A stretch of 56,323 nucleotides of DNA from NCBI GenBank assembly GCA_964440505.1, contig CAYTSP010000139.1, positions 1 through 56,323 of the forward strand. Reading direction: 5' to 3'. The notes under the pieces were generated by a model that was not told the origin of the DNA, made no database searches, and saw only the letters and a program-made list of their open reading frames with translations. The translations under genes were made by a program, and so were the position numbers. Shown piece after piece: positions 1-56,323 of the stretch (position 1 is the stretch's first letter; every line of letters starts with the position of its first letter). Source of the stretch: an uncultured Nitrospinaceae bacterium (GTDB taxonomy: Bacteria > UBA8248).

Positions 1-237
1 AAGGCCTTCGGACCTCCATCGTTGCGGGTTGCCGGGTTCATGCGTCAAGGAAAGATTCGAGAAGGACCGCACGGCCGTGGGAGCGCGGTTTCCGGGCGGA
101 ATGATCATAACTTCTCTTCCAGAACCACCCCCACCGCCGCCACAGCCAGACAGTGTCAATACGAATATCACACCAAACAAAAGCGTCAGCCATGAAGATG
201 TAGTTTCTATATGAAACAGCTTCTTGAGTCGAGTCAT
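1..237 (-). CDS. lipoprotein, N-terminal 79 codons only (gene runs off the left edge)
   Basis: Absent from the ORF track because there is no stop in the window. A reverse-strand ATG at 237-235 opens MTRLKKLFHIETTSSWLTLLFGVIFVLTLSGCGGGGGGSG... This has a basic n-region, a hydrophobic core, the lipobox LSGC and a poly-Gly linker. The frame stays open to base 1. The 873..2456 neighbour has the same Cys-polyGly architecture. Confidence 0.5.
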   Translation of the reverse strand, partial: MTRLKKLFHIETTSSWLTLLFGVIFVLTLSGCGGGGGGSGREVMIIPPGNRAPTAVRSFSNLSLTHEPGNPQRWRSEGL

Positions 238-442
238 ATTCTTTGTGCTTGTGATGTAAATGATAATCCGTCCGCCTACAGATGGCGTCTCGCACGGTCT
301 CGCCTAAAAACCTGGATGAATGTTATCCTAAATTCGCCATCCCGCATTGGCAACAAGCAAGGGGGCCTTTTCGAATTCTGCGTGTACGGAATGAATCGTT
401 TGTGTCACTATTCGCGTCCGCCGGAGAGATGCGCTTCCCCAT

Positions 443-584
443 CCTTCGATACGGCGCCTGCGCGCTTACTCAGGATGAGGGTTCGAAAGCGCTTGATCGG
501 GACGAGGGCTTCAAGCGATCTGCGAAGCCCGATGCCGCGCGGTGGGTCAATCTCGACCGATCCGGGCTTTTTCAACAAAACCCC
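443..584 (+). repeat. REP/MITE-like interspersed repeat, copy 1 (~140 bp)
   Basis: ccttcgatacggcgc...actcaggatgagggttcg...cgaagcccgatgccgcg...ctttttcaacaaaacccc recurs as a reverse complement at 9303-9441 and partly at 9525-9677. It contains short stem-loops. The ORFs drawn across it (211..768, 282..689) look spurious. Confidence 0.6.
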
Positions 585-872
585 ATATGCGACTCCCACA
601 CATCCCCTCGAGTGGCGACTTGTGGGACAATCCCGAGGAGGGGTTGTCGCTACGAAAGCGGCTTCTCGTTTCCCCTATCGGCAAAATGAGAATACGGGTC
701 GACGCATTCCTCATGTATATCGGCATCATCCTCTCATCCCTGCTCCCGGTTCGTTTCCGGTTCTTTGAAATGGCAGTTTGATTCCGAAACGGAAGGAGAT
801 GTCTTCCGCCGGTATTCATTCGTCATTCTTACGGCGTTCTTTGGACTGCCGGTTGATCCGTCGCGGCTTTCC

Positions 873-2456
873 TTATCTTATCCCGCCGAAAGCTCCAAGA
901 ATTTTCTCCGCCCGATCATCCAAAGTCCCCGCCGCCTCCTCGTGATTCGGGCCGTAAAACCCGCCAATCACTTTTCCGTCTGCGTCCGTGAACCCGTTTT
1001 CTTCCACCGTCACGTCATACGCCAAGCTGGATTTCCGCCATCCCGTGAGTTGAGCCTGCGCTTCCACGTCAACTACCGAGCGAAGATTCAGGAACTGCAC
1101 CGTGCCGTCCAGAGTGTCGGCGGAAAGAACAATTTCCGCTTCGCCGAAAACCGGAGCAAAACTGGCCATATCGCTGGCCAGCAAGGAACCGCTCCACGTC
1201 AGCGTTCCCCTGTGCGCATCGGCGAAATTCGTGACAGATGGATTTCCGAAAACATCCGCATCCACCGTTATATAATCGGTGATGCGGGTGGAGGTGAAGG
1301 TCATGGTCCGGGCCGATGTTACCACCCATGCCGAATGTTGCGCCCATGCACCATAGCTGTACAACTCGGGTTCCGAAGGATAATCGTCCGCCACGGTATA
1401 GCCGATATCCTTCATGTAGGCGAAATCCATCTCATGCGGGATTGCAATTCCAGCACCGCAATAGGACATGATCATCTCGCAGGCGCCTAAATGGCCGAAA
1501 TCGGGTTCTCTTTCATGCCCGGGCTGGAAAGCCACGTTCCTGCCGCCATTGGCCACTGTCAAGTTCGGGCCGGTCCATACTCCGCGCTCGTAGTCTATGT
1601 AACGTTCAATGGTTTCCGGAGTGTCGGTTCTCCCGAGTTCTATCCCATGTCCGATTGCGTGGCCAATTTCATGAGCGGCGAGATAAGCGAACCACAGTGG
1701 CCCTCTGTTGATGTCACCCGCCGCCACTTCGACCCAACCCGTTCTGACCGTGAAGTCCTTTCCCTCTATCTGTTCGTACCGATAAAACCCGCGGGAATAT
1801 CCCCATTCAAAATCCCACTTGGGATTCTCTAAATCAGTTTCGAAATCAAGGAGAATCCCGTCCACCAGACGCGGGATGGTATGTCCCAACTCATTCCTCC
1901 CCTTACGGGTCACCACCGAATCCGTTGACATGAAGGGGCCGAGCACGTCCTTGAGCCTGTGAGACCAGGATTTCCCCGCTCTCTCAATGCCTCCCTTCAC
2001 GAAATCCGGCAACGAATCAAAATACCCATCAAAATCCCCGATGAAGTCGATATCAATCGTGTCCGTTGGTCCTGACATCCTTTGTGCATAAGTAATCCCG
2101 TCCTTGGAACCCAGGACGGAATACCCCGACGCATCCAACCCCTCGAACCGGAGAAGATTGCCGCCTCCTTCAAGAGCAAAATAGGACTTGATCGGTTCGG
2201 GTGATTTCCACGTATCCCGGATATCCACCCCCGCGATATTCTCGATGCCGGATGGTTCGGGAATATTTTCCATCTCAGGAGAATCCGGCATAACAACAGG
2301 TGTGGGAATAGAACCTCCGCCCCCTCCTCCGCCGCACCCGGTCAAAACCGTCAGGGCCGCAAGAATCGTCGCCGCAAGAATTGTCAATGCTGTTCTCACA
2401 TTCACCTCCCTTTGTGAGCCCGCCCGGGAGACTTCCCGGACGGAACATACAAGCAA
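873..2456 (-). CDS. surface lipoprotein with an HEXXH zinc-metalloprotease motif and a C-terminal TbpB/fHbp-like 8-stranded beta-barrel domain
   Basis: The signal peptide carries the lipobox LTGC followed by GGGGGGGS. AAHEIGHAIGHG is an HEXXH motif. The C-terminal ~150 aa (GTLTWSGSLLA...GEAEIVLSADTLDGTVQF...GGFYGPNHEEAAGTL...LGAFGG) fit the lipoprotein beta-barrel pattern seen in transferrin-binding and factor-H-binding type proteins. The true start may be internal (VNVRTAL...). Confidence 0.7.
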   Translation of the reverse strand: MLVCSVREVSRAGSQREVNVRTALTILAATILAALTVLTGCGGGGGGGSIPTPVVMPDSPEMENIPEPSGIENIAGVDIRDTWKSPEPIKSYFALEGGGNLLRFEGLDASGYSVLGSKDGITYAQRMSGPTDTIDIDFIGDFDGYFDSLPDFVKGGIERAGKSWSHRLKDVLGPFMSTDSVVTRKGRNELGHTIPRLVDGILLDFETDLENPKWDFEWGYSRGFYRYEQIEGKDFTVRTGWVEVAAGDINRGPLWFAYLAAHEIGHAIGHGIELGRTDTPETIERYIDYERGVWTGPNLTVANGGRNVAFQPGHEREPDFGHLGACEMIMSYCGAGIAIPHEMDFAYMKDIGYTVADDYPSEPELYSYGAWAQHSAWVVTSARTMTFTSTRITDYITVDADVFGNPSVTNFADAHRGTLTWSGSLLASDMASFAPVFGEAEIVLSADTLDGTVQFLNLRSVVDVEAQAQLTGWRKSSLAYDVTVEENGFTDADGKVIGGFYGPNHEEAAGTLDDRAEKILGAFGGIR

Positions 2457-2627
2457 TCAAACGAAACCTCGACAAGATTGCCGGGTCGTTGCGACAATAA
2501 CAGCGCAAGTGAGGAGTAGTTCCGTTTTTCACCCTTGCTCGTGGAGTTGCCCCGAACCAGAATCGTATTCATGTTTTCGAATGAAGCGATGTTATAGCAT
2601 ACAACCGGGTAATGATCTCGGAACCGG

Positions 2628-2920
2628 TCAAGTCCTGTAGATGCTGGATAATTTCTTTTGGCGCATATCGGCCGAGGGCTGCCTGATGTCGTTTTCCGCC
2701 TCGTAGTTCTGGTCCAGCTCCCGCCTCAGGGCGTCCATCTGACGGCGCTCGAAGCCGGTGACCTTGAGCGCGCGCCATCGCTCGGAAGCCCGGATCATGG
2801 CGGCGAACATGAGCTTGAGCACCGGCTTCTCCCCGAAGGCGTTGGGAATGATCTTCATCCGTCGGCGCTCCTCAACGAACAAGCGCTCGAGCAGGACCTT
2901 GACGCCGTTCGCCGTGAATC
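2628..2920 (-). pseudogene. IS256 (Mutator) family transposase, C-terminal stub only
   Basis: ...TANGVKVLLERLFVEERRRMKIIPNAFGEKPVLKLMFAAMIRASERWRALKVTGFERRQMDALRRELDQ matches the conserved C-terminal block of IS256-family transposases (TN-x-ERLF-x-E-x-RRR-TK-x-IP ... W). About 300 upstream codons, including the DDE core, are missing. Confidence 0.6.
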
Positions 2921-3250
2921 CCCATGCCGCCCATGAAAACGAGGCCCAGGAGCACCACCCATATCAGGGCGTTGTGGCTCAGGGGCAGGACAACAGTGAC
3001 GTCCGAAAACATGAGCGTGTACCCAAAAAGCCCAGTGGCGGAGAATACCGAGCCGATAAGGAGCCACAAGACGCCGCGCCTGCCCGCATAGACCCTGCCC
3101 ACTTCTCCCAGGAACGGCTTCATCGCGAGAAATGCGAACCCCCAGTTTTTCAAACATTGCGAAAAGGGCTTCGCAAATTTATAATGAGCAGTCTCCGCAA
3201 AATGCGGTGAGACGCTTCGGAAATTCGCCTTTCCCAAGAGGATCAATCCG

Positions 3251-5473
3251 TTGTTGCCCCGTTCCGGACGCGGAAAAACAACCTTTCTCACGCTGGGCGT
3301 CCTGGCCATTTTATGCGGATTGGGAATCGGCGCGAGCTTTACTTACTTTTACGATTTTCCCGAACTCGAGCGTCTCCAGAATTATAAACCCAACACCATT
3401 ACGCGCATTTACGCCCGCGGAGGCGAACTGCTCGCGGAATTGTACCAGGAAAGAAGAAAACCCATCCCCTTGAAGCAAATCCCCACTACCCTGCAACAAG
3501 CATTCCTGGCCATAGAAGACAGCCGCTTCTATGACCACCCGGGCGTCAGCTATCCCGATATTTTCCGGGCTTTCGTCAAGAACATGCTCGCGGGCCAATT
3601 CGTGCAGGGAGGCAGCACCATTACCCAGCAGTTGGCGAAAGTCTTATTCCTGACGCCGGAAAGAAAACTCAAGCGAAAAATCCGGGAAGCGTTGCTGGCC
3701 CTGGAGATTGAACGACGCTTCACGAAAGATGAGATACTCGAATTCTACATGAATCAAATCTACCTCGGCAGCGGGGCGTACGGTGTGCAGGCGGCGGCAC
3801 AAATCTATTTCGGGAAAACGGTCGCTCAACTCACCCTCGCCGAATCCGCCATGATTGCAGGACTGCCCAAAGCTCCAACGCGGTTCAGCCCGAAAATCAA
3901 TCCCGAAAAAGCGCTGGCGCGGCGCAACCTGGTGATCGAGAGGATGCGGGTGTCGGGCTTCATCACCGAAGAGCAGGCGAAAAGCACGCGGGAAGAGCCG
4001 ATCCGCGTCATTCCGAAGATGACCAACGTCGTACCCGAAGCCGCCTACTTCATCGAAAAAACCCGCCTCGGCCTCAGCCGCAGGTTCGGGCAATCGCTTT
4101 ACAAAAGCGGTCTGCAAATTCATACGACGGTCGATATCGGCTTGCAGAAAATGGCCCACAAAGCGCTCGTCAACGGGGTGGAAAGAATCAACATAAAGCG
4201 CGGCTTCAAGAAACCCGGAACGGAACTCAAGAGGCCGCCGCGCCTGGGGAATGGATTCCAGTTCCACGTTCTGGACATCACCGGCAAGGTGGTGAGCGGA
4301 ATCATCGGGGACTACGAAGCGGAGATGCTTCTTCCCGGACACATCGACCCCAAAAGGCTCAGGGAAGGCGATCTGCTTCTGGGGCGCGTGATCAAGGTGG
4401 ACCGCGCGTCGAAAAAACTCTTCCTGGACTGGCAGGAGACCGTGCAAGGCGCCGTCATCGCATTCGATACCAAAACCGGAGCGCTTCGCGCCCTGACGGG
4501 AGGAACCAACTTCCGCCGTTTCCCGTACAACCGGGCCACTCAGGCGCGGCGCCAACCGGGTTCGGCCTTCAAGCCCATCATCATGGGGACGGCCCTTTCC
4601 CTGGGCTACACGCCTGCGCACATTCTCATGGATACCCCCTTCGTGCGCCGCATGCCGGGGACGCTCAAGGACTGGAAGCCCAGAAACTACACCAACAAGT
4701 TCTATGGCCCCGTCACCATGAGAAGAACCCTGGAAGCGTCACTCAACCTGGCGACCATCAAATTGCTGGACCAAATGGGGCCGCAAAAGGCCGTCACCTT
4801 CGCACACCGGCTCGGCATCCGCTCGAAGATGAACCCGTATCTTTCGCTCGCCCTCGGCTCCATCGAGGTGTCGCCGTACCAGTTCACGGCTTCCTACATT
4901 CCATTCGCGACGCGGGGCGTTTATGCGCGGCCCTATGAAATCACGAGGGTCACCGACGGGAGAAACCGGGTCCTGGAGGAAAACGTTCCCACGACACACC
5001 TTGCCATCACGCCCGAGACGGCGTACCAGACGAAAATGCTGCTGCGCGGCGTCATCACGAACGGAACCGGGAAAAAAGCCAAAGATATCGGCGCATTTCT
5101 GGCCGGAAAAACAGGGACCACGAACGAATTCCGGGACGCCTGGTTCATCGGCTTCTCGGAAGACCTCGTTCTGGGGGTCTGGGTCGGCCGCGACGACAAC
5201 AAGCACATGGGCTACCGGGCTTCGGGCGGCAGCGCGGCCCTGCCCATCTGGATCGAGGCGATGGAGGGCTGGCTCGAAGGCAGGGAATCGGAAGTGCGGA
5301 ATCCCGAGCCGCCGCCCGGCATCACACTGGTGAAGGTGGATTCGCGCTCCGGCCAGTTGCCCTCGGCCTGGTGCGAGGGGGAACCGATACTGGAAGCATT
5401 CGTGGAAGGTACGGAACCCTCGGAGCCCTGCGCGCAGAAATCCCGCCTGCCGGCGATGCTGAACGGGGGTTGA
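3251..5473 (+). CDS. mrcA: class A penicillin-binding protein 1A (glycosyltransferase + transpeptidase)
   Basis: There is an N-terminal TM anchor. GT51 motifs are EDSRFYDHPG, GGSTITQQLAK and RKIREALLALEIE. Transpeptidase motifs are SAFKP (SxxK), SLN (SxN) and KTGTT (KTG). The start is TTG at 3251. Confidence 0.95.
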   Translation: MLPRSGRGKTTFLTLGVLAILCGLGIGASFTYFYDFPELERLQNYKPNTITRIYARGGELLAELYQERRKPIPLKQIPTTLQQAFLAIEDSRFYDHPGVSYPDIFRAFVKNMLAGQFVQGGSTITQQLAKVLFLTPERKLKRKIREALLALEIERRFTKDEILEFYMNQIYLGSGAYGVQAAAQIYFGKTVAQLTLAESAMIAGLPKAPTRFSPKINPEKALARRNLVIERMRVSGFITEEQAKSTREEPIRVIPKMTNVVPEAAYFIEKTRLGLSRRFGQSLYKSGLQIHTTVDIGLQKMAHKALVNGVERINIKRGFKKPGTELKRPPRLGNGFQFHVLDITGKVVSGIIGDYEAEMLLPGHIDPKRLREGDLLLGRVIKVDRASKKLFLDWQETVQGAVIAFDTKTGALRALTGGTNFRRFPYNRATQARRQPGSAFKPIIMGTALSLGYTPAHILMDTPFVRRMPGTLKDWKPRNYTNKFYGPVTMRRTLEASLNLATIKLLDQMGPQKAVTFAHRLGIRSKMNPYLSLALGSIEVSPYQFTASYIPFATRGVYARPYEITRVTDGRNRVLEENVPTTHLAITPETAYQTKMLLRGVITNGTGKKAKDIGAFLAGKTGTTNEFRDAWFIGFSEDLVLGVWVGRDDNKHMGYRASGGSAALPIWIEAMEGWLEGRESEVRNPEPPPGITLVKVDSRSGQLPSAWCEGEPILEAFVEGTEPSEPCAQKSRLPAMLNGG

Positions 5474-5488
5474 GACGCAGACGCGCTT

Positions 5489-5507
5489 GCGCCGCGATGC
5501 CGCGGCG
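5489..5507. terminator. candidate bidirectional stem-loop between convergent mrcA and the autotransporter gene
   Basis: gccgcg-atgc-cgcggc forms a 6-7 bp GC stem with a 4-nt loop, 16 nt after the mrcA stop. No clear U-tract follows, so support is weak. Confidence 0.2.
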
Positions 5508-5575
5508 TCATTTCCCCGGAAAATAAATTGCCGAAAACTTATCGAAGGGCGCGTTCGCTCCCTCCCGGGAACGTC

Positions 5576-8500
5576 CTACCATCGCCTCGCGCCCCTCAGG
5601 AGCAGGTCGCTTTCAGTATCGTCCCCGCCCGCGGGTTCGGTGAGGCTCCCCTCGAGCGCGAGGTCGAAGGCGGGGCCGAGCTTCCAGCGCGCACCCGCGC
5701 GCCAGACCTCGCCGCTCTCCGTGAGCGCCACGCCCGTGTAGGGCGTCAGCAGTCCGCGCCGGAGATCGAAGCCGTAGCCTGCCTCCGCCTCCAGGCTCGA
5801 ACCGGGCTCGAACCCGCCCACGCGCGCGAGGTCCGCCGCCGCGCGCTGAGACCAGAGCCGATCCATGCCCCCGGCCGCAGCGCCCCACGCGGAACCAACC
5901 CGCAGCGAGAGACCCCGGCCCGCAGCGTCCGGAGAATAGCGCACCGAGGCGCTCACGCCCCATTCCTCATAGTCGTTCTCCTCATGCGTCGCGAGTCCGC
6001 GCGCCTGAACGTCTACCGTGAAGCCCCCCGACGCATAGCGCAGCGCGCCGCCGAGTTCGAGACCCGCGCCCCTCTCCGCGTCGCCCCCGTCAAAACGAAG
6101 GCCGAACTCGACCGAGGGCGTGAGCAAGCCCGCCGTGAGCCGCACCTCGCGCGAGGCCTCGAGCGCCAGACGAAACCGGCTCGTGTCGGCTTCCGAAGCC
6201 GCGAGTCCCGCGACCGCGTCCGACTCGCTGCGCACGAACACCAGGTCGCTCCTTAGCGCCAGACGAAAGCCCCCGGCTGCGCGGAGTGCGCCGCGCGCGC
6301 CCGCCGCCGCCATCGACATCGTGAGGTCGGTCTCCACCTGCGCCGCTTCCGCCGGCTTGAGCGTCAGATCGCCCTCGCCGAATCCCGCGGCGCCCCACAC
6401 CGTAAGACGCTCGCTCACCGCGTAGCGCAGGTAGGGGTAGACGCCCGCGAGGCTCGTTTCCACGTCGCCCCGCATGCCCGACTGCTCATAGGAACCCTCC
6501 CCGGAACTCAAGGCGAGCGTCACGCCCATCAGGGCGCGGCCCGATTCGTAGTCCGCCCCCACGAGGCCCGTGGTAACGTCGCCTGTGAGCGTGAACGCGC
6601 CCTCGCGGCCGTCAAAGCCCGCCCGCGCCCCCCGGCCCCACAGCGACCAGCGGGGGTCCGAATCCGTCCTCTCGGCCGAGGCGAGGTGGAACGAACTCGC
6701 CAGGAGCAGTTCGCTCATCGACACCTCCCGCGCGAGCGAATCGCCCTTCCGCCCCGCAAGGCTCCCGCGCCATCCGGCGGGCCGGGGCTCACCGCGAAAC
6801 GCGGCCAGAGCCTCCTCCGCCCGGGCGGGACCGCCAAGCAGCACCTCGCGTCCGCCCAGCGTCACCCGCGTCGGGCCGCCCCCCTCGAGCCGCGCGCCCA
6901 CCGCGTCCAGCACCTGATCGGCCACCGTTCTGCCGAAGCGCGCCAGCCACGCCCGCGGCATCGGGTCGGTGTTCACGATCGTCCCCACGGCCTCGCCGTC
7001 GGCGACCCGCGCGCCCGCGGCGTTCGAGAGACTGAAGCGGAACGTCTCCCGCCCCTCGTCGATCGCGTCGTCGAGCACCGGAACGCTCACCGTCTTCGCC
7101 ACCTCGCCCGCCGCAAACGTCAGCGTGCCGCTCGTCGCCGTGTAGTCCTCGCCCGCCACGGCCGTCCCGTCGGCGGTCGCGTAGTCCACCGTCACCGCGC
7201 TCGAGGCCGCCCGGCTCAACGTCACCTGAAACGCCACCGCCGCGCCCGGCCCCTCGTCGACTTCCGCGTCCGCCACCGTGAGGTGCGCCGGACCCTGCAC
7301 CGTCGCCGACACATCGTTCGAGAGCAACCGGCCCGCCTCGGTGCGCACCGACCCCGCCGGCAGCATCAACACGACGTCCTCGAACGAGGCAGGCTTCACC
7401 ATGATCGTCCAGCGCCGGTTCTCTCCCTGCGCCACGCGCTTCACCCTGCGCACCCGCCCGTTCTTCACCTCCAGCGCCTCGTCCCTAAGCATCTTGTAGC
7501 GAAGATTCCCCGGGAAGTTCTCGCTGAAGCGAAGCTCGAAGCTGAACGCACGCTTGTCGTGCTCCGCAGGCACGCCGATGAACGACGCCGTCAGCGGCGC
7601 CGGCGGACCCGGGCCCGTCGCCCTGTTCTCCACCGCCGCGGGACCGAAGCTCGCGACCGGGAGCCCGTCGGCATCGACCAGCCCCCCGGCGCCGCTTCCG
7701 GGCTTCGAGTAGCTCACCGATACCGTCTGGCCCGCGCGCACCGGCTTCGACAGGATCACGCCGACCTTGTTGTCCTCCCGGAAGGCGCTGCGCGTGACCC
7801 GCGCCGCGCCGTCGACCTCGACGATATAGCGGGAGTGTTCTCCGCCTGACGTCAAGTCCTTGGAGAAGGTGAGCACCACGCGCTTCCCGTCCGCCGGCAC
7901 CGTCGCGCTCACGAACCGGGTCACCACCGGCACCCGCGCCGAGACGGTGTCGGAGAGCACCCGGCCCCCTTCCGTGCACACCGCGCCCGGCGCCGCGCAG
8001 TCCGTTGCCGCCGGCAGCGTCACCGTCACGGCCTCGGACGACGTCGGCTCCACCATGATCGTCCAGCGCTGGTTCTGTCTCGGCGCCACGCGCTTCACCC
8101 GGCGCACCCGCCCGTTCTTCACCTGCAGCGCCTCGTCCCTGAGCAGCTTGTAGCTCAGGCGGCCCGGGAAGTTCTCGCTGAAGCGCAGCTCGAACGTGAA
8201 CAGGCTGCTGCCGTCGTGCTCGGCCGGAACGCCGACGAACGACGCCGTCACGCCCGGCGCACTGCATATCGCCCCGGCAACTTCTTGATAAATACAGTTG
8301 TGGTTTCCAATAGTCCGAGCTAGGCCGGTACGAGGACAATCGATCAGCCGGCTCTCATTTCCCCTGCACTCCACATTATCCAGGTAGATCGGGCCGGTGC
8401 CTTCCCCGAAACGGCTGGGGGATCTGACAATGGGTGTGCCCCCGTGATACCCCAGTTGGCGACACGCGACGGCTGCATCCCGATCGTCCCAAAGATCGTG

Positions 8501-8878
8501 GCACACCGTCCCCCACCGTCCGTTGTGAAAGACCTCGACCCGCCCTTCGAGATCTGAACTCCCGCCCATCAGGCGCAGGCTTCCCGCCGCCGGTTGTTCC
8601 GCAGCATTCGTCTCGCCGACCGGCGCGGCGGCGAGCAGCAGGGGCGCAACGAACACGACCGCAAGCAGGGATGCCGCCGCGCGGCGGACGCGCGGGAAGC
8701 GAAAAAGACGAGAACGGACGCGGGTATCCCCCTGGTGCTGAGAACCGGAACGCGCGGGCGGCGCCTCTCCGGTCAACGGCGCTTCATCCTCGCGTGCGGT
8801 GAGGGCCGGGGCGCCGGTTGCGGGGAAAGAATGACTGTTCATGACGGAGTCCTCCCTGGCCTTATCGTCGGGAAACAT
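5576..8878 (-). CDS. autotransporter (type Va) with an N-terminal SRCR domain, two copies of a ~100-aa module, an Ig-like segment and a Calx-beta domain
   Basis: The signal-like segment is RRAAASLLAVVFVAPLLLAAAPVGETNA. SRCR spans aa ~100-206 (LRLMGGSSDLEGRVEVFHNGRWGTVCHDLWDDRDAAVACRQLGY...GPIYLDNVECRGNESRLIDCP...HNCIYQEVAGAICS) with 6 Cys. Calx-beta spans aa ~532-637 (VTVDYATADGTAVAGEDYTATSGTLTFAAGEVAKTVSVPVLDDAIDEGRETF). The C-terminal ~300 aa have alternating beta-strand character and end in ...RGARRW, typical of an autotransporter barrel. An alternative start is MNSHSF at 8842. Confidence 0.85.
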   Translation of the reverse strand: MFPDDKAREDSVMNSHSFPATGAPALTAREDEAPLTGEAPPARSGSQHQGDTRVRSRLFRFPRVRRAAASLLAVVFVAPLLLAAAPVGETNAAEQPAAGSLRLMGGSSDLEGRVEVFHNGRWGTVCHDLWDDRDAAVACRQLGYHGGTPIVRSPSRFGEGTGPIYLDNVECRGNESRLIDCPRTGLARTIGNHNCIYQEVAGAICSAPGVTASFVGVPAEHDGSSLFTFELRFSENFPGRLSYKLLRDEALQVKNGRVRRVKRVAPRQNQRWTIMVEPTSSEAVTVTLPAATDCAAPGAVCTEGGRVLSDTVSARVPVVTRFVSATVPADGKRVVLTFSKDLTSGGEHSRYIVEVDGAARVTRSAFREDNKVGVILSKPVRAGQTVSVSYSKPGSGAGGLVDADGLPVASFGPAAVENRATGPGPPAPLTASFIGVPAEHDKRAFSFELRFSENFPGNLRYKMLRDEALEVKNGRVRRVKRVAQGENRRWTIMVKPASFEDVVLMLPAGSVRTEAGRLLSNDVSATVQGPAHLTVADAEVDEGPGAAVAFQVTLSRAASSAVTVDYATADGTAVAGEDYTATSGTLTFAAGEVAKTVSVPVLDDAIDEGRETFRFSLSNAAGARVADGEAVGTIVNTDPMPRAWLARFGRTVADQVLDAVGARLEGGGPTRVTLGGREVLLGGPARAEEALAAFRGEPRPAGWRGSLAGRKGDSLAREVSMSELLLASSFHLASAERTDSDPRWSLWGRGARAGFDGREGAFTLTGDVTTGLVGADYESGRALMGVTLALSSGEGSYEQSGMRGDVETSLAGVYPYLRYAVSERLTVWGAAGFGEGDLTLKPAEAAQVETDLTMSMAAAGARGALRAAGGFRLALRSDLVFVRSESDAVAGLAASEADTSRFRLALEASREVRLTAGLLTPSVEFGLRFDGGDAERGAGLELGGALRYASGGFTVDVQARGLATHEENDYEEWGVSASVRYSPDAAGRGLSLRVGSAWGAAAGGMDRLWSQRAAADLARVGGFEPGSSLEAEAGYGFDLRRGLLTPYTGVALTESGEVWRAGARWKLGPAFDLALEGSLTEPAGGDDTESDLLLRGARRW

Positions 8879-8953
8879 CTCTCGATGCGCTCGGGGCGCG
8901 AGGCGGAGGCTTCGTCCGCGCGCAACGCGCGCGAGCCGCCGCCTGGGCTTGTG

Positions 8954-8980
8954 GCTTGAGGTTGCTTGAGGTTTGAGGTT
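8954..8980. repeat. tandem decamer gcttgaggtt x2.7 upstream of the autotransporter gene
   Basis: gcttgaggtt gcttgaggtt tgaggtt was read directly. It lies 76-102 nt upstream of the 8878 start on the coding strand. Confidence 0.7.
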
Positions 8981-9302
8981 TTTCTTGGCGTACCCGAATC
9001 AGGGCGCGGGAGAAATCGATGGTCACGGGAAGCACCGGCTTTCGCACCCGGCATCTCGAGCCTCCTTCCAGAGAACCTCGTATATATTTAATTGAACAGT
9101 AAAATAAATATAGAATATAGGCGAGCCGCCCTGGTTTGTCAATAATATTTGGTACTTATATGCAATAGCGCCCTGATTCCCGGGCAATCTTCTGTTTTCA
9201 TTTTTCTCGTGATTCCCGTTCCTGACGCTTCCAGCAAGGTTCTTCCTGTTTTTCAGTCATGGACTTTCCTCTCCCGAAAAAGCCTCCCTGTCCTCCCTTG
9301 TC

Positions 9303-9441
9303 GGGGCTGTTGAAAAAGTCCACGCCGGTCGGGATTGACTCGCCTCGCGGCATCGGGCTTCGCGGAACGCTTGGCGCTCTCATATCGAGCAAGCGCCCCG
9401 AACCCTCATCCTGAGCAGGCGCGTAAGCGCCGTATCGAAGG
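9303..9441 (-). repeat. REP/MITE-like interspersed repeat, copy 2 (inverted relative to copy 1)
   Basis: The reverse complement reads ccttcgatacggcgcttacgcgcctgctcaggatgagggttcgg...cgaagcccgatgccgcgaggcgagtcaatcccgacc...ctttttcaacagcccc and is colinear with 443-584. Confidence 0.6.
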
Positions 9442-9524
9442 TCAAAACCGACCGAGGAGGGAGGTTTTGCGAACCGTTGGTTCCCTGCTCCGCATGCAAT
9501 CGCTCCCGCATTGGTCGCGATTGA

Positions 9525-9677
9525 CCTTCGATACGCGGCTTCGCCGCTACTCAGGGTGAGGAAGGTGGGGGCGGCGGAGCCTGCCCCGAGCGAAGTCGAG
9601 GGGCCGCTACTCAGGGTGAGGCGGAGTAGCGGACTGCGCAGGACGATTGCGCCGCATCGGACTTTCTCAACAACCCC
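9525..9677 (+). repeat. REP/MITE-like repeat, copy 3 (rearranged, with an internal 18-bp duplication and a 9-bp-stem hairpin)
   Basis: It starts ccttcgatacgcgg and ends ctttctcaacaacccc. ccgctactcagggtgagg occurs at both 9544-9561 and 9604-9621. ccgctactc (9604-9612) pairs with gagtagcgg (9623-9631). Confidence 0.5.
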
Positions 9678-9852
9678 TTCTCCGTCGAGTTCGACCTTTC
9701 GGGCCGATTCGGGATGAGGCGGAGACGGCGGTTGCGCGAGGCGGCGGAAAACAGCCCCAAACACGCGTCCCGCTCTAAGCTGCTATATGATGATGAGGCC
9801 TTGGCCTCTAATTTTGCGGGGGGAAGTTCCGCGAGGACGCAGAGGGAGCGTG

Positions 9853-10110
9853 ATGATCAAACAGCCGCTAACCAGTTTCCGCCGGATCCTCGTCGCCAAC
9901 CGGAGCGAAATCGCCATCCGCGTGTTTCGCGCCTCGGTCGAACTCGGGGTCGAGACGATAGCGATCTATTCACAAGAAGACCGTTTCGCGCTGCACCGCT
10001 TCAAGGCCGACGAGGCCTACCTGATCGGCCGGGGGATGGGCCGATCGGGGCCTATCTCAGCATCGACGAGGTGATCCGCGTTGCGCGCCCAAACGCCGTC
10101 ATCGCTGATC
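9853..10110 (+). pseudogene. pyruvate carboxylase / biotin carboxylase N-terminal stub, frameshifted and truncated
   Basis: An agagggag RBS precedes the ATG at 9853. [59 protein letters not shown] matches the biotin-carboxylase N-terminus. Around 10035 the match jumps frame ([17 protein letters not shown]) and then is lost. Only ~85 of the >1000 expected codons remain. Confidence 0.7.
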
Positions 10111-10304
10111 TTCCGGGAAGTGGCGGAATCGAAGGCGGGATGCCGCCTCTCCCGCTCACTGGACGCGCCGAACCCGTTGCCGAACACCCTTGCGCGCGTT
10201 TGCCCGCATTTGCCGCCTGTGCGGTTTCCCGGGCGCATGGCAGGATGGCCTTGCGGTGCCATGGGCCGTCCGTTCCTCAAAAACGGAGAATTTCCGTAAA
10301 ATTC

Positions 10305-10334
10305 GATAAATAAAGATAAATAAAGATAAATTTA
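10305..10334. repeat. AT-rich tandem decamer gataaataaa x3
   Basis: gataaataaa gataaataaa gataaattta was read directly, in the intergenic space between the pyc stub and the ftsY 3' end. Confidence 0.7.
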
Positions 10335-10398
10335 ATTAGGCTATATGGTTGATATATATGGGATTATCTTATTCTTTCAGGAAAGGCCGCCCAAAAAA

Positions 10399-11385
10399 CT
10401 ATTCGCCGAAAATGGCCTCGATGAACGCATCCGGGTCGAAATCGAGCAGGTCTTCCACCGACTCGCCCACGCCGACATACTTTATCGGTATACCGCTTTC
10501 ATAAGTGGCGCCGAGCGCCACGCCGCCCTTGGCCGTTCCATCGAGTTTGGTGAGCACAAGGCCCGTTACGCCCAGGGCCGGGCCGAATTCCCGCACCTGG
10601 GAGAGTACGTTCTGCCCGGACGTTGCGTCCAATACGAGCAGCACCTCGTGGGGCGCCGCATCGATGAGGCGCTGCGTTACGCGTCTGAGCTTTCTCAGTT
10701 CTTCCATGAGATTTTTTTTCGTATGCAGGCGTCCCGCCGTATCCACGAGCAATACGTCGACGCCGCGCGCCTTCGCCGCCTGAACGGCGTCATACACCAC
10801 GGCGGATGAATCCGCCCCCTCTTGATGACGAATAATTTCGCATCCGCTCCGCTCGGCCCATGCCGCCAATTGCTCACCGGCCGCGGCCCGGAACGTATCC
10901 CCCGCCGCCAGCATGACTTTCCGTTTTTCGGCCGAGTAACGCGATGCGAGCTTGCCGGCCGTCGTCGTCTTGCCCACACCGTTGACGCCCACCAGTAAAA
11001 TGATTCTGGGCTCTCCTGCAGGAGGATCCTGAGGCGTGTACGCAGCAGGACTTTCAGGGTTTTCCAGACAAGAGTGCATGATTTCCTGAACGCGTGTTTT
11101 CGCATCCGCACCCGCGCCCTCTCCGGCTTTTAGTTTTTCCAGCAGCGACTCAACAAGAAGGGGCCCCAGATCCGCCATGTACAGGACTTCTTCCAACTCC
11201 TCGAGCGTATTCTCATCAATGCGCCCGGCCATCAAGCCCTTCACCTGGCCGAGAAAACCCCCTCTTGTCTTCGAGAGACCTTGGCGCAATCTGCCGAACC
11301 AGCCTTTTGCGCCGCTATCTCTCTGTGCGCTTTCTTCCTTCCCGGGATCAGACATCAAGATATTTCCCAAACCTGCGCCAAACAA
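10399..11385 (-). CDS. ftsY: signal recognition particle receptor FtsY
   Basis: SRP-GTPase motifs are GVNGVGKTTT (G1), DTAGR (G3) and TKLDG (G4), with an N-terminal helical/acidic region. Confidence 0.95.
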   Translation of the reverse strand: MFGAGLGNILMSDPGKEESAQRDSGAKGWFGRLRQGLSKTRGGFLGQVKGLMAGRIDENTLEELEEVLYMADLGPLLVESLLEKLKAGEGAGADAKTRVQEIMHSCLENPESPAAYTPQDPPAGEPRIILLVGVNGVGKTTTAGKLASRYSAEKRKVMLAAGDTFRAAAGEQLAAWAERSGCEIIRHQEGADSSAVVYDAVQAAKARGVDVLLVDTAGRLHTKKNLMEELRKLRRVTQRLIDAAPHEVLLVLDATSGQNVLSQVREFGPALGVTGLVLTKLDGTAKGGVALGATYESGIPIKYVGVGESVEDLLDFDPDAFIEAIFGE

Positions 11386-11444
11386 ACCAACCCCGGCGAC
11401 GGTGCGCCGGGGTCATCTTCAACATAGCCTTCCGTGAAAAGATG

Positions 11445-14400
11445 CTACACCTGCGATTCCAAAACTGCTTCTCCCACCCCATTTACTCTCGCCTCCTCGC
11501 GATTCAGCTTGACGGAGACAATTTCTGAAACTCCTTTTTCTCTTTGCGTCACGCCGTAGAGTTGATTCGCGTACGACATGGTCTTCTTATTATGAGTGAT
11601 AATGATGAACTGACTCCGGTTCTCAAGTTCGGCAATCACTTCCCGAAAACGTCCGACATTGGCGTCATCGAGAGTGGCGTCCACCTCGTCGAGAATACAA
11701 AACGGACTCGGCCTGACGCTGAAGACTGCGAACAACAAGGAAATAGCGGTAAGCGCCTTCTCCCCTGCGGAGAGGAGCATGATGTTCGAGGGACGCTTGC
11801 CCGGGGGCCTCACTTCTATATCAACCCCCGTCTCCAGGGGGTCATTCGGGTCGAGCAGGTACATGCGCGCCTCACCGCCCTGAAAAAGACGTCCAAAAAT
11901 GTCGGCGAAAGCACTGCCCACCTCCTCGAACGCCGCCAGGAAACGGGATTTCGTTGTCTTGTTCAGTCTCTCGATCGTTGTGTGCAGATCGGCGATGGAA
12001 TTTTCCAAATCCTGCTGTTGTTCTTGTAAAAACACATATTCCTGATTGATTTCATCGTATTCCTGCGCGGCAAGGGGATTTACCTCTCCCATGCGGTCAA
12101 GTCTTTTCTGCAACATCTCCAGACGATTCACAATCTCCTGATACTGGGGAAGTTCTTCCCGCCGACTCTCTGCAGTTGCCTCAAGATTGACTTGACACTC
12201 CACTTTGGCGGATTCAACCATAGATTCCCGTTGTACACGAAGCTTCGTACGCCGCTCCGCCGCCTCATTTACCTCACCGGTCAGGTATGAAGCCTTCTCT
12301 TTTATCTCGCGAATCGAATCACCCAGTTGCTCATCACGTGATTGCACTTCACGCAAAACGCGCTCACGCTCGGTCTGTTCGGCTTCCACCCTGGCTTTCT
12401 CATCCTGAAAAGTGAGGATTTCCTCTCTGCATTGCCCGAGGCTTTCTTGAAAGCGTTTTCTCTTGTCGCTCGACCCGAGCTGATCTTCTTCTCTGCGAAT
12501 TTTGCGGGCTGAATTCTGGGATATCGCATTCTCGAGCCGTTGAATTTCGGCCCGACCAACAGCCACCTGTCCATTTATTTCCGTCAAGGCGATTCTTTTG
12601 TCCGTGACACGCACCTCCATCTCTGAATACCGCTCGCTGGCGTCACTGACCTTTCTTTCGATCTCCTGGACACGCAAGGTGATCTCTATAATCGCCTCTT
12701 CCGAGTGGAGACTTTCATCCCTGGCCACCTGGAGGGTCTCTTCGAGGCGCATCTGCTCCGTGCGCGTCTCCTCTTGCGTGGATTCAAGCGAGACCAACCG
12801 TTTTTTCAATGCCTCGTGTTTATCTTCCGTCGAGCGGAGGATTCCTTCGGCCTCCACGCGCAATACCGCAGCCCGTTGATTCGCCTCAACCGCAAGACGG
12901 TTTCTTTGTTCCGCTTTCATGAGTTCTTCACTCAATCTTTCAGAAATCGGTTCCAATTCATGAACTTGCGCCTCCAGCTGCTCCGCTTTGAGGCGTACCT
13001 CCTCGCATCTTCTCGAACGCTCCAAAAAACCTTCATTTCGACCCAAACCGCCTTCCACCGCACCATTTGCATGAATAATTTCACCCTTCAAAGTCACACA
13101 GACGATGCCTTGGGACCCATTGCACCAGGCCGCCTGCGCGGCATCGATATCCTCAACCACCACAACATTACAGAGCAGCGATTGAATGAGAGGGCGATAA
13201 TCCACTTGGCAGCGAACAAAATCCGCCGCCGCACCGAGAACACCTTCCCCCAGCGGGACGATGGCATCCGGTTGAGCATCCACCTCCTTGGGCAGAGCCA
13301 CACCACGCCCGGTTTCCGAACCCATCAGCGCGCGGAGCGCATTCACCGCATCACCCGGACTCTCCACCACCACGCCCATCAATTGATCGCCAAGGACCGT
13401 TTCAATGGCTTTTTCAAATTTCGGATCGACGCGAATTACATCGGAAAAAGACGCCAGAACTTGAGCACCACAGGACCGGAACGCTTCCATATCCGCTATT
13501 CCACTCTCGTCGGAGCCCAAAACACCTTCTAAGGCCGAGAGAGCGGATTTCGCTTCCATCAAGGACTCTTTCGTCCCAGCCACGGATTCTTCGTGGCGGC
13601 TCAAAGACTCGGACGTTCCCGCGCACTCAGACCTCGCCCGTTCAAGTTCTTGTTTTCCGCGGATTTCAGATGCAATCAGCGATTCCAGCCGGCTTTTCGC
13701 ATCATCGGCGTCGGTTTGTGTCAATTCGATCTGACGCCTGATCTCCTCAAGCTCTTCACCAGTCTTTGCAGTGGACTCGGTCAGTCCCTCACGTCGCGAT
13801 TCGATGGAAGCGATTTGCTGACGAGTCGCGCTCAAACGCTCTTTTTCTTCCTCTTGAGCGCTCCGGGTCTCCTCAAGAATTCGTTCGTGTTCTCTTAAGT
13901 TCTCACGATAAGCGGCTAACTCGGCCACACCGACGTCATATTCCTCGCGCGCAAGACTCGATTGCCCCGTAAGCATCTCAAGTGTTGAAGCAAGCCCGAT
14001 TCTCTCATTCTCCAAGGTCGTGGTTTCAACATCGAGAGCCTGGACTTCCTCCATGCGACGTTCATCTTCCGTATCGAGTTCCTTGAGACGGCTGCCCAGC
14101 ATCTCAACCCGATTCTCCAGCCCCTGCAGGCAACCTTCCACTTCTACTGCTCGGCGGCGGGATTCCGCCAATGCCTCCGAACGCTCGGTGATCAAAATAC
14201 GCCCGTTTTCCCTTTCGGCTTCTAGAGAAGATAATTTCGCGGATACCGCTTGTTCTGCTTGTTTGATGCGGTTATACGCCTTTTCCGCGGGAACAAGTTC
14301 ATCGACAAGTTTGAGGTAATCGAGCACCATGATTCTTTGGGAAAGATCGGCAATTTCAGTTCGGTATTCCTTGTGAAATGTTGCTTTCCTCGCCTGGCGA

Positions 14401-15029
14401 CGCAAAGAGCCCAGGCGGGCTTCTTTCTCACGCATGATGTCAGCCACACGAAGCAGATTCGCCTGCGCCAGCTCCAGCTTTCTCAACGCTTCGTTCCGCC
14501 TGCTCTTGTACTTCATAATACCAGCGGCCTCTTCAATCAGAATCCGCCTGTCCAGTGGCCTCGCGTTCACGAGAGTCTCTATCTTGCCCTGTTCCACGAT
14601 GGAGAAAGTATCGAGGGAAACACCGGTATCCAGAAACAAGTCGACGATGTCTTTGAGGCGGCAAGGATTGCGATTGATGAGATATTCACTCTCCCCGGAG
14701 CGATACAACCGGCGGGTAACCACTACCTCGTCAAAATCCCTGAATGCGGGAGAGGTCACCACGCCTTTGAGATCGGTAATGGTGAGCGAGACCTCGGACA
14801 TCCCGAGTTGCTTGCGCTCGGCGCTACCGTTGAAGATAACATCCTCCATCTTCTTCGAGCGCATATTTTTAGGAGCCTGTTCGCCCAGAACCCACCGAAC
14901 GGCATCGCATACATTGCTCTTGCCGCATCCGTTGGGTCCGACCACAGCCGTGAGACCTTCGCCTATTTCAATCACGGTTTTTTCAACGAAGGACTTGAAC
15001 CCCTGCATCTCCAAGCGTTGGAATCGCAA
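11445..15029 (-). CDS. smc: chromosome segregation protein SMC
   Basis: It is 1194 aa with Walker A GPNGCGKSN, long coiled coils around a hinge, the signature LSAGEKALTA and Walker B FCILDEVDATLD. Confidence 0.95.
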   Translation of the reverse strand: MRFQRLEMQGFKSFVEKTVIEIGEGLTAVVGPNGCGKSNVCDAVRWVLGEQAPKNMRSKKMEDVIFNGSAERKQLGMSEVSLTITDLKGVVTSPAFRDFDEVVVTRRLYRSGESEYLINRNPCRLKDIVDLFLDTGVSLDTFSIVEQGKIETLVNARPLDRRILIEEAAGIMKYKSRRNEALRKLELAQANLLRVADIMREKEARLGSLRRQARKATFHKEYRTEIADLSQRIMVLDYLKLVDELVPAEKAYNRIKQAEQAVSAKLSSLEAERENGRILITERSEALAESRRRAVEVEGCLQGLENRVEMLGSRLKELDTEDERRMEEVQALDVETTTLENERIGLASTLEMLTGQSSLAREEYDVGVAELAAYRENLREHERILEETRSAQEEEKERLSATRQQIASIESRREGLTESTAKTGEELEEIRRQIELTQTDADDAKSRLESLIASEIRGKQELERARSECAGTSESLSRHEESVAGTKESLMEAKSALSALEGVLGSDESGIADMEAFRSCGAQVLASFSDVIRVDPKFEKAIETVLGDQLMGVVVESPGDAVNALRALMGSETGRGVALPKEVDAQPDAIVPLGEGVLGAAADFVRCQVDYRPLIQSLLCNVVVVEDIDAAQAAWCNGSQGIVCVTLKGEIIHANGAVEGGLGRNEGFLERSRRCEEVRLKAEQLEAQVHELEPISERLSEELMKAEQRNRLAVEANQRAAVLRVEAEGILRSTEDKHEALKKRLVSLESTQEETRTEQMRLEETLQVARDESLHSEEAIIEITLRVQEIERKVSDASERYSEMEVRVTDKRIALTEINGQVAVGRAEIQRLENAISQNSARKIRREEDQLGSSDKRKRFQESLGQCREEILTFQDEKARVEAEQTERERVLREVQSRDEQLGDSIREIKEKASYLTGEVNEAAERRTKLRVQRESMVESAKVECQVNLEATAESRREELPQYQEIVNRLEMLQKRLDRMGEVNPLAAQEYDEINQEYVFLQEQQQDLENSIADLHTTIERLNKTTKSRFLAAFEEVGSAFADIFGRLFQGGEARMYLLDPNDPLETGVDIEVRPPGKRPSNIMLLSAGEKALTAISLLFAVFSVRPSPFCILDEVDATLDDANVGRFREVIAELENRSQFIIITHNKKTMSYANQLYGVTQREKGVSEIVSVKLNREEARVNGVGEAVLESQV

Positions 15030-15167
15030 TTCAACACCTCGGCGGGCGGATGAACTTCATTTTCAGGGGGCGGTATAAGACACTACCAGGGCGGCAGGAA
15101 TCAATAACTTATCAGAATTCCCCGGCATCCGTAAAGCAAAATATTACATTCTAAGAACTCGTTGTCG

Positions 15168-15851
15168 CTAGACTTCCCCGATCTTATAAACGGCTTCTTT
15201 CGCCGCTACCTGCTCAGCCGCTTTTTTGGTCGTGCCTTGCCCACGTCCCATGACCTTACGACCGAGGCGAACTTCAACCTCGAATTTTTTTTCGTGCTCA
15301 GGACCACTCTCTCGAACCAGACGATAACCAGGTGGTTTATTGCCATTTTTTTGAGCCAACCGCTGAAGCTGGCTTTTGAAATCTTGCGATAGGACATCTT
15401 CTTCATTCAGGCCTGCAGCCCAGAACCATGATTGCGCCCATTGCGTACAACGAGCGTAACCGGCATCGAGATATATGGCGCCGACCAACGCCTCGACTGC
15501 TCCCGCCTGGATGGAAGGTTTTTGCCGACCGCCCGTTTTTTCTTCCCCTTTGCCCAGACGAATGAAGTTTCCCAGTCCACGGCGCTTAAAAACGCCCGCC
15601 AAAGTGCGGCCATTCACCCGTTCTGAGCGCATATGAGTCAGAACTCCCTCATCATCCGCCGGAAAATCTTTCCATAGTTTTTCCGTCACGATGAGTTGCA
15701 AAACAGCATCACCTAAAAATTCAAGTCGTTCATTATCTGAAGTGGGGGTTGAACTTTCTTGAGAAAAAGAGCGGTGCGTGAGGGCTCGAACGAGGAGTTC
15801 CTTGTTCGAAAACGAATAGCCGACTTGGGTTTCGATTTCACCCAGGGTCAC
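15168..15851 (-). CDS. rnc: ribonuclease III
   Basis: The RNase III signature NERLEFLGDAVL is present, with a C-terminal dsRBD (GPEHEKKFEVEV...GQGTTKKAAEQVAAKEA). The track ORF starts at 16025 and would overlap fabF by 116 nt. The GTG at 15851 (VTLGEIETQVGYSF...) gives a normal ~227-aa protein downstream of the fabF stop. Confidence 0.9.
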   Translation of the reverse strand: MTLGEIETQVGYSFSNKELLVRALTHRSFSQESSTPTSDNERLEFLGDAVLQLIVTEKLWKDFPADDEGVLTHMRSERVNGRTLAGVFKRRGLGNFIRLGKGEEKTGGRQKPSIQAGAVEALVGAIYLDAGYARCTQWAQSWFWAAGLNEEDVLSQDFKSQLQRLAQKNGNKPPGYRLVRESGPEHEKKFEVEVRLGRKVMGRGQGTTKKAAEQVAAKEAVYKIGEV

Positions 15852-15909
15852 ACCCCTTGCACCGAAACCGGAGAGTTTCCCGTTTCTGTTGTTGGCAGAA
15901 CCTCTTTTT

Positions 15910-17187
15910 TTAAGCTGCGTTGTTTTCCGCTCTCTTGAACAGGAGCGATGCGTTGGTTCCCCCGAACCCGAACGAGTTTGTAATGGCACAGTCGATGTCC
16001 GCTTTCCGGGCAGAATTGGGCACAAAGTCGAGATCGCATTCCGGATCTGGGGTATCTAGATTGATCGTGGGAGGAATGCACTGATTCTTAAGCGCCAAGA
16101 TAGTGAAAACCGATTCCACGCCTCCCGCCGCACCCAGAAGATGCCCGGTCATAGATTTTGTGGAACTTACACTCAGTTTGTAGGCATGCTCGCCAAATGT
16201 TCTTTTGATGGCTGTCGTTTCGAGTCTATCTCCCGCACCGGTGGATGTGCCATGCGCGTTGATGTAATCCACATCCTCAGGCTCTAGTTTTGCGTCATTC
16301 AGCGCCATGTCCATGCAGCGGGCCGCTCCGTCACCACCCGGGTCCGGGGAGGTAATGTGGTGGGCGTCGGAAGTGAGCCCATAGCCACTGAGTTCTGCGT
16401 AAATATTCGCTCCACGCGCTACAGCGTGTTCATAACGCTCCAGGATCACGACGCCTGCCCCCTCCGCCATCACGAATCCATCCCTGTCCGTATCAAAGGG
16501 ACGACTCGCGCTCTCGGGGTCATCGTTACGAGTGCTGAGCGCCCGCATCGCGCAAAATCCCGCCATGGCCAACTCCGTGATACAAGACTCACTGCCACCG
16601 GCCACCATGACATCCACCAAGCCGCGCTGAATACACTTCATCGCGTCTCCGATGGCGTGATTCCCGGATGCGCACGCCGTGGTGGTGCAAATGTTCGGCC
16701 CCTTTAGTCCCCAGCGCATCGAAACCTGCCCGGCGGCCAAGTTTCCCAACAACATGGGGATGAAGAAGGGACTGATGCGCGTCGGTTCTCTGGTTAGCAA
16801 TAATTCCTTATTGGCTTCTATGGCAGGTAAACCGCCCAGTCCCACGCCAATGATGGTGCCGTACCGCGGCGCCATTTCCGTGTCTGGAGCTTCCAGAGCG
16901 GCATCATCGAAGGCCATTTGAGAGGCCGCAAGCACGTACTGTATGAAAGTATCCATTTTCTTGAGTTCTTTGCGGGAAACATAATTCTCAGGTTCAAAAC
17001 CTTTTACTTCACCGCAGATGCGGGACGTCAGGCGATCCGGACAAAACCGGGAAACTTTACCGACCCCAGAGCGGCCCTGCATTAAGGCTTCCCAGTTTTC
17101 CTCTACCGACAAGCCCAGCGGTGTTAGCAGGCCGAGTCCCGTGACGACAACCCGGACATCCGAACTCAATAAATCTTGATTATTCAT
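15910..17187 (-). CDS. fabF: beta-ketoacyl-ACP synthase II
   Basis: The active-site Cys lies in TTACASG, the His residues lie in NAHGTST and TGHLLGAAG, and the C-terminal motif is NSFGFGGTN. Confidence 0.95.
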   Translation of the reverse strand: MNNQDLLSSDVRVVVTGLGLLTPLGLSVEENWEALMQGRSGVGKVSRFCPDRLTSRICGEVKGFEPENYVSRKELKKMDTFIQYVLAASQMAFDDAALEAPDTEMAPRYGTIIGVGLGGLPAIEANKELLLTREPTRISPFFIPMLLGNLAAGQVSMRWGLKGPNICTTTACASGNHAIGDAMKCIQRGLVDVMVAGGSESCITELAMAGFCAMRALSTRNDDPESASRPFDTDRDGFVMAEGAGVVILERYEHAVARGANIYAELSGYGLTSDAHHITSPDPGGDGAARCMDMALNDAKLEPEDVDYINAHGTSTGAGDRLETTAIKRTFGEHAYKLSVSSTKSMTGHLLGAAGGVESVFTILALKNQCIPPTINLDTPDPECDLDFVPNSARKADIDCAITNSFGFGGTNASLLFKRAENNAA

Positions 17188-17222
17188 GTTTCCTCTTCGA
17201 TTTGCAGACCAACGAGATTGCT

Positions 17223-17465
17223 CTAGTCTCCAGGCACCTTCGAGATATAGTCGTACGCATCTTGAACCGTGGAAATTTTCTCCGCTTCTTCATCAGGGAT
17301 TTCGATACCGAATTTCTCCTCAAAAGCCATGACGAGCTCCACGGTATCCAGCGAATCCGCTCCCAGATCATCGGTAAACGAAGCTTCCGGCACCACCTTT
17401 TCAGGCTCCACACTCAGCTGTTCAACAATGATTTCTCTAATTTGTGCTTTGATATCATCTGTCAC
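17223..17465 (-). CDS. acpP: acyl carrier protein
   Basis: [28 protein letters not shown] contains the phosphopantetheine Ser in DSL. The GTG at 17465 gives an 80-aa product; the track ORF extends to 17510. Confidence 0.9.
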
Positions 17466-17637
17466 GCCGATTCCTCCGAAAATCTTTCTCTTAAACCGGT
17501 ATTGAGTCACATCCTTTCAGCAAGAACTCAGATCCAATACTCATTTCACTTCACAGGGGCGCTCAATCTGAATCCTAAAACCCGTTTTCGTTCTTTTTTG
17601 GCAATCCTTCAGCAACCATCATACACAGGTATGAAAT

Positions 17638-18576
17638 TCAATTGAACTTCCCCAAGTCCGAAACCGCTTGCTCCAGGCTCCGTGTATCTTCCACATTATG
17701 CACCGGTATACCCTTCAATATCCGCTTATTCAATCCTGAGAGCACTTTCCCGGGGCCCAACTCGACCATCACATCGGGTTTCTCCTCGCCTGCCGCACGC
17801 ACAGAGTCTTCCCAGCGAACGGGAGAGCGAACCTGGCGTTTGAGCAACTCTCTTGCCAGTTTTCCTTCCAGAACGGGTCGAGCGGTTACATTCGCATATA
17901 CGGGAATCGAAGGATCGGCAATATCCGCTTCGTCGAGAACTTCACTCATCCGCTCGGCCGCTTCACTCAGCAAGGAACAATGAAAAGGCGCACCAACCGG
18001 AAGCATGACAACCTTCCTGACTCCTTTGTCTGTTGCCAGCCGCGCGGCGGATTCTACCGCATCCTTGTCTCCCGACAAGACATATTGGCCGGGGGCATTA
18101 TAATTTGCAACCTCCACCACGCCTTCCACTTCCCCACATATGGCTTCGGCCGCTTCTCTCTCTATCCCGAGCAAGGCCGCCATGGCGCCGCCCCGCTCGG
18201 GGACAGCCTCGTGCATGAAGCGGCCCCTTTTCTTCACCAACTCAACACCCGTCCGGAAATCGATGGCTTCGGCCGCCAGAAGGGCGGAGTATTCCCCCAA
18301 ACTGTGCCCTAAGGCGAGAGAAGGACTATAGCCGCACTCACGCAACAAAGTGCAAGCGATATGGCTATGAACCAGAATGGCGGGTTGGGTATTGCAAGTA
18401 AGCGTCAACTCCGATTTGGGGCCTTCAAAGCTCAGCCTCGCGAGGTCCCATCCCAGAATATCGCTCGCCTGCTCATAGGCTTCTCGAGCGAATGGATACT
18501 CATCATAGAATTGCTTGCCCATGCCGACATATTGCGAACCTTGTCCTGGAAACAAAAACGCAATTTTCACAGCCAT
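17638..18576 (-). CDS. fabD: malonyl-CoA:ACP transacylase
   Basis: FPGQGSQ is at the N-terminus, the active site is GHSLGEYSAL, and the protein is 312 aa. Confidence 0.95.
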   Translation of the reverse strand: MAVKIAFLFPGQGSQYVGMGKQFYDEYPFAREAYEQASDILGWDLARLSFEGPKSELTLTCNTQPAILVHSHIACTLLRECGYSPSLALGHSLGEYSALLAAEAIDFRTGVELVKKRGRFMHEAVPERGGAMAALLGIEREAAEAICGEVEGVVEVANYNAPGQYVLSGDKDAVESAARLATDKGVRKVVMLPVGAPFHCSLLSEAAERMSEVLDEADIADPSIPVYANVTARPVLEGKLARELLKRQVRSPVRWEDSVRAAGEEKPDVMVELGPGKVLSGLNKRILKGIPVHNVEDTRSLEQAVSDLGKFN

Positions 18577-18681
18577 CTAGTAACCCTTACCTATGGCATG
18601 AACGGCGAAGCTTTAATCAATTATGCTCGCTGATGAAACAGGGCGGGGGATGAGGCGAAATCTTTCCAGGCGTTCATATCA

Positions 18682-19671
18682 TCACTTCCATTCGACTAAT
18701 GACGCACCCCAGGTGAGGCCTCCACCGAAAGCAGCCATGAGGACATTATCTCCGCTTCTGATTTTCCCCTCCCTCACCGATTCATCCAGCGCAACCGGGA
18801 TGGTGGCCGCGGACATATTGCCATATTTGTTAATCGTGATTATTACCTTATCCATTGAGAATTCAAGCCGTTTCGCCACGGCCTCGATAATCCGCAGATT
18901 CGCCTGATGCGGAATAAAAATATCCACATCATCCAATGTGAGACCGCTTCGCTCCAGCATTTCATTACAGACTTCCAGGAAATAACGCACAGCCGTCTTG
19001 AACGTCTCTTTCCCTTTCATCTGCAGCAAATGCTCCTTGTTGTGCACATCGTTGGGCGTCATCGGCGCAAACCGCGAACCGCCTCCCGGGACCAGAATCA
19101 ACTCCCCGCCATTGCCGTCGCTGTAGACTCTAGAATCCAAGACGCCTCTTCTCCCATTCTCCGACGCTCCCACAACGACTGCGCCCGCGCCATCACCCCA
19201 CAAAACGCAAGTGCCTCTATCCTCCCAATTCGTCACCCGCGTCATGACGTCGGCAGAAACCAAGAGCACGTTCTTCATCATGCCCGAACGAATATAAGCG
19301 TCCGCCGCCTGAAGACCGTATACGAAGCCCGTGCACGCAGCATTCAAGTCAAACGCCGCGGCTTTGTTCGCACCGATATGGGACTGCAGCCAGCAGGCCG
19401 CGGCCGGGCACATCGTGTCCGGCGTGAGGGTGGTTACGATGATGAGGTCAATTTCCTCAGGCCCCACGCCCGCGGCTTCCAGCGCCTGATTGGCGGCATG
19501 AATCGATAAGTGGGAAGTCGCTTCGTCGGGCCTCGCCACACGCCGCTCGCTGATCCCCGTTCGATCGCGAATCCATTGGTCGCTGGTGTCGACCATTTTT
19601 TCCAGATCAGCGTTCGAGAGAACTCTTTCTGGGACATAAGAACCTGTGCCCAGGATGACGGAGTGGGTCAC
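18682..19671 (-). CDS. fabH: beta-ketoacyl-ACP synthase III
   Basis: NAACTGFVYGL carries the catalytic Cys, HQANLRI the His, and AAFGGGLTWG is the conserved C-terminal motif. Confidence 0.95.
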   Translation of the reverse strand: MTHSVILGTGSYVPERVLSNADLEKMVDTSDQWIRDRTGISERRVARPDEATSHLSIHAANQALEAAGVGPEEIDLIIVTTLTPDTMCPAAACWLQSHIGANKAAAFDLNAACTGFVYGLQAADAYIRSGMMKNVLLVSADVMTRVTNWEDRGTCVLWGDGAGAVVVGASENGRRGVLDSRVYSDGNGGELILVPGGGSRFAPMTPNDVHNKEHLLQMKGKETFKTAVRYFLEVCNEMLERSGLTLDDVDIFIPHQANLRIIEAVAKRLEFSMDKVIITINKYGNMSAATIPVALDESVREGKIRSGDNVLMAAFGGGLTWGASLVEWK

Positions 19672-19747
19672 AATATGATTCCCTATACGGGCGAGATAAC
19701 TTCCAAGGTATGATCGTAGTCGAAAACCGGGTCAGATATCAAGAGGG

Positions 19748-20851
19748 CTACTTTTCTTCATCGTCACTCTTTTTTTCGTCCCCCGTTACCTTCTCGTAAA
19801 AAATGCCCGTTCGTATCTGATTCCACAAGCGCCATCCCACATCTCCACTGCGCTGTATGGAGGTATGCTTGTCAATCTCTTTTTCTATCTTGGCATTAAG
19901 ATCGACCTTGACGATATTCGCCGTCGTACGGATGGCATTTTTCACGGCCTTCGAGTTGCTTCGGCCATGTCCAATTGTACAAATTCCACCTAAGCCCAGC
20001 AACGGCGCCGCCCCATATTCGGAATAATCGGTTCTTTGGCGCATGGATTTCAGTCCATTTTGCAAAAACATATATCCGATTTTACTGCGCATCGAACCGA
20101 CAATTTCCTCTCTGAGCAGCGTCGTCAGCATTTCACTGAGGCTCTCACTTACCTTCAAAGCCACGTTGCCCACGAACCCATCGCACACGACCACGTCGGT
20201 GCCGCCTTGAAAAATAGTACTCCCTTCTACATTGCCCACAAAATTCAAATCGCTTTTCACAAAAATCTCATGGACCGCCTTTAGCACATCGGTTCCTTTG
20301 GAATCTTCTCCACCCACGTTCAATAATCCCACCGTAGGCGCGGGTTTTTTGAACACTTCCTGGGTATATACGGAACCCATAATGCCGAATTGAAACAAGT
20401 GCTGGGCCCGCGGGCTTAGATTCGCCCCCACGTCCAGCATAACGGAAAATCCTTTAAGGGTGGGGACCAGAGCGGCAATGGCGGGCCGCTGAACCCCCGG
20501 CATACGCTGCAAGACGGCCAGACCCGTGGCGAAGGCGCCTCCGGTGTCGCCCGCGCTGAATACCCCCTGCGCTTCTCCGTCCTTGACCAACTGAAGGGCG
20601 ACGCGCATGGATGAGTCCGGCTTGGTCTTCACCGACTTCGTGGGTGATTCACCCATATCGATGACTTGACTCGCCGAGCGAATCTCAAAAACATCCCTAG
20701 AAGCTCCAAGACGGTCAAGTTCCGCCTCGATTCGCTCCGGCACGCCCACCAAGATGGATTCAATGCCCTCTTCCCGGTGAGCGTCCAACGCTCCTTCTAT
20801 GATTGCCGAAGGCGCGTTATCTCCCCCCATGGCATCTATTGCAATCTTCAT
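19748..20851 (-). CDS. plsX: phosphate acyltransferase PlsX
   Basis: MKIAIDAMGGDNAP is the canonical N-terminus. This ATG at 20851 lies just downstream of the rpmF stop; the longer track ORF (to 20926) would overlap rpmF. Confidence 0.9.
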   Translation of the reverse strand: MKIAIDAMGGDNAPSAIIEGALDAHREEGIESILVGVPERIEAELDRLGASRDVFEIRSASQVIDMGESPTKSVKTKPDSSMRVALQLVKDGEAQGVFSAGDTGGAFATGLAVLQRMPGVQRPAIAALVPTLKGFSVMLDVGANLSPRAQHLFQFGIMGSVYTQEVFKKPAPTVGLLNVGGEDSKGTDVLKAVHEIFVKSDLNFVGNVEGSTIFQGGTDVVVCDGFVGNVALKVSESLSEMLTTLLREEIVGSMRSKIGYMFLQNGLKSMRQRTDYSEYGAAPLLGLGGICTIGHGRSNSKAVKNAIRTTANIVKVDLNAKIEKEIDKHTSIQRSGDVGWRLWNQIRTGIFYEKVTGDEKKSDDEEK

Positions 20852-20871
20852 TATCTCTTCCAGCCGTAGTA

Positions 20872-21051
20872 TTATTCCTTCACTTCTAAAACTTTCTGTC
20901 CCTTGTAATACCCGCAGATATTGCACACCCGATGGGGCAACACCGGATTACTGCAGTTCGTGCAAACCGCAATCGATGGTTTCGCTGCCTTGTAGTGTGT
21001 TCTTCTTTTACGGCCTCGCGTCTGCGAGTGCCGACGTTTGGGAAGCCCCAC
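20872..21051 (-). CDS. rpmF: 50S ribosomal protein L32
   Basis: Absent from the ORF track (59 aa). My reverse-strand translation is (GTG)MGLPKRRHSQTRGRKRRTHYKAAKPSIAVCTNCSNPVLPHRVCNICGYYKGQKVLEVKE*. aaaggag lies ~8 nt upstream. The L32 PKRR-S-R-KRR start and CxxC...CxxC zinc ribbon are present, as is the conserved yceD-rpmF-plsX order. Confidence 0.85.
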   Translation of the reverse strand: MGLPKRRHSQTRGRKRRTHYKAAKPSIAVCTNCSNPVLPHRVCNICGYYKGQKVLEVKE

Positions 21052-21194
21052 AGCACCGCACTCCTTTCACAATAATACGTTAAACACGAGCAATTCCCGC
21101 CGATGCCCTCTCGGCTTCATACCCGAAAACAGAAACATCACATACTACCACATATTTCAAATTCCAGATTCCCCACACCCGAACCATTCACAAT

Positions 21195-21731
21195 TCATGC
21201 GGAGCCCCCTGGTTTCCAGCCACTGAGCGGCCCCCACCGCGGATCCGATTCCGCACCCACGCCGACGGACTCTCCCTCATCGAGTTTCCGGCAAGTTTCA
21301 GGCGCTTCTCCCAGACATTTATCAGGACATCGGGGCTGAACGGGAATCGCCAGCCCGATTTGATCGCGTACGGACGTTGTCAGATCCACCGTTTCATTTT
21401 CGATGTACGCGACCTCGAGGTCTTCTTCATTCAGTTCAACTTCACCTTCTGAACCGGAATCTTGCGGCATTTGCGAAAAATAGATGGACAAAGGCTCGTT
21501 GAATGGATGAATAAATTCCGCCAGACCAAGAGAGCATTCCAACAAAAACCGACCGCTCAACCGACCCTGGAAACTCACCTCATCAGAGCCTGTTTTTTCC
21601 AACTTGCCGTTTAGCTTTAGGCTTGACGCCCGGAACCAAACTTCCTCCAAATCATCCATTTCCAAATCCAGGGCAACATCCAGGCCATTATCCGGAATTT
21701 GGGAGAGAGGAAATTGAAGTATTTTCCCCAT
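21195..21731 (-). CDS. yceD: YceD/DUF177 family protein (23S rRNA accumulation protein)
   Basis: It sits immediately upstream of rpmF. It has an acidic mid-region, a C-terminal QPRCPDKCLG Cys pair and a ...DPRW tail typical of DUF177. The start is taken at MGKILQF (21731); the longer track ORF would overlap the ppx-like gene. Confidence 0.75.
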   Translation of the reverse strand: MGKILQFPLSQIPDNGLDVALDLEMDDLEEVWFRASSLKLNGKLEKTGSDEVSFQGRLSGRFLLECSLGLAEFIHPFNEPLSIYFSQMPQDSGSEGEVELNEEDLEVAYIENETVDLTTSVRDQIGLAIPVQPRCPDKCLGEAPETCRKLDEGESVGVGAESDPRWGPLSGWKPGGSA

Positions 21732-21921
21732 ATCGTTTCCCCAGAGGAAGTGCGCCACAAGACGGGTGCGTTTTGCGACATCGCGTCGCATCGGGCTCCT
21801 ATCCATAACGCCTGGTTTCGAAATATAAAAAGGCGGCGAGGAAGTGTCAACAACAAAGCACAAGGGGCTATATCGGGGCGCCCTGTGATTCATCGAATCA
21901 ACACACGCCTCACAATCGATT

Positions 21922-22881
21922 TCAACGATTCCGCGCGCTTGACTCCAACAACTCCAGAAGCCTTCCCTCTCGTACACCACCAGTTGATATGCCGAACTTC
22001 CTCTTGCGTCCCCACCGCAATAACGCGCGCACGACAATCAGCCCGGCAAGCGCTACGTCCTCGCGCCCCGTTTCGAAACCACGCAGCCCGTTTCTTTCTT
22101 CATAAGACAACCCGGCAAACCGACCGACCCATTCCTCGAAAAAAGAAGTGGGCAGCGAGAGGCCATTCACACCCCCGCCATGCGGTTCGCCTTCTGTCAA
22201 AAACCAAGCCAACGCCACCACTCCCCCACAGCCGATAAAGGGAATTTCCGTCAGTTCCGCCTCAGCGAAATCAACATCCGCCAACATCGCCTCCACCGCC
22301 TCCGAGCAAGCCTGAACCTGTTCATGAGGCGTGGGCATGTTCTTCAAATAGCGCTCCGTCAGATACACCACGCCGGCGGGAAGACTCGCCATCTCTCGGA
22401 CTTCGTCATGCTCAGCAAGCATCACCTCGAGACTTCCTCCGCCTACGTCGAACACCAACGCGCGCTCGGGTCTGACCGTCTCACCGGCGAAAACGCCCGC
22501 CAGCGCCAGGCGCGCTTCTTCCTCCGGTGTAATCACGCGCATTGCAATCCCCAGTCGCAGGGCGCGCGCTATGAATTCATCCGAGTTTCGCGCCTCACGC
22601 AGCGCGCTGGTCGCCAGGGCATCGATGAGATTGACGCGATGCGCCCCGATGATTTGCGCGAACCGGGCAAGGCAGGCGAGTCCTCTCTCCATGGCCTTCT
22701 CGGAGAGAAGGCCCGTTTCGCGAACCCCCTCGCCCAGGCGAATCAGTTCACGCCAGCGGCCATGCGATTCCAGCCTGCCCGCATTATCGATCGTAGCGAG
22801 CGCCAAGCGGGCCGCGTTCGTGCCCAGATCCACCACCGCTGCAAGCGGGGCCGAAGCGTCGGGGCGGGAATGCTCAGACAT
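21922..22881 (-). CDS. Ppx/GppA family phosphatase (exopolyphosphatase-like)
   Basis: It has the ASKHA-fold N-terminus AAVVDLGTNAARLALA, a second phosphate motif VFDVGGGSLEV, and is 319 aa. Confidence 0.8.
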   Translation of the reverse strand: MSEHSRPDASAPLAAVVDLGTNAARLALATIDNAGRLESHGRWRELIRLGEGVRETGLLSEKAMERGLACLARFAQIIGAHRVNLIDALATSALREARNSDEFIARALRLGIAMRVITPEEEARLALAGVFAGETVRPERALVFDVGGGSLEVMLAEHDEVREMASLPAGVVYLTERYLKNMPTPHEQVQACSEAVEAMLADVDFAEAELTEIPFIGCGGVVALAWFLTEGEPHGGGVNGLSLPTSFFEEWVGRFAGLSYEERNGLRGFETGREDVALAGLIVVRALLRWGRKRKFGISTGGVREGRLLELLESSARNR

Positions 22882-22905
22882 GAAAAAAGAGGATTTCCGG
22901 TGCGG

Positions 22906-23421
22906 TCATGAATTTCTGAAACGTTCTTTGTTGTTCATGTAGGAGACGGCGGCGTTCTTGAAACGCTCTATTTCCTCATCGTTGAGATCACGCACATATT
23001 TCGCAGGCGCGCCCAACCAGAGTGTTCCGGGCTCGATCACTCTATTCTCGGGCACGACGGCGCCCGCCCCGACGACGGCGCCCTCGCCTACCCTCACGTT
23101 GTTGAGCACGATGGCGCCCATCGCGATTACAGCGCCGTCACCCACCCGGCACCCATGCACGATGGCCATGTGGCCCACGGTAATGTCGTCGCCCAGTACG
23201 CAATCGTATTTTTCACTTTCTATATGCAGAATGGAGCCGTCCTGTATGTTGGTGCGCTTGCCCACGCGGATGGGCATGTGGTCTCCGCGCAGAACGCAGT
23301 TGTACCAAACGCTGCTGTGCTCGCCGATCTCCACGTCACCAATGACGACGGCGGTTTCCGCCAACCAGGCGGTTTCATGAATTTTAGGCAGCACTCCCTC
23401 AAAGGGAATCATCATGAGCAC
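22906..23421 (-). CDS. gamma-carbonic-anhydrase-like / hexapeptide-repeat (LbH) protein
   Basis: It is 171 aa with left-handed beta-helix hexapeptide repeats. The pattern IGDVEIGEHSSVWYNCVLRGD...IGKRTNIQDGSILH...GHMAIVHGCRVGDG is characteristic of the YrdA/PaaY family. Confidence 0.85.
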   Translation of the reverse strand: MLMMIPFEGVLPKIHETAWLAETAVVIGDVEIGEHSSVWYNCVLRGDHMPIRVGKRTNIQDGSILHIESEKYDCVLGDDITVGHMAIVHGCRVGDGAVIAMGAIVLNNVRVGEGAVVGAGAVVPENRVIEPGTLWLGAPAKYVRDLNDEEIERFKNAAVSYMNNKERFRNS

Positions 23422-23445
23422 TTTCTCCCTTGTTTGGTTTTCAGT

Positions 23446-24930
23446 TCAAAGACGTGATGTTTGCTGATCCGCGGCGCCGAATGACGGCTCGTGGGCCGCG
23501 GGTGAAGCCTGAACTTCCTTCAGCAGGGGCAAGTTGTCAAACATCGTTCGACGCTCGTCCAGGATCTTTTTGAAAGCCGAGCGCAGCGAACGGGGAAGCG
23601 GCATTCCTTTCGGGAGCTCCGCCTTCAAGGGATCCAGATACCGTCCACGGCGAGTGATCCGGTAATCGAGATGGGGGCCAGTGGACAAACCCGTGGAACC
23701 CACGTAGCCGATAACTTGACCCTGGAGAACCTGCCTGCCCTTGCGGATCCCGCGCGCATACCGATACAGATGGAGATAGGCGGTTCGGTAACCACCGCCA
23801 TGGCGCAGTTTGATCGTCTTGCCGGCCTGGCTTTTGCGGCCCACCCAGGCGACAACACCATCGGCGACCGCATGGACGGGCGTTCCCCGGGGCGCGGCGT
23901 AGTCGACGCCGAAATGGGGACGGTAGCGCTTGAGCAGCGGGTGAAAGCGCCTGCTCGAGAAGCGCGAACTGATTCGCGTATAGCGAAGCGGGGATCGCAA
24001 AAAGGCGCGGCGCAGAGACTCTCCTTCGAAATTATAATACCTGCCGCCTCCGCCCTCGAAGTACACCGCGGTGTGTCGCCTGTTCCTCACGGTGAACTCA
24101 GCCGCCAGAATCCGTCCGTAGCCGGTGAATTCATCCTGAATATGCTTTCGCTCGACCAGGACTTCCACCTGGTCTCCGCTCTGTAAATCCTTATGAAAAT
24201 CAATGACATATGCAAAAATATCGCTGAGCTTGCTCACCAGTACGGGAGAGCCGCCGCCATCGGCGATGGCATGATACAAGGAACTGTGAATACGGGATTG
24301 AATGCGTACGACATCAATGGAATAGGGAATGGCCTCTTTCGTGGCCCTCATCGCCCCGCCCGGCGTTCGCGAGATTCTGAGCCGATTTTCATTGTCGAGC
24401 TGTAGAACGAATTCGCGAAATTCTCCATCTTTTTTTCTCACTTCAAACCGGCGGCCCGCCCGAATGCGCGAAAAAATACGCTTTTCACGCACGCTATCCA
24501 GGACTTCCTGAATCTCCGAACGGCGCACTTTATGCGTCATCAACACGCCGATGACGGTGTCTGCTTTGGAGAACTTGCCCGCTTCCGTGGTGAGTTTTTT
24601 CTCTTTCGGCGGGCTTTTGGCTGGCTGATCGTCGGCGGTTTTCTTCAAAGCATTTTCTCTGGGCTTTTGATGAATCTGGTTCTGGGATGCTTGGGTGAAC
24701 TCGCGTTGTGTCGTATTTTTGCGCGCTTCTTCGGCTCTATGCGCATCAGGACTCGGAGCGAATTTTTCCGACGAATCGGGCGGGGGAGGCATCACGGAGC
24801 GGACGCTCAGTGACACGCCGATGCCCAGCGCCAAGAACACGCCAACTACCCAGAACTTCGCAGAACTGCTCTTGGGTTTTCGCGAGGAACCAAGTTGCGT
24901 GACGAGACGCGCCGTTATCCTGCGCATCAC
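23446..24930 (-). CDS. M23 family peptidoglycan DD-endopeptidase, membrane-anchored
   Basis: It has an N-terminal TM segment. The LytM motifs are HFGVDYAAPRGTPVHAVADGVV and GSTGLSTGPHLDYR. Confidence 0.85.
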   Translation of the reverse strand: MMRRITARLVTQLGSSRKPKSSSAKFWVVGVFLALGIGVSLSVRSVMPPPPDSSEKFAPSPDAHRAEEARKNTTQREFTQASQNQIHQKPRENALKKTADDQPAKSPPKEKKLTTEAGKFSKADTVIGVLMTHKVRRSEIQEVLDSVREKRIFSRIRAGRRFEVRKKDGEFREFVLQLDNENRLRISRTPGGAMRATKEAIPYSIDVVRIQSRIHSSLYHAIADGGGSPVLVSKLSDIFAYVIDFHKDLQSGDQVEVLVERKHIQDEFTGYGRILAAEFTVRNRRHTAVYFEGGGGRYYNFEGESLRRAFLRSPLRYTRISSRFSSRRFHPLLKRYRPHFGVDYAAPRGTPVHAVADGVVAWVGRKSQAGKTIKLRHGGGYRTAYLHLYRYARGIRKGRQVLQGQVIGYVGSTGLSTGPHLDYRITRRGRYLDPLKAELPKGMPLPRSLRSAFKKILDERRTMFDNLPLLKEVQASPAAHEPSFGAADQQTSRL

Positions 24931-25150
24931 GATCCCTTTCGAAGCATCGGGCGGACACTACATAAAACCGGCAGGTAGAACAAAAACTTCATCTTACCAT
25001 TGAAGTATCATTGTAGCAGATTTTCTTGATTTTTCAAATTTCCGTATCAGCAGCCTCTTCTTGAAGTGAAGAAGAATCCCGGGTTTGCCCGGGTCATGCT
25101 GTTTCAAATATCCAGATCCCCTGCACCTTGCTCAAAATGCGCTTTTTCCG

Positions 25151-25170
25151 CGCATTTGCCCGCATTTGCG
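25151..25170 (+). promoter_or_regulatory. direct repeat cgcatttgc x2 (10-bp period) upstream of the phage-derived operon; includes the 12-mer cccgcatttgcg
   Basis: cgcatttgcc cgcatttgcg was read directly, 128-147 nt upstream of the ATG at 25298. The 12-mer cccgcatttgcg (25159-25170) recurs identically at 32107-32118. Confidence 0.45.
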
Positions 25171-25297
25171 AGGCGAAGACTGCTCCCCGCTTTCCATATA
25201 TTCCACGACAGCGGCATCCTCTCGCGCCGGAGTGACGCGAAGGCGCGGCGGGAGAGCCGCTTCTCCCGATACGGGAGCCCTCATCCAGGAGAGTGGA

Positions 25298-26377
25298 ATG
25301 GGACATCGCTTCATGTATCAAAATCTCATCGATGAGGAGACGGCCATCGCCGCCACTTCCGTGGAAAAGGGATTCGTCGGCGCGGGCGTTCCCCGAGTCA
25401 CGGGCGCGGGCGGCTCGATGATCTTCTCGGGCGCCTATGCCGGGGAAGACCCGGAAGTCTACTCCGTGGAAATTGACGCCCCGGGTGATGTGGGAAGCGC
25501 CCGTTTCAAGTGGCGCAAGACGTCGACTCCCGCGGGCGGCTGGGAAGCCTCGAACATCCCCACCGCGCTGACGGATATCGCCCTGGATTCAGGCGCGAAG
25601 GTCCGCTTCGCAGGTGGCGCGGATTCACCCTCTTTCGCCTTAGGCGATCATTGGCAGGCGACGGCGAATCGCTTTTACTCGCCGAAAAGACTGTATGATC
25701 TCGACCCCGCCACGCGGTTGAGGAGCACCTCTCCGCCCGAAGACCCGTGGTCGCTCGCCCTCGATTTCGGCGCGGAAAAATCTCCCGACGCATTCATCGC
25801 TCACCTCCACAATTTCTCACCCGGAACAAGCCTCCGGATTCAGGCGAACAGCTCTGCAGACTGGCGCGCGCCCGCGCTTGATGAAAAGCTCGCCTGGCGC
25901 AATGGTACGCTCATCCACTATCTCTCCACTTCGCCGCGCTCGTATCGCCACTGGCGTCTTCTGGCCGAAGGCGCCGCGGGCGACTTGGATGCGTATCTGG
26001 AAATCTCGGAAATTTATCTGGGCGGTTATTTCGAGCCCGCCGATCACTTCTGGTTCGGAAACGTGGTGGGAGAAGAATCCTTCGAGGAAGGGGGCCGCAC
26101 GGAAAACATGGCGGAGCATCCGGTGCTCCTGAACCGGGGCCGCACGGTCACCCTGCCCTATGAGCGCATATCGGATGAGCAACGCGGGGAATTTCTTGCG
26201 ATGTACCGCGCTGTGAAGAACGTCGAAACACGGCGGGCCAAACCGTTCTTCGTTCATATGGATGTGGATGACCCCGCCTCGATAATACTCGCCCATTTCA
26301 CGGGCGGTTTCCTGCCTCGGCAGATGGGGCCGGATGATTTCTCCTTCGAACTTGTGCTTAAGGAAAGACTCGCATGA
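25298..26377 (+). CDS. phage-derived structural protein, function unassigned (P1)
   Basis: aggagag lies 4-5 nt before the ATG at 25298. It is first in a chain of translationally coupled genes, and its stop overlaps the next start (ATGA). I recognise no catalytic motif. The upstream part of the 25085 track ORF looks non-coding. Confidence 0.55.
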   Translation: MGHRFMYQNLIDEETAIAATSVEKGFVGAGVPRVTGAGGSMIFSGAYAGEDPEVYSVEIDAPGDVGSARFKWRKTSTPAGGWEASNIPTALTDIALDSGAKVRFAGGADSPSFALGDHWQATANRFYSPKRLYDLDPATRLRSTSPPEDPWSLALDFGAEKSPDAFIAHLHNFSPGTSLRIQANSSADWRAPALDEKLAWRNGTLIHYLSTSPRSYRHWRLLAEGAAGDLDAYLEISEIYLGGYFEPADHFWFGNVVGEESFEEGGRTENMAEHPVLLNRGRTVTLPYERISDEQRGEFLAMYRAVKNVETRRAKPFFVHMDVDDPASIILAHFTGGFLPRQMGPDDFSFELVLKERLA

Positions 26378-26907
26378 AGCGCGCTACGGACCAGGCTATC
26401 AAGGATATTGCCGGGCATGAAGGGAAAACCGCGCACGTCCTCTATCACCTCTCCACCGCCGGTGGAAAGCGCGTGTTCTGCGGCAAGCAGGTGCCCGACT
26501 CCCTGATCGGGCAGGGCGGAAGAATCCATTTCCTCGACGGGTCGCGGATTCTCGATGGCTCGCTCCTGCTGGGAGAGGGAGCGGAAGTGCTGCTCGGCGC
26601 CCATGACTGGATAGAGGACGGCGGCCGCTTCTCTCTCGGCGCGTTTCAGGGCCTATCCATTCTCGAGGCATTCAGAGAAAAAGAACTCTCGGGTCTTGCG
26701 ATAGCCATCAACAACGCTCCCGACATGGACGGCCACCCGCGTATGAGCCGTATGCTCGCGACGGAGCCGTTCGTGGGCGGGCGAGTCGACGTGCGCGTCG
26801 GGTTTTCGGGACAAAACATATCCGACGTTCTCTCGGTCGCGAGTTTCACCATCCGCCGGACCATCGAGCGCATCGAATCGGTCACGATTGAATGCGAGGG
26901 AAACTAG
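26374..26907 (+). CDS. phage-derived protein, function unassigned (P2)
   Basis: It has an ATGA overlap with P1 and the next ATG follows its stop directly. It contains FLDGSRILDGSLLLG, a motif repeated near the C-terminus of P3. Confidence 0.5.
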   Translation: MKRATDQAIKDIAGHEGKTAHVLYHLSTAGGKRVFCGKQVPDSLIGQGGRIHFLDGSRILDGSLLLGEGAEVLLGAHDWIEDGGRFSLGAFQGLSILEAFREKELSGLAIAINNAPDMDGHPRMSRMLATEPFVGGRVDVRVGFSGQNISDVLSVASFTIRRTIERIESVTIECEGN

Positions 26908-28119
26908 ATGGCCGACCCGACGACGGACAGGCTCTCGGATTCGTTTCAGATAGGCCGCGCTTCGCGATATGCCGCCCCTGAATTCGAAGACCAGAGCCTC
27001 CCCATCATCTACGGGGACTTGGCCACTCCTTCGCGCGAGAAAGCAGGCGTTTACGCACCCCCGAAAATCGACACCGCAGGTGACGGCGTCTACTGCGTGG
27101 CCGGGCACGAGATATGGGGCGGCGTCGTACTGTTCGACGACGATGGCCGCATCGAGGCGGATAATTACACGCTGGAACTCGCCCAGAACTTTCAGGGCCG
27201 TGGCGTCATCGCCACCGCCGCTTTCACCACCCCGCCAAAAGGGCGAGTGACGGCCGTATGCAAGGGCAGGAAAACCGCAGCGGGCGGGCTTATCGAAAAC
27301 CCCGCCGGGATCGTTCATGACCTCATGGAGAGCGTCTGGGGATTCAGTGAGCAGGATATCGACTTGCAGGCCCTCGCGCGCGCGGCAGCCGGCGCAAAGG
27401 CGCTCGGCTACCGGGCGGGCGGGATTATTCTGGATGATCATGCGCCCGCAGACGTTCTCACCGCGCTTTTGGGCGATTTCCTAGGACGATACGAAATCGA
27501 CCCGTTCGGTCGCCTGAAAATTCACATCGCCGGAGGGGAATCTTTCATTAACGCGCCACAAAAGGTATTGCCCCGCTTCGGCCAATCGCGCATCGAAGCG
27601 GAGATAGCGCGCGACACCGTCATCAACCAGGTTCCGGCGCTCTATGCGAGGAATTACCTGGGCGCGCGTTACATCAAACACGACGATGGAAGCGCTACCC
27701 AAAACAGGTCCTCCCAAAGGCTCTATGGCGTCAGGAGACCTCCTGAAAGCCCGCTCAGGCTCGAATGGATCCGGCGCGAGAGCGTGGCCGCCACTGTTCA
27801 ATCGCGCATCGTGGGGCGCTATCACGAACCCACCCGCATGCTCACCATCGAGGACGGCTCCCTGAGAGCGCTCGAAGTCGAACCGGACGACTACGTGGCG
27901 TTCAGCGTGCCCTGGATGCGCTCGAGGAAACTCGAACCCCTCGTGAATCAAATCGGAGAGGTTATCGAGGTGAATTACGACCTGGGTGAGCAGGGCATGG
28001 AACTCAAAATCCGGGATACCGGCTTTTTCCTGACGTCCTCCCCTCTTCTCGATGGCTCCAGAATACTTGAAGGCGATTGGCTCCTGGGTGCCGAGCGCGA
28101 CGCCGCCACTTACGCATAA
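26908..28119 (+). CDS. phage tail-tip/host-specificity-like protein (gpJ N-terminal-type) (P3)
   Basis: SLPIIYGDL... followed by ...IENPAGIVHDLMESVWGFSEQDIDLQAL...LGYRAGGIILD...ADVLTALLGDFLG resembles the conserved N-terminal tail-protein domain of lambda gpJ / GTA g15-type proteins. This is a recalled motif pattern, not a search result. Confidence 0.5.
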   Translation: MADPTTDRLSDSFQIGRASRYAAPEFEDQSLPIIYGDLATPSREKAGVYAPPKIDTAGDGVYCVAGHEIWGGVVLFDDDGRIEADNYTLELAQNFQGRGVIATAAFTTPPKGRVTAVCKGRKTAAGGLIENPAGIVHDLMESVWGFSEQDIDLQALARAAAGAKALGYRAGGIILDDHAPADVLTALLGDFLGRYEIDPFGRLKIHIAGGESFINAPQKVLPRFGQSRIEAEIARDTVINQVPALYARNYLGARYIKHDDGSATQNRSSQRLYGVRRPPESPLRLEWIRRESVAATVQSRIVGRYHEPTRMLTIEDGSLRALEVEPDDYVAFSVPWMRSRKLEPLVNQIGEVIEVNYDLGEQGMELKIRDTGFFLTSSPLLDGSRILEGDWLLGAERDAATYA

Positions 28120-28130
28120 AGGAGAAAACC

Positions 28131-29072
28131 ATGCCCATCGGCGCTGATCTGTCCGCCCGCTATACCGAGGAAGCCATCGGCGGCGACCACCCCACGAAAG
28201 CCCGCGTCATCGATCGTCTGGCCCTCGCCGCCCTGTTCCCGGACGGAAAAATCCGGGGCAACAGACAACCCATCGAATGCGCGGGCAGGCTCGATTACGT
28301 GAACGCCACCACCCTGGCGTTCAAGCCGACGCTGGGCTCCGCCTACTATCCGGCCGTCGCCAATCCCGTGGCGGGGCGCCACGTACCCTTCATCGATGAA
28401 GCGTCGGGAGACGTCTATTACGAGAATTTGCCCTGGGAGGGAATCACGCTGACGAACGCAGGCCTCGCAGCTGACAGTTCCTATGCCGTCTTCGTCTACG
28501 AGGACGGGGGCTCGCTCAAACTCGAATTCGACAGCACGGCAAGCTGGGCGTTCGACGCCGCCACGGGGCTGGCGCACAAAACGGATGACAAAAGCCGCAC
28601 CCTCGTCGGGGTCGCGAGAACGGACGGCTCGTCCCAGTTCGTTCTCGCGAACGACGTGTACGTCAGAAGTTTCTGGAACAAGGCGGAATACGCCGCACAG
28701 TCCAAAGGGACGCTCGCCACCACCCTGTCCACCGACTGGACCTCCGTCGCGACGCACGAAATCCTGACGTGGCCGGGCCACGACGTCATCCGCCAGGAAG
28801 CCGGCGGACAAGGATGGGTGAATTCAACGAGCATCGCGGGTCTGGCGGGCCTGGATATGAATCTCGAGCTGTTCGGCGGAACGGGGCAGGCCTACCCCGA
28901 AGTCGAAATCATCCGCCTGTCGAACAATGAAAAAGACAACTTCTCGATGGCGAGTACGCGAATATACACGGGCGCGCTCGCCGAGGTTCACTCCACGTTC
29001 GTCTTTCGCGTGGCGGGTTCGACCATCCTGAACATTGGCGACTATCTCTTCCAAAGCGTCGTTCTGATTTAG
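28131..29072 (+). CDS. phage-derived protein, possible fibre/receptor-binding component (P4)
   Basis: aaaggagaaaacc precedes the ATG at 28131. It is 313 aa with beta-rich composition and no recognisable motif. Confidence 0.45.
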   Translation: MPIGADLSARYTEEAIGGDHPTKARVIDRLALAALFPDGKIRGNRQPIECAGRLDYVNATTLAFKPTLGSAYYPAVANPVAGRHVPFIDEASGDVYYENLPWEGITLTNAGLAADSSYAVFVYEDGGSLKLEFDSTASWAFDAATGLAHKTDDKSRTLVGVARTDGSSQFVLANDVYVRSFWNKAEYAAQSKGTLATTLSTDWTSVATHEILTWPGHDVIRQEAGGQGWVNSTSIAGLAGLDMNLELFGGTGQAYPEVEIIRLSNNEKDNFSMASTRIYTGALAEVHSTFVFRVAGSTILNIGDYLFQSVVLI

Positions 29073-29081
29073 GAGACAAAC

Positions 29082-29777
29082 ATGGAAATCGAAGTGACAA
29101 AAGCCGTCGGCCCGCATTTTCGCGATGAACTGGAAGCTGCCGGCCTCGCGCACCTCTATCTGGGGAGCGCGCACCGGCTGAAAACGACCATGACGCCTGA
29201 CGCCGACTGGCAACCCGGACCCGGCGAAGTGGAATCCGCCCGTCCTGAAACCCACGGCCCAGGTCTCGACACGTGGGTCATCCACGTGGCCGATTCGAGC
29301 ACCCGGGCGCAGCGAGACGCCGTTCTCGCCGCACATGCCGCGCACGCGCCAGACGGCGTGGCGCAAATCCACCGCGACGAGGCGAAGGAGAAACTCAACC
29401 TTTTGCTGAACGCCGCCAAGGCGCGGGTCGTGGGCGTTCCGGTGAGCGCTCTGGGCGGCAAGCTGTCCGAATACGAGGAAAAAACCAGGCTCATCGACGC
29501 CTGGGCAAAGGATTCCGATACGGAGAAACTCACAAAACCGGGCTTCCTGCTCATCAAAAACAGAAAAGACGCCTATCCGGCGCGCTACGCGACGGGTCAA
29601 GGCGTGGTGGACGAGTGGGCGGGACGGCGAGCGGCCCTGCTCGGCAAGCTCGCCTCTCTCCTTAAAATTTATGATGAATGCGTGCGCGACATCCAGGATG
29701 CCGGCAACACCACGAGCACAGCGGCTCTGGACACCAAACTCGAAGAAGCCGCTTCTTCTTTCGACGCGGTGCGCTGA
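29082..29777 (+). CDS. phage-derived protein, function unassigned (P5)
   Basis: taggagacaaac precedes the ATG at 29082. It is 231 aa and helical in character, and its stop overlaps the next ATG (TGATG). Confidence 0.45.
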   Translation: MEIEVTKAVGPHFRDELEAAGLAHLYLGSAHRLKTTMTPDADWQPGPGEVESARPETHGPGLDTWVIHVADSSTRAQRDAVLAAHAAHAPDGVAQIHRDEAKEKLNLLLNAAKARVVGVPVSALGGKLSEYEEKTRLIDAWAKDSDTEKLTKPGFLLIKNRKDAYPARYATGQGVVDEWAGRRAALLGKLASLLKIYDECVRDIQDAGNTTSTAALDTKLEEAASSFDAVR

Positions 29778-30160
29778 TGGCGTCTGAAGGAAACGGGAAA
29801 GGGCTCCAGATTTTCCTGTCCATCCTGAGCATCGCCGGTCTCGGTGTCGCCGCCTATACCCCGCTCTACAACCAGATCGTGAACGTGGAAACGCGTCTGG
29901 CGGCCCACATGGCCGAGCGTGGCCACCCCTGGCTTTTGGAGAAAAACGCGGGCGCGCGCGTCCGCTTCCAGGAAGTCGAAACCCGGTTGCGGGAGGCGAA
30001 GACGATCGCCGATTTAACATTCCGTGAACTGAAAGCAATCTCCGTGAAAAAAACGCGCGAGGACGTACAAACTTTTGCGCAAATACTTCGCCGCCTGCGC
30101 AAGGTCGAAACCGCGCTCGCCAGACTCGACGAGCGCCTGAACAAGGAGCGTCTACCATGA
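29777..30160 (+). CDS. N-terminally membrane-anchored coiled-coil protein (P6)
   Basis: MASEGNGKGLQIFLSILSIAGLGVAAYTPLY is a single TM segment, followed by heptad-like helices (RLREAKTIADL...LRKVETALARLDERL). The layout resembles an i-spanin or assembly factor, but this is unproven. Confidence 0.45.
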   Translation: MASEGNGKGLQIFLSILSIAGLGVAAYTPLYNQIVNVETRLAAHMAERGHPWLLEKNAGARVRFQEVETRLREAKTIADLTFRELKAISVKKTREDVQTFAQILRRLRKVETALARLDERLNKERLP

Positions 30161-30279
30161 TTCCCCACCTTCTCGCGGCGCTTTTCCCGGTCGCCGCCGT
30201 ATTGTGCGCCGTCGCGGCCATCGAGCCGCGCCTCATCACGAACCACCTGTGGCATTTCATCAACCCCTGGGCGGATTAG
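30157..30279 (+). CDS. 40-aa hydrophobic peptide (P7)
   Basis: Absent from the ORF track. It has an ATGA overlap with the P6 stop and reads MIPHLLAALFPVAAVLCAVAAIEPRLITNHLWHFINPWAD*, with one TM-like segment. Confidence 0.3.
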   Translation: MIPHLLAALFPVAAVLCAVAAIEPRLITNHLWHFINPWAD

Positions 30280-30319
30280 CGCGTTCGGTTGCGCATCCCA
30301 TCCAGCAACTCGTTCATGA

Positions 30320-32005
30320 ATGAGGAATTCCATGGCGGAGCAAGTCCATAATATCTCGATAACGAAGAAAATAGACCTGAATTCCGGGAACAGCCTGAAA
30401 GTCCTCGAGCGTTTCACCAAAGCGGCGGGACAGGCCAGAATCGCTACGGAAAAACTCAACGCCGAAACGCGCGGGTCCCGGAGCGCGCTCGAAAAATCGA
30501 GCCGCACCTTCGTCGGGTCCGCAGAACGTCTCCGGGGCGTCGGCGTCTCGTCCACCGAAGCCGCCGAGGGGATGAACTCCCTGTGGAGGAATGCGGAACG
30601 AGCCGGCTCCCGGCTCGGCTCCGGCCCGCTTGCCAGAGGCCTGGACGAGGTCAAAAGGAAAGCCGCGGACCTGCCCGCCTCTTTTCAGGTCGCCGGAAGA
30701 GCGGTGAACGACTTCGCCACGGCTAGCGAGCGAACGCTTACCCGATTTTTCTCGGGCGTACTTAGCGGCAAAATCGACAGCGCCAAGGATCTGTTCAGCG
30801 ACCTGAAAAACCACGCCATCAACATGGTGCGTAACGCCGCCGCAGAGATGGCGAGCACGCAATTCATCAAACCGGCGGTGAGCGCGCTCCAGAATTTGGG
30901 TACGGGCTTGCTGGGTGATTTAAGCAAGGGTCTGTTTAAGGTATTCGGCTTCTCCAAGGGTGGTCTGGTGAAAAAACCCACCCTGGGCCTTATCGGCGAG
31001 GCGGGGCCGGAACTCGTGGTGCCGCTGGCGAAAATCGGCGGCGAGCAGGGAATCATGCGCCTTTTCAAATCCATCTCCGAGATCGAGGCGGCGAATCGCC
31101 TGGGCGGCACGGCGGTCGCCACCGGCGCGGGCGCAAGGGCGAGCAGCGAACTGGCCGCGCGGATTGCAGCCGCAAAGGCGGCGGCGACCCTGCAAATCGC
31201 CTTCTCCGCGCTGGACTTCCTGGGAGGCCCCAAAACCCTGAAAAGGGGAGCCAATCTGGGCATCAACGTGGCGGGCGCCCTCCCCGCGCTCTCGGGCGCC
31301 ACGGGCCTCGCCGCCTTCGGGCCTGCGGCGGGCGCTTTTCTGCTCACCGACGTCCTGTTCAACAAGGGAGGGGCCATCAAGCAGGTGCTCTCCTTCCTGG
31401 GCTTCAAGGGCTTCAGGGACAGGTCCACGCCCTTCACCCGGGGGATAGCGAATCTCGGGCAGGCGGCCGGGCTGTATCTCGCGCTCGATAGATTCCGGAA
31501 AACCGGCGTGGCGGTCGAAGCTGAATATCTCCAGCCTCCCCAAGCGGTTTTCGAAGGGAAGATGAGCGTGGACCCTTTTTTGCTGGAAAAAGCCGGTCTG
31601 GCTTTCCAGGTCATCCAGCGGGCGGCCGGAGAAGCGGGCATCTCGCCCCAGGAGGGCGTGAAGCGGTATTTCGGCAAGGATTTTTACAGCGCCTATCTGG
31701 GAGCGCTGCCCATACCCGAAGGCGACGCGGCGGGGCGTTTCGTCAAGCGCTCAGCGCTCAGGCTCGTGGGCGAGGCGGGGCCCGAGCACATCATGAACGT
31801 GAATCACCCGCAATCCATTGATTTCTTTCAGCGCGGCGTGCGGCCCATCATCCGCGACGCGATACGGGGCGAGATGGGCGGGGGTGACACCCACGTCTAC
31901 CACATTCACATCGAAGGGAACCTGAGCGACAACCGCACGCTCGAGAAGCTCTCGCGCAAGCTCGAAGACATCAACAGGCGCCGCCGCCGCTACGGGCAGG
32001 CGTAG
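30320..32005 (+). CDS. tape-measure-like / ejection-type phage protein (P8)
   Basis: It is 561 aa, Ala/Gly-rich and helical. It carries two copies of the G-E-A-G-P-E motif common in tail tape-measure proteins (GLIGEAGPELVVPL and LRLVGEAGPEHIMNV). The likely real start is the ATG at 30332, preceded by gagga. Confidence 0.55.
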   Translation: MRNSMAEQVHNISITKKIDLNSGNSLKVLERFTKAAGQARIATEKLNAETRGSRSALEKSSRTFVGSAERLRGVGVSSTEAAEGMNSLWRNAERAGSRLGSGPLARGLDEVKRKAADLPASFQVAGRAVNDFATASERTLTRFFSGVLSGKIDSAKDLFSDLKNHAINMVRNAAAEMASTQFIKPAVSALQNLGTGLLGDLSKGLFKVFGFSKGGLVKKPTLGLIGEAGPELVVPLAKIGGEQGIMRLFKSISEIEAANRLGGTAVATGAGARASSELAARIAAAKAAATLQIAFSALDFLGGPKTLKRGANLGINVAGALPALSGATGLAAFGPAAGAFLLTDVLFNKGGAIKQVLSFLGFKGFRDRSTPFTRGIANLGQAAGLYLALDRFRKTGVAVEAEYLQPPQAVFEGKMSVDPFLLEKAGLAFQVIQRAAGEAGISPQEGVKRYFGKDFYSAYLGALPIPEGDAAGRFVKRSALRLVGEAGPEHIMNVNHPQSIDFFQRGVRPIIRDAIRGEMGGGDTHVYHIHIEGNLSDNRTLEKLSRKLEDINRRRRRYGQA

Positions 32006-32105
32006 GCAAAGGGAGCCGGAAGATGGACGTCTGCTTCAAGAAGAGAACCAGGAGGCGCATCGCGCGGGATGGCTCACGAATCCCGCCGGTTTTGCGCACG
32101 CAACT

Positions 32106-32160
32106 CCCCGCATTTGCGCGCATCCGGGCCCCGCAATTCCCCGCAAATCCCCGCATTTCC
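32106..32160 (+). promoter_or_regulatory. array of ccccgcaWWt units (one isolated, then three at an exact 10-bp period)
   Basis: The units are ccccgcattt (32106-32115), ccccgcaatt (32129-32138), ccccgcaaat (32139-32148) and ccccgcattt (32149-32158). They lie 101-155 nt downstream of the P8 stop. Confidence 0.45.
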
Positions 32161-32178
32161 CCTCGATAATTTACGGAA

Positions 32179-32219
32179 ATTTATCGAAAAACCCCGTGAA
32201 TTTAGCGATATTTATCGAA
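32179..32219 (+). repeat. direct repeat atttatcgaa x2, 31 bp apart
   Basis: atttatcgaa occurs at 32179-32188 and 32210-32219. The reverse complement ttcgataaat also occurs at 10302-10311, next to the decamer repeat. Confidence 0.4.
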
Positions 32220-32741
32220 TTATCCGGAATACAAAAATCAAGTTATTGTTTTTAAGCCGGTTACGAATCCATTGAAACAAATGTAATCAAGGCGCAAGCG
32301 GTTTCGGTCAAACCCCTGCGTATCCCGGGCGGTTTGTGTCCGGCGGGCGGTGGTAAGCGTTCGGGCAGGCCGTTATAGAACGGGGCACAGCAATCAATTT
32401 GGTCGAGTCGAAAACGGTTTGGCAGATATGATTGCCTGATTGTGTGCACTGGACGTGCAGCGCTATTGCTTGATTTTTACGTCGCTCTTGAATTATGAAT
32501 GCACTGCGCCGAGCGAATCACTCTAAGAAAAGACGACAGACCGATGTTGATTCAGACGTCTCCATCACGGCTTGCCTGAACGTGTATGCACGCGCCCAGG
32601 ATTGCAAGCATGGTTTTGAATAGTTCGGCGCAAAGTGGTCAGGCGCATTCGTGTATCCGTATGTGGACGCGCCAGTTGATGCAAGCATGTCTTCGAACGA
32701 TTCGGGGTCCGTAGTCAGGTGCAGTCGTATGTCAGACCTCT

Positions 32742-34023
32742 CGTTTGCGGCGTTTCACTCTTGCCGCGGGCCCGTATGGAGATGCGCGGACCGGGTCCGA
32801 ATCGGCCTCGCGAGCCTGAAAGCTCTCGGATACACCCTGGTTTTCCCGATCCCGTCTCAATGACCGTTTTCCCTTACCCGTCCTCCGACCTGCTCACATT
32901 CCTGGATTATCCATATGCCTGCCATTCAGACGACAGGCGGCGGTTCCTTGTAGACTTCTTTCTTCGTCATCAGCGCCCAGGCGATGCGCGCTGTTCGATT
33001 GGCCAGCGCCACCGCGACCAGCATCCTGGGCTTGCGCGCCAGCATCCGGGCCAGCCACGACCCCGGCGGGGCGCCTCGCCGGACCGCCCAGCGCACCACC
33101 GACATCGCGCCCGTGATCAACAGCCTCCTGATATCGCGCTGGCCCATCTTCGACACTCTTCCCAGCCGGGGCTTGCCGCCCGTGGAGTGCTGACGGCGCA
33201 CAAGCCCGAGCCAGGCGGAGAAGTCCCGCCCCCGGCGGAAGCTGGCCATCGGAGGCGCGAAGGACTGGAGCGCAGACGCAGTGATCGGGCCGATCCCCGG
33301 GATGCTCATCAGACGCCTCGCCTCCTCGTCTTTGCGCGCACTCGTGCGGAGTTGCCTCTCCAACTCCAGGATCTTCGCTTTGAGGCCGGCAATCTGATCG
33401 AGCAGAACCCCGCCCAACTCACGAACCGCCTCGGGCAGTCCCGAGTCCGGAACTCTAACCGCTACCGATAGCCGCGCGAGGTGGGCACAACCCTGCGGAG
33501 CGATGACGCCATACTCCGCAGGTGTCCACGCAAGGCGTTGATAGTCTGGGTCCGCTGGCGAACCAGCAAATCGCGCGTGCGGAACAACATGCCCCGGGCC
33601 TGCTGCGCTTCGCTCTTCACCGCCACGAACCGCATTGTGGGACGGGAGGCCGACTCGCAAATCGCCTCCGCATCGGCCTCGTCGTTCTTGTGGCGTTTGA
33701 CGAAGGGCTTCACGTAGACCGGAGGCATGAGCTTCACCTCATGGCCGAGTTTGCTGATCTGACGACCCCAGTAGTGCGCGCTCGCGCACGCCTCCATCGC
33801 CACCAGACACCGCGGCTGAGACGCCAAAAAGCCGAGCATCCTCGTCCTGCCGAGCTTTTTCCGGAACGCAACCGACCCATCCGCGCGCGCGCCGTGGAGT
33901 TGAAAGCTCTGCTTCGCCAAGTCGATGCCGATGATGTGAACATGTTCCATGGGTTTCTCCTTCCGGGCGGTATAGAGACGCCACCTGCCACAGTGTGGTA
34001 TCCTGGGAAGGGCGCGTCCACCC
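32742..34023 (-). mobile_element. IS110-family insertion sequence, full-length copy A
   Basis: The limits were inferred from where homology with the adjacent partial copy begins (tcgtttgcggcgtttca at 32742 and 34024). It holds a DEDD-type N-terminal domain and a C-terminal HhH-type domain of an IS110 transposase. Confidence 0.7.
32926..33950 (-). pseudogene. IS110 transposase split by one frameshift
   Basis: The N-terminal part is 33950..33462 (IIGIDLAKQSFQLHG...CLVAMEACASAHYW...KNDEADAEAI...RQRTQTINALRGHL). The C-terminal part is in another frame down to 32926 (...GVIAPQG...LMSIPGIGPITASAL...FRRGRDFSAWLGLVRRQHSTGGK...). The frames switch near 33500. Confidence 0.75.
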
Positions 34024-34620
34024 CATCGGCCTTTCGTTTGCGGCGTTTCAGATGCCGCGGGCCCGTATGGAGATGCGAGGACCGGGTCCTTATCGCTTAC
34101 GCGAGCTTCGAAGCTCTGTGTTCAGCCCCTGGTTTTCCCGATCCCGTCTCGATGACCGTTTGCCCCTACGTTATCCTCCGACCTGCTTGCATTCCTCCCG
34201 GCTATATTCTCTCGCCCGCCGCTCAGATGACCGGCGCAGGCTCCCTGTAGAATTCCTTCTTTGTCATCAACGCCCAGGCGATGCGCGCCATCCTGTTGGC
34301 CAGCGCAACCGCGACCAGCATCCGTGGTTTGCGCGCCAGCATACGGGCGAGCCATGAGCCCGGCGGCGCACCGCGCTGCTCCGCCCAGCGCACCACCGTC
34401 ATCGCGCCATGATCAGCAGCCGCCTGATGTCGCGTTGCCCCATCTTCGATACTTTGCCCAAGCGCGCCTTGCCGCCCGTGGAGTGTTGACGGGGCACGAG
34501 GCCGAGCCAGGCGGAGAAGTCCCGCCCGCACCCGAAGCTCTCCAAAGGCGGGGAACCGTGGCCATCGGGACCCGTCTGAGGGAAGGGGGCACTCCGTGAT
34601 CGGACCCGCTGGCGGGACAC
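34024..34620 (-). mobile_element. truncated second IS110 copy (3' ~600 bp only), in tandem with copy A
   Basis: 34024-34222 is colinear with 32742-32925. 34223-34620 encodes RDFSAWLGLVPRQHSTGGKARLGKVSKMGQRDIRRLL / VVRWAEQRGAPPGSWLARMLARKPRMLVAVALANRMARIAWALMTKKE in two frames. The N-terminal half is absent. Confidence 0.7.
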
Positions 34621-35008
34621 TGAGCTCCGTCACCCGCGTCAACGTAACGGCGGCGGTCCGCCTTCCGAGGAGATAACAGCCAGACCTGAGTAGCTTGAGA
34701 GTACGGTGGTGATGCACGGCGAGCGGCTCACCAAGTTCAGGGTGACGCCAGGAGACGAACGGATCGAGTTGCGCTGGAGCATGGTGGGCCGGCGGAGTTG
34801 GGCACGAGCTACCAGGTGCGGGTGGACGTGCAGTCAGGCTATGTGAATGTGACATCCGGTCTGTCCTGGGATCGAGTTATGGCCAAATCTGGTGCATGCC
34901 CGTCCCGAATCCAGCGGCCCTCCCGCCAGTTTCTTTTACGTCCACCCCATTGATGAACCTTACGTCGGCGATCATGGATGTCAAATGGTGGAAACCGCGC
35001 GGCCGGAT

Positions 35009-35107
35009 CCATTCGAACTCGTCAGCGCTGAGGTCACTAAACACCGATCGGCGCCAGTGCGGAATATGACGGATCTCGATGAATTCGAAGAGGTCTATGT
35101 GCGTCTC
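35009..35107 (-). pseudogene. IS3-family (rve) transposase C-terminal stub
   Basis: ETHIDLFEFIEIRHIPHWRRSVFSDLSADEFEW resembles the conserved tail of the IS3 OrfB integrase domain (..IFEYIE.FYN..RRHS.LGY.SP.EFE). No upstream catalytic region is present. Confidence 0.4.
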
Positions 35108-35542
35108 GCCTGACTGAACGACGAACGCCGATTGATGGGCTCGAACCCGGCGTGGCGAAGATCTCGGCTGTTGCATGATCCGGGCACTTTCACGGCGTTA
35201 GGCGCGCCGTCACCGACTCAGTAATAGGCGGTGCGAACGTCCCGCCTCGCCTGCGTAATCACCTGGTCGTATCGCCTCACCTCGTTCGCCGGGCAGTCGC
35301 CCTCCGCCAGAAATCGCCTGGCGGTTTGGTTGATTCGTAAAGTGTTTTGGGCAAGACGGTGGAGGTGAGGGAATAACTGTTAGTAGGCGCAGTAGATGAA
35401 GAAGGGTTCGACGCCAAAACCTTCATTCAGGGGACATTTCCGACTCATAAGGGATGAAATGCCGAAATCCAGTTGGAGGAAAAGTTCGGCGTCAATCCTT
35501 ATAAGCTCTCCGAACAATCGCGATTGTACGAGAAGTCTTGGT

Positions 35543-38398
35543 TCACGGATTCCTTGGCCAGCGCAAGCCGAATAGCGACCTCGGCATGGGCCTGAAATCG
35601 TACGTATCCGGCGCGAGGGCCTGAACCAGATCGTCGAACTTCTCGGCGCTTTTCTCAGCGAAATTCTGGCGCAGAAGAATCGCGTCGGCCCGCGAATCCC
35701 AAAAATTGGCGATCCGCATGCTGTATTGATAAAGGCGGACGAGGAGTTGCACCAAAAAGAACAAGACGGTCATGGTGGTGATCTGGATCAAAGTGATCCG
35801 ATCCACGGTGGCGCCGAAGATACTTGTTGAGGGTTTGCTTTTTTCAGGCCTGATGTAGTCGGCATTATCGGTGCGCTTGTTTCCGCCAAAACTACCACCC
35901 TTGGCCAGAAACGCGCCCATTTCCTTGAAAAGCTGACTGTCTCGCAGGAATTTGTTTTTCACTATATCCGCCAGTTCCCATTTCTTCCATTCCCTCATAT
36001 CAGGGTGCTCTTTCAGGAGGTAAGCACTTCCGCTTCTGCCCACCGCCACCGCTGTATGAGCGCCGTCTCCGAGGGGTACACTCAACAGATAAGCCAATTC
36101 GGGAGCTCGGCCGTCCCATATTGTTGCCTTCCAGGTTTGTCCGCCGTCAGTTGTTACGAATATTGGACCTTTGCGAGATGAAAGCAGACCGTGCTTGCCG
36201 TCATTGCTGAAACCGATTGTTGGAATCCTCGCTCTCTCTGTGAGCGGCAAGTTTATCTGTTTCGGGGACAGTCCACCCTTTTCATGCACGGATAGCAAAA
36301 ATGCCGATCCTGTGTCGCCCACAATCAGGACACTCTTGTAGTTGTTGATTAAGAGAGTATTTTCAATCCGCTCTCCTGCTTTGAGTGGCAAATTCATGAG
36401 TTTGTGAGAAAGTTCACCCTTTTGATTCATGGACAGCCAAAATGCCGAGTCTTTGTAGCCTATAACCAAGCCGCGCTTGCCGTCGTTGCTGAATCTGATT
36501 GTTCGAACCCGTTCTCCTGCTTTGAATGGCAAGTTAATAGGTTTGTAGGAAAGTTCATCCTTTTGATTTACAGACCCCAACAATGCCGAGCCTAGTGAGC
36601 CTAGGACCAGGACGCGCTTGCCGTCGTCGATGAATCTGATTGTTCGAATCCGCTCTCCTTCTTTGAATGACAAGTTTATTGGTTTCGGGGAAAGTTCACC
36701 CTTTTGATTCATGGACAGCCAAAATGCCGAGTCTTTGTAGCCCACAACCCAGACGAGCTTGTCCTCCTTGCTGAATCTGATTGTTCGAATACTTTCTCCC
36801 GTCTCCAACTCCAATTTTGCTGATTTAGAGGATAATTTGCCATTGGAATGCTTGGATAACAAGTATATTAAACCTCTTTTGTCCACAACCACGATGTGCT
36901 TGCCGTGGTTGCTCAATACGGAGCTTGATCCGAAGATGGGCACATCAGGTGGCAATTGCGTTGATTTGCACGAAAGTACGCCCCTTTCATTTACGGATAT
37001 CAAGAATGCCGAGCCTCGCAAGAATGCGATCAGGACATGTTTGTCATTATAGCTTAATCGGGTTATTTGAATGCCTTCTCCTGTTCTGAATGGTGGACAG
37101 GATTTAGATTGCGGGAGTCTGCTCTTTTCATTCGCGGATAGCAAAAATGCCGAGCCTTCGCCGCCCACGACCAGGACGCGCTTGTCGCTATTTCTGAATG
37201 TGATTATATCCATAATTTTCTCACTTGCTTTGAGTGGCAAGTTGGTCATGGGTTCTATGGATAGTTCGCCCTTGCTATTCATAGACACCCAAAATAGCGA
37301 ATTTTTGTTGCTCACGACGAGAACATGCTTGTCTTCGTCGTTGAATTTGATTGTGTCAATCCGCTCTCTCGCTTTGAGTCGCAAGTCCTTTGATTTCCAA
37401 GTGTGTCCACCGTCTGCCGTGATGACCACCGATCCGTCTTGGTTTGCAATCAAGCCCATCTGCCCGCTTGCTGCAGCAGGACGAATGGATTCTATCCCGG
37501 CTTGGGGCGCGCCATGCCTGCCAAGCCCTCTGAACGCTACCAGGGAAACGCGAGACTGTGATCGGTCTGAACCGCCGTCATGGGTTTTGAGCCAGTATCG
37601 CCCCTCGACCATGGCCTGAAGTTCATCGCCGAACTTTTCTTCAAAGGTCTTCAGATGCTTTGCCTCTCGTATCGTACTTTCCTTGTCCAGTTCGATATGC
37701 GGCAGGAGGAAGATGATGAAATAGACTCCCCCGAACAATAAGGCGAACACGCCGCCCAGGGTCAGGCCCGCCCGGGTTCGCAGAGCGAGCGCGCGTTCCC
37801 GAAGCCCGCCGTAAGCCTGCCAGTCTCGCTCGGTCAGACCTTGTCGGCGCGGGTCCTCATTTTCGAACTTGAGATTTTTTCTAAGCTTCGTTTTGAGATG
37901 GAAGCGCCAACTCGCCCACAAACCGGCGAGCGCTACGACAATGACATAGAACCTCCAGTCCGTTGGAGCCTGCAGTAGCGTGTTGACGACCTCTTTGGCG
38001 GAATCCTTGGAGCCGATTGAATATAGGTCGAACAAGAAAGACGTGAGTGCGAGTAGGACGAATAGCGAGAGGATCGTTACGAGGGTACATAGGACGGGAT
38101 TTTCCTTGAACTTTTCTCTAGGTTTGTTAGTAAGCGCGGGAAAGAGGTAGAAATACCAACCGAGCAACAAGCCAAAAAGCACTGCGGCGATGATATAAAA
38201 TTGCCAATCCGCTATAGTTCGCTTCAGGATGGACTCATAAACGTTTTCTAAGTCTTTTGAAATCTGGCCCCATGAAAGGAGCATGAGCACTATGAAGACG
38301 AAAAACAAGAGAAACAGGATGATGGCTTGCCCTAAATAACTTGCTGTGAATGGTGGAGCCTCACCGTCGGGATTATTAGGTTCATCAATCATCGTCAA
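35543..38398 (-). CDS. 951-aa polytopic membrane protein with a ~47-aa-repeat beta-propeller between TM segments
   Basis: It has about 5 N-terminal TM helices with an internal duplication (DWQFYIIAAVLFGLLLGW / DWRFYVIVVALAGLWASW). A ~590-aa repeat region is flanked by Asp-box/BNR-like motifs (ITADGGHTWKS, VTTDGGQTWKA). A final TM segment (ITLIQITTMTVLFFLVQLLV) is followed by a short tail. There is no family assignment. Confidence 0.8.
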   Translation of the reverse strand: MTMIDEPNNPDGEAPPFTASYLGQAIILFLLFFVFIVLMLLSWGQISKDLENVYESILKRTIADWQFYIIAAVLFGLLLGWYFYLFPALTNKPREKFKENPVLCTLVTILSLFVLLALTSFLFDLYSIGSKDSAKEVVNTLLQAPTDWRFYVIVVALAGLWASWRFHLKTKLRKNLKFENEDPRRQGLTERDWQAYGGLRERALALRTRAGLTLGGVFALLFGGVYFIIFLLPHIELDKESTIREAKHLKTFEEKFGDELQAMVEGRYWLKTHDGGSDRSQSRVSLVAFRGLGRHGAPQAGIESIRPAAASGQMGLIANQDGSVVITADGGHTWKSKDLRLKARERIDTIKFNDEDKHVLVVSNKNSLFWVSMNSKGELSIEPMTNLPLKASEKIMDIITFRNSDKRVLVVGGEGSAFLLSANEKSRLPQSKSCPPFRTGEGIQITRLSYNDKHVLIAFLRGSAFLISVNERGVLSCKSTQLPPDVPIFGSSSVLSNHGKHIVVVDKRGLIYLLSKHSNGKLSSKSAKLELETGESIRTIRFSKEDKLVWVVGYKDSAFWLSMNQKGELSPKPINLSFKEGERIRTIRFIDDGKRVLVLGSLGSALLGSVNQKDELSYKPINLPFKAGERVRTIRFSNDGKRGLVIGYKDSAFWLSMNQKGELSHKLMNLPLKAGERIENTLLINNYKSVLIVGDTGSAFLLSVHEKGGLSPKQINLPLTERARIPTIGFSNDGKHGLLSSRKGPIFVTTDGGQTWKATIWDGRAPELAYLLSVPLGDGAHTAVAVGRSGSAYLLKEHPDMREWKKWELADIVKNKFLRDSQLFKEMGAFLAKGGSFGGNKRTDNADYIRPEKSKPSTSIFGATVDRITLIQITTMTVLFFLVQLLVRLYQYSMRIANFWDSRADAILLRQNFAEKSAEKFDDLVQALAPDTYDFRPMPRSLFGLRWPRNP

Positions 38399-39104
38399 TC
38401 CGCTGCTTTGCTTTCCTTACGCCAAAAAGAATGGATTGCTCGCTGGCACTACTGGACGAGGCGCGCATAAACGGAGCCGCCGCCGGAAAATGTTTTGTAA
38501 ATGTAACGGCCGATGTGGAAACCAAGGCGCTTCTTTCCCATATGGGCCCGTGAATCTTTTGTAAGTCAAAGCTCTTTTCCCGGGAAATGAGTGTTTATTC
38601 TACCGCCGAATCCGGGGCGAAGTCCACCGGCTTCTCAGAGGCGTGAGCGAATGGGCGGGACATGGTTTTCTCGGTCATTCTCGTTTTGTGGCTGTTTTTT
38701 ACGTAAACGACATGAATTTTCACCGAAATGATCCAATAAAGTCAGAAATGATGCCACCCCCATCAGTGGGGAAGTCTTTGGCCTTCCCTCCCCGGTCGGG
38801 TTTGAGCATGCTTCCGCGCATCTGCCGTTATGACGTTTTTGTCCGGATGCGGCAGAGTCTTTCCCCAAGAAGAGACTTTCTCATGGTCGCGGGCGATGTG
38901 GAGAAGGTGAAAAAGAGCAATTCTCCCTAAATTTTCAACATAGATGAAATCTTATAACTTATTGAATTAGTGCACAGTATAATATGATTTAACCTACATA
39001 AAACATTTTCTAATCAACGCGAAAGCGGACTCATCAAAACTATTGCGTATCCGGTCGAGCGCATGGCGGGAAAACGTACGTGGACTGCAGTTGACACCGG
39101 TGTT

Positions 39105-40507
39105 TCAGAATCCATCGACCGAAAGCGCGTTCCAGTCTTCGGGCGTCCCTTCACGCAAAAGCTTGAACAACGACCGGCGGGCGATGTCGAAGCCTTTGAC
39201 GAAGGCCGCATCATTTCTCGGCGAGGTTACTTTGTCCGAGCGGCTGTGAACGATCTCCGACCGCGCGTTGTAAAATGCCTTGACGTCTTCCTTGATCCTT
39301 TCCCGGTTTTCCGTATCGGTTCCGAGAAAGCAGGAAACCCTGTCCCGCAATTTGCCCGAGATTCCATTCCGGGGCAGGTCGTACATGCCTTCGAGTGCGA
39401 TGGAGACATCCACGACCCTGCTTTCGTCTGCGAACCGCCCGTTTCGAGCGAGAGCAGCGGCAAGCCGGCCGACGGTCGGTGCCATCCTCCTGTAGCGTTC
39501 ACTCTTTCGGTTTTCGAAGGCTTCCTTCGCTTCGGCAAGAGCATTCGACGCCAACATCGGGCACATTTCGAATCCGTTGAAGCCGTGCGCCGGGCTGCTC
39601 CCATAGCGACTGGGGCTATGGCGTTCCCGACCCAGAAGCCGACCGGCGGAACGGTCGATGCAATTGTACAATTGCGCAAGCGGCACTATCGGCGTCGTGT
39701 GAGCTACGGCCAGCAGATCCAGGAACATTTGCGCCTCCCGGAAAAACGATTCTGGAGACTTCAACGCTAAGTCCATCCAGTGGTCAAGCCGACGGAATAC
39801 AGGCCTCCACCGAAATGGTCTGACCACCGCCCCAATCGACCGCCAGTCGTGGAATCCGGCACCCGGCAGAGCGAGCTCTTCCACCATGTTCTGGTCCACG
39901 AAGCGACTCACTCGCTCGAACGGCAGGATCATCATGTGGCCCGTAACCTCGACTCGTTCCATCACGCTCAGCCCGTAGAACAGCAATGCGTCGTAACCGG
40001 TGTCGAGATCGCCCAGCACATGGGTTGGCCCTTCGTCGCCGGCGGGTTCGAGCAAAGCGTTCAGTTCACCCGCTGCCGTCCGGAAGCGGTCGCCACGCAG
40101 TTCCGCGGCGCGCGCCATCAGTCCGGCAACCAGATCGACTAGGGAGGTAGAGCTGCTGGAGCCGAGGATCTCCATCAGGAACTCGTCTTTGCCGACGATC
40201 CGGCCCACTACCCGTTCAAGCGTGGGATGGGAAACCATGATATACCGCACCGGATCCAACACCGCGAGCAAGGGCGCGTAATGCTTCTCCCTGCCGAAGA
40301 TCTTGCCGTGGTGCGCCATCGCATAGAGAACGCGCAAGTCGTCCAGTGGAAACGGCGGCCGATTTCCGTCCCGACCATCGAACACGACATGCGTGCGGGG
40401 GGTCTGCTCCCGGTATTCGCGCAGGTAAGGTTCTTGTGCTTCCGCCAGCGCGGGAAGAGCTCGCGCTAGGCGGTCGATCCAGTCGGCGTCTGAAAATCCG
40501 TCCGGCA

Positions 40508-40520
<13 letters not shown>
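39105..40520 (-). CDS. 471-aa protein with a C-terminal HEPN-type (Rx4H) domain, coupled to hsdR
   Basis: [12 protein letters not shown] holds R420-x4-H425 (nt 39246-39263, checked on the DNA) within a helical C-terminal ~130 aa. The N-terminal ~330 aa are unassigned. The start is at 40520, or at 40508 where the ATG shares one base with the hsdR TGA. Confidence 0.7.
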
Positions 40521-43636
<3,116 letters not shown>

Positions 43637-43705
43637 CGGGTCCTCTGGGCGGAGAACCGAAGGCGGCGCGCGTATCGGCCCCCTCCGTTCTCTGCACGTT
43701 TCTAC

Positions 43706-43745
43706 CGGCGCCGGGATTCCTCGTGACGTTCATTCCCCGGCGCCG
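43706..43745. promoter_or_regulatory. 10-bp inverted repeat cggcgccggg / cccggcgccg, 20-nt spacer, upstream of hsdR
   Basis: Read directly, 70-110 nt upstream of the hsdR ATG (43636), in the only sizeable gap (327 bp) of the R-M gene array. Confidence 0.3.
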
Positions 43746-43962
43746 AACGTATGACGCAACCGATGATGAAGCATGAAGGGTTCGGGTGATTCTTGCAATC
43801 GGCGGGTGATGTTTGTCCGGTGTTCTTTGAAAGTCTATTTGCCGCTATACGCACGGCGTATTAGGAGGAACCACAAAGCGATTACCTGCAGTTCGACTGA
43901 GGCTAAGTTTATAACAAAGAATTTTATGTTGCGGTTTTTAACCTGTGATTCGTCAAGTTAAT

Positions 43963-45879
43963 TTATTCTTCTTTCTCAAAATCAAGACCCGTCGATACGG
44001 ATTCTCTTTTCAACAACCAGCTAAGAAATCGAGTTTGCACCCAGCGATGTAAAACGATCACGGTTGCCCCAAAAACGAGATTGGCGAGTGTAGCAACAAT
44101 CAGGACAGCAGTGGCAGTGGCAAGAACCCAGCCAAGCACTGGATGCGTTGTAGTCAAACCGCTTCCGGCTATTAACCCTACAACCAGAAGAAGCCCAACG
44201 ACGCTTGAAACTATCCTAGCGAATCCATTTGCTCTACGATGACAACGCCAATAGAGTTGAGATTGAACCGACTGCGTCCTGGCTCGTTCTGACGCTAATT
44301 CCTCCTGTGTCTTGTGATGTGCCGCTTTCTCGGTCTGGTATTTTTCACTTTCTTCTTTTTTGATCTCGCTGACTACGCGGTTAAGTGTTTCGGTGACCGT
44401 TTGCTCAGTCAGAGCACTCTCTTCCCCAAGGGTCAAGTTCATCAATTCCCGTTGAGCCATTTCGCTGCTGCGCAGTAATTGATGATCGCGTTCCGTGATC
44501 TTGCCCTGTTTCTCAAGCCTTTCGATCTCAGTCATGTATTTGTCAAGCAGACCACTTGATGGCTGAAGAGCCGCATACGAGAATGCGATTACCTCGGTCA
44601 TAGGAAGAGTCGGTGCGCCAAGCGGGGCTTTCAGCCAAGCCATGTTCGCCAAACTAAAATCTGTTATGACACTGGAGACCTCGCGGGATGTTTCGTGATC
44701 CTTGCCATATTCGAATGCAGCTTGAGCAAAACCACTATTGCTGGTTACAAGCACCGCCTCGGCGTGCTCAATGTTCCGCGGCGACTTGCCAGAACGCAAG
44801 ACGTAGATACTTCGGACCGAGTTGATGTCATCTTTCTTGGCGCGGGGATTGAGGTATGATATCTCGTCATTCAAAACTTCTTCGAAGGCGCTTTCGTCGA
44901 TTTGGAAATCGGCGTCATATTGAGGCGTGTTTATAACCTCGACCCCAGTGGCTTTGAGTTTCTCATCGATCTGTCCGGCGAGCATGAGCAAGTCGGACTT
45001 GGTGGTTCCAGCACTACGGGCCTCCATCACGATTGCTCCTCTACCATCTGGTGAATCCAAGTAATTCGAGGCCCCGTGAAGCACCCGAGCAAGTTCATCG
45101 CGAGAATGCGAGAAAGTCGCCACCGTGGCTTCAAGGTTTCGCAGCAACTTGATAAGGTTTTCAATCGCCGCCTGCTTGGCACTGCCTTCAAGGCCGAGAC
45201 GTCTGACGAGCAGCGGGGTGTCGAAGTAAAACGTAACACGCTTGTACATCTTCGGAGCTTGTTTGAGATCAGGGCATAACAGTGCATTCGCGAGCATATG
45301 ACCTGTGACTAGAACCATGAAGCTGTCAAACAGTTTCGGGTCAGTTTTCTGAATTGAGAGGACATACTTGCTGACCAGCACGATAAGGGCATTGTCGTGT
45401 TTTTCGACGGTCGGTATTGCGGTACCGCGAAGATATGCACGAAGGCATGGAATGTTGAATTCCGCAAGAAAATCGCAGATAGCCTGCACGGCCTCACCTT
45501 CAAAGATGATCGGTCGTGGTGTATCCTTTGAAAAACTTACCAGATTATCGACTACCGCCCGAATGTGCTTCTCTGCCTCGGCTTTATCTGTGCCGATTTC
45601 TGGATTCGGGAGTTCCCCTGTAATACGATAAACACCATGTTGACGGGTTAGCGGGAGCTTGCGAGCCATTCGTTTGAGGACTATCTGCACTGCCCTCTCT
45701 GGAAGTTCCAATCCAAAATCTGTGCGGATGTGATTGCACACAGCAGAATCTGTCACCGGGTCCGGGTTGTGGTCGCAAAGCACTTGCAGGATAAACGGAC
45801 GCAGATAGTCAAGGTAGTCTAGCCCCTGATCAACATTGACTTTGAGCATCGCCAGACTAGTCAGGGTAGCTGATGACAC
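43963..45879 (-). CDS. 638-aa unknown protein between hsdS and hsdR (wHTH-like N-terminus, central domain, coiled coil, C-terminal TM hairpin)
   Basis: The GTG start shares one base with the hsdS stop (TAGTG); an alternative start is MLKVNV. The N-terminus looks like a winged helix (...VQIVLKRMARKLPLTRQHGVYRITG). The centre has VTFYFDTPLLVRRLGL ... AVLVTSNSGF. A charged coiled coil (EIKKEESEKYQTEKAAHHKTQEELASERAR) follows. The end has 2-3 TM helices (IVSSVVGLLLVVGLIAGSGL, VLGWVLATATAVLIVATLANLVFGATVIVL). There is no Walker A motif. Confidence 0.8.
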   Translation of the reverse strand: MSSATLTSLAMLKVNVDQGLDYLDYLRPFILQVLCDHNPDPVTDSAVCNHIRTDFGLELPERAVQIVLKRMARKLPLTRQHGVYRITGELPNPEIGTDKAEAEKHIRAVVDNLVSFSKDTPRPIIFEGEAVQAICDFLAEFNIPCLRAYLRGTAIPTVEKHDNALIVLVSKYVLSIQKTDPKLFDSFMVLVTGHMLANALLCPDLKQAPKMYKRVTFYFDTPLLVRRLGLEGSAKQAAIENLIKLLRNLEATVATFSHSRDELARVLHGASNYLDSPDGRGAIVMEARSAGTTKSDLLMLAGQIDEKLKATGVEVINTPQYDADFQIDESAFEEVLNDEISYLNPRAKKDDINSVRSIYVLRSGKSPRNIEHAEAVLVTSNSGFAQAAFEYGKDHETSREVSSVITDFSLANMAWLKAPLGAPTLPMTEVIAFSYAALQPSSGLLDKYMTEIERLEKQGKITERDHQLLRSSEMAQRELMNLTLGEESALTEQTVTETLNRVVSEIKKEESEKYQTEKAAHHKTQEELASERARTQSVQSQLYWRCHRRANGFARIVSSVVGLLLVVGLIAGSGLTTTHPVLGWVLATATAVLIVATLANLVFGATVIVLHRWVQTRFLSWLLKRESVSTGLDFEKEE

Positions 45880-47444
45880 TACGAAACCTCTTCCGTTATT
45901 ATTTCCGTGCCATAAAGGCGGACTTTTCCCGACACCAACTCCGGCAGCAGCGCATCGCGCAGAACAGCGAGAGTGCGGGATTCGCGTTGGTTTATTACGA
46001 TCCGTTCGTAGAGCAGTCGGACGCGTTTATCGAACGTCGATAATATCTCGATCTTGGGAATCATAATCTTCAAAGGGCGGAAATTTCGTTTACTGATTTC
46101 TTGGAAGGTCGAACCGTTCGCATTTTGCAGGATCGTATCCATATTCGCCTGCGCCCACAACCAAGCGAACATGTTCGAGAGGCGAGACTCACACTTCATT
46201 GCGATGAATCCTTGGTTCACGGCAACTGGTATTTCCGCAATTGCCAAGTAACCAATGGGCGCGCGCGAAGAGAGTAGAACAACACCTTGGGGTAAAAGGC
46301 CGGAACCAATTTTGCTGAGACCAGCATCCGTGATTTGGCGCGCCGTCTCTAATAGCACGGGTGCGGAAAGTACCGACAGGTCTTTCGGGGTGGCCCAGTT
46401 TATTTTTCCACCCCAGAGACTTCGGTCTTTTGTGCTCGGAGTAGAACCGCCAACAACAGTAACTTCCTCGCCGATTGTGGAGACCTCCCACCCCTCCGGT
46501 ATCTCACCTAATTCCGACCCTACCAGCCGGACGGGGAAGAGGTCGGTGATATACCTGGGCAGGCCGGTGTCGCGGCCTTCCATCTTGGCGCGGACGGGGT
46601 CGAAATCGACGAACCACGACTTGAAAAGCGCGCGGGCCATCGCCTCCAGCGTCTCGTTCATGCGGCGGTTGAGTTTGATCTTGTCATCCAACGTACCGAG
46701 GATATGCGCGATAGCGCGTTGCTCGGTGAGGGGGGGAATGCTGATCTCTAATTTTCGAGCGTCACCTTGGGAAATGAACGGCTGGGCAGAGCCACGCTTA
46801 GGCCAAAGCGATGAATTTCTAGTAACCCAATAAAGGAATTCTGTATTGACTTTGGGATCTGTTGCCCAGAAACGAATAGTGTTCTTGATACATGACCATT
46901 GACCTTTTGCGAGCCATGTCCTTCCGCAGTCAGCACCGATCGCGCTTAACACAACACCCACACGGTTATAGTCTGCATGAGGTAAGAAGCCATCCGGCCC
47001 TTTAGCACTATATGCAGTAAATCCCGATTTGACGTAGGATGCTTTCGTCGTCGAAGTATCTCCCCAACTGACATCAGCAACAGCACCGAGTTTTACTGTC
47101 CGCCATTGAGCCAATTCATGCTGCTCTTCTTTTTCCACCAACACCACAAATTCTTTCTCGATTACGTTGCGAAAGTTCTCAGAAGTTCTTGCCCAGTCCA
47201 CGAAGTCAACCTTGAACGGAAGATCGGACTCTTCAAAGCTTTCCGTTAGGGCTGAAGCCACGTTCAGCGACAAAGGCTCGTCGCCCAAAATAGCGAGATC
47301 TAGATCGGAATAGTCTTTCGCGGTCCAAGTCGCACGCGACCCGAAGGACAACACCTTGCGATCCGGAACGTGCCGATGAAGGATATCGCGCACGATGTCC
47401 AAGTGATCGGGGCGAAGATCAAGGTTCGGGAGCTCCTCGTTCAT
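45879..47444 (-). CDS. hsdS: in-frame fusion of a minimal nucleotidyltransferase (MntA-like) with type I specificity subunit HsdS
   Basis: aa 1-100 are MNT (FGSRATWTAKDYSDLDLAI is the GS-x10-D-x-D motif, then ...LPFKVDFVDW). From ~aa 111 it is a two-TRD HsdS, with the central repeat LTEQRAIAHILGTLDDKIKLNRRMNETLEAMARALFKSWFVDF and the distal RTLAVLRDALLPELVSGKVRL. No stop separates the two parts. The ATG at 47444 overlaps the hepT stop (ATGA); the track ORF starts at 47471. Confidence 0.85.
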   Translation of the reverse strand: MNEELPNLDLRPDHLDIVRDILHRHVPDRKVLSFGSRATWTAKDYSDLDLAILGDEPLSLNVASALTESFEESDLPFKVDFVDWARTSENFRNVIEKEFVVLVEKEEQHELAQWRTVKLGAVADVSWGDTSTTKASYVKSGFTAYSAKGPDGFLPHADYNRVGVVLSAIGADCGRTWLAKGQWSCIKNTIRFWATDPKVNTEFLYWVTRNSSLWPKRGSAQPFISQGDARKLEISIPPLTEQRAIAHILGTLDDKIKLNRRMNETLEAMARALFKSWFVDFDPVRAKMEGRDTGLPRYITDLFPVRLVGSELGEIPEGWEVSTIGEEVTVVGGSTPSTKDRSLWGGKINWATPKDLSVLSAPVLLETARQITDAGLSKIGSGLLPQGVVLLSSRAPIGYLAIAEIPVAVNQGFIAMKCESRLSNMFAWLWAQANMDTILQNANGSTFQEISKRNFRPLKIMIPKIEILSTFDKRVRLLYERIVINQRESRTLAVLRDALLPELVSGKVRLYGTEIITEEVS

Positions 47445-47854
47445 GCCAGACGTTCCCGCAATTTGTCGCAAAGATAGACCGCCTCTTCGAGAAAGCGGGG
47501 GATGCCCGAGACCACTTCGATCGCGGTATTTTCGTTATAGGTGTGACTGGTTTTCGTGCGCATATCGCGGAAGACGCGCCAATTCGGCCAGTCTCCCAGC
47601 AGCAGTCCCTGTTCGTTTCCCGTGCGGATCAGGTTCTGAAACGTCATCTCATCGAATTGCTCCGGGTTCGCCGAAGCATACTCGAGATAGCGTTTGAGAA
47701 CCTTGTGCCCAAGTTCGTAGGTGAATTCAAAACGCTGAATCAGACCGTCGCGAATCTGGGTATCGCTCGTGTCGGCCCGATAACGCGCCAGTCCTTCTTC
47801 GAGGCGCTGGATCGCCCGTTCGAATGGTCCAATCTCGGGCTTATTGTAAGGCAT
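47441..47854 (-). CDS. hepT: HepT-type HEPN toxin (HI0074-family nucleotidyltransferase substrate-binding protein)
   Basis: It is 137 aa. RDGLIQRFEFTYELGHKVLKRYL and RDMRTKTSHTYNE (R-x4-H-x-Y) match the HI0074/HepT family. It sits one base after the hsdM stop. Confidence 0.9.
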   Translation of the reverse strand: MPYNKPEIGPFERAIQRLEEGLARYRADTSDTQIRDGLIQRFEFTYELGHKVLKRYLEYASANPEQFDEMTFQNLIRTGNEQGLLLGDWPNWRVFRDMRTKTSHTYNENTAIEVVSGIPRFLEEAVYLCDKLRERLA

Positions 47855-47855
47855 G

Positions 47856-49460
47856 TCAGTCTCCGTTCCAGAAGCCGAGTTCAGAAAGGTTTCGAGAGAT
47901 CGCCGCGTCCAGCCTCGCGCCTTCCGACTGCTGTTCCCGAAGCTGTGCGACGAGACGCTTCATCTTCTCCTCGAACGGTTCGCCGTCTTCCTCTTGCGCC
48001 TCCGCGCCCACGTAGCGACCGGGCGTAAGTATGTGGCCATGCTTGCGGACTTCCTCTATCGTTGCACTCTTGCAGAAGCCTGGAACGTCGGTGTATTCAT
48101 CAGCGCCTTCACTTCTAAGCCAAGTATGGTAGGTATTGGCGATGCGGGCGATGTCTTCTTCGGTCAACTCACGGTGGGTGCGGTCCACCATGCGGCCTAG
48201 CTTGCGCGCGTCTATGAAGAGAATTTCGCCGCCTCTCTTCCGATCCCGCGCCAGATACCACAGGCAGGCGGGAATCTGTGTCGAGTAGAAGAGCTGCCCT
48301 GGCAGGGCGACCATGCAGTCCACGAGTTCCGCCTCGATCAGGTTCTTGCGAATCTCGCCCTCGCCCGACTGGTTGGAAGACATCGAGCCGTTCGCCAGCA
48401 CGAAACCCGCAGCGCCGCCCGGCGCCAGATGATGAACCATGTGCTGCACCCAGGCGAAGTTGGCGTTGCCCCTGGGCGGGACGCCGTATCGCCAACGCTT
48501 GTCCTCTCTAAGCCGCTCACCGCCCCAGTCGGAGACGTTGAAGGGGGGATTGGCGAGTATGAAATCCGCCTTGAGGTCAGGGTGGCGGTCGTTGTGGAAG
48601 CTGTCCCCATGAGCGATCTGTCCTTCGATGCCGCGAATGGCGAGGTTCATCTTCGCGAGCCGCCACGTCGTGTAGTTCGACTCTTGGCCGTAGATCGAGA
48701 TGTCGCCGCGCGCGTCTCCTCCATTGCCGTTGCCGCTGGTGTGCGCGTCGATGAACTCGACCGATTGCACGAACATGCCCGAGGAGCCGCAGCAAGGGTC
48801 GTAGACGCGGCCCCGGTAGGGCTCCAGCATCTCGACCAAAAGCCTGACGACGCAGCGCGGGGTGTAGAATTCCCCGCCCTTTTTTCCCTCGGCGCTCGCG
48901 AATTCCGACAGGAAATACTCGTAGACGCGGCCGAGAACGTCCTTTGAGCGGGTGTCTGCGTCGCCTATGCGGATATTGCTTATGAGATCGATAAGCTGGC
49001 CGAGACGTTCCTTGTCGAGCGCAGGGCGGGCGTAGTCCTTGGGCAGCACGTCCTTGACGGCGGGGTTCTCGCGCTCAATTGCCGCCATGGCACCATCAAC
49101 TGTCTGACCGATTGAGGGCTGCCGTGCCTGGGCTTTGATATTCGACCAGCGGGCTTCGCGCGGCACCCAGAAGACGTTCTCGGCGCGGTATTCGTCCGGA
49201 TCTTCCGGATCAGCTCCTTCTGCTCGCTCGGATTCCAGCTGGGCATGTCTCTCCTCGAAGGCGTCCGAGATGTATTTCAAAAAGATGAAGCCCAGGACAA
49301 CGTGCTTGTATTCGGCCGCATCCATCGAGCCGCGCAGGGTGTCGGCCATCTGCCAAAGCTCTCGCTCGTAGCCCGTTACGGCACCACTGCCAAGTTCCTG
49401 AGTTTTTTTCGATGTTTGTCGCGCCATGGTTTCCTTATCTCGGGTGGCGGGGATCATCAT
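47856..49460 (-). CDS. hsdM: type I R-M N6-adenine DNA methyltransferase subunit
   Basis: The HsdM N-terminal domain is [32 protein letters not shown]. The AdoMet motif is [11 protein letters not shown]-like ([12 protein letters not shown]). The catalytic motif is LANPPFN. The start may be MARQTS at 49427. Confidence 0.95.
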
Positions 49461-49559
49461 TAGTAAAGCAATTTACCGCAGGGCAGTTTACAAACAGGGA
49501 CGATGGTTGTCATCCGGGGAATTTGGTCATTCAACTTGAAATATAGTGTGGGGTGAAAT

Positions 49560-49890
49560 GATTATTGCTCAGGATGTGAAGTTTGCTCAGAATCATCCAG
49601 ACACCGTTTTTCTTGCCGATGATAACAATGCGCACCGAACAGTGTGACAGCTCTAGAAGATTTTTGACAAAAGTATTCAGAGGTCACGCGACCTCAAGTA
49701 TTTTGCCATCGACGATGATCTTTGTCATTCGGGGGGCAACAATGCCGTCATGTCCGGCGAAAACCTACCGCTGGTCGGGAAACTGCTCGGACATCGGCGG
49801 CACCAGACGAGGGCGGGTTACGTCCATCTCGCCGATGAGCATCTTGTCGAAGCGGCGGAAAAGGTTGGAAAAATCATTTTGGAAAATATG
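49560..49890 (+). pseudogene. decayed tyrosine recombinase (integrase) C-terminal region, copy A
   Basis: ...PDTVFLADDNNAHRTV*QL*KIFDKSIQRSRDLKYFAIDDDLCHSGGNNAVMSGENLPLVGKLLGHRRHQTRAGYVHLADEHLVEAAEKVG follows the integrase pattern (..VF......HDLRHSFAS.AVM.G..LP.IGKLLGH...T.T..YAHL.D..L..AAE.V). It has in-frame stops and lost catalytic residues (HDLRH has become DDLCH). Confidence 0.6.
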
Positions 49891-50017
49891 AAGAAATCGT
49901 CACCAATGGAAATATTCCAATTGACATTAGCAAAACAGAACGTGAAGAAAAGAAAAAGATTTGAGACATGTCGGCTTGCTGACAAACAGTTACAAAAGCA
50001 CGTTTTTTCCCAAAACT

Positions 50018-51745
50018 TCATTGCGACAAATGTTCGCCATCTCGGCGTGCAAGTAGCTGCCTATCTAGATTCTCGGTCGTCACCGGAAGATCATATCGCC
50101 ACTCGAGCAATTTTATACCATTCGCTTTAAGGATAGCCTTTTTCCGAGCGTCACGCGCCTGGGTGGCCAACAAGCCGTCTTGTCCGCCAAAGAGTTCCAC
50201 GGCTTGAAAATGCTGCTGACCTTGGTATTCGATGGCGATTTTCTCGGATGGCAGGTAAATATCGACAGATTGCAAACCTAAAAAGCTTGGCCGCCACTGA
50301 TGGATTGCGTCCGGGTAGCGGCTTCTCACCAGATCGTAAAGCACCAATTCTGAGACCCACCCCCTGCCTACTTCCGGTATACCTCTCACGCGACGGAAGG
50401 CGTTTTCCGCCGCGACCATCTGTGGAGCGAATGCGTTTTGCAATGTTGACAGAGAAAAACTGCCCAAGTCTGGATGCCAAACAAAAATACGGCCGCGTGG
50501 AGCAACCGGATGTCCATATAGATCAAGTGCCTTATAGTAATGTCGACGGGTGGCTGGCCAGTCAGAACTATGTGGAGTATTCCGAACAAACATGTTTGGA
50601 TCGCTTTCGTAGATCCAATTACGGTCCTCGAACCCAGGAAACCTACTCGTCAAGGGACCTGCTTCCGCCAGTTCACGATCAAGTTCCGAGATAAAGTCAT
50701 CGAATTCCTCCTCCAAGCGAGACTGGATCGGTGATCTCACTACATGCCGACGTGCCAAGTAGCGGACATCTTCTCCGCGCAGTATTGTGCCGGTCAGAAA
50801 GCGTAGATATATCACCTCATCAAAAAGAGCCTCGCGCTCGGTTCCAGGGATCGTTTCGAGCAATTCGACAGCATCGAGAAGACGATCTTCTTGGGTTCTT
50901 TGCAGAATCGCCTGAAAGCGGGGGTCCGGATCCCAAGGCAGGCTTTCGGGAATAGGAGGTCCATCTTGCGGCAATTTGATCGATGACGAAAGCTGCCCAC
51001 GCCGTAAAGGCCAATGGTAGAGGCGTGCGCGAAAATTATCATCTGCGATGCGCCGCCATGGTGATGCGACATTATCGAATTCACGGTCTTTCATGAAACT
51101 TCCGTCCTGCTTAATCCAACCTGTGAAGCTTCCCGATTTCAGGGGAACGCCTAATCCCTCTGAGCCGGTGGACTCAACCAAACGCTCGAAAAACTGCACT
51201 CGGGCAGACGAAACACCTACTGATAAAAGAACATCGCCATTCGGTGCGGTTTGGCGATGGACAGCATCTGCATACTTGGCTAGCGCGGCGGAACGTTCTC
51301 GTTTCAAAGATCCGCAGGCGAGGAAATGAATTCGATTCGCGAGGACGGCGGAGAAATCTGGATAAGCGAGGGGGGTAGTCGGAGCATTAGGTTTTTTTCG
51401 GCTTTTTGGAGGTGCCTCAGGACCATAAGCATCGAGCTGATGTGCTAAGAGAGCCGAAAGCGCTTCGTAAAACGCGCGCGACTTGCCAGCTTCTGGGCGC
51501 TTATTAGCCAATGTGGCGTAGAACTTCGCCTTTGACCGAAGCTCCTTGCGGTAGAATTCTCGAGCATATCGGTTTCTTAGGCTGTACTCAAAAAAATCAA
51601 GCTGCTCTTTGAAACCATCAAGTGCCATTAAACCGGCTTTGACCTTAGGTGGTTTAGGAAATATTTGGAACCTCATGTTGACATTTAGCGCAATAAAGAT
51701 GTCCTTCTCGCCAGCTACCAAGCGCGTCTTCGAGTACCGGCGCAT
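50018..51745 (-). CDS. 575-aa protein, unknown N-terminal ~440 aa plus a C-terminal Vsr-like PD-(D/E)xK nuclease domain
   Basis: The C-terminus is WVSELVLYDLVRSRYPDAIHQWRPSFLGLQSVDIYLPSEKIAIEYQGQQHFQAVELFGGQDGLLATQARDARKKAILKANGIKLLEWRY. It fits the E...D-(hh)-LP...IEY-G-QH...FGG...RD..K...(LIRI)-Y pattern of small Vsr/homing-type endonucleases. The start is ambiguous (51745, or internal MRFQIF / MALDGF). Confidence 0.7.
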   Translation of the reverse strand: MRRYSKTRLVAGEKDIFIALNVNMRFQIFPKPPKVKAGLMALDGFKEQLDFFEYSLRNRYAREFYRKELRSKAKFYATLANKRPEAGKSRAFYEALSALLAHQLDAYGPEAPPKSRKKPNAPTTPLAYPDFSAVLANRIHFLACGSLKRERSAALAKYADAVHRQTAPNGDVLLSVGVSSARVQFFERLVESTGSEGLGVPLKSGSFTGWIKQDGSFMKDREFDNVASPWRRIADDNFRARLYHWPLRRGQLSSSIKLPQDGPPIPESLPWDPDPRFQAILQRTQEDRLLDAVELLETIPGTEREALFDEVIYLRFLTGTILRGEDVRYLARRHVVRSPIQSRLEEEFDDFISELDRELAEAGPLTSRFPGFEDRNWIYESDPNMFVRNTPHSSDWPATRRHYYKALDLYGHPVAPRGRIFVWHPDLGSFSLSTLQNAFAPQMVAAENAFRRVRGIPEVGRGWVSELVLYDLVRSRYPDAIHQWRPSFLGLQSVDIYLPSEKIAIEYQGQQHFQAVELFGGQDGLLATQARDARKKAILKANGIKLLEWRYDLPVTTENLDRQLLARRDGEHLSQ

Positions 51746-52039
51746 TCGCAGAAGCGAACAAGCGTACTATGTCGACGAGATATGCCAAGCATCTATCCGA
51801 GTCATTCAAACAATACTTGACAATTATCCGGACAACCGCAACTTTGTTTTCTGACGTGAGATGCTTACAGGCGACGCTAGACGGATGTCTGTATTGAGGT
51901 TGATCGTGGCCAACTCTTACTAACACTTTAATTATCAATATAAATGTATAGCCGGTACAGGCGGTTGCTACGTTCAACTTGTTCATGTGTGGATAATCTA
52001 GATGCGGCAAAATCTTTATGAACTTTCAACATCCCGCAG

Positions 52040-52440
52040 GCGAACCCTTCCACATTCTTTTGTAAGCAAGGACTAGGCGCTCGGCGAAGTGCTTCCCATG
52101 ATCGTAGGCTTCTCCTATACTCAGGTGCATACGACCGGGCCGCTACACCCACTCGGTTCGCATGAGCGTGAAGGCGTCAGCTGCTCGCATCAGCGTTAGT
52201 ATCGACCACGATTTCGATATGACTGCCTAGCCAACCCATTTTCTGTTTTCTCGAACACTATCTCAGACATAATATGTCCAGCTATGCTGTCATGTCCGGC
52301 GAGGTCCTTCCGCCGGTGGGAAGCTACTTAGACACAAGCGACACAAGCGGCACCGGACCACAGCGGGATATGCGCATCTCGCTAACGACCATCTCGTCGA
52401 GGCGGCGGAGAGGGTTAAATATCTTTGCCGGAGTCATGCA
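52040..52440 (+). pseudogene. decayed tyrosine recombinase, copy B (multiple stops and frameshifts)
   Basis: The 3' part (52286-52440) aligns with copy A: AVMSGEVLPPV / GKLLRHKRHKRHRTTAGYAHLANDHLVEAAERV. It has a frameshift and a 9-bp duplication (acacaagcg x2). Upstream frames show ILL*ARTRRSAKCF (compare LLLLTGARRSEVL) interrupted by stops. Confidence 0.5.
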
Positions 52441-52516
52441 GATTGAATCCTCAGTGATTCGCAAAATTGGTGGATGAGAATTAGCTGCTGTTCACGAGAA
52501 ACATCAGGTCAGACTT

Positions 52517-53587
52517 CTATGAAGGAATAGCTCGTTTATTCTCCGATTTCACCAGGAATTTCTTATGCAGATTCTTGTATACTTCCGGCTGCCGAAAGCG
52601 CTGGCCATCATTCGTCGACTGAAACAGCGCCTCCATCTGCTCGACTGATTTCATCTCTGGAATCTCGGGGCTACCCTGATAACTCTGCTCAATATGGTTA
52701 TTAACGACTTTGTCGACAATGTATTGACTTCTCTGGATCCAGCGCCGACGAAAATCCGGATGCCATGTCCACTGCTGGCTTGAAAGGCCAATTACGCCCT
52801 TGACCAGGCGGGCGAAAAATCTAATGCCCGCAACTACATAGGGACGACCATATTCGTGATCACGCGCACTGTAGTGCGCCCAGCGCATGTTCCTGCGCTG
52901 ACCCCCGATAACAGCTAAGTAGTAGACGGCGTCTGCTTTTTTCAAAAACTCGCTGAAGGTCCGGAATGGAAGTTGCTCAAATTGAGATATTTCATTCGTA
53001 CCCGACGAAAGAGAACGACCCCAGTCGGCATGATCAAGTGTCATTTCCGCTCCATCAATCACGCTGCGCTTATTGGCCACGGCAAACGGCTGCTCATCTT
53101 CCAGCAGGTACGAGCTGTGCAATTCGTCGTCGAAGTACAAATCAGTGACACCACGGTGTAGGGTTTCCTGATAAATGTCTTCAAAAGCGCCACTCATATT
53201 TCGACCAGTGAACTCGCACCTAATTCGGTTATATAGCTGCGAAAGGTTGTGGGATTCTCGATCCTTTTTTAGTTTATTCTTGTCAATGCCTGGATAATCC
53301 CGTCCCATGATGCGATCAGTTCCGCACGCATACACAATTTGCATTGCAAGCTCAAGGGCACGGCCAGCATGAAATGTCATCTGCGCCTGGCATTCGCGCA
53401 TTTGGGCGTCCAGACGAACCTTGCCATCCGCTGTATCGGAATAAACCGTTCTACCGACACCATGCAACAATACATCGAGTTTGGCATTCTGCCAGAACAT
53501 CTGTTCAAGTTCGGCATGGACACTCTCTGTCATTCCGTAGACTTGATCCCAACCCGCGAGGCCCACTGGAGTCTCGAACAAATGCAT
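52517..53587 (-). CDS. 356-aa hypothetical protein
   Basis: It is a long ORF of clean composition starting 20 nt after the preceding gene. I recognise no confident motif. FHAGRALELAMQIVY ... KDRESHNLSQLY is only vaguely HEPN-like (R-x2-H, not Rx4-6H). Confidence 0.65.
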   Translation of the reverse strand: MHLFETPVGLAGWDQVYGMTESVHAELEQMFWQNAKLDVLLHGVGRTVYSDTADGKVRLDAQMRECQAQMTFHAGRALELAMQIVYACGTDRIMGRDYPGIDKNKLKKDRESHNLSQLYNRIRCEFTGRNMSGAFEDIYQETLHRGVTDLYFDDELHSSYLLEDEQPFAVANKRSVIDGAEMTLDHADWGRSLSSGTNEISQFEQLPFRTFSEFLKKADAVYYLAVIGGQRRNMRWAHYSARDHEYGRPYVVAGIRFFARLVKGVIGLSSQQWTWHPDFRRRWIQRSQYIVDKVVNNHIEQSYQGSPEIPEMKSVEQMEALFQSTNDGQRFRQPEVYKNLHKKFLVKSENKRAIPS

Positions 53588-53607
53588 GTCCTCAGATTCC
53601 TTCGTTG

Positions 53608-53838
53608 CTATTTTGAATTTATGGGAGGCGGATCAACCCCCTCACCACTCAGTTTATGTTTGACATCCGAGGCGACAACGTGTCGCGCGGGATAGCGAAC
53701 ATACTCTCGCCCGGATTTTTCTTGCATCGCCCGAATATCCTGGAAGATTGCCGCCATGTCGTAATTGAAACGGGCTGCGTGCGCTTCGCGCACGGCCCTC
53801 ACTTCGTAGATAATTGGATCAATCGGAGTCTTCGGCAT
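53608..53838 (-). CDS. 76-aa partner protein of the PIN gene (putative antitoxin, reversed gene order)
   Basis: MPKTPIDPIIYEVRAVREAHAARFNYDMAAIFQDIRAMQEKSGREYV... overlaps the PIN gene stop by 20 nt. I recall the DPII-E-(I/V)R..R pattern as a recurrent small partner of this PIN subfamily. Confidence 0.6.
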   Translation of the reverse strand: MPKTPIDPIIYEVRAVREAHAARFNYDMAAIFQDIRAMQEKSGREYVRYPARHVVASDVKHKLSGEGVDPPPINSK

Positions 53839-54313
53839 TATTCACCTCCAAGAGTTCGTTTGGTGTGCATATTACCGGGGGCTCATAGCCTGCTTCCCGG
53901 CATGCATGTTCGATTTGGAAACGTATCGCAGCATTGGCAATATGCCGAAAATTCCAAGTCACCAAGAAATTGACGCCGTTCGTCACGGCGATTGCAATGT
54001 GCGCCGCATCATCAACGGCCCGGCGTGGAATCGCGCCAAGTTCGACAAGCGTTTGCGCGAAATTCTCTGCGTCCGGAGTCGCATCAAGCAGTGAGACTGC
54101 TTCGAGAGCACTTAGCCGGATCTGCGCAATCTCAGGATCTCCCGCTCCGGCTTCTGCAAAGACAAGCTCCGACGCAACGAGCTCGAATCTGTTTGGCGCA
54201 TTGCTCCACCATTCGCGTGTGATCTCTTGGTGCGCAGCGATAACCAAATCCCTCGACGGTCTTGCCGTCAGATAGCTGACAATCGAAGTTTCGATGTATG
54301 CGGTTGGCATCAT
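53819..54313 (-). CDS. PIN-domain protein (VapC-like toxin family)
   Basis: AYIETSIVSYLTARPSRDLV... ; ...AVDDAAHIAIAVTNGVNFLVTWNFRHIAN ; ...GYEPPVICTPNELLE. The acidic residues are in PIN-like positions, and I recognise the conserved subfamily architecture. Confidence 0.75.
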   Translation of the reverse strand: MMPTAYIETSIVSYLTARPSRDLVIAAHQEITREWWSNAPNRFELVASELVFAEAGAGDPEIAQIRLSALEAVSLLDATPDAENFAQTLVELGAIPRRAVDDAAHIAIAVTNGVNFLVTWNFRHIANAAIRFQIEHACREAGYEPPVICTPNELLEVNNAEDSD

Positions 54314-54417
54314 GGGATGGTGTCACGCTCCAATAGACCATACAAAGATTTGTGATTATCCACTTAACAAATTGGGATCAATATCTTGCGAGCAGAGGCA
54401 ACCACCATATGTTGGGG

Positions 54418-54630
54418 TTATTCGATAGGCAACCCGGACTGAGAGAAACCCGAAGCCGTGAGTTCGGCGGAGAGCCGAACTGGCTTGGGTTTTTGTCTTT
54501 CTCTCCATTTCGCCAACCAATACCCGATGGCGATGTGCGCATTCATCCTAATCAAATCCTTCGCGTCGGTTGCTACTTCACTAATACCCCAGTTCACCCA
54601 ATCAAAACCTTCACACTTTGTTTCCTGCAT
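54418..54630 (-). CDS. 70-aa hypothetical protein with a strong RBS
   Basis: ggaggagg lies 8 nt upstream of the ATG at 54630. I recognise no family. It sits upstream of, and on the same strand as, the PIN pair. Confidence 0.4.
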   Translation of the reverse strand: MQETKCEGFDWVNWGISEVATDAKDLIRMNAHIAIGYWLAKWRERQKPKPVRLSAELTASGFSQSGLPIE

Positions 54631-54778
54631 TGTCTATTTCCTCCTCCAAGGATGGTCGGTGGCGGAAAGCTACGTCTGGGGTTGCGCCCCTAAGCGTGGC
54701 GCTATATCTTGCGTTTCATTCTATTCTTCTTCCTTATTGGTATTTTGAGCAGCCCCGTAACCCCCGCAAAAACCAAGG

Positions 54779-54830
54779 TACAAGATGTAGTGGTCTCCAG
54801 TCAAAGGGCTGGGAACCACAACATCTTGTG
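54779..54830. promoter_or_regulatory. 52-nt long imperfect palindrome upstream of the 70-aa/PIN gene set
   Basis: tacaagatgtagtggtctccag-tcaaaggg-ctgggaaccacaacatcttgtg. Roughly 20 of ~22 stem positions pair. It lies 150-200 nt upstream of the ATG at 54630. Confidence 0.4.
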
Positions 54831-55546
54831 GGTGCTTCGTCAAGTGGATAATCATGTTTCAATTTGTTTCCAGCATTCTTAGTCTACTCGAATAGACTTG
54901 TTGATGGTCTTTCCCATGCTTTTTCCTCATTTCGTGCTGTGAAAGGGTCATTCAGGAGAAACGTTTCTACCTCCTGACGGAACCTTTCGGAAGCCGAAAC
55001 ATGAGCTACGCACCGGTTTTCTGGACCGGTTTGTGCCGATCGATCATGACCCTGCGCATCCGTGTCTAGCGTCGTTTTTGCGACGCCGGTCGGGACGAAT
55101 CATATCCGCGCGCACGCCAGTCAGAAACCAAAATGGTATCTGCAGGAAATCCCCCGTGCTACGCCGTATGACAAATAGCATACGTCGTTTTTAAGTGCAG
55201 GAATTTCAAAGGGTTATCGCGCCACCGGATTGGTATTGCTTTTCCCGACATACAGGAGGCGGGATTCGGCGTCGTTTGAGTAAGACGCTGCACGACAGGC
55301 GCACGCTTGGCTTGTACCTGCAGCGGGCTGCGTTCCGGTGTAGAACCCGAAGCGCCTAAGGGCGGCAGGCGCAGTGATCTTGGAGAACGCGAGTCGGGGG
55401 GAATCTTGCCGGCGAGAATGGCGAACGGGAGCCGCCGCGGCGACTGAGCGGGAAGAAGCGAGTGGAGCGATGCGGGGAGGAGTGGACGGAGGCGTGAAGA
55501 TGGGCCGCGCCGCCGGGGTGGCGACGCGACCCGTAGAGCGTTCACG

Positions 55547-56323
55547 TCAGGCGGCGATTTTCTGGACGGGAATGCCGAGGCTTCGGGCCTTGTCGACGAG
55601 GTTGTCCGTGATGCCCGAGCCGGGGAACGCGACCACGCCCTTGGGGAGGAGGCTTAAGAGCTCGTCATTGCGCCGGAACGGAGCCGCCCGTCCGTGCGCG
55701 TCCCAGTCGGGCTTGCATACGATCTGGTGGACGCCGTTCCGCTCGGCCCATCCCGCCGCTATTTTCTCGGCGCCCGGGCCGCCGCCGTGGACGAGAACGA
55801 CGTCGGCGTACTTGGCCTTGACCTTGTCGAGGTGCGCGATGATTTTGCCCGCGTCGGTCGACTCCTTTCCGCCCGCGACGGCGACGAGGGTTCCCTGGGG
55901 GAGGTGGGTTGTGTTCTCGCGGTCCTTTCTGGCGCGCTGGAAGTCGCGCGCCTCGATGACGGCGGAGGTCAGCTTGCCGGTCTGCGAGACGTGTGATCCT
56001 CGCCTCGGCCTCCATACCTCGCCGGTCTCGACGCGGTAGGCCTCGGCAGCCGTGTCGCGCAGCCCTTCGAAAGCGTCGCGGCGGGCGGAGAGGTTTTGCG
56101 CCCTGTCGGTCGCGAGTTCGAGTTCGCGGGATCTGATCTCCGATCCGTCCTGCTCGCGCTGCAGGTCGCGGATGCCGGGGATGAGTTTGTCGGCGGCGCG
56201 GTCGAGGCGCTGTGTCTGCGCGTCCAGGGTGTTGACGAAGCCCCACAGGAGGTTTCTTCGCTCATCCGCAAGCTGTGTGCCGTCGGGCGCTGCCTCGGCG
56301 AGCAGGTGGACGGCCTTGAGGAC
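55547..56323 (-). CDS. DUF2493 / SLOG-type domain protein, C-terminal 258 codons (gene runs off the right edge)
   Basis: Absent from the ORF track. The reverse-strand frame is open from 56323 to the TGA at 55549-55547. It reads ...TLVAVAGGKESTDAGKIIAHLDKVKAKYADVVLVHGGGPGAEKIAAGWAERNGVHQIVCKPDWDAHGRAAPFRRNDELLSLLPKGVVAFPGSGITDNLVDKARSLGIPVQKIAA*. This matches the recalled DUF2493 pattern (HGG..GA...A..WA...G......PDW..HGR.APF.RN...L.....V.AFPG.GIT.NL) common on conjugative elements. Confidence 0.7.
   Translation of the reverse strand, partial: VLKAVHLLAEAAPDGTQLADERRNLLWGFVNTLDAQTQRLDRAADKLIPGIRDLQREQDGSEIRSRELELATDRAQNLSARRDAFEGLRDTAAEAYRVETGEVWRPRRGSHVSQTGKLTSAVIEARDFQRARKDRENTTHLPQGTLVAVAGGKESTDAGKIIAHLDKVKAKYADVVLVHGGGPGAEKIAAGWAERNGVHQIVCKPDWDAHGRAAPFRRNDELLSLLPKGVVAFPGSGITDNLVDKARSLGIPVQKIAA

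What the first reader, a model, noticed from the sequence alone, without database searches (positions are those of the whole stretch)
25298..32005. Intact, tightly coupled 8-gene phage tail-tip/tape-measure-like module with no other phage parts
The eight plus-strand genes are joined by ATGA/TGATG overlaps or gaps of 10 nt or less, apart from one 40-nt gap, and each has a good RBS. I saw no frameshifts. The module is visibly more GC-rich than the flanking fab/smc genes. P3 has a gpJ-like N-terminus, and P8 has two GEAGPE motifs typical of tape-measure proteins. No capsid, portal, terminase, tube, sheath, integrase or repressor gene is nearby. The left neighbour is a host M23 peptidase and the right neighbour is IS110 debris. 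The gene order, with the tape-measure-like gene last, is also atypical for siphoviruses. It may be a prophage remnant that has not yet decayed. Alternatively it may be a domesticated, stand-alone tail-tip-derived device for adhesion, puncturing or delivery.
Basis: partly seen in the sequence, partly recalled or inferred. Interest (0 to 1): 0.6.

Follow-up and report, generated by a model that had tools for sequence, protein, structure and literature searches.

The report
Scattered domesticated phage particle: tail locus
These eight genes are the tail-tip and tape-measure part of an old phage-derived particle kit. Its head, DNA-packaging and tail-tube genes lie elsewhere on the chromosome of these sponge-associated Nitrospinota bacteria. 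The whole kit is inherited with the host and kept by selection, so it is a candidate gene transfer agent and not a dying prophage.

Summary
Eight co-directional, overlapping genes (P1-P8, 25298-32005) sit between a host M23 peptidase gene and IS110 debris. P3 folds like siphophage tail hubs (T5 pb3, lambda gpJ, RcGTA). P8 matches tape-measure families.

"No other phage parts" is true only of the window. The same genome holds a terminase (split into two ORFs), a portal, a protease-capsid fusion, a neck protein and a tail tube on two other contigs. In complete genomes of the genus these lie about 2 Mb from the module. In three sister genera the structural genes from portal to fibre form one cluster, with the tape-measure gene in front of P1. 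The window's order is therefore a circular permutation of a relocated segment.

All tested parts are single-copy in 20 of 22 species of the genus and missing together in two. One of those two keeps capsid and portal stubs. dN/dS is 0.1-0.5, and dS and tree topology match the flanking housekeeping genes. The same host-type promoter signal precedes all three loci.

Best reading: the tail locus of a vertically inherited, dispersed, GTA-like element. DNA packaging and transfer are untested. This scan has earlier flagged other GTA candidates in Nitrospinota, beside dnaA on other DNA; this element is not near dnaA.

The parts
25152..25202 (+). Promoter-like signal: two 10-bp direct repeats (GCATTTGCCC GCATTTGC, 25152-25169), 27 nt, then a -10-like TATATT (25197-25202). 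It lies 95 nt upstream of the P1 start.
   Evidence: Invariant in the upstream regions of nine species, which otherwise diverge. The same signal at the same spacing precedes the terminase and capsid genes at the other two loci, in G000, G031 and G022. It places the P1 start at ATG 25298, not at the upstream TTG 25085.
25298..26377 (+). P1, 359 aa. First gene after the tape measure in the ancestral order, which is the distal-tail-protein (Dit) position. Function inferred from position only.
   Evidence: Directly downstream of the TMP gene in G010, G012 and G039. Weak match to phrog_8610. About 600-aa forms with a central insertion occur in other genera. The fold model is poor (pLDDT 50) and suggests only a jelly-roll or CBM32-like sandwich. 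dN/dS 0.17-0.37.
26374..26907 (+). P2, 177 aa. Small tail-tip protein between P1 and the hub.
   Evidence: Conserved with P3 in all genera. No Pfam or PHROG match. Its language-model neighbours are viral hypothetical proteins, and 13% of one such cluster carry PF09931, which is a lead only. It shares the motif LDGSRIL(D/E)G..LLG with the C-terminus of P3.
26908..28119 (+). P3, 403 aa. Tail hub (Tal / baseplate hub, equivalent to the gpJ N-terminal part).
   Evidence: AlphaFold model from 19 sequences; residues 10-190 have pLDDT 80-90. Foldseek: Chi tail tip 8vjh_A E 1.7e-5, DT57C 8hqz_A, JBD30 8rk3_b, T5 7zqp_b. VIA-align: Sf11 9occ_E Z 14.2, T5 pb3 7zhj_b Z 13.6, RcGTA 6tba_8A Z 10.3, lambda J 8iyk_J Z 9.1. 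Single copy in 20 of 22 species of the genus.
28131..29072 (+). P4, 313 aa. Probable tail fibre or receptor-binding protein, with a conserved N-terminal anchor and a lineage-specific distal part.
   Evidence: The first ~45 residues align with the gene that follows the hub in six other genomes, and the rest does not. That gene matches tail-fibre PHROGs in G048 (phrog_11355, E 7e-13). P4 itself matches phrog_34307, of unknown function.
29082..29777 (+). P5, 231 aa, genus-specific. Possibly a fibre-associated or assembly protein (weak lead).
   Evidence: Found only in the 20 genomes of the genus that have the module. Its language-model neighbours include XkdW and DUF4376 clusters at scores of 0.87-0.92, which are leads only. 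dN/dS 0.23-0.36.
29777..30160 (+). P6, 127 aa. N-terminal transmembrane helix followed by a coiled coil. Holin- or spanin-like position after the fibre genes (inferred).
   Evidence: Hydrophobic segment at residues 8-30. Highly conserved in nine species. dN/dS 0.11-0.20.
30157..30279 (+). P7, 40 aa. Hydrophobic N-terminus with an invariant Cys17 and a conserved C-terminal tail.
   Evidence: Present, with an ATGA overlap to P6, in all nine genomes examined.
30320..32005 (+). P8, 561 aa. Tape measure protein with two GEAGPE motifs (residues 226 and 484).
   Evidence: phrog_1535 E 4.5e-8, plus four further tape-measure PHROGs among eight weak matches. Homologous over its full length (27% identity) to the 561-aa gene in the TMP slot of G048, which scores E 2.6e-14. 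Single copy in the genome. dN/dS 0.13-0.44.
32099..32165 (+). Cluster of five or six copies of the same 10-bp repeat, immediately after P8. It may belong to the next transcription unit and not to the module.
   Evidence: Read. Conserved at the same place in G031, G014, G025, G030 and G035.

Best explanation
The module is the tail-tip and tape-measure locus of a phage-derived particle gene set of about 15.3 kb. The set is fixed in the chromosome of a family of Nitrospinota and, in this genus, is scattered over three sites.

Shown:
- The genome also encodes a GpA-type large terminase (ATPase and nuclease as two overlapping ORFs), a portal, a protease-scaffold-capsid fusion, an HK97-gp10-like neck protein and a tail tube.
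- All tested parts are single-copy, co-present or co-absent across species, syntenic with host genes, under purifying selection and codon-adapted to the host.
- All three loci are preceded by the same host-type promoter signal.

Inferred mechanism:
- P1-P8 are transcribed as one message from the promoter at 25152-25202.
- P8 sets the tail length.
- P1, P2 and a P3 hub trimer form the tip on which the tube protein, encoded at the head locus, polymerises.
- P4 fibres dock by their conserved N-terminus.
- P6 and P7 act at the membrane, possibly in release.
- Heads built and filled at the other loci join these tails. The particles carry host DNA between cells, as gene transfer agents do.
For: Head genes in the same genome: capsid 72% and portal 75% identical to those of the contiguous cluster in G048.

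Dispersal: in G031, G014, G022 and G034 the module lies about 2 Mb from the head genes.

Ancestral contiguity: G039, G048, G010 and G012 have capsid, neck, tube, TMP, P1, P2, P3 and fibre (or parts of that order) in one cluster. The host genes cdaA (upstream of the capsid gene) and F420 ligase (downstream) flank the head genes in the genus and in G048 or G039.

Phyletic pattern in the genus: P1, P3, P5, capsid, portal and both terminase halves are each present in the same 20 of 22 genomes. G023 keeps a 52-aa capsid stub between cdaA and F420 ligase and a 41-aa portal stub. In G023 and G024 the module is missing between the M23 gene and the conserved downstream gene.

Selection: dN/dS is 0.1-0.5 for P1-P6 and P8, and 0.11-0.39 for the head genes measured. 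dS is close to that of the flanking fab, plsX and ppx genes.

Co-divergence: trees of the module and of the flanking genes agree in all well-supported clades, and pairwise identities correlate with r = 0.97.

Host-like composition.

Shared promoter.

No close phage relative: the best matches are 32-33% identical.

No integrase, repressor or replication gene next to any of the three loci among the ORFs scanned.
Against: Nothing here shows that particles are made, that they package host DNA, or that DNA is delivered.
- The terminase is split in two in all 20 genomes, which could mean loss of packaging, although both halves are under purifying selection.
- No small terminase, endolysin or dedicated regulator was identified.
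- The promoter signal occurs at about 77 sites in front of diverse host genes. It links the loci only weakly.
- The flanking genes used for congruence are physically linked to the module.
- The assignments of P1, P2, P5, P6 and P7 rest on position or on weak leads.
- G039 shows frameshifts in the terminase and P2. These may be decay or assembly error.
Confidence: 0.6

Rival explanations
1. A domesticated particle with a job other than gene transfer. Examples are a killing particle used against competitors, or a vehicle that delivers protein or DNA to the sponge host or to other symbionts. The head genes would be retained for assembly or cargo.
For: The same conservation, dispersal and co-loss data apply. 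They show that the set is useful but not what it is used for. The organism lives in sponges. The fibre gene after the hub has a swappable distal part between lineages.
Against: Terminase ATPase, terminase nuclease and portal are all kept under purifying selection. This points to DNA packaging, which tailocins do not need. No toxin or effector domain was found in P1-P8.
Confidence: 0.2
2. A stand-alone device derived from a tail tip (adhesion, puncturing or delivery) that works without head or tube.
For: The window itself holds no head, tube or sheath gene among the flanking ORFs scanned. The module has its own promoter.
Against: A tape measure has no known role without a tube, and the tube gene of the same ancestral cluster is retained elsewhere. 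The module and the head locus are missing together in G023 and G024. In sister genera the same genes are part of one head-tail cluster.
Confidence: 0.05
3. Remnants of a defective prophage that have not yet decayed, with no present function.
For: IS110 debris lies beside the module. Decayed or fragmented copies exist in some genomes: G047, G046, G050 and perhaps G039.
Against: All eight genes are intact in 20 species whose synonymous divergence reaches 0.3-0.7. dN/dS is 0.1-0.5. Host flanks are conserved across genera. Codon usage is host-like. Where function was evidently lost, the genes were deleted down to stubs and not left as long pseudogenes.
Confidence: 0.05
4. An active temperate phage, or one recently active, that integrated at this site.
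For: More distant homologues sit in complete-looking head-tail clusters with terminase and portal in G008, G004 and G006.
Against: In this genus the genes lie about 2 Mb apart and are interleaved with host genes such as cdaA. No integrase, repressor or replication gene was found at any of the three loci. The chromosomal position is the same in all species examined. No close relative exists in the viral collections.
Confidence: 0.02

Closest known systems
RcGTA of Rhodobacter capsulatus and RcGTA-like viriforms (Rhodogtaviriformidae; criteria in PMC9662315)
   Same: A siphovirus-derived head-tail gene set of about 15 kb. It is endogenised, spread over several loci, vertically inherited, co-diversifying with the host and lacking replication and lysogeny genes. 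The P3 hub aligns structurally with a chain of the RcGTA virion (6tba_8A, Z 10.3).
   Different: Not homologous at family level. The genome has no HK97-type capsid (PF05065) and no PF04860 portal. The head uses a protease-scaffold-capsid fusion (PF25209 / Mu gpT-like), and the terminase is GpA-type and split. The host phylum is different. Packaging and transfer are untested here.
Other independently domesticated GTAs (BaGTA of Bartonella, VSH-1/BhGTA of Brachyspira, Dd1 of Desulfovibrio, VTA of Methanococcus). Named from my own knowledge and from PMC9662315.
   Same: GTAs arose several times from different tailed phages. This element would be one more independent case.
   Different: No sequence relation was tested or seen. 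Those systems have experimental evidence of DNA transfer, and this one has none.
Tail-tip complexes of siphophages (T5 pb3, lambda gpJ with gpH tape measure, Chi, JBD30, Sf11, T1)
   Same: P3 shares the hub fold. P8 is a tape measure. The ancestral gene order TMP, P1, P2, hub, fibre is the canonical one.
   Different: P3 is only 403 aa, that is, hub domains without the long gpJ or pb3 extensions. In some genera it is fused to a LamG domain. In this genus the tape-measure gene has moved to the end of the operon, and the tube gene lies 2 Mb away.
F-type tailocins and PBSX-like defective prophages
   Same: Phage structural genes kept by the host for its own use.
   Different: Tailocins lack capsid, portal and terminase. 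Here these are retained under selection and are lost together with the tail module. PBSX is one contiguous cluster.

Membership tests
Gene transfer agent / viriform (criteria of Kogay et al. 2022, PMC9662315) | Particle proteins derive from tailed phages (sequence similarity to caudoviricete proteins) | tested here: met
   Terminase, portal, capsid, neck, tube, tape measure and hub all match phage families or folds.
Gene transfer agent / viriform (criteria of Kogay et al. 2022, PMC9662315) | Gene set fully endogenised in the host genome, often across several loci | tested here: met
   Three loci in this genus, with host genes between and around them. The tail module lies about 2 Mb from the head genes in four complete genomes.
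Gene transfer agent / viriform (criteria of Kogay et al. 2022, PMC9662315) | Mostly vertical inheritance and co-diversification with the host | tested here: met
   Same chromosomal sites in all species examined. dS equals that of the neighbouring genes, the trees are congruent, and r = 0.97. Limits: nine genomes, and the host markers are linked to the module.
Gene transfer agent / viriform (criteria of Kogay et al. 2022, PMC9662315) | The gene set cannot be packaged whole into one particle | tested here: inconclusive
   Loci 2 Mb apart cannot share one headful. Head capacity, which is the criterion as written, cannot be read from sequence.
Gene transfer agent / viriform (criteria of Kogay et al. 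2022, PMC9662315) | Particles hold mostly random host DNA | not testable with these tools
   Needs sequencing of encapsidated DNA.
Gene transfer agent / viriform (criteria of Kogay et al. 2022, PMC9662315) | Packaged DNA is delivered to other cells | not testable with these tools
   Needs a transfer assay. The organisms are uncultured.
RcGTA-type GTA (Rhodogtaviriformidae) | HK97-type major capsid (PF05065) and PF04860 portal homologous to RcGTA g5 and g3 | tested here: not met
   Neither family is found in the genome, which is 92% complete. The capsid is PF25209 / Mu gpT-like.
Siphovirus tail-tip module (TMP, Dit, Tal, fibre) | Tape measure protein | tested here: met
   Five tape-measure PHROGs match P8, the best at E 4.5e-8. 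Its homologue occupies the TMP slot in sister genera.
Siphovirus tail-tip module (TMP, Dit, Tal, fibre) | Hub / Tal with the gp27-like hub fold | tested here: met
   Foldseek E 1.7e-5 to 2e-4 and Z 9-14 against solved siphophage hubs.
Siphovirus tail-tip module (TMP, Dit, Tal, fibre) | Distal tail protein (Dit) fold in the gene after the TMP | tested here: inconclusive
   The P1 model has pLDDT 50. It gives only generic beta-sandwich matches (Z 8-10) and no Dit in the list. The PDB profile search found nothing.
Siphovirus tail-tip module (TMP, Dit, Tal, fibre) | Canonical order with the TMP first and the tube gene upstream | tested here: not met
   In this genus the TMP is last and the tube gene is at another locus. 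The canonical order is met in the sister genera.
Tailocin (phage-tail-like bacteriocin) | Tail genes kept without capsid and packaging genes | tested here: not met
   Capsid, portal and terminase co-occur with the module, are under selection, and are lost with it.
Intact or recently defective prophage | One contiguous element with integration, regulation and replication genes and variable presence between strains | tested here: not met
   The genes are split over loci 2 Mb apart. The flanks are host genes and the position is fixed across species.

The most novel reading that the evidence does not exclude
An independently evolved gene transfer agent in sponge-associated Nitrospinota. It would be built from a Mu-like fused protease-scaffold-capsid head, a two-piece GpA-type terminase and a lambda/T5-like tail. 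Its genes have been scattered by the host: the tail-tip segment was excised, circularly permuted and re-inserted 2 Mb away. Each piece is now driven by a host-type promoter. I found no described GTA of this phylum.
Probability: 0.5. Interest if true: 0.75.

Novelty: new member of a known kind. Interest (0 to 1): 0.62.

Why it matters
Only a handful of independent GTA lineages are established, and all were found in cultured organisms. A conserved, dispersed particle gene set in uncultured sponge symbionts would extend the phenomenon to another phylum. It would also suggest a route of gene exchange inside sponge microbiomes.

The element offers a natural series for studying how a prophage is taken apart by its host: contiguous in some genera, partly scattered in G048, three loci in this genus, and deleted to stubs in G023. 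The terminase split, conserved in 20 species, bears on whether ATPase and nuclease can work as separate chains.

For annotation, it shows that an "orphan" tail module should be judged against the whole genome and not against one window.

Tried and rejected
I took genomic context from the genome search and the fetch from genomes instead.
- Pfam gave nothing above threshold for P1-P5 and P8.
- Profile searches of P3 and P1 against PDB sequences gave nothing.
- The P1 fold had pLDDT 50. Its CBM32/discoidin-like matches (Z 8-10.5) are too generic to assign a function.
- The sigma-70 consensus scan found no plus-strand promoter before P1 and no terminator enrichment. The conserved motif was found by aligning upstream regions instead.
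- I asked whether the promoter motif defines a dedicated regulon. It does not. About 77 sites precede unrelated host genes such as TctC, PDH E1, acyl-CoA dehydrogenase, GntR and an integrase.
- I looked for a small terminase upstream of the large one. The only candidate ORF in G022 is a YajQ-like host protein.
- Expression: one coral metatranscriptome holds contigs 88-95% alike over parts of P1, P4-P6 and P8. These are contigs from a relative, in a library that may contain DNA, so transcription is not shown. Parts without cover mean nothing.
- IMG/VR gave one locus at 32% identity. Cultured phages gave at best 33% for the capsid (Microcystis phage Mae-JY22).
- I tested whether this is the Nitrospinota cluster 'beside dnaA' noted earlier in the scan. 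dnaA is 170 kb to several Mb away in five genomes, and sequence look-ups found no shared words with those windows.
- The capsid dN/dS is invalid because an in-frame stop in the upstream extension shifted the alignment. I did not use it.
- The M23 peptidase is not part of the element. It stays in G023 and G024, which lack the module, and it is absent from G022, G033 and G034, which have the module.


Full report
**1. The observation**

The window contains eight plus-strand genes between 25298 and 32005. The junctions are -4, 0, 11, 9, -1, -4 and 40 nt, and GGAG-type ribosome-binding sites precede most starts. The seventh gene is a 40-codon ORF (30157-30279) that standard ORF lists miss. It is present, with an invariant cysteine and a conserved C-terminal tail, in all nine genomes of the genus that I examined.

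The left neighbours on the minus strand are host genes: M23 peptidase, a hexapeptide transferase, Ppx/GppA, YceD and PlsX. The right neighbour is an IS110-family transposase fragment.

The module has 61.4% GC and the flanks have 50-54%. The genome mean is 59.9%, however, and the module's codon usage lies between the 23rd and 67th percentile of 2,220 host genes. The module is host-like in composition, and it is the flanks that are GC-poor.

**2. What the proteins are**

- P8 matches five tape-measure PHROGs (best phrog_1535, E 4.5e-8) and carries GEAGPE at residues 226 and 484.
- P3 gave no sequence-family match. A model built from 19 homologues is confident over residues 10-190. It hits siphophage tail hubs:
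  - Foldseek: Chi 8vjh_A (E 1.7e-5), DT57C, JBD30, T5.
  - VIA-align: Sf11 9occ_E (Z 14.2), T5 pb3 (Z 13.6), the RcGTA virion 6tba_8A (Z 10.3), roseophage R4C (Z 10.2), lambda gpJ (Z 9.1).
- P4 shares its first ~45 residues with the gene that follows the hub in six other genomes and differs afterwards. In G048 that gene matches tail-fibre PHROGs. This is the usual design of a fibre with a conserved anchor and an exchangeable receptor-binding part (inference).
- P1 is unresolved. It occupies the distal-tail-protein position, but its model is poor.
- P2 and P5 have only language-model leads.
- P6 has one transmembrane helix followed by a coiled coil. P7 is a small hydrophobic peptide. They sit after the fibre genes, where phages usually keep lysis genes. 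This is suggestive only.

**3. Distribution**

Names attached to homologues place the organism in Nitrospinota. The DNA comes from sponge metagenomes.

P3 is present once, intact and 403 aa long, in 20 of 22 species of the genus and in 12 of 15 genera of the phylum sampled. A pattern scan of one genome for each of 185,579 species found relatives only in this group.

Within the genus the module always lies beside the hexapeptide-ppx-yceD-plsX genes.

**4. The module is not alone**

In sister genera (G010, G012, G039, G048) a tape-measure homologue lies upstream of P1 or P2. Further upstream lie a tail tube, neck proteins and a ~740-aa protease-capsid fusion.

Searching the window's own genome with those proteins found the capsid fusion on contig C329 (72% identity) and the portal on C261 (75%). 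Annotation of these contigs gives:

| Contig | Coordinates | Product | Match |
|---|---|---|---|
| C261 | 168-1226 | Large-terminase ATPase, GpA type | PF05876; phrog_675 positions 20-345 |
| C261 | 1223-1870 | Terminase nuclease (separate overlapping ORF) | phrog_675 positions 358-550 |
| C261 | 1867-3237 | Portal | phrog_10963, E 6e-48 |
| C329 | 9811-11988 | Capsid fusion | PF25209 |
| C329 | (not resolved) | HK97-gp10-like neck protein | Pfam/PHROG |
| C329 | 14234-15373 | Tail tube | PF18906 |

Together with the module this is about 15.3 kb of structural genes.

The head genes are embedded among host genes. The diadenylate cyclase gene cdaA lies directly upstream of the capsid gene, and an F420 ligase gene lies downstream.

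No HK97-type capsid (PF05065) or PF04860 portal exists in the genome. This is therefore the only head set detected, and it is not of the RcGTA type.

**5. History of the arrangement**

In the complete genomes G031, G014, G022 and G034 the module lies about 2 Mb from the head genes. The portal and capsid genes are themselves 10-12 kb apart, with host genes between them.

In G039 the genes from portal to fibre form one cluster: portal, capsid, neck, tube, TMP, P1, P2, P3 and fibre. The terminase lies about 10 kb upstream of the portal.

cdaA sits upstream of the capsid gene in this genus and in G048. The F420 ligase gene sits downstream in G022, G039 and G048.

The simplest history (inference) has three steps:

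1. An ancestral contiguous cluster lay between cdaA and the ligase gene.
2. In this genus the segment from TMP to fibre left that site and now sits beside the fab genes.
3. The order P1...P7, TMP is a circular permutation of TMP, P1.... That is what excision as a circle and re-insertion at a different breakpoint would give.

Scattering is not confined to this genus: in G048, P1 is on a different contig from the rest.

**6. Evidence for maintained function**

*(a) Co-occurrence.* P1, P3, P5, capsid, portal and both terminase halves are present in the same 20 genomes of the genus. They are absent from G023 and G024 (95% and 99% complete), from four small genomes of another genus, and from G038.

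*(b) Secondary loss.* G023 keeps the first 52 codons of the capsid gene between cdaA and the ligase gene, and the last 41 codons of the portal gene. At the tail site, G023 and G024 go straight from the M23 gene to the conserved downstream gene. Both loci were therefore lost in the same lineages, as expected if neither is useful without the other.

*(c) Selection.* Nei-Gojobori dN/dS is 0.10-0.51 for P1-P6 and P8, and 0.11-0.39 for terminase, portal, tube and neck genes. The P7 values rest on only 22 aligned codons and I do not use them. dS values are close to those of the adjacent fab, plsX and ppx genes.

*(d) Co-divergence.* Trees of the module and of the flanking housekeeping genes share all well-supported clades, and pairwise identities correlate with r = 0.97. 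The caveat is that these markers are linked to the module.

*(e) No close phage.* The nearest viral sequences are 32-33% identical.

**7. Regulation**

The upstream regions of P1 in nine species diverge freely except for one block. It consists of two 10-bp direct repeats (GCATTTGCCC GCATTTGC, window 25152-25169), followed after 27 nt by TATATT.

- The same signal at the same spacing precedes the terminase gene and the capsid gene in G000, G031 and G022.
- An extra copy precedes P8 in the species where lipoprotein genes have been inserted before it.
- G039 has a variant (GAATTT in place of GCATTT) before its TMP region and before P1.

The motif is not private to the element. About 77 sites exist in the genome, in front of unrelated host genes. 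I read it as a host promoter or activator signal that all three loci have acquired. That fits domestication. By itself it is only weak evidence of co-regulation.

**8. Interpretation**

Measured against the published GTA criteria (PMC9662315):

- Met: phage-derived proteins, endogenisation over several loci, and vertical inheritance.
- Inconclusive: the criterion that the gene set cannot be packaged whole. Loci 2 Mb apart cannot share one headful, but head capacity cannot be read from sequence.
- Not testable here: packaging of random host DNA and its delivery to other cells.

I therefore call the element GTA-like with confidence 0.6. I am far more confident (about 0.9) in the narrower statement that the module is one locus of a dispersed, vertically inherited, selected particle gene set.

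The main rival is a particle with a different use (0.2). A stand-alone tail-tip device, inert remnants and an active prophage are each contradicted by the data above.

The split terminase is the main internal doubt. It is split at the ATPase/nuclease boundary with an ATGA overlap in all 20 genomes. One genome of a sister genus (G013) has a single 686-aa ORF. Both halves are under purifying selection.

**9. Relation to earlier notes of this scan**

The scan has flagged GTA candidates in marine Nitrospinota before (e1-5050301, e1-2207982). Those are described as contiguous clusters beside dnaA with RcGTA-like head genes. The present element is far from dnaA in five genomes and lacks RcGTA-type head families. 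Word look-ups with a capsid from this genome and one from G006 found none of those windows. At the sensitivity of those checks the two elements appear to be different.

A first-reader note on another genome (e1-1160590) describes the same unusual combination: GpA-type terminase, fused Mu-like capsid ORF, and an opposite-strand gene between portal and capsid. That window shares a few words with this capsid, so it is probably a contiguous relative.

The literature searches found nothing on GTAs or conserved phage-like elements in Nitrospinota.

Noticed in passing
Genome-wide; in the window at 10196, 25152 and 32100: A tandem 10-bp repeat (GCATTT[CG]C[CG]C GCATTTGC) occurs at about 77 mostly intergenic sites in the genome. 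About half (43 of 77) are followed at about 27 nt by a -10-like box. Many sites are near contig ends, and several belong to a repeated ~80-nt sequence family. It looks like a lineage-specific promoter or activator signal. The factor that reads it is unknown.
   Followed up: partly
window 32099-32240: Directly after P8 lie five or six copies of the 10-bp repeat, followed by an AT-rich stretch with repeated ATTTATCGAA-like words. The block is conserved at the same place in five other species. Sequencing depth rises here in metagenomes, which suggests a multi-copy element.
   Followed up: partly
L056 (G000:C261) 168-1870; the same in G031 and G022: The large terminase is encoded as two overlapping ORFs (ATPase 352 aa, nuclease 215 aa, ATGA junction). 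Match coordinates indicate the same junction in all 20 genomes of the genus. One sister-genus genome (G013) has a single 686-aa frame. This may be a true two-chain terminase or a -1 frameshift site.
   Followed up: partly
L032 11552-12715; L033 11595-13382; L034 11466-12062; L041 11464-12117: In five species, one to three tandem paralogous lipoprotein genes (184-217 aa, with a lipobox) are inserted between P7 and P8. P8 then has its own copy of the promoter signal. These genes are absent from the window.
   Followed up: partly
window 26533-26559 (P2) and 28048-28074 (P3): P2 and the C-terminus of P3 share the motif LDGSRIL(D/E)G..LLG. It may be a shared interaction or assembly element.
   Followed up: no
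G010:C19, G013:C571, G041:C452, G048:C51, G050:C164 (coordinates): In other genera P1 is about 600-630 aa long, with an insertion of about 220-250 aa after residue ~185. In G048 it lies on a different contig from the rest of the cluster.
   Followed up: no
L035 and L049 (G039:C1, 3103100-3143099): The contiguous copy in G039 shows frame changes inside the terminase ATPase, the terminase nuclease and P2. This is either early decay or indel errors in a long-read assembly.
   Followed up: no
P0030-P0033; L044 8083-10011: In some relatives the hub protein is extended to about 640 aa by a C-terminal LamG domain (PF13385). That would add a likely binding domain directly to the hub.
   Followed up: no

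Follow-up and report, generated by a model that had tools for sequence, protein, structure and literature searches.

In type I restriction-modification (R-M) operons, PrrC obligatorily occupies the slot between hsdS and hsdR, and both PrrC and RloC are built from an N-terminal ABC-type ATPase with a Walker A motif and a C-terminal ACNase domain. Genes nested within such operons often turn out to be defence systems, and those found through 'guilt by embedding' occur both inside operons and non-embedded elsewhere (10.1101/2024.01.29.577857; PMC11411939). The coupling of PIN nucleases to type I R-M has precedents, and in the PIN.COG4956 proteins a PIN domain is combined with a TRAM domain and four N-terminal transmembrane (TM) helices (PMC5499597). 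The membrane-bound nuclease SNIPE cuts phage DNA as it is being injected (10.1101/2025.11.03.685801). Here we analyse a gene, termed gene X, from a 56,323-nt stretch of DNA of an uncultured Nitrospinaceae bacterium (the window), which belongs to an uncharacterised and unnamed family that is missed by present annotation and defence-finding resources.

Gene X in a type I restriction-modification operon

The original prediction placed gene X in a prrC-like slot, and annotation of the surrounding operon indeed sets it between hsdS and hsdR, with the following order of features:

47856..49460, minus strand: hsdM (Pfam N6_Mtase and HsdM_N; PADLOC MTase_I)
47441..47854, minus strand: HEPN (NTase_sub_bind) gene (Pfam E = 1e-34)
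45879..47471, minus strand: hsdS fused to an N-terminal MNT nucleotidyltransferase domain (Pfam Methylase_S, Polbeta and NTP_transf_2; PADLOC Specificity_I; NCBIfam MntA)
43963..45879, minus strand: gene X, with wHTH, PIN-like domain, charged helix and two-TM hairpin (ORF, homologs)
43637..43962, no strand: 326-nt spacer between gene X and hsdR (sequence)
40508..43636, minus strand: hsdR, with HSDR_N, SWI2_SNF2 and T1RH-like_C domains (Pfam; PADLOC REase_I)

The hsdR product is distant from EcoR124I HsdR, and in the 326-nt spacer promoter and terminator matches are at consensus level only and as many occur in shuffled sequence. The open reading frame of gene X (43963..45879, minus strand) translates into 638 aa from a GTG start that overlaps the hsdS stop, as had been claimed: at the TAGTG junction the G at 45879 is at once the first base of X and the final G of the TAG that ends 45879..47471, an overlap of 1 nt. 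A Shine-Dalgarno-like GGAAGAGG lies 7 nt 5′ of the GTG, and we consider the start call right because the N-terminus is conserved from residue 1 in homologs that begin with M. The gene is also, as the original prediction stated, more AT-rich than hsdR and hsdM, both in GC (0.50 versus 0.65 and 0.60, respectively) and in GC3 (0.52 versus 0.84 and 0.74), and at 78 of 81 loci X has a higher AT content than the flanking DNA. Such composition is typical of mobile cargo.

The family comprises 3,288 clusters at 50% identity from many phyla, mostly from uncultured lineages, and ranges from Planctomycetota to plasmids of Enterococcus and Klebsiella. A single homolog search returned more than 1,200 homologs, which are about 638 aa long and highly conserved, and none of which is named. 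Searches of Pfam, NCBIfam, PADLOC 2.0 (5,027 models, including 145 embedded candidates, PDC) and PHROGs gave no significant match to the family, a PADLOC scan of six diverse members gave zero matches, and 50,697 phage records held no X homolog. Literature searches with the plasmid homolog accessions and with the combination of PIN, TM and type I R-M found the family nowhere described, in line with the view that X fits no described system. Three sets of matches were rejected: LeoBC, the only PADLOC match of the window protein, is sub-threshold (E = 2.8e-4) and falls on the charged helix and TM segments (residues 488–602); CorA and DUF5457 are sub-threshold Pfam matches on the same kind of segment; and a sequence-profile search of the PDB returned only noise, from anoctamins and GPCRs aligned to the TM tail. 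PrrC and RloC were likewise not detected in X by PADLOC, Pfam or NCBIfam, and a Walker A motif is absent, so the statement that X is unlike these proteins holds.

Protein architecture and the predicted PIN-like domain

To describe the protein we relied on two AlphaFold2 (AF2) models, conservation and composition. Model 1, which covers the full length and is based on 30 close homologs, had low confidence (pLDDT 61, pTM 0.36) and gave nothing usable in Foldseek; it was replaced by model 2, covering residues 1–490 and built from 74 diverse sequences, which reached a pLDDT of 82.5 and a pTM of 0.79. The predicted parts of the protein are as follows:

45622..45816, minus strand: wHTH, residues 22–86 (AF2 model 2; weak Pfam wHTH matches)
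45265..45594, minus strand: helical linker or bundle, residues 96–205 (AF2 model 2; conservation)
44620..45252, minus strand: PIN-like (VapC-type) domain, residues 210–420, with an insert of about 60 residues at ∼303–372 (AF2, Foldseek, hhalign, conservation)
44425..44607, minus strand: conserved helical region, residues 425–485 (AF2 model 2; mean column identity 0.65)
44230..44412, minus strand: long charged helix (stalk), residues 490–550 (AF2 model 1; composition)
44047..44226, minus strand: two-helix TM hairpin, TM1 ∼552–575 and TM2 ∼581–611 (Kyte-Doolittle; predicted N-in/C-in)

The winged-helix N-terminus that had been proposed is seen in model 2 as helices 22–37, 44–55 and 61–74 followed by strands 77–80 and 83–86, with block-mean pLDDT values of 76–87, and it is matched weakly across members by the Pfam families Penicillinase_R, SelB-wing_2 and TrmB. 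The helical linker that follows ends in a conserved MLANALLCPDL motif.

The PIN superfamily is marked by an alpha/beta/alpha fold, its parallel sheet following the order b1-a1-a2-b2-a3-a4-b3-a5-b4-a6-b5, and by three to five conserved acidic residues of a metal site at the C-terminal ends of the strands. In model 2, residues 210–420 follow the order b1-a-a-b2-a-...-b3-...-b4-a-b5, with strands at 216–219, 252–256, 314–316, 375–379 and 404–406 and helices between them. The high-probability Foldseek matches are PIN-like proteins only: M. tuberculosis VapC 7vwo_A (probability 0.99, TMt 0.61), HARP 7og5_J (0.97, TMt 0.54) and a 'PIN like domain' protein from BFVD (0.99). Their E-values lie between 0.02 and 0.3, none at or below 1e-3, and with a single domain aligned the TM scores normalised to the query are low. 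The best Foldseek E-values belong to small-molecule O-methyltransferases (4qvg and others), which we rejected as a generic match of a wHTH plus a Rossmann-like sandwich, with TM scores of 0.13–0.18 and an rmsd above 15 Å.

At the sequence level, a Pfam scan of the window protein gave no PIN match, PIN_3 was matched sub-threshold by 4 of 74 members and by the E. faecium homolog on the expected segment (E = 5.9e-4), and no PIN model of Pfam reached its gathering score, the family-best PIN_3 match scoring 21.1 bits against a cut-off of 27. In local mode, hhalign against a VapC profile gave P = 0.004 and a probability of 8%, and paired D220 with D7, E262 with E42 and VTSN with VTNN. The motif alignments come from local mode only, as global mode with a 6-sequence PIN profile returned nothing and comparing a single VapC sequence with the profile of the family gave nothing relevant; the VapC-based profile is shallow because the VapC homologs found were all at least 73% identical. 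The two strings quoted in the original prediction as faint PIN-like patterns turned out to be the two best-aligned PIN motifs.

Conservation was scored across 286 sequences. D220, E262, D351 and N381 are invariant, H258, R362 and S354 are near-invariant, and Asp and Glu occupy positions 296 and 371 in 276 and 283 sequences, respectively. The X motifs hhDT (D220), SxxxEL (E262) and hhVT-x-N (T379 and N381) are collinear with D7, E42 and T114–N116 of VapC, and the position after b4 is N381, which is Asn throughout, with T/S379 ahead of it as in the VTNN of VapC, so that the fourth catalytic position of X is Asn instead of Asp. The equivalent of the third VapC aspartate is ambiguous from the sequences, D296 being indicated by alignment and D351 by invariance. 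With its predicted alpha/beta/alpha fold and invariant acidic residues, the domain resembles VapC toxins such as Shigella VapC (PDB 3TND) and M. tuberculosis VapC (7vwo), and we assign it to the PIN fold as a prediction from the model, with sub-threshold sequence support. Unlike VapC, which has about 130 aa, the 638-aa X falls below the Pfam PIN thresholds, carries the fused wHTH and helical bundle at its N-terminus and the membrane hairpin at its C-terminus, and has an insertion of about 60 residues containing D351, S354, R362 and E371. X shares with PIN.COG4956 proteins the presence of a PIN domain and TM helices in one polypeptide, but has neither their four N-terminal TM helices nor their TRAM domain, PF01850 match or lack of a wHTH.

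The C-terminal part bore out the original prediction in part. A long charged helix is predicted, unbroken over residues 492–572 in the full-length model (pLDDT 61), with E, K, R, D and Q making up 42% of the charged segment, but it shows no clear heptad pattern, and the weak heptad signal lends no support to a canonical coiled coil, which leaves the proposed coiled coil putative. The proposed hairpin of two to three helices is a hairpin of two hydrophobic segments, not three. These segments score 2.2–2.5 on the Kyte-Doolittle scale in the window protein, and almost every one of the 70 members that were scored keeps both; K and R flank the hairpin on both cytoplasmic sides, and are absent from its predicted periplasmic loop of ∼6–8 residues. 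The TM helices contain conserved glycines (G568, G574 and G604), and the hairpin is the least conserved part of the protein (mean column identity 0.39 versus 0.63).

We considered whether the charged helix and hairpin assemble into an oligomeric pore that depolarises the cell, with the wHTH–PIN part as its sensor. The conserved glycines and a layout like that of CorA and MCU, or of the 2TM/4TM effectors of CBASS and Pycsar, point in this direction, as do weak matches to CorA (E = 0.0014), MCU (8/74), DUF2207_C (23/74) and S_4TM (2/74). These matches are sub-threshold and lie on low-complexity helix or TM sequence, the CorA score is 18.4 bits against a cut-off of 27, the GMN motif is absent from X, and the periplasmic loop has just ∼6–8 residues; the TM region is the least conserved, whereas the catalytic-type residues of the PIN-like domain are invariant. 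We regard a pore as quite unlikely. Since the PIN positions are invariant and the hairpin is not, the membrane part looks like an anchor and the nuclease like the effector, which makes the 'membrane effector' of the original prediction doubtful.

Genomic contexts of the family

We compared 85 related loci, of which 52 had full flanks. In 20 of the 52, hsdS and hsdR of one and the same type I family flank X, which usually abuts hsdS, and across all 85 loci hsdS is upstream on the same strand in 37. X overlaps the hsdS stop or starts within 35 nt of it in about 24 loci, and its own stop overlaps the hsdR start in 6. The linkage to type I R-M anticipated for the homologs is thus strong, with frequent start and stop overlaps; more generally, the points on which the original prediction staked itself came out in agreement with it, as homologs are R-M-linked, no described family was matched and TM segments were found. 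Apart from hsdS, hsdM and hsdR, no neighbour is conserved across the 85 loci. No type I gene was found within 10 kb in 29 of the fully flanked loci, and just one in 3 more; overall, about 60% of loci are free of type I genes. When R-M state was placed on the family tree, nearest neighbours agreed in 31 of 52 cases, versus 27 ± 4.3 expected, showing that the trait is unclustered.

The tight junctions raise the question of a guard of the PrrC type, in which X would be kept silent by binding physically to HsdM2S or HsdR of the type I enzyme, and a phage anti-restriction protein that disables this enzyme would free a suicidal nuclease. X sits in the exact prrC slot, and its start overlaps the hsdS stop not only here but also in the two nearest relatives, L085 and L086, in which X, HsdM and HsdR identities track one another (89, 90 and 89% for L085; about 85, 84–93 and 82–92% for L086). 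The same slot and a predicted RNA-directed suicide nuclease are what X has in common with PrrC. However, an HsdMS-silenced toxin would be unable to persist alone, and the loci without type I genes, the phylogenetic scatter of the linkage and the complete architecture of distant, solitary homologs on Enterococcus and Klebsiella plasmids all speak against a guard. X also differs from PrrC and RloC in lacking sequence similarity to them and an ABC ATPase domain, in its other nuclease fold and in its predicted membrane anchor. We consider such a guard unlikely, and the 'R-M-guarded' part of the original prediction is not borne out as worded: X often lodges in the PrrC slot but is probably not an obligate restriction-silenced guard. 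Its context pattern is RloC-like rather than PrrC-like, linkage to R-M being confined to part of its occurrences, as is reported for RloC (PMC3458546). Nested and free occurrence is also what X shares with the 'guilt by embedding' set (type I R-M, BREX, DISARM and Hma as hosts; TgvAB, RloF/GmrSD, HEC and PDC), though it matches none of the 145 PDC candidates in PADLOC 2.0.

Outside R-M operons, the 43 non-R-M loci have no conserved neighbour of at least 90 aa and no conserved small ORF within 700 nt, and with the 85-locus comparison this sets X apart from VapBC, as no separate VapB gene lies nearby. Neighbours at these loci include Avs2, Menshen, PD-Lambda-2 and type II, IIG and III methylases. 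Several other loci sit amid housekeeping genes (e.g. nrdAB, recA and polA), and for that reason defence-island enrichment outside R-M operons is modest. The plasmid copies adjoin IS elements, resolvases and resistance genes.

The plasmid surroundings, together with the AT-rich composition and a wHTH plus PIN layout resembling a single-chain VapB–VapC, are what would be expected if X, as a fused toxin–antitoxin (TA) or addiction module or as a regulator, served to stabilise mobile DNA such as plasmids and R-M cassettes and had no anti-phage role. Addiction modules do not feature a membrane anchor, and the repeated, strong embedding in type I R-M operons and the defence genes in several other neighbourhoods argue against this reading, which we judge improbable. 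Since many TA systems are themselves defence systems, the addiction and defence readings overlap.

A candidate role for gene X

Because of the partnerless loci, the solitary plasmid copies and the scatter of R-M linkage on the tree, we read X as autonomous, and with moderate confidence we propose that it is a self-contained, horizontally mobile, membrane-tethered PIN nuclease and a candidate single-gene anti-phage or abortive-infection effector. The C-terminal hairpin would fix X in the inner membrane, leaving its N- and C-termini cytoplasmic, and the long charged helix would keep the cytoplasmic module near the membrane. There, the wHTH and helical bundle, joined to a PIN nuclease of the VapC type whose acidic active site is intact, may serve nucleic-acid binding, sensing or auto-inhibition and thereby stand in for a separate VapB, so that X would need no dedicated partner. 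A phage-derived cue would trigger nucleic-acid cleavage and so halt phage production; the likelier substrate would be RNA (tRNA, rRNA or mRNA), as for VapC, with incoming nucleic acid at the membrane as the alternative. Where X is lodged directly 3′ of hsdS, as it is here and at roughly 40% of related loci, co-translation with hsdMS is probable, and X would add a second layer behind type I restriction.

A membrane anchor and a nuclease in a single protein recall SNIPE, which provides a precedent for telling self from non-self by location. The likeness is one of functional analogy only: in X the nuclease is PIN-like and the hairpin C-terminal, a DNA substrate is not indicated, and Pfam and PADLOC scans of the window protein found no SNIPE-related family. 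A related reading, which we hold to be doubtful, makes X an inner-membrane sentinel, a VapC-fold RNase or nuclease that would use its location, and when embedded its contact with type I R-M, to sense infection, and would fire on incoming nucleic acid or on blocked restriction. If true, thousands of proteins would follow the logic of PrrC or SNIPE, arrived at anew on an unrelated fold.

If the preferred reading of X as an autonomous, membrane-tethered nuclease is confirmed, the ∼3,300 clusters at 50% identity would represent a widespread single-gene defence or toxin family wholly missed by current resources, and a membrane-anchored PIN nuclease with a fused DNA-binding head. Type I operons would then have two occupants of the PrrC slot, X being unrelated in structure to PrrC. 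Such a family would allow a tractable test of whether genes that follow hsdS are independent of the restriction enzyme or act with it, and of whether membrane location serves to restrain or to direct a toxic nuclease.

The type I operon and its embedded gene

The minus strand of the window holds a type I restriction-modification operon, in which the gene for a 638-aa protein occupies the slot between hsdS and hsdR.

Type I operon in the window
47856-49460 (-): hsdM
47441-47854 (-): HEPN (NTase_sub_bind) gene, upstream overlap with the MNT-HsdS ORF
45879-47471 (-): MNT nucleotidyltransferase-HsdS fusion, one ORF, MNT domain N-terminal (residues about 25-116)
43963-45879 (-): 638-aa gene, GTG start
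326 nt: spacer between the 638-aa gene and hsdR
40508-43636 (-): hsdR

The original prediction had described this slot, a GTG overlapping the hsdS stop, an AT-rich gene and a product lacking Walker A, and all four hold: the last base of the hsdS TAG stop is the first G of the start codon (TAGTG, one shared base), GC (GC3) is 0.50 (0.52) vs 0.65 (0.84) for hsdR and 0.60 (0.74) for hsdM, and no Walker A motif was found in the protein. A GGAAGAGG motif lies 7 nt upstream of the start.

Several neighbouring features are recorded here in their own right. Two independent contigs repeat the HEPN plus MNT-HsdS layout, those of a close relative (L086:1304-3264) and of a further homolog-carrying locus (L004:6561-8658), and a single PADLOC Specificity_I model covers the fused ORF; an antitoxin domain on the specificity subunit could make a HEPN RNase toxin depend on whether the restriction-modification complex is intact. 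A 471-aa ORF at 39105-40520 (-), whose start, as called, shares 13 nt with the 3' end of hsdR, drew no match from Pfam, NCBIfam, PADLOC or PHROGs. Other loci do not keep it beside hsdR, and the operon may carry it as additional cargo. Just upstream of hsdM, a 575-aa ORF at 50018-51745 (-), with a GC (0.51) that is low, as in the 638-aa gene, matches HNH/homing-endonuclease PHROG families over its C-terminal ~100 residues (E down to 1e-24). Composition across the window is mosaic (GC 0.50-0.72 in 2-kb bins); an SMC gene is present, as is a 1,100-aa SRCR/Calx-beta protein in the 72% GC patch (ORFs e.g. 5576-8878 (-) and 11445-15029 (-)). No tRNA genes were found in the 56,323 nt, and most other window ORFs tested had no Pfam match.

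Predicted architecture and PIN assignment

A first, full-length AlphaFold model built from 30 close homologs was poor. Modeling residues 1-490 from 74 sequences of 27-89% identity gave a pLDDT of 82.5 and a pTM of 0.79.

Predicted architecture of the 638-aa protein (AlphaFold model, residues 1-490)
22-86: winged helix
96-205: helical bundle
~210-420: alpha/beta/alpha domain, strand and helix order of a PIN domain
425-483: further helices

The central domain had originally been described as faintly PIN-like, and structure searches agree with this, whereas sequence profiles stay sub-threshold. Foldseek returned nothing at E <= 1e-3, and its high-probability matches were PIN-like proteins only: M. 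tuberculosis VapC (7vwo_A, prob 0.99, target TM 0.61) and HARP RNase P (7og5_J, prob 0.97, TM 0.54), with Exo1 at prob 0.54; in the viral library the top match was a phage 'PIN like domain' protein (prob 0.99). The PIN_3 profile matched 4 of the 74 family members below threshold, and the Enterococcus homolog matched it on the expected segment at E = 5.9e-4. In a pre-specified hhalign comparison of the family with a VapC profile (P = 0.004; the Shigella VapC sequence used is identical to PDB 3TND), VTFYFDTPLL...FSHSRDEL was paired with KFMLDTNIC...SSVTLMEL (D220-D7, E262-E42), and a second, collinear match paired AVLVTSN with LIIVTNN. The PIN fold is assigned from a predicted structure, with sequence-profile support below conventional thresholds.

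Across a 286-sequence alignment of the family, D220, E262, D351 and N381 are strictly invariant and H258, R362, E371, S354 and D296 nearly so. By the extended alignment, D296 would correspond to VapC D98, an uncertain assignment since D351 and E371 sit in a family-specific insertion. The invariance of the acidic residues speaks for an active nuclease.

The remaining predicted features were all present, two of them in altered form. The 'long charged coiled coil' is indeed a long charged helix, unbroken over 492-572 in the full-length model and highly charged over 490-550, but with no clear heptad pattern, and the '2-3 helix membrane hairpin' consists of two hydrophobic segments (about 552-575 and 581-611), not three. 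Lysines and arginines lie on both cytoplasmic sides of the hairpin and none in its short loop, which predicts an N-in/C-in topology. If the protein were a pore-forming effector, as sub-threshold CorA, MCU and DUF2207_C matches on the helix and membrane sequence might suggest, its conservation pattern should not point the opposite way: the hairpin, kept in almost every family member, is the least conserved region (0.39 vs 0.63 for the PIN domain). We consider a pore very unlikely, as a hairpin so persistent yet so poorly conserved argues for a membrane anchor, not a specific channel.

Distribution and linkage to restriction genes

One search returned >1,200 homologs, the best 120 being ~638 aa long, 63-89% identical, spread over many phyla and every one labelled hypothetical. 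Scanned exhaustively with HMMER, 1.84 billion cluster representatives gave 3,288 clusters at E <= 1e-3; of these, 1,221 reached E <= 1e-30. Scanning one genome per GTDB species yielded 80 loci, picked via two conserved peptide patterns so that divergent branches are perhaps under-represented, in Planctomycetota, Acidobacteriota, Chloroflexota, Nitrospirota, Gemmatimonadota, Pseudomonadota and others, with Pseudomonas, Methylovulum and Microbulbifer among the cultured hosts. A search of 50,697 phage records turned up no homolog.

When all ORFs of at least 90 aa from 85 loci were clustered, the only neighbours common to more than a few loci were the three type I subunits: HsdS in 37 loci, in every case upstream and on the gene's own strand; HsdM in 33; and HsdR in 31, where it usually follows the gene on that strand. 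Gene calls in these related loci are crude longest-ORF calls. The start overlaps the hsdS stop or lies <=35 nt from it in ~24 loci, and in six loci X (the 638-aa homolog) and hsdR overlap as well, stop on start, so that hsdM-hsdS-X-hsdR forms a compact operon. Extra cargo, where present (AAA_21/DUF4276, M78 peptidase, RhuM, transposases), sits between X and hsdR. The originally proposed tie to restriction-modification loci is borne out where full-length X has >= 5 kb on each side: of 52 such loci, 20 place it inside a type I operon and another 3 carry a single type I gene. Since type I loci generally make up very little of a genome, this association should be a very strong one. Linkage shows no clustering on the family tree: a locus and its nearest relative agree in restriction-modification state in 31 of 52 cases, vs 27 +/- 4.3 expected by permutation.

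A PrrC-type guard, silenced by the restriction-modification complex, would fit the slot, the overlapping codons and the closest relatives, in which X diverges in step with HsdM and HsdR (89/90/89% in L085, the closest). We nevertheless regard it as unlikely, since X stands alone in the majority of loci and on plasmids. Locus L085 (1-19861) has hsdM-hsdS-X-hsdR with the same 1-nt overlap; its phage- or MGE-like surroundings (SSB, DUF4326, YAcAr, a portal fragment) suggest that the whole four-gene unit travels on mobile elements.

Outside type I operons there is no conserved partner gene, nor any conserved small ORF within 700 nt, which argues for a self-contained protein. Neighbours there include other methylases and restriction-like genes (MmeI-like, DUF1156, type III methylases, a large N6_N4 methylase accompanied by a UvrD helicase), defence genes already known (Avs2, Menshen NsnB/C, PD-Lambda-2, CapP) and housekeeping genes. 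In three gammaproteobacteria, Methylovulum (L061), Porticoccaceae (L068) and Microbulbifer (L070), nrdAB lies immediately upstream of the homolog on the same strand, and the site downstream of these ribonucleotide reductase genes may be an insertion hotspot. AT-richness is a family-wide mobile-cargo signature: X has a lower GC than the DNA flanking it in 78 of 81 loci (mean difference -9.8 points), its GC3 is below that of the adjacent hsdR in 29/30 and hsdM in 28/29, and this remains so where X and these two genes diverge in step.

Distant homologs (21-29% identity over residues 3-502) are plasmid-borne in Enterococcus faecium, Klebsiella quasipneumoniae, Pantoea, Arthrobacter, Hymenobacter and Sporosarcina. 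The Enterococcus and Klebsiella copies, read whole, keep the architecture unchanged, C-terminal hairpin included, with IS elements, resolvases and resistance genes on their flanks. Both come from clinical resistance plasmids (pNY2032-2, WP_010706231.1, L087; pKA1-2, WP_258336611.1, L088), where they are solitary between IS elements, near resolvase genes and cat or aac(3)-IV/aph(4). A pure addiction or regulatory element on mobile DNA, a reading that overlaps with that of a toxin, seems to us very unlikely.

Proposed activity and known parallels

The protein is most likely a membrane-tethered VapC-type PIN nuclease with a fused winged helix and helical head; we infer its nuclease activity, substrate, trigger and defence phenotype. 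The head could bind nucleic acid, restrain the nuclease, or both, and would thereby substitute for a separate VapB antitoxin. RNA is the favoured substrate because the structural neighbours are VapC and HARP. Alternatively, the protein might cut incoming nucleic acid at the membrane, as does SNIPE, an unrelated protein (10.1101/2025.11.03.685801).

PIN nucleases transcriptionally coupled to type I subunits were noted in a classification of the superfamily (PMC5499597, section 17). Type I operons are known to harbour accessory defence genes, among them PrrC, TgvAB, the Rlo genes and the 145 PDC candidates that PADLOC now includes. The 638-aa protein had no significant match in Pfam, NCBIfam release 20, PADLOC 2.0 or PHROGs, Pfam and NCBIfam hold no family for it, PADLOC models also failed to match six diverse family members, and a literature search did not find the combination of winged helix, PIN domain, charged helix and C-terminal hairpin described. 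We rate the family as an undescribed, widespread candidate defence or toxin family, not a new principle. Lying right behind hsdS, the gene would be expressed together with the methyltransferase genes and would add a second layer of defence, an idea already put forward for further genes nested in type I operons (PMC11411939; 10.1101/2024.01.29.577857).
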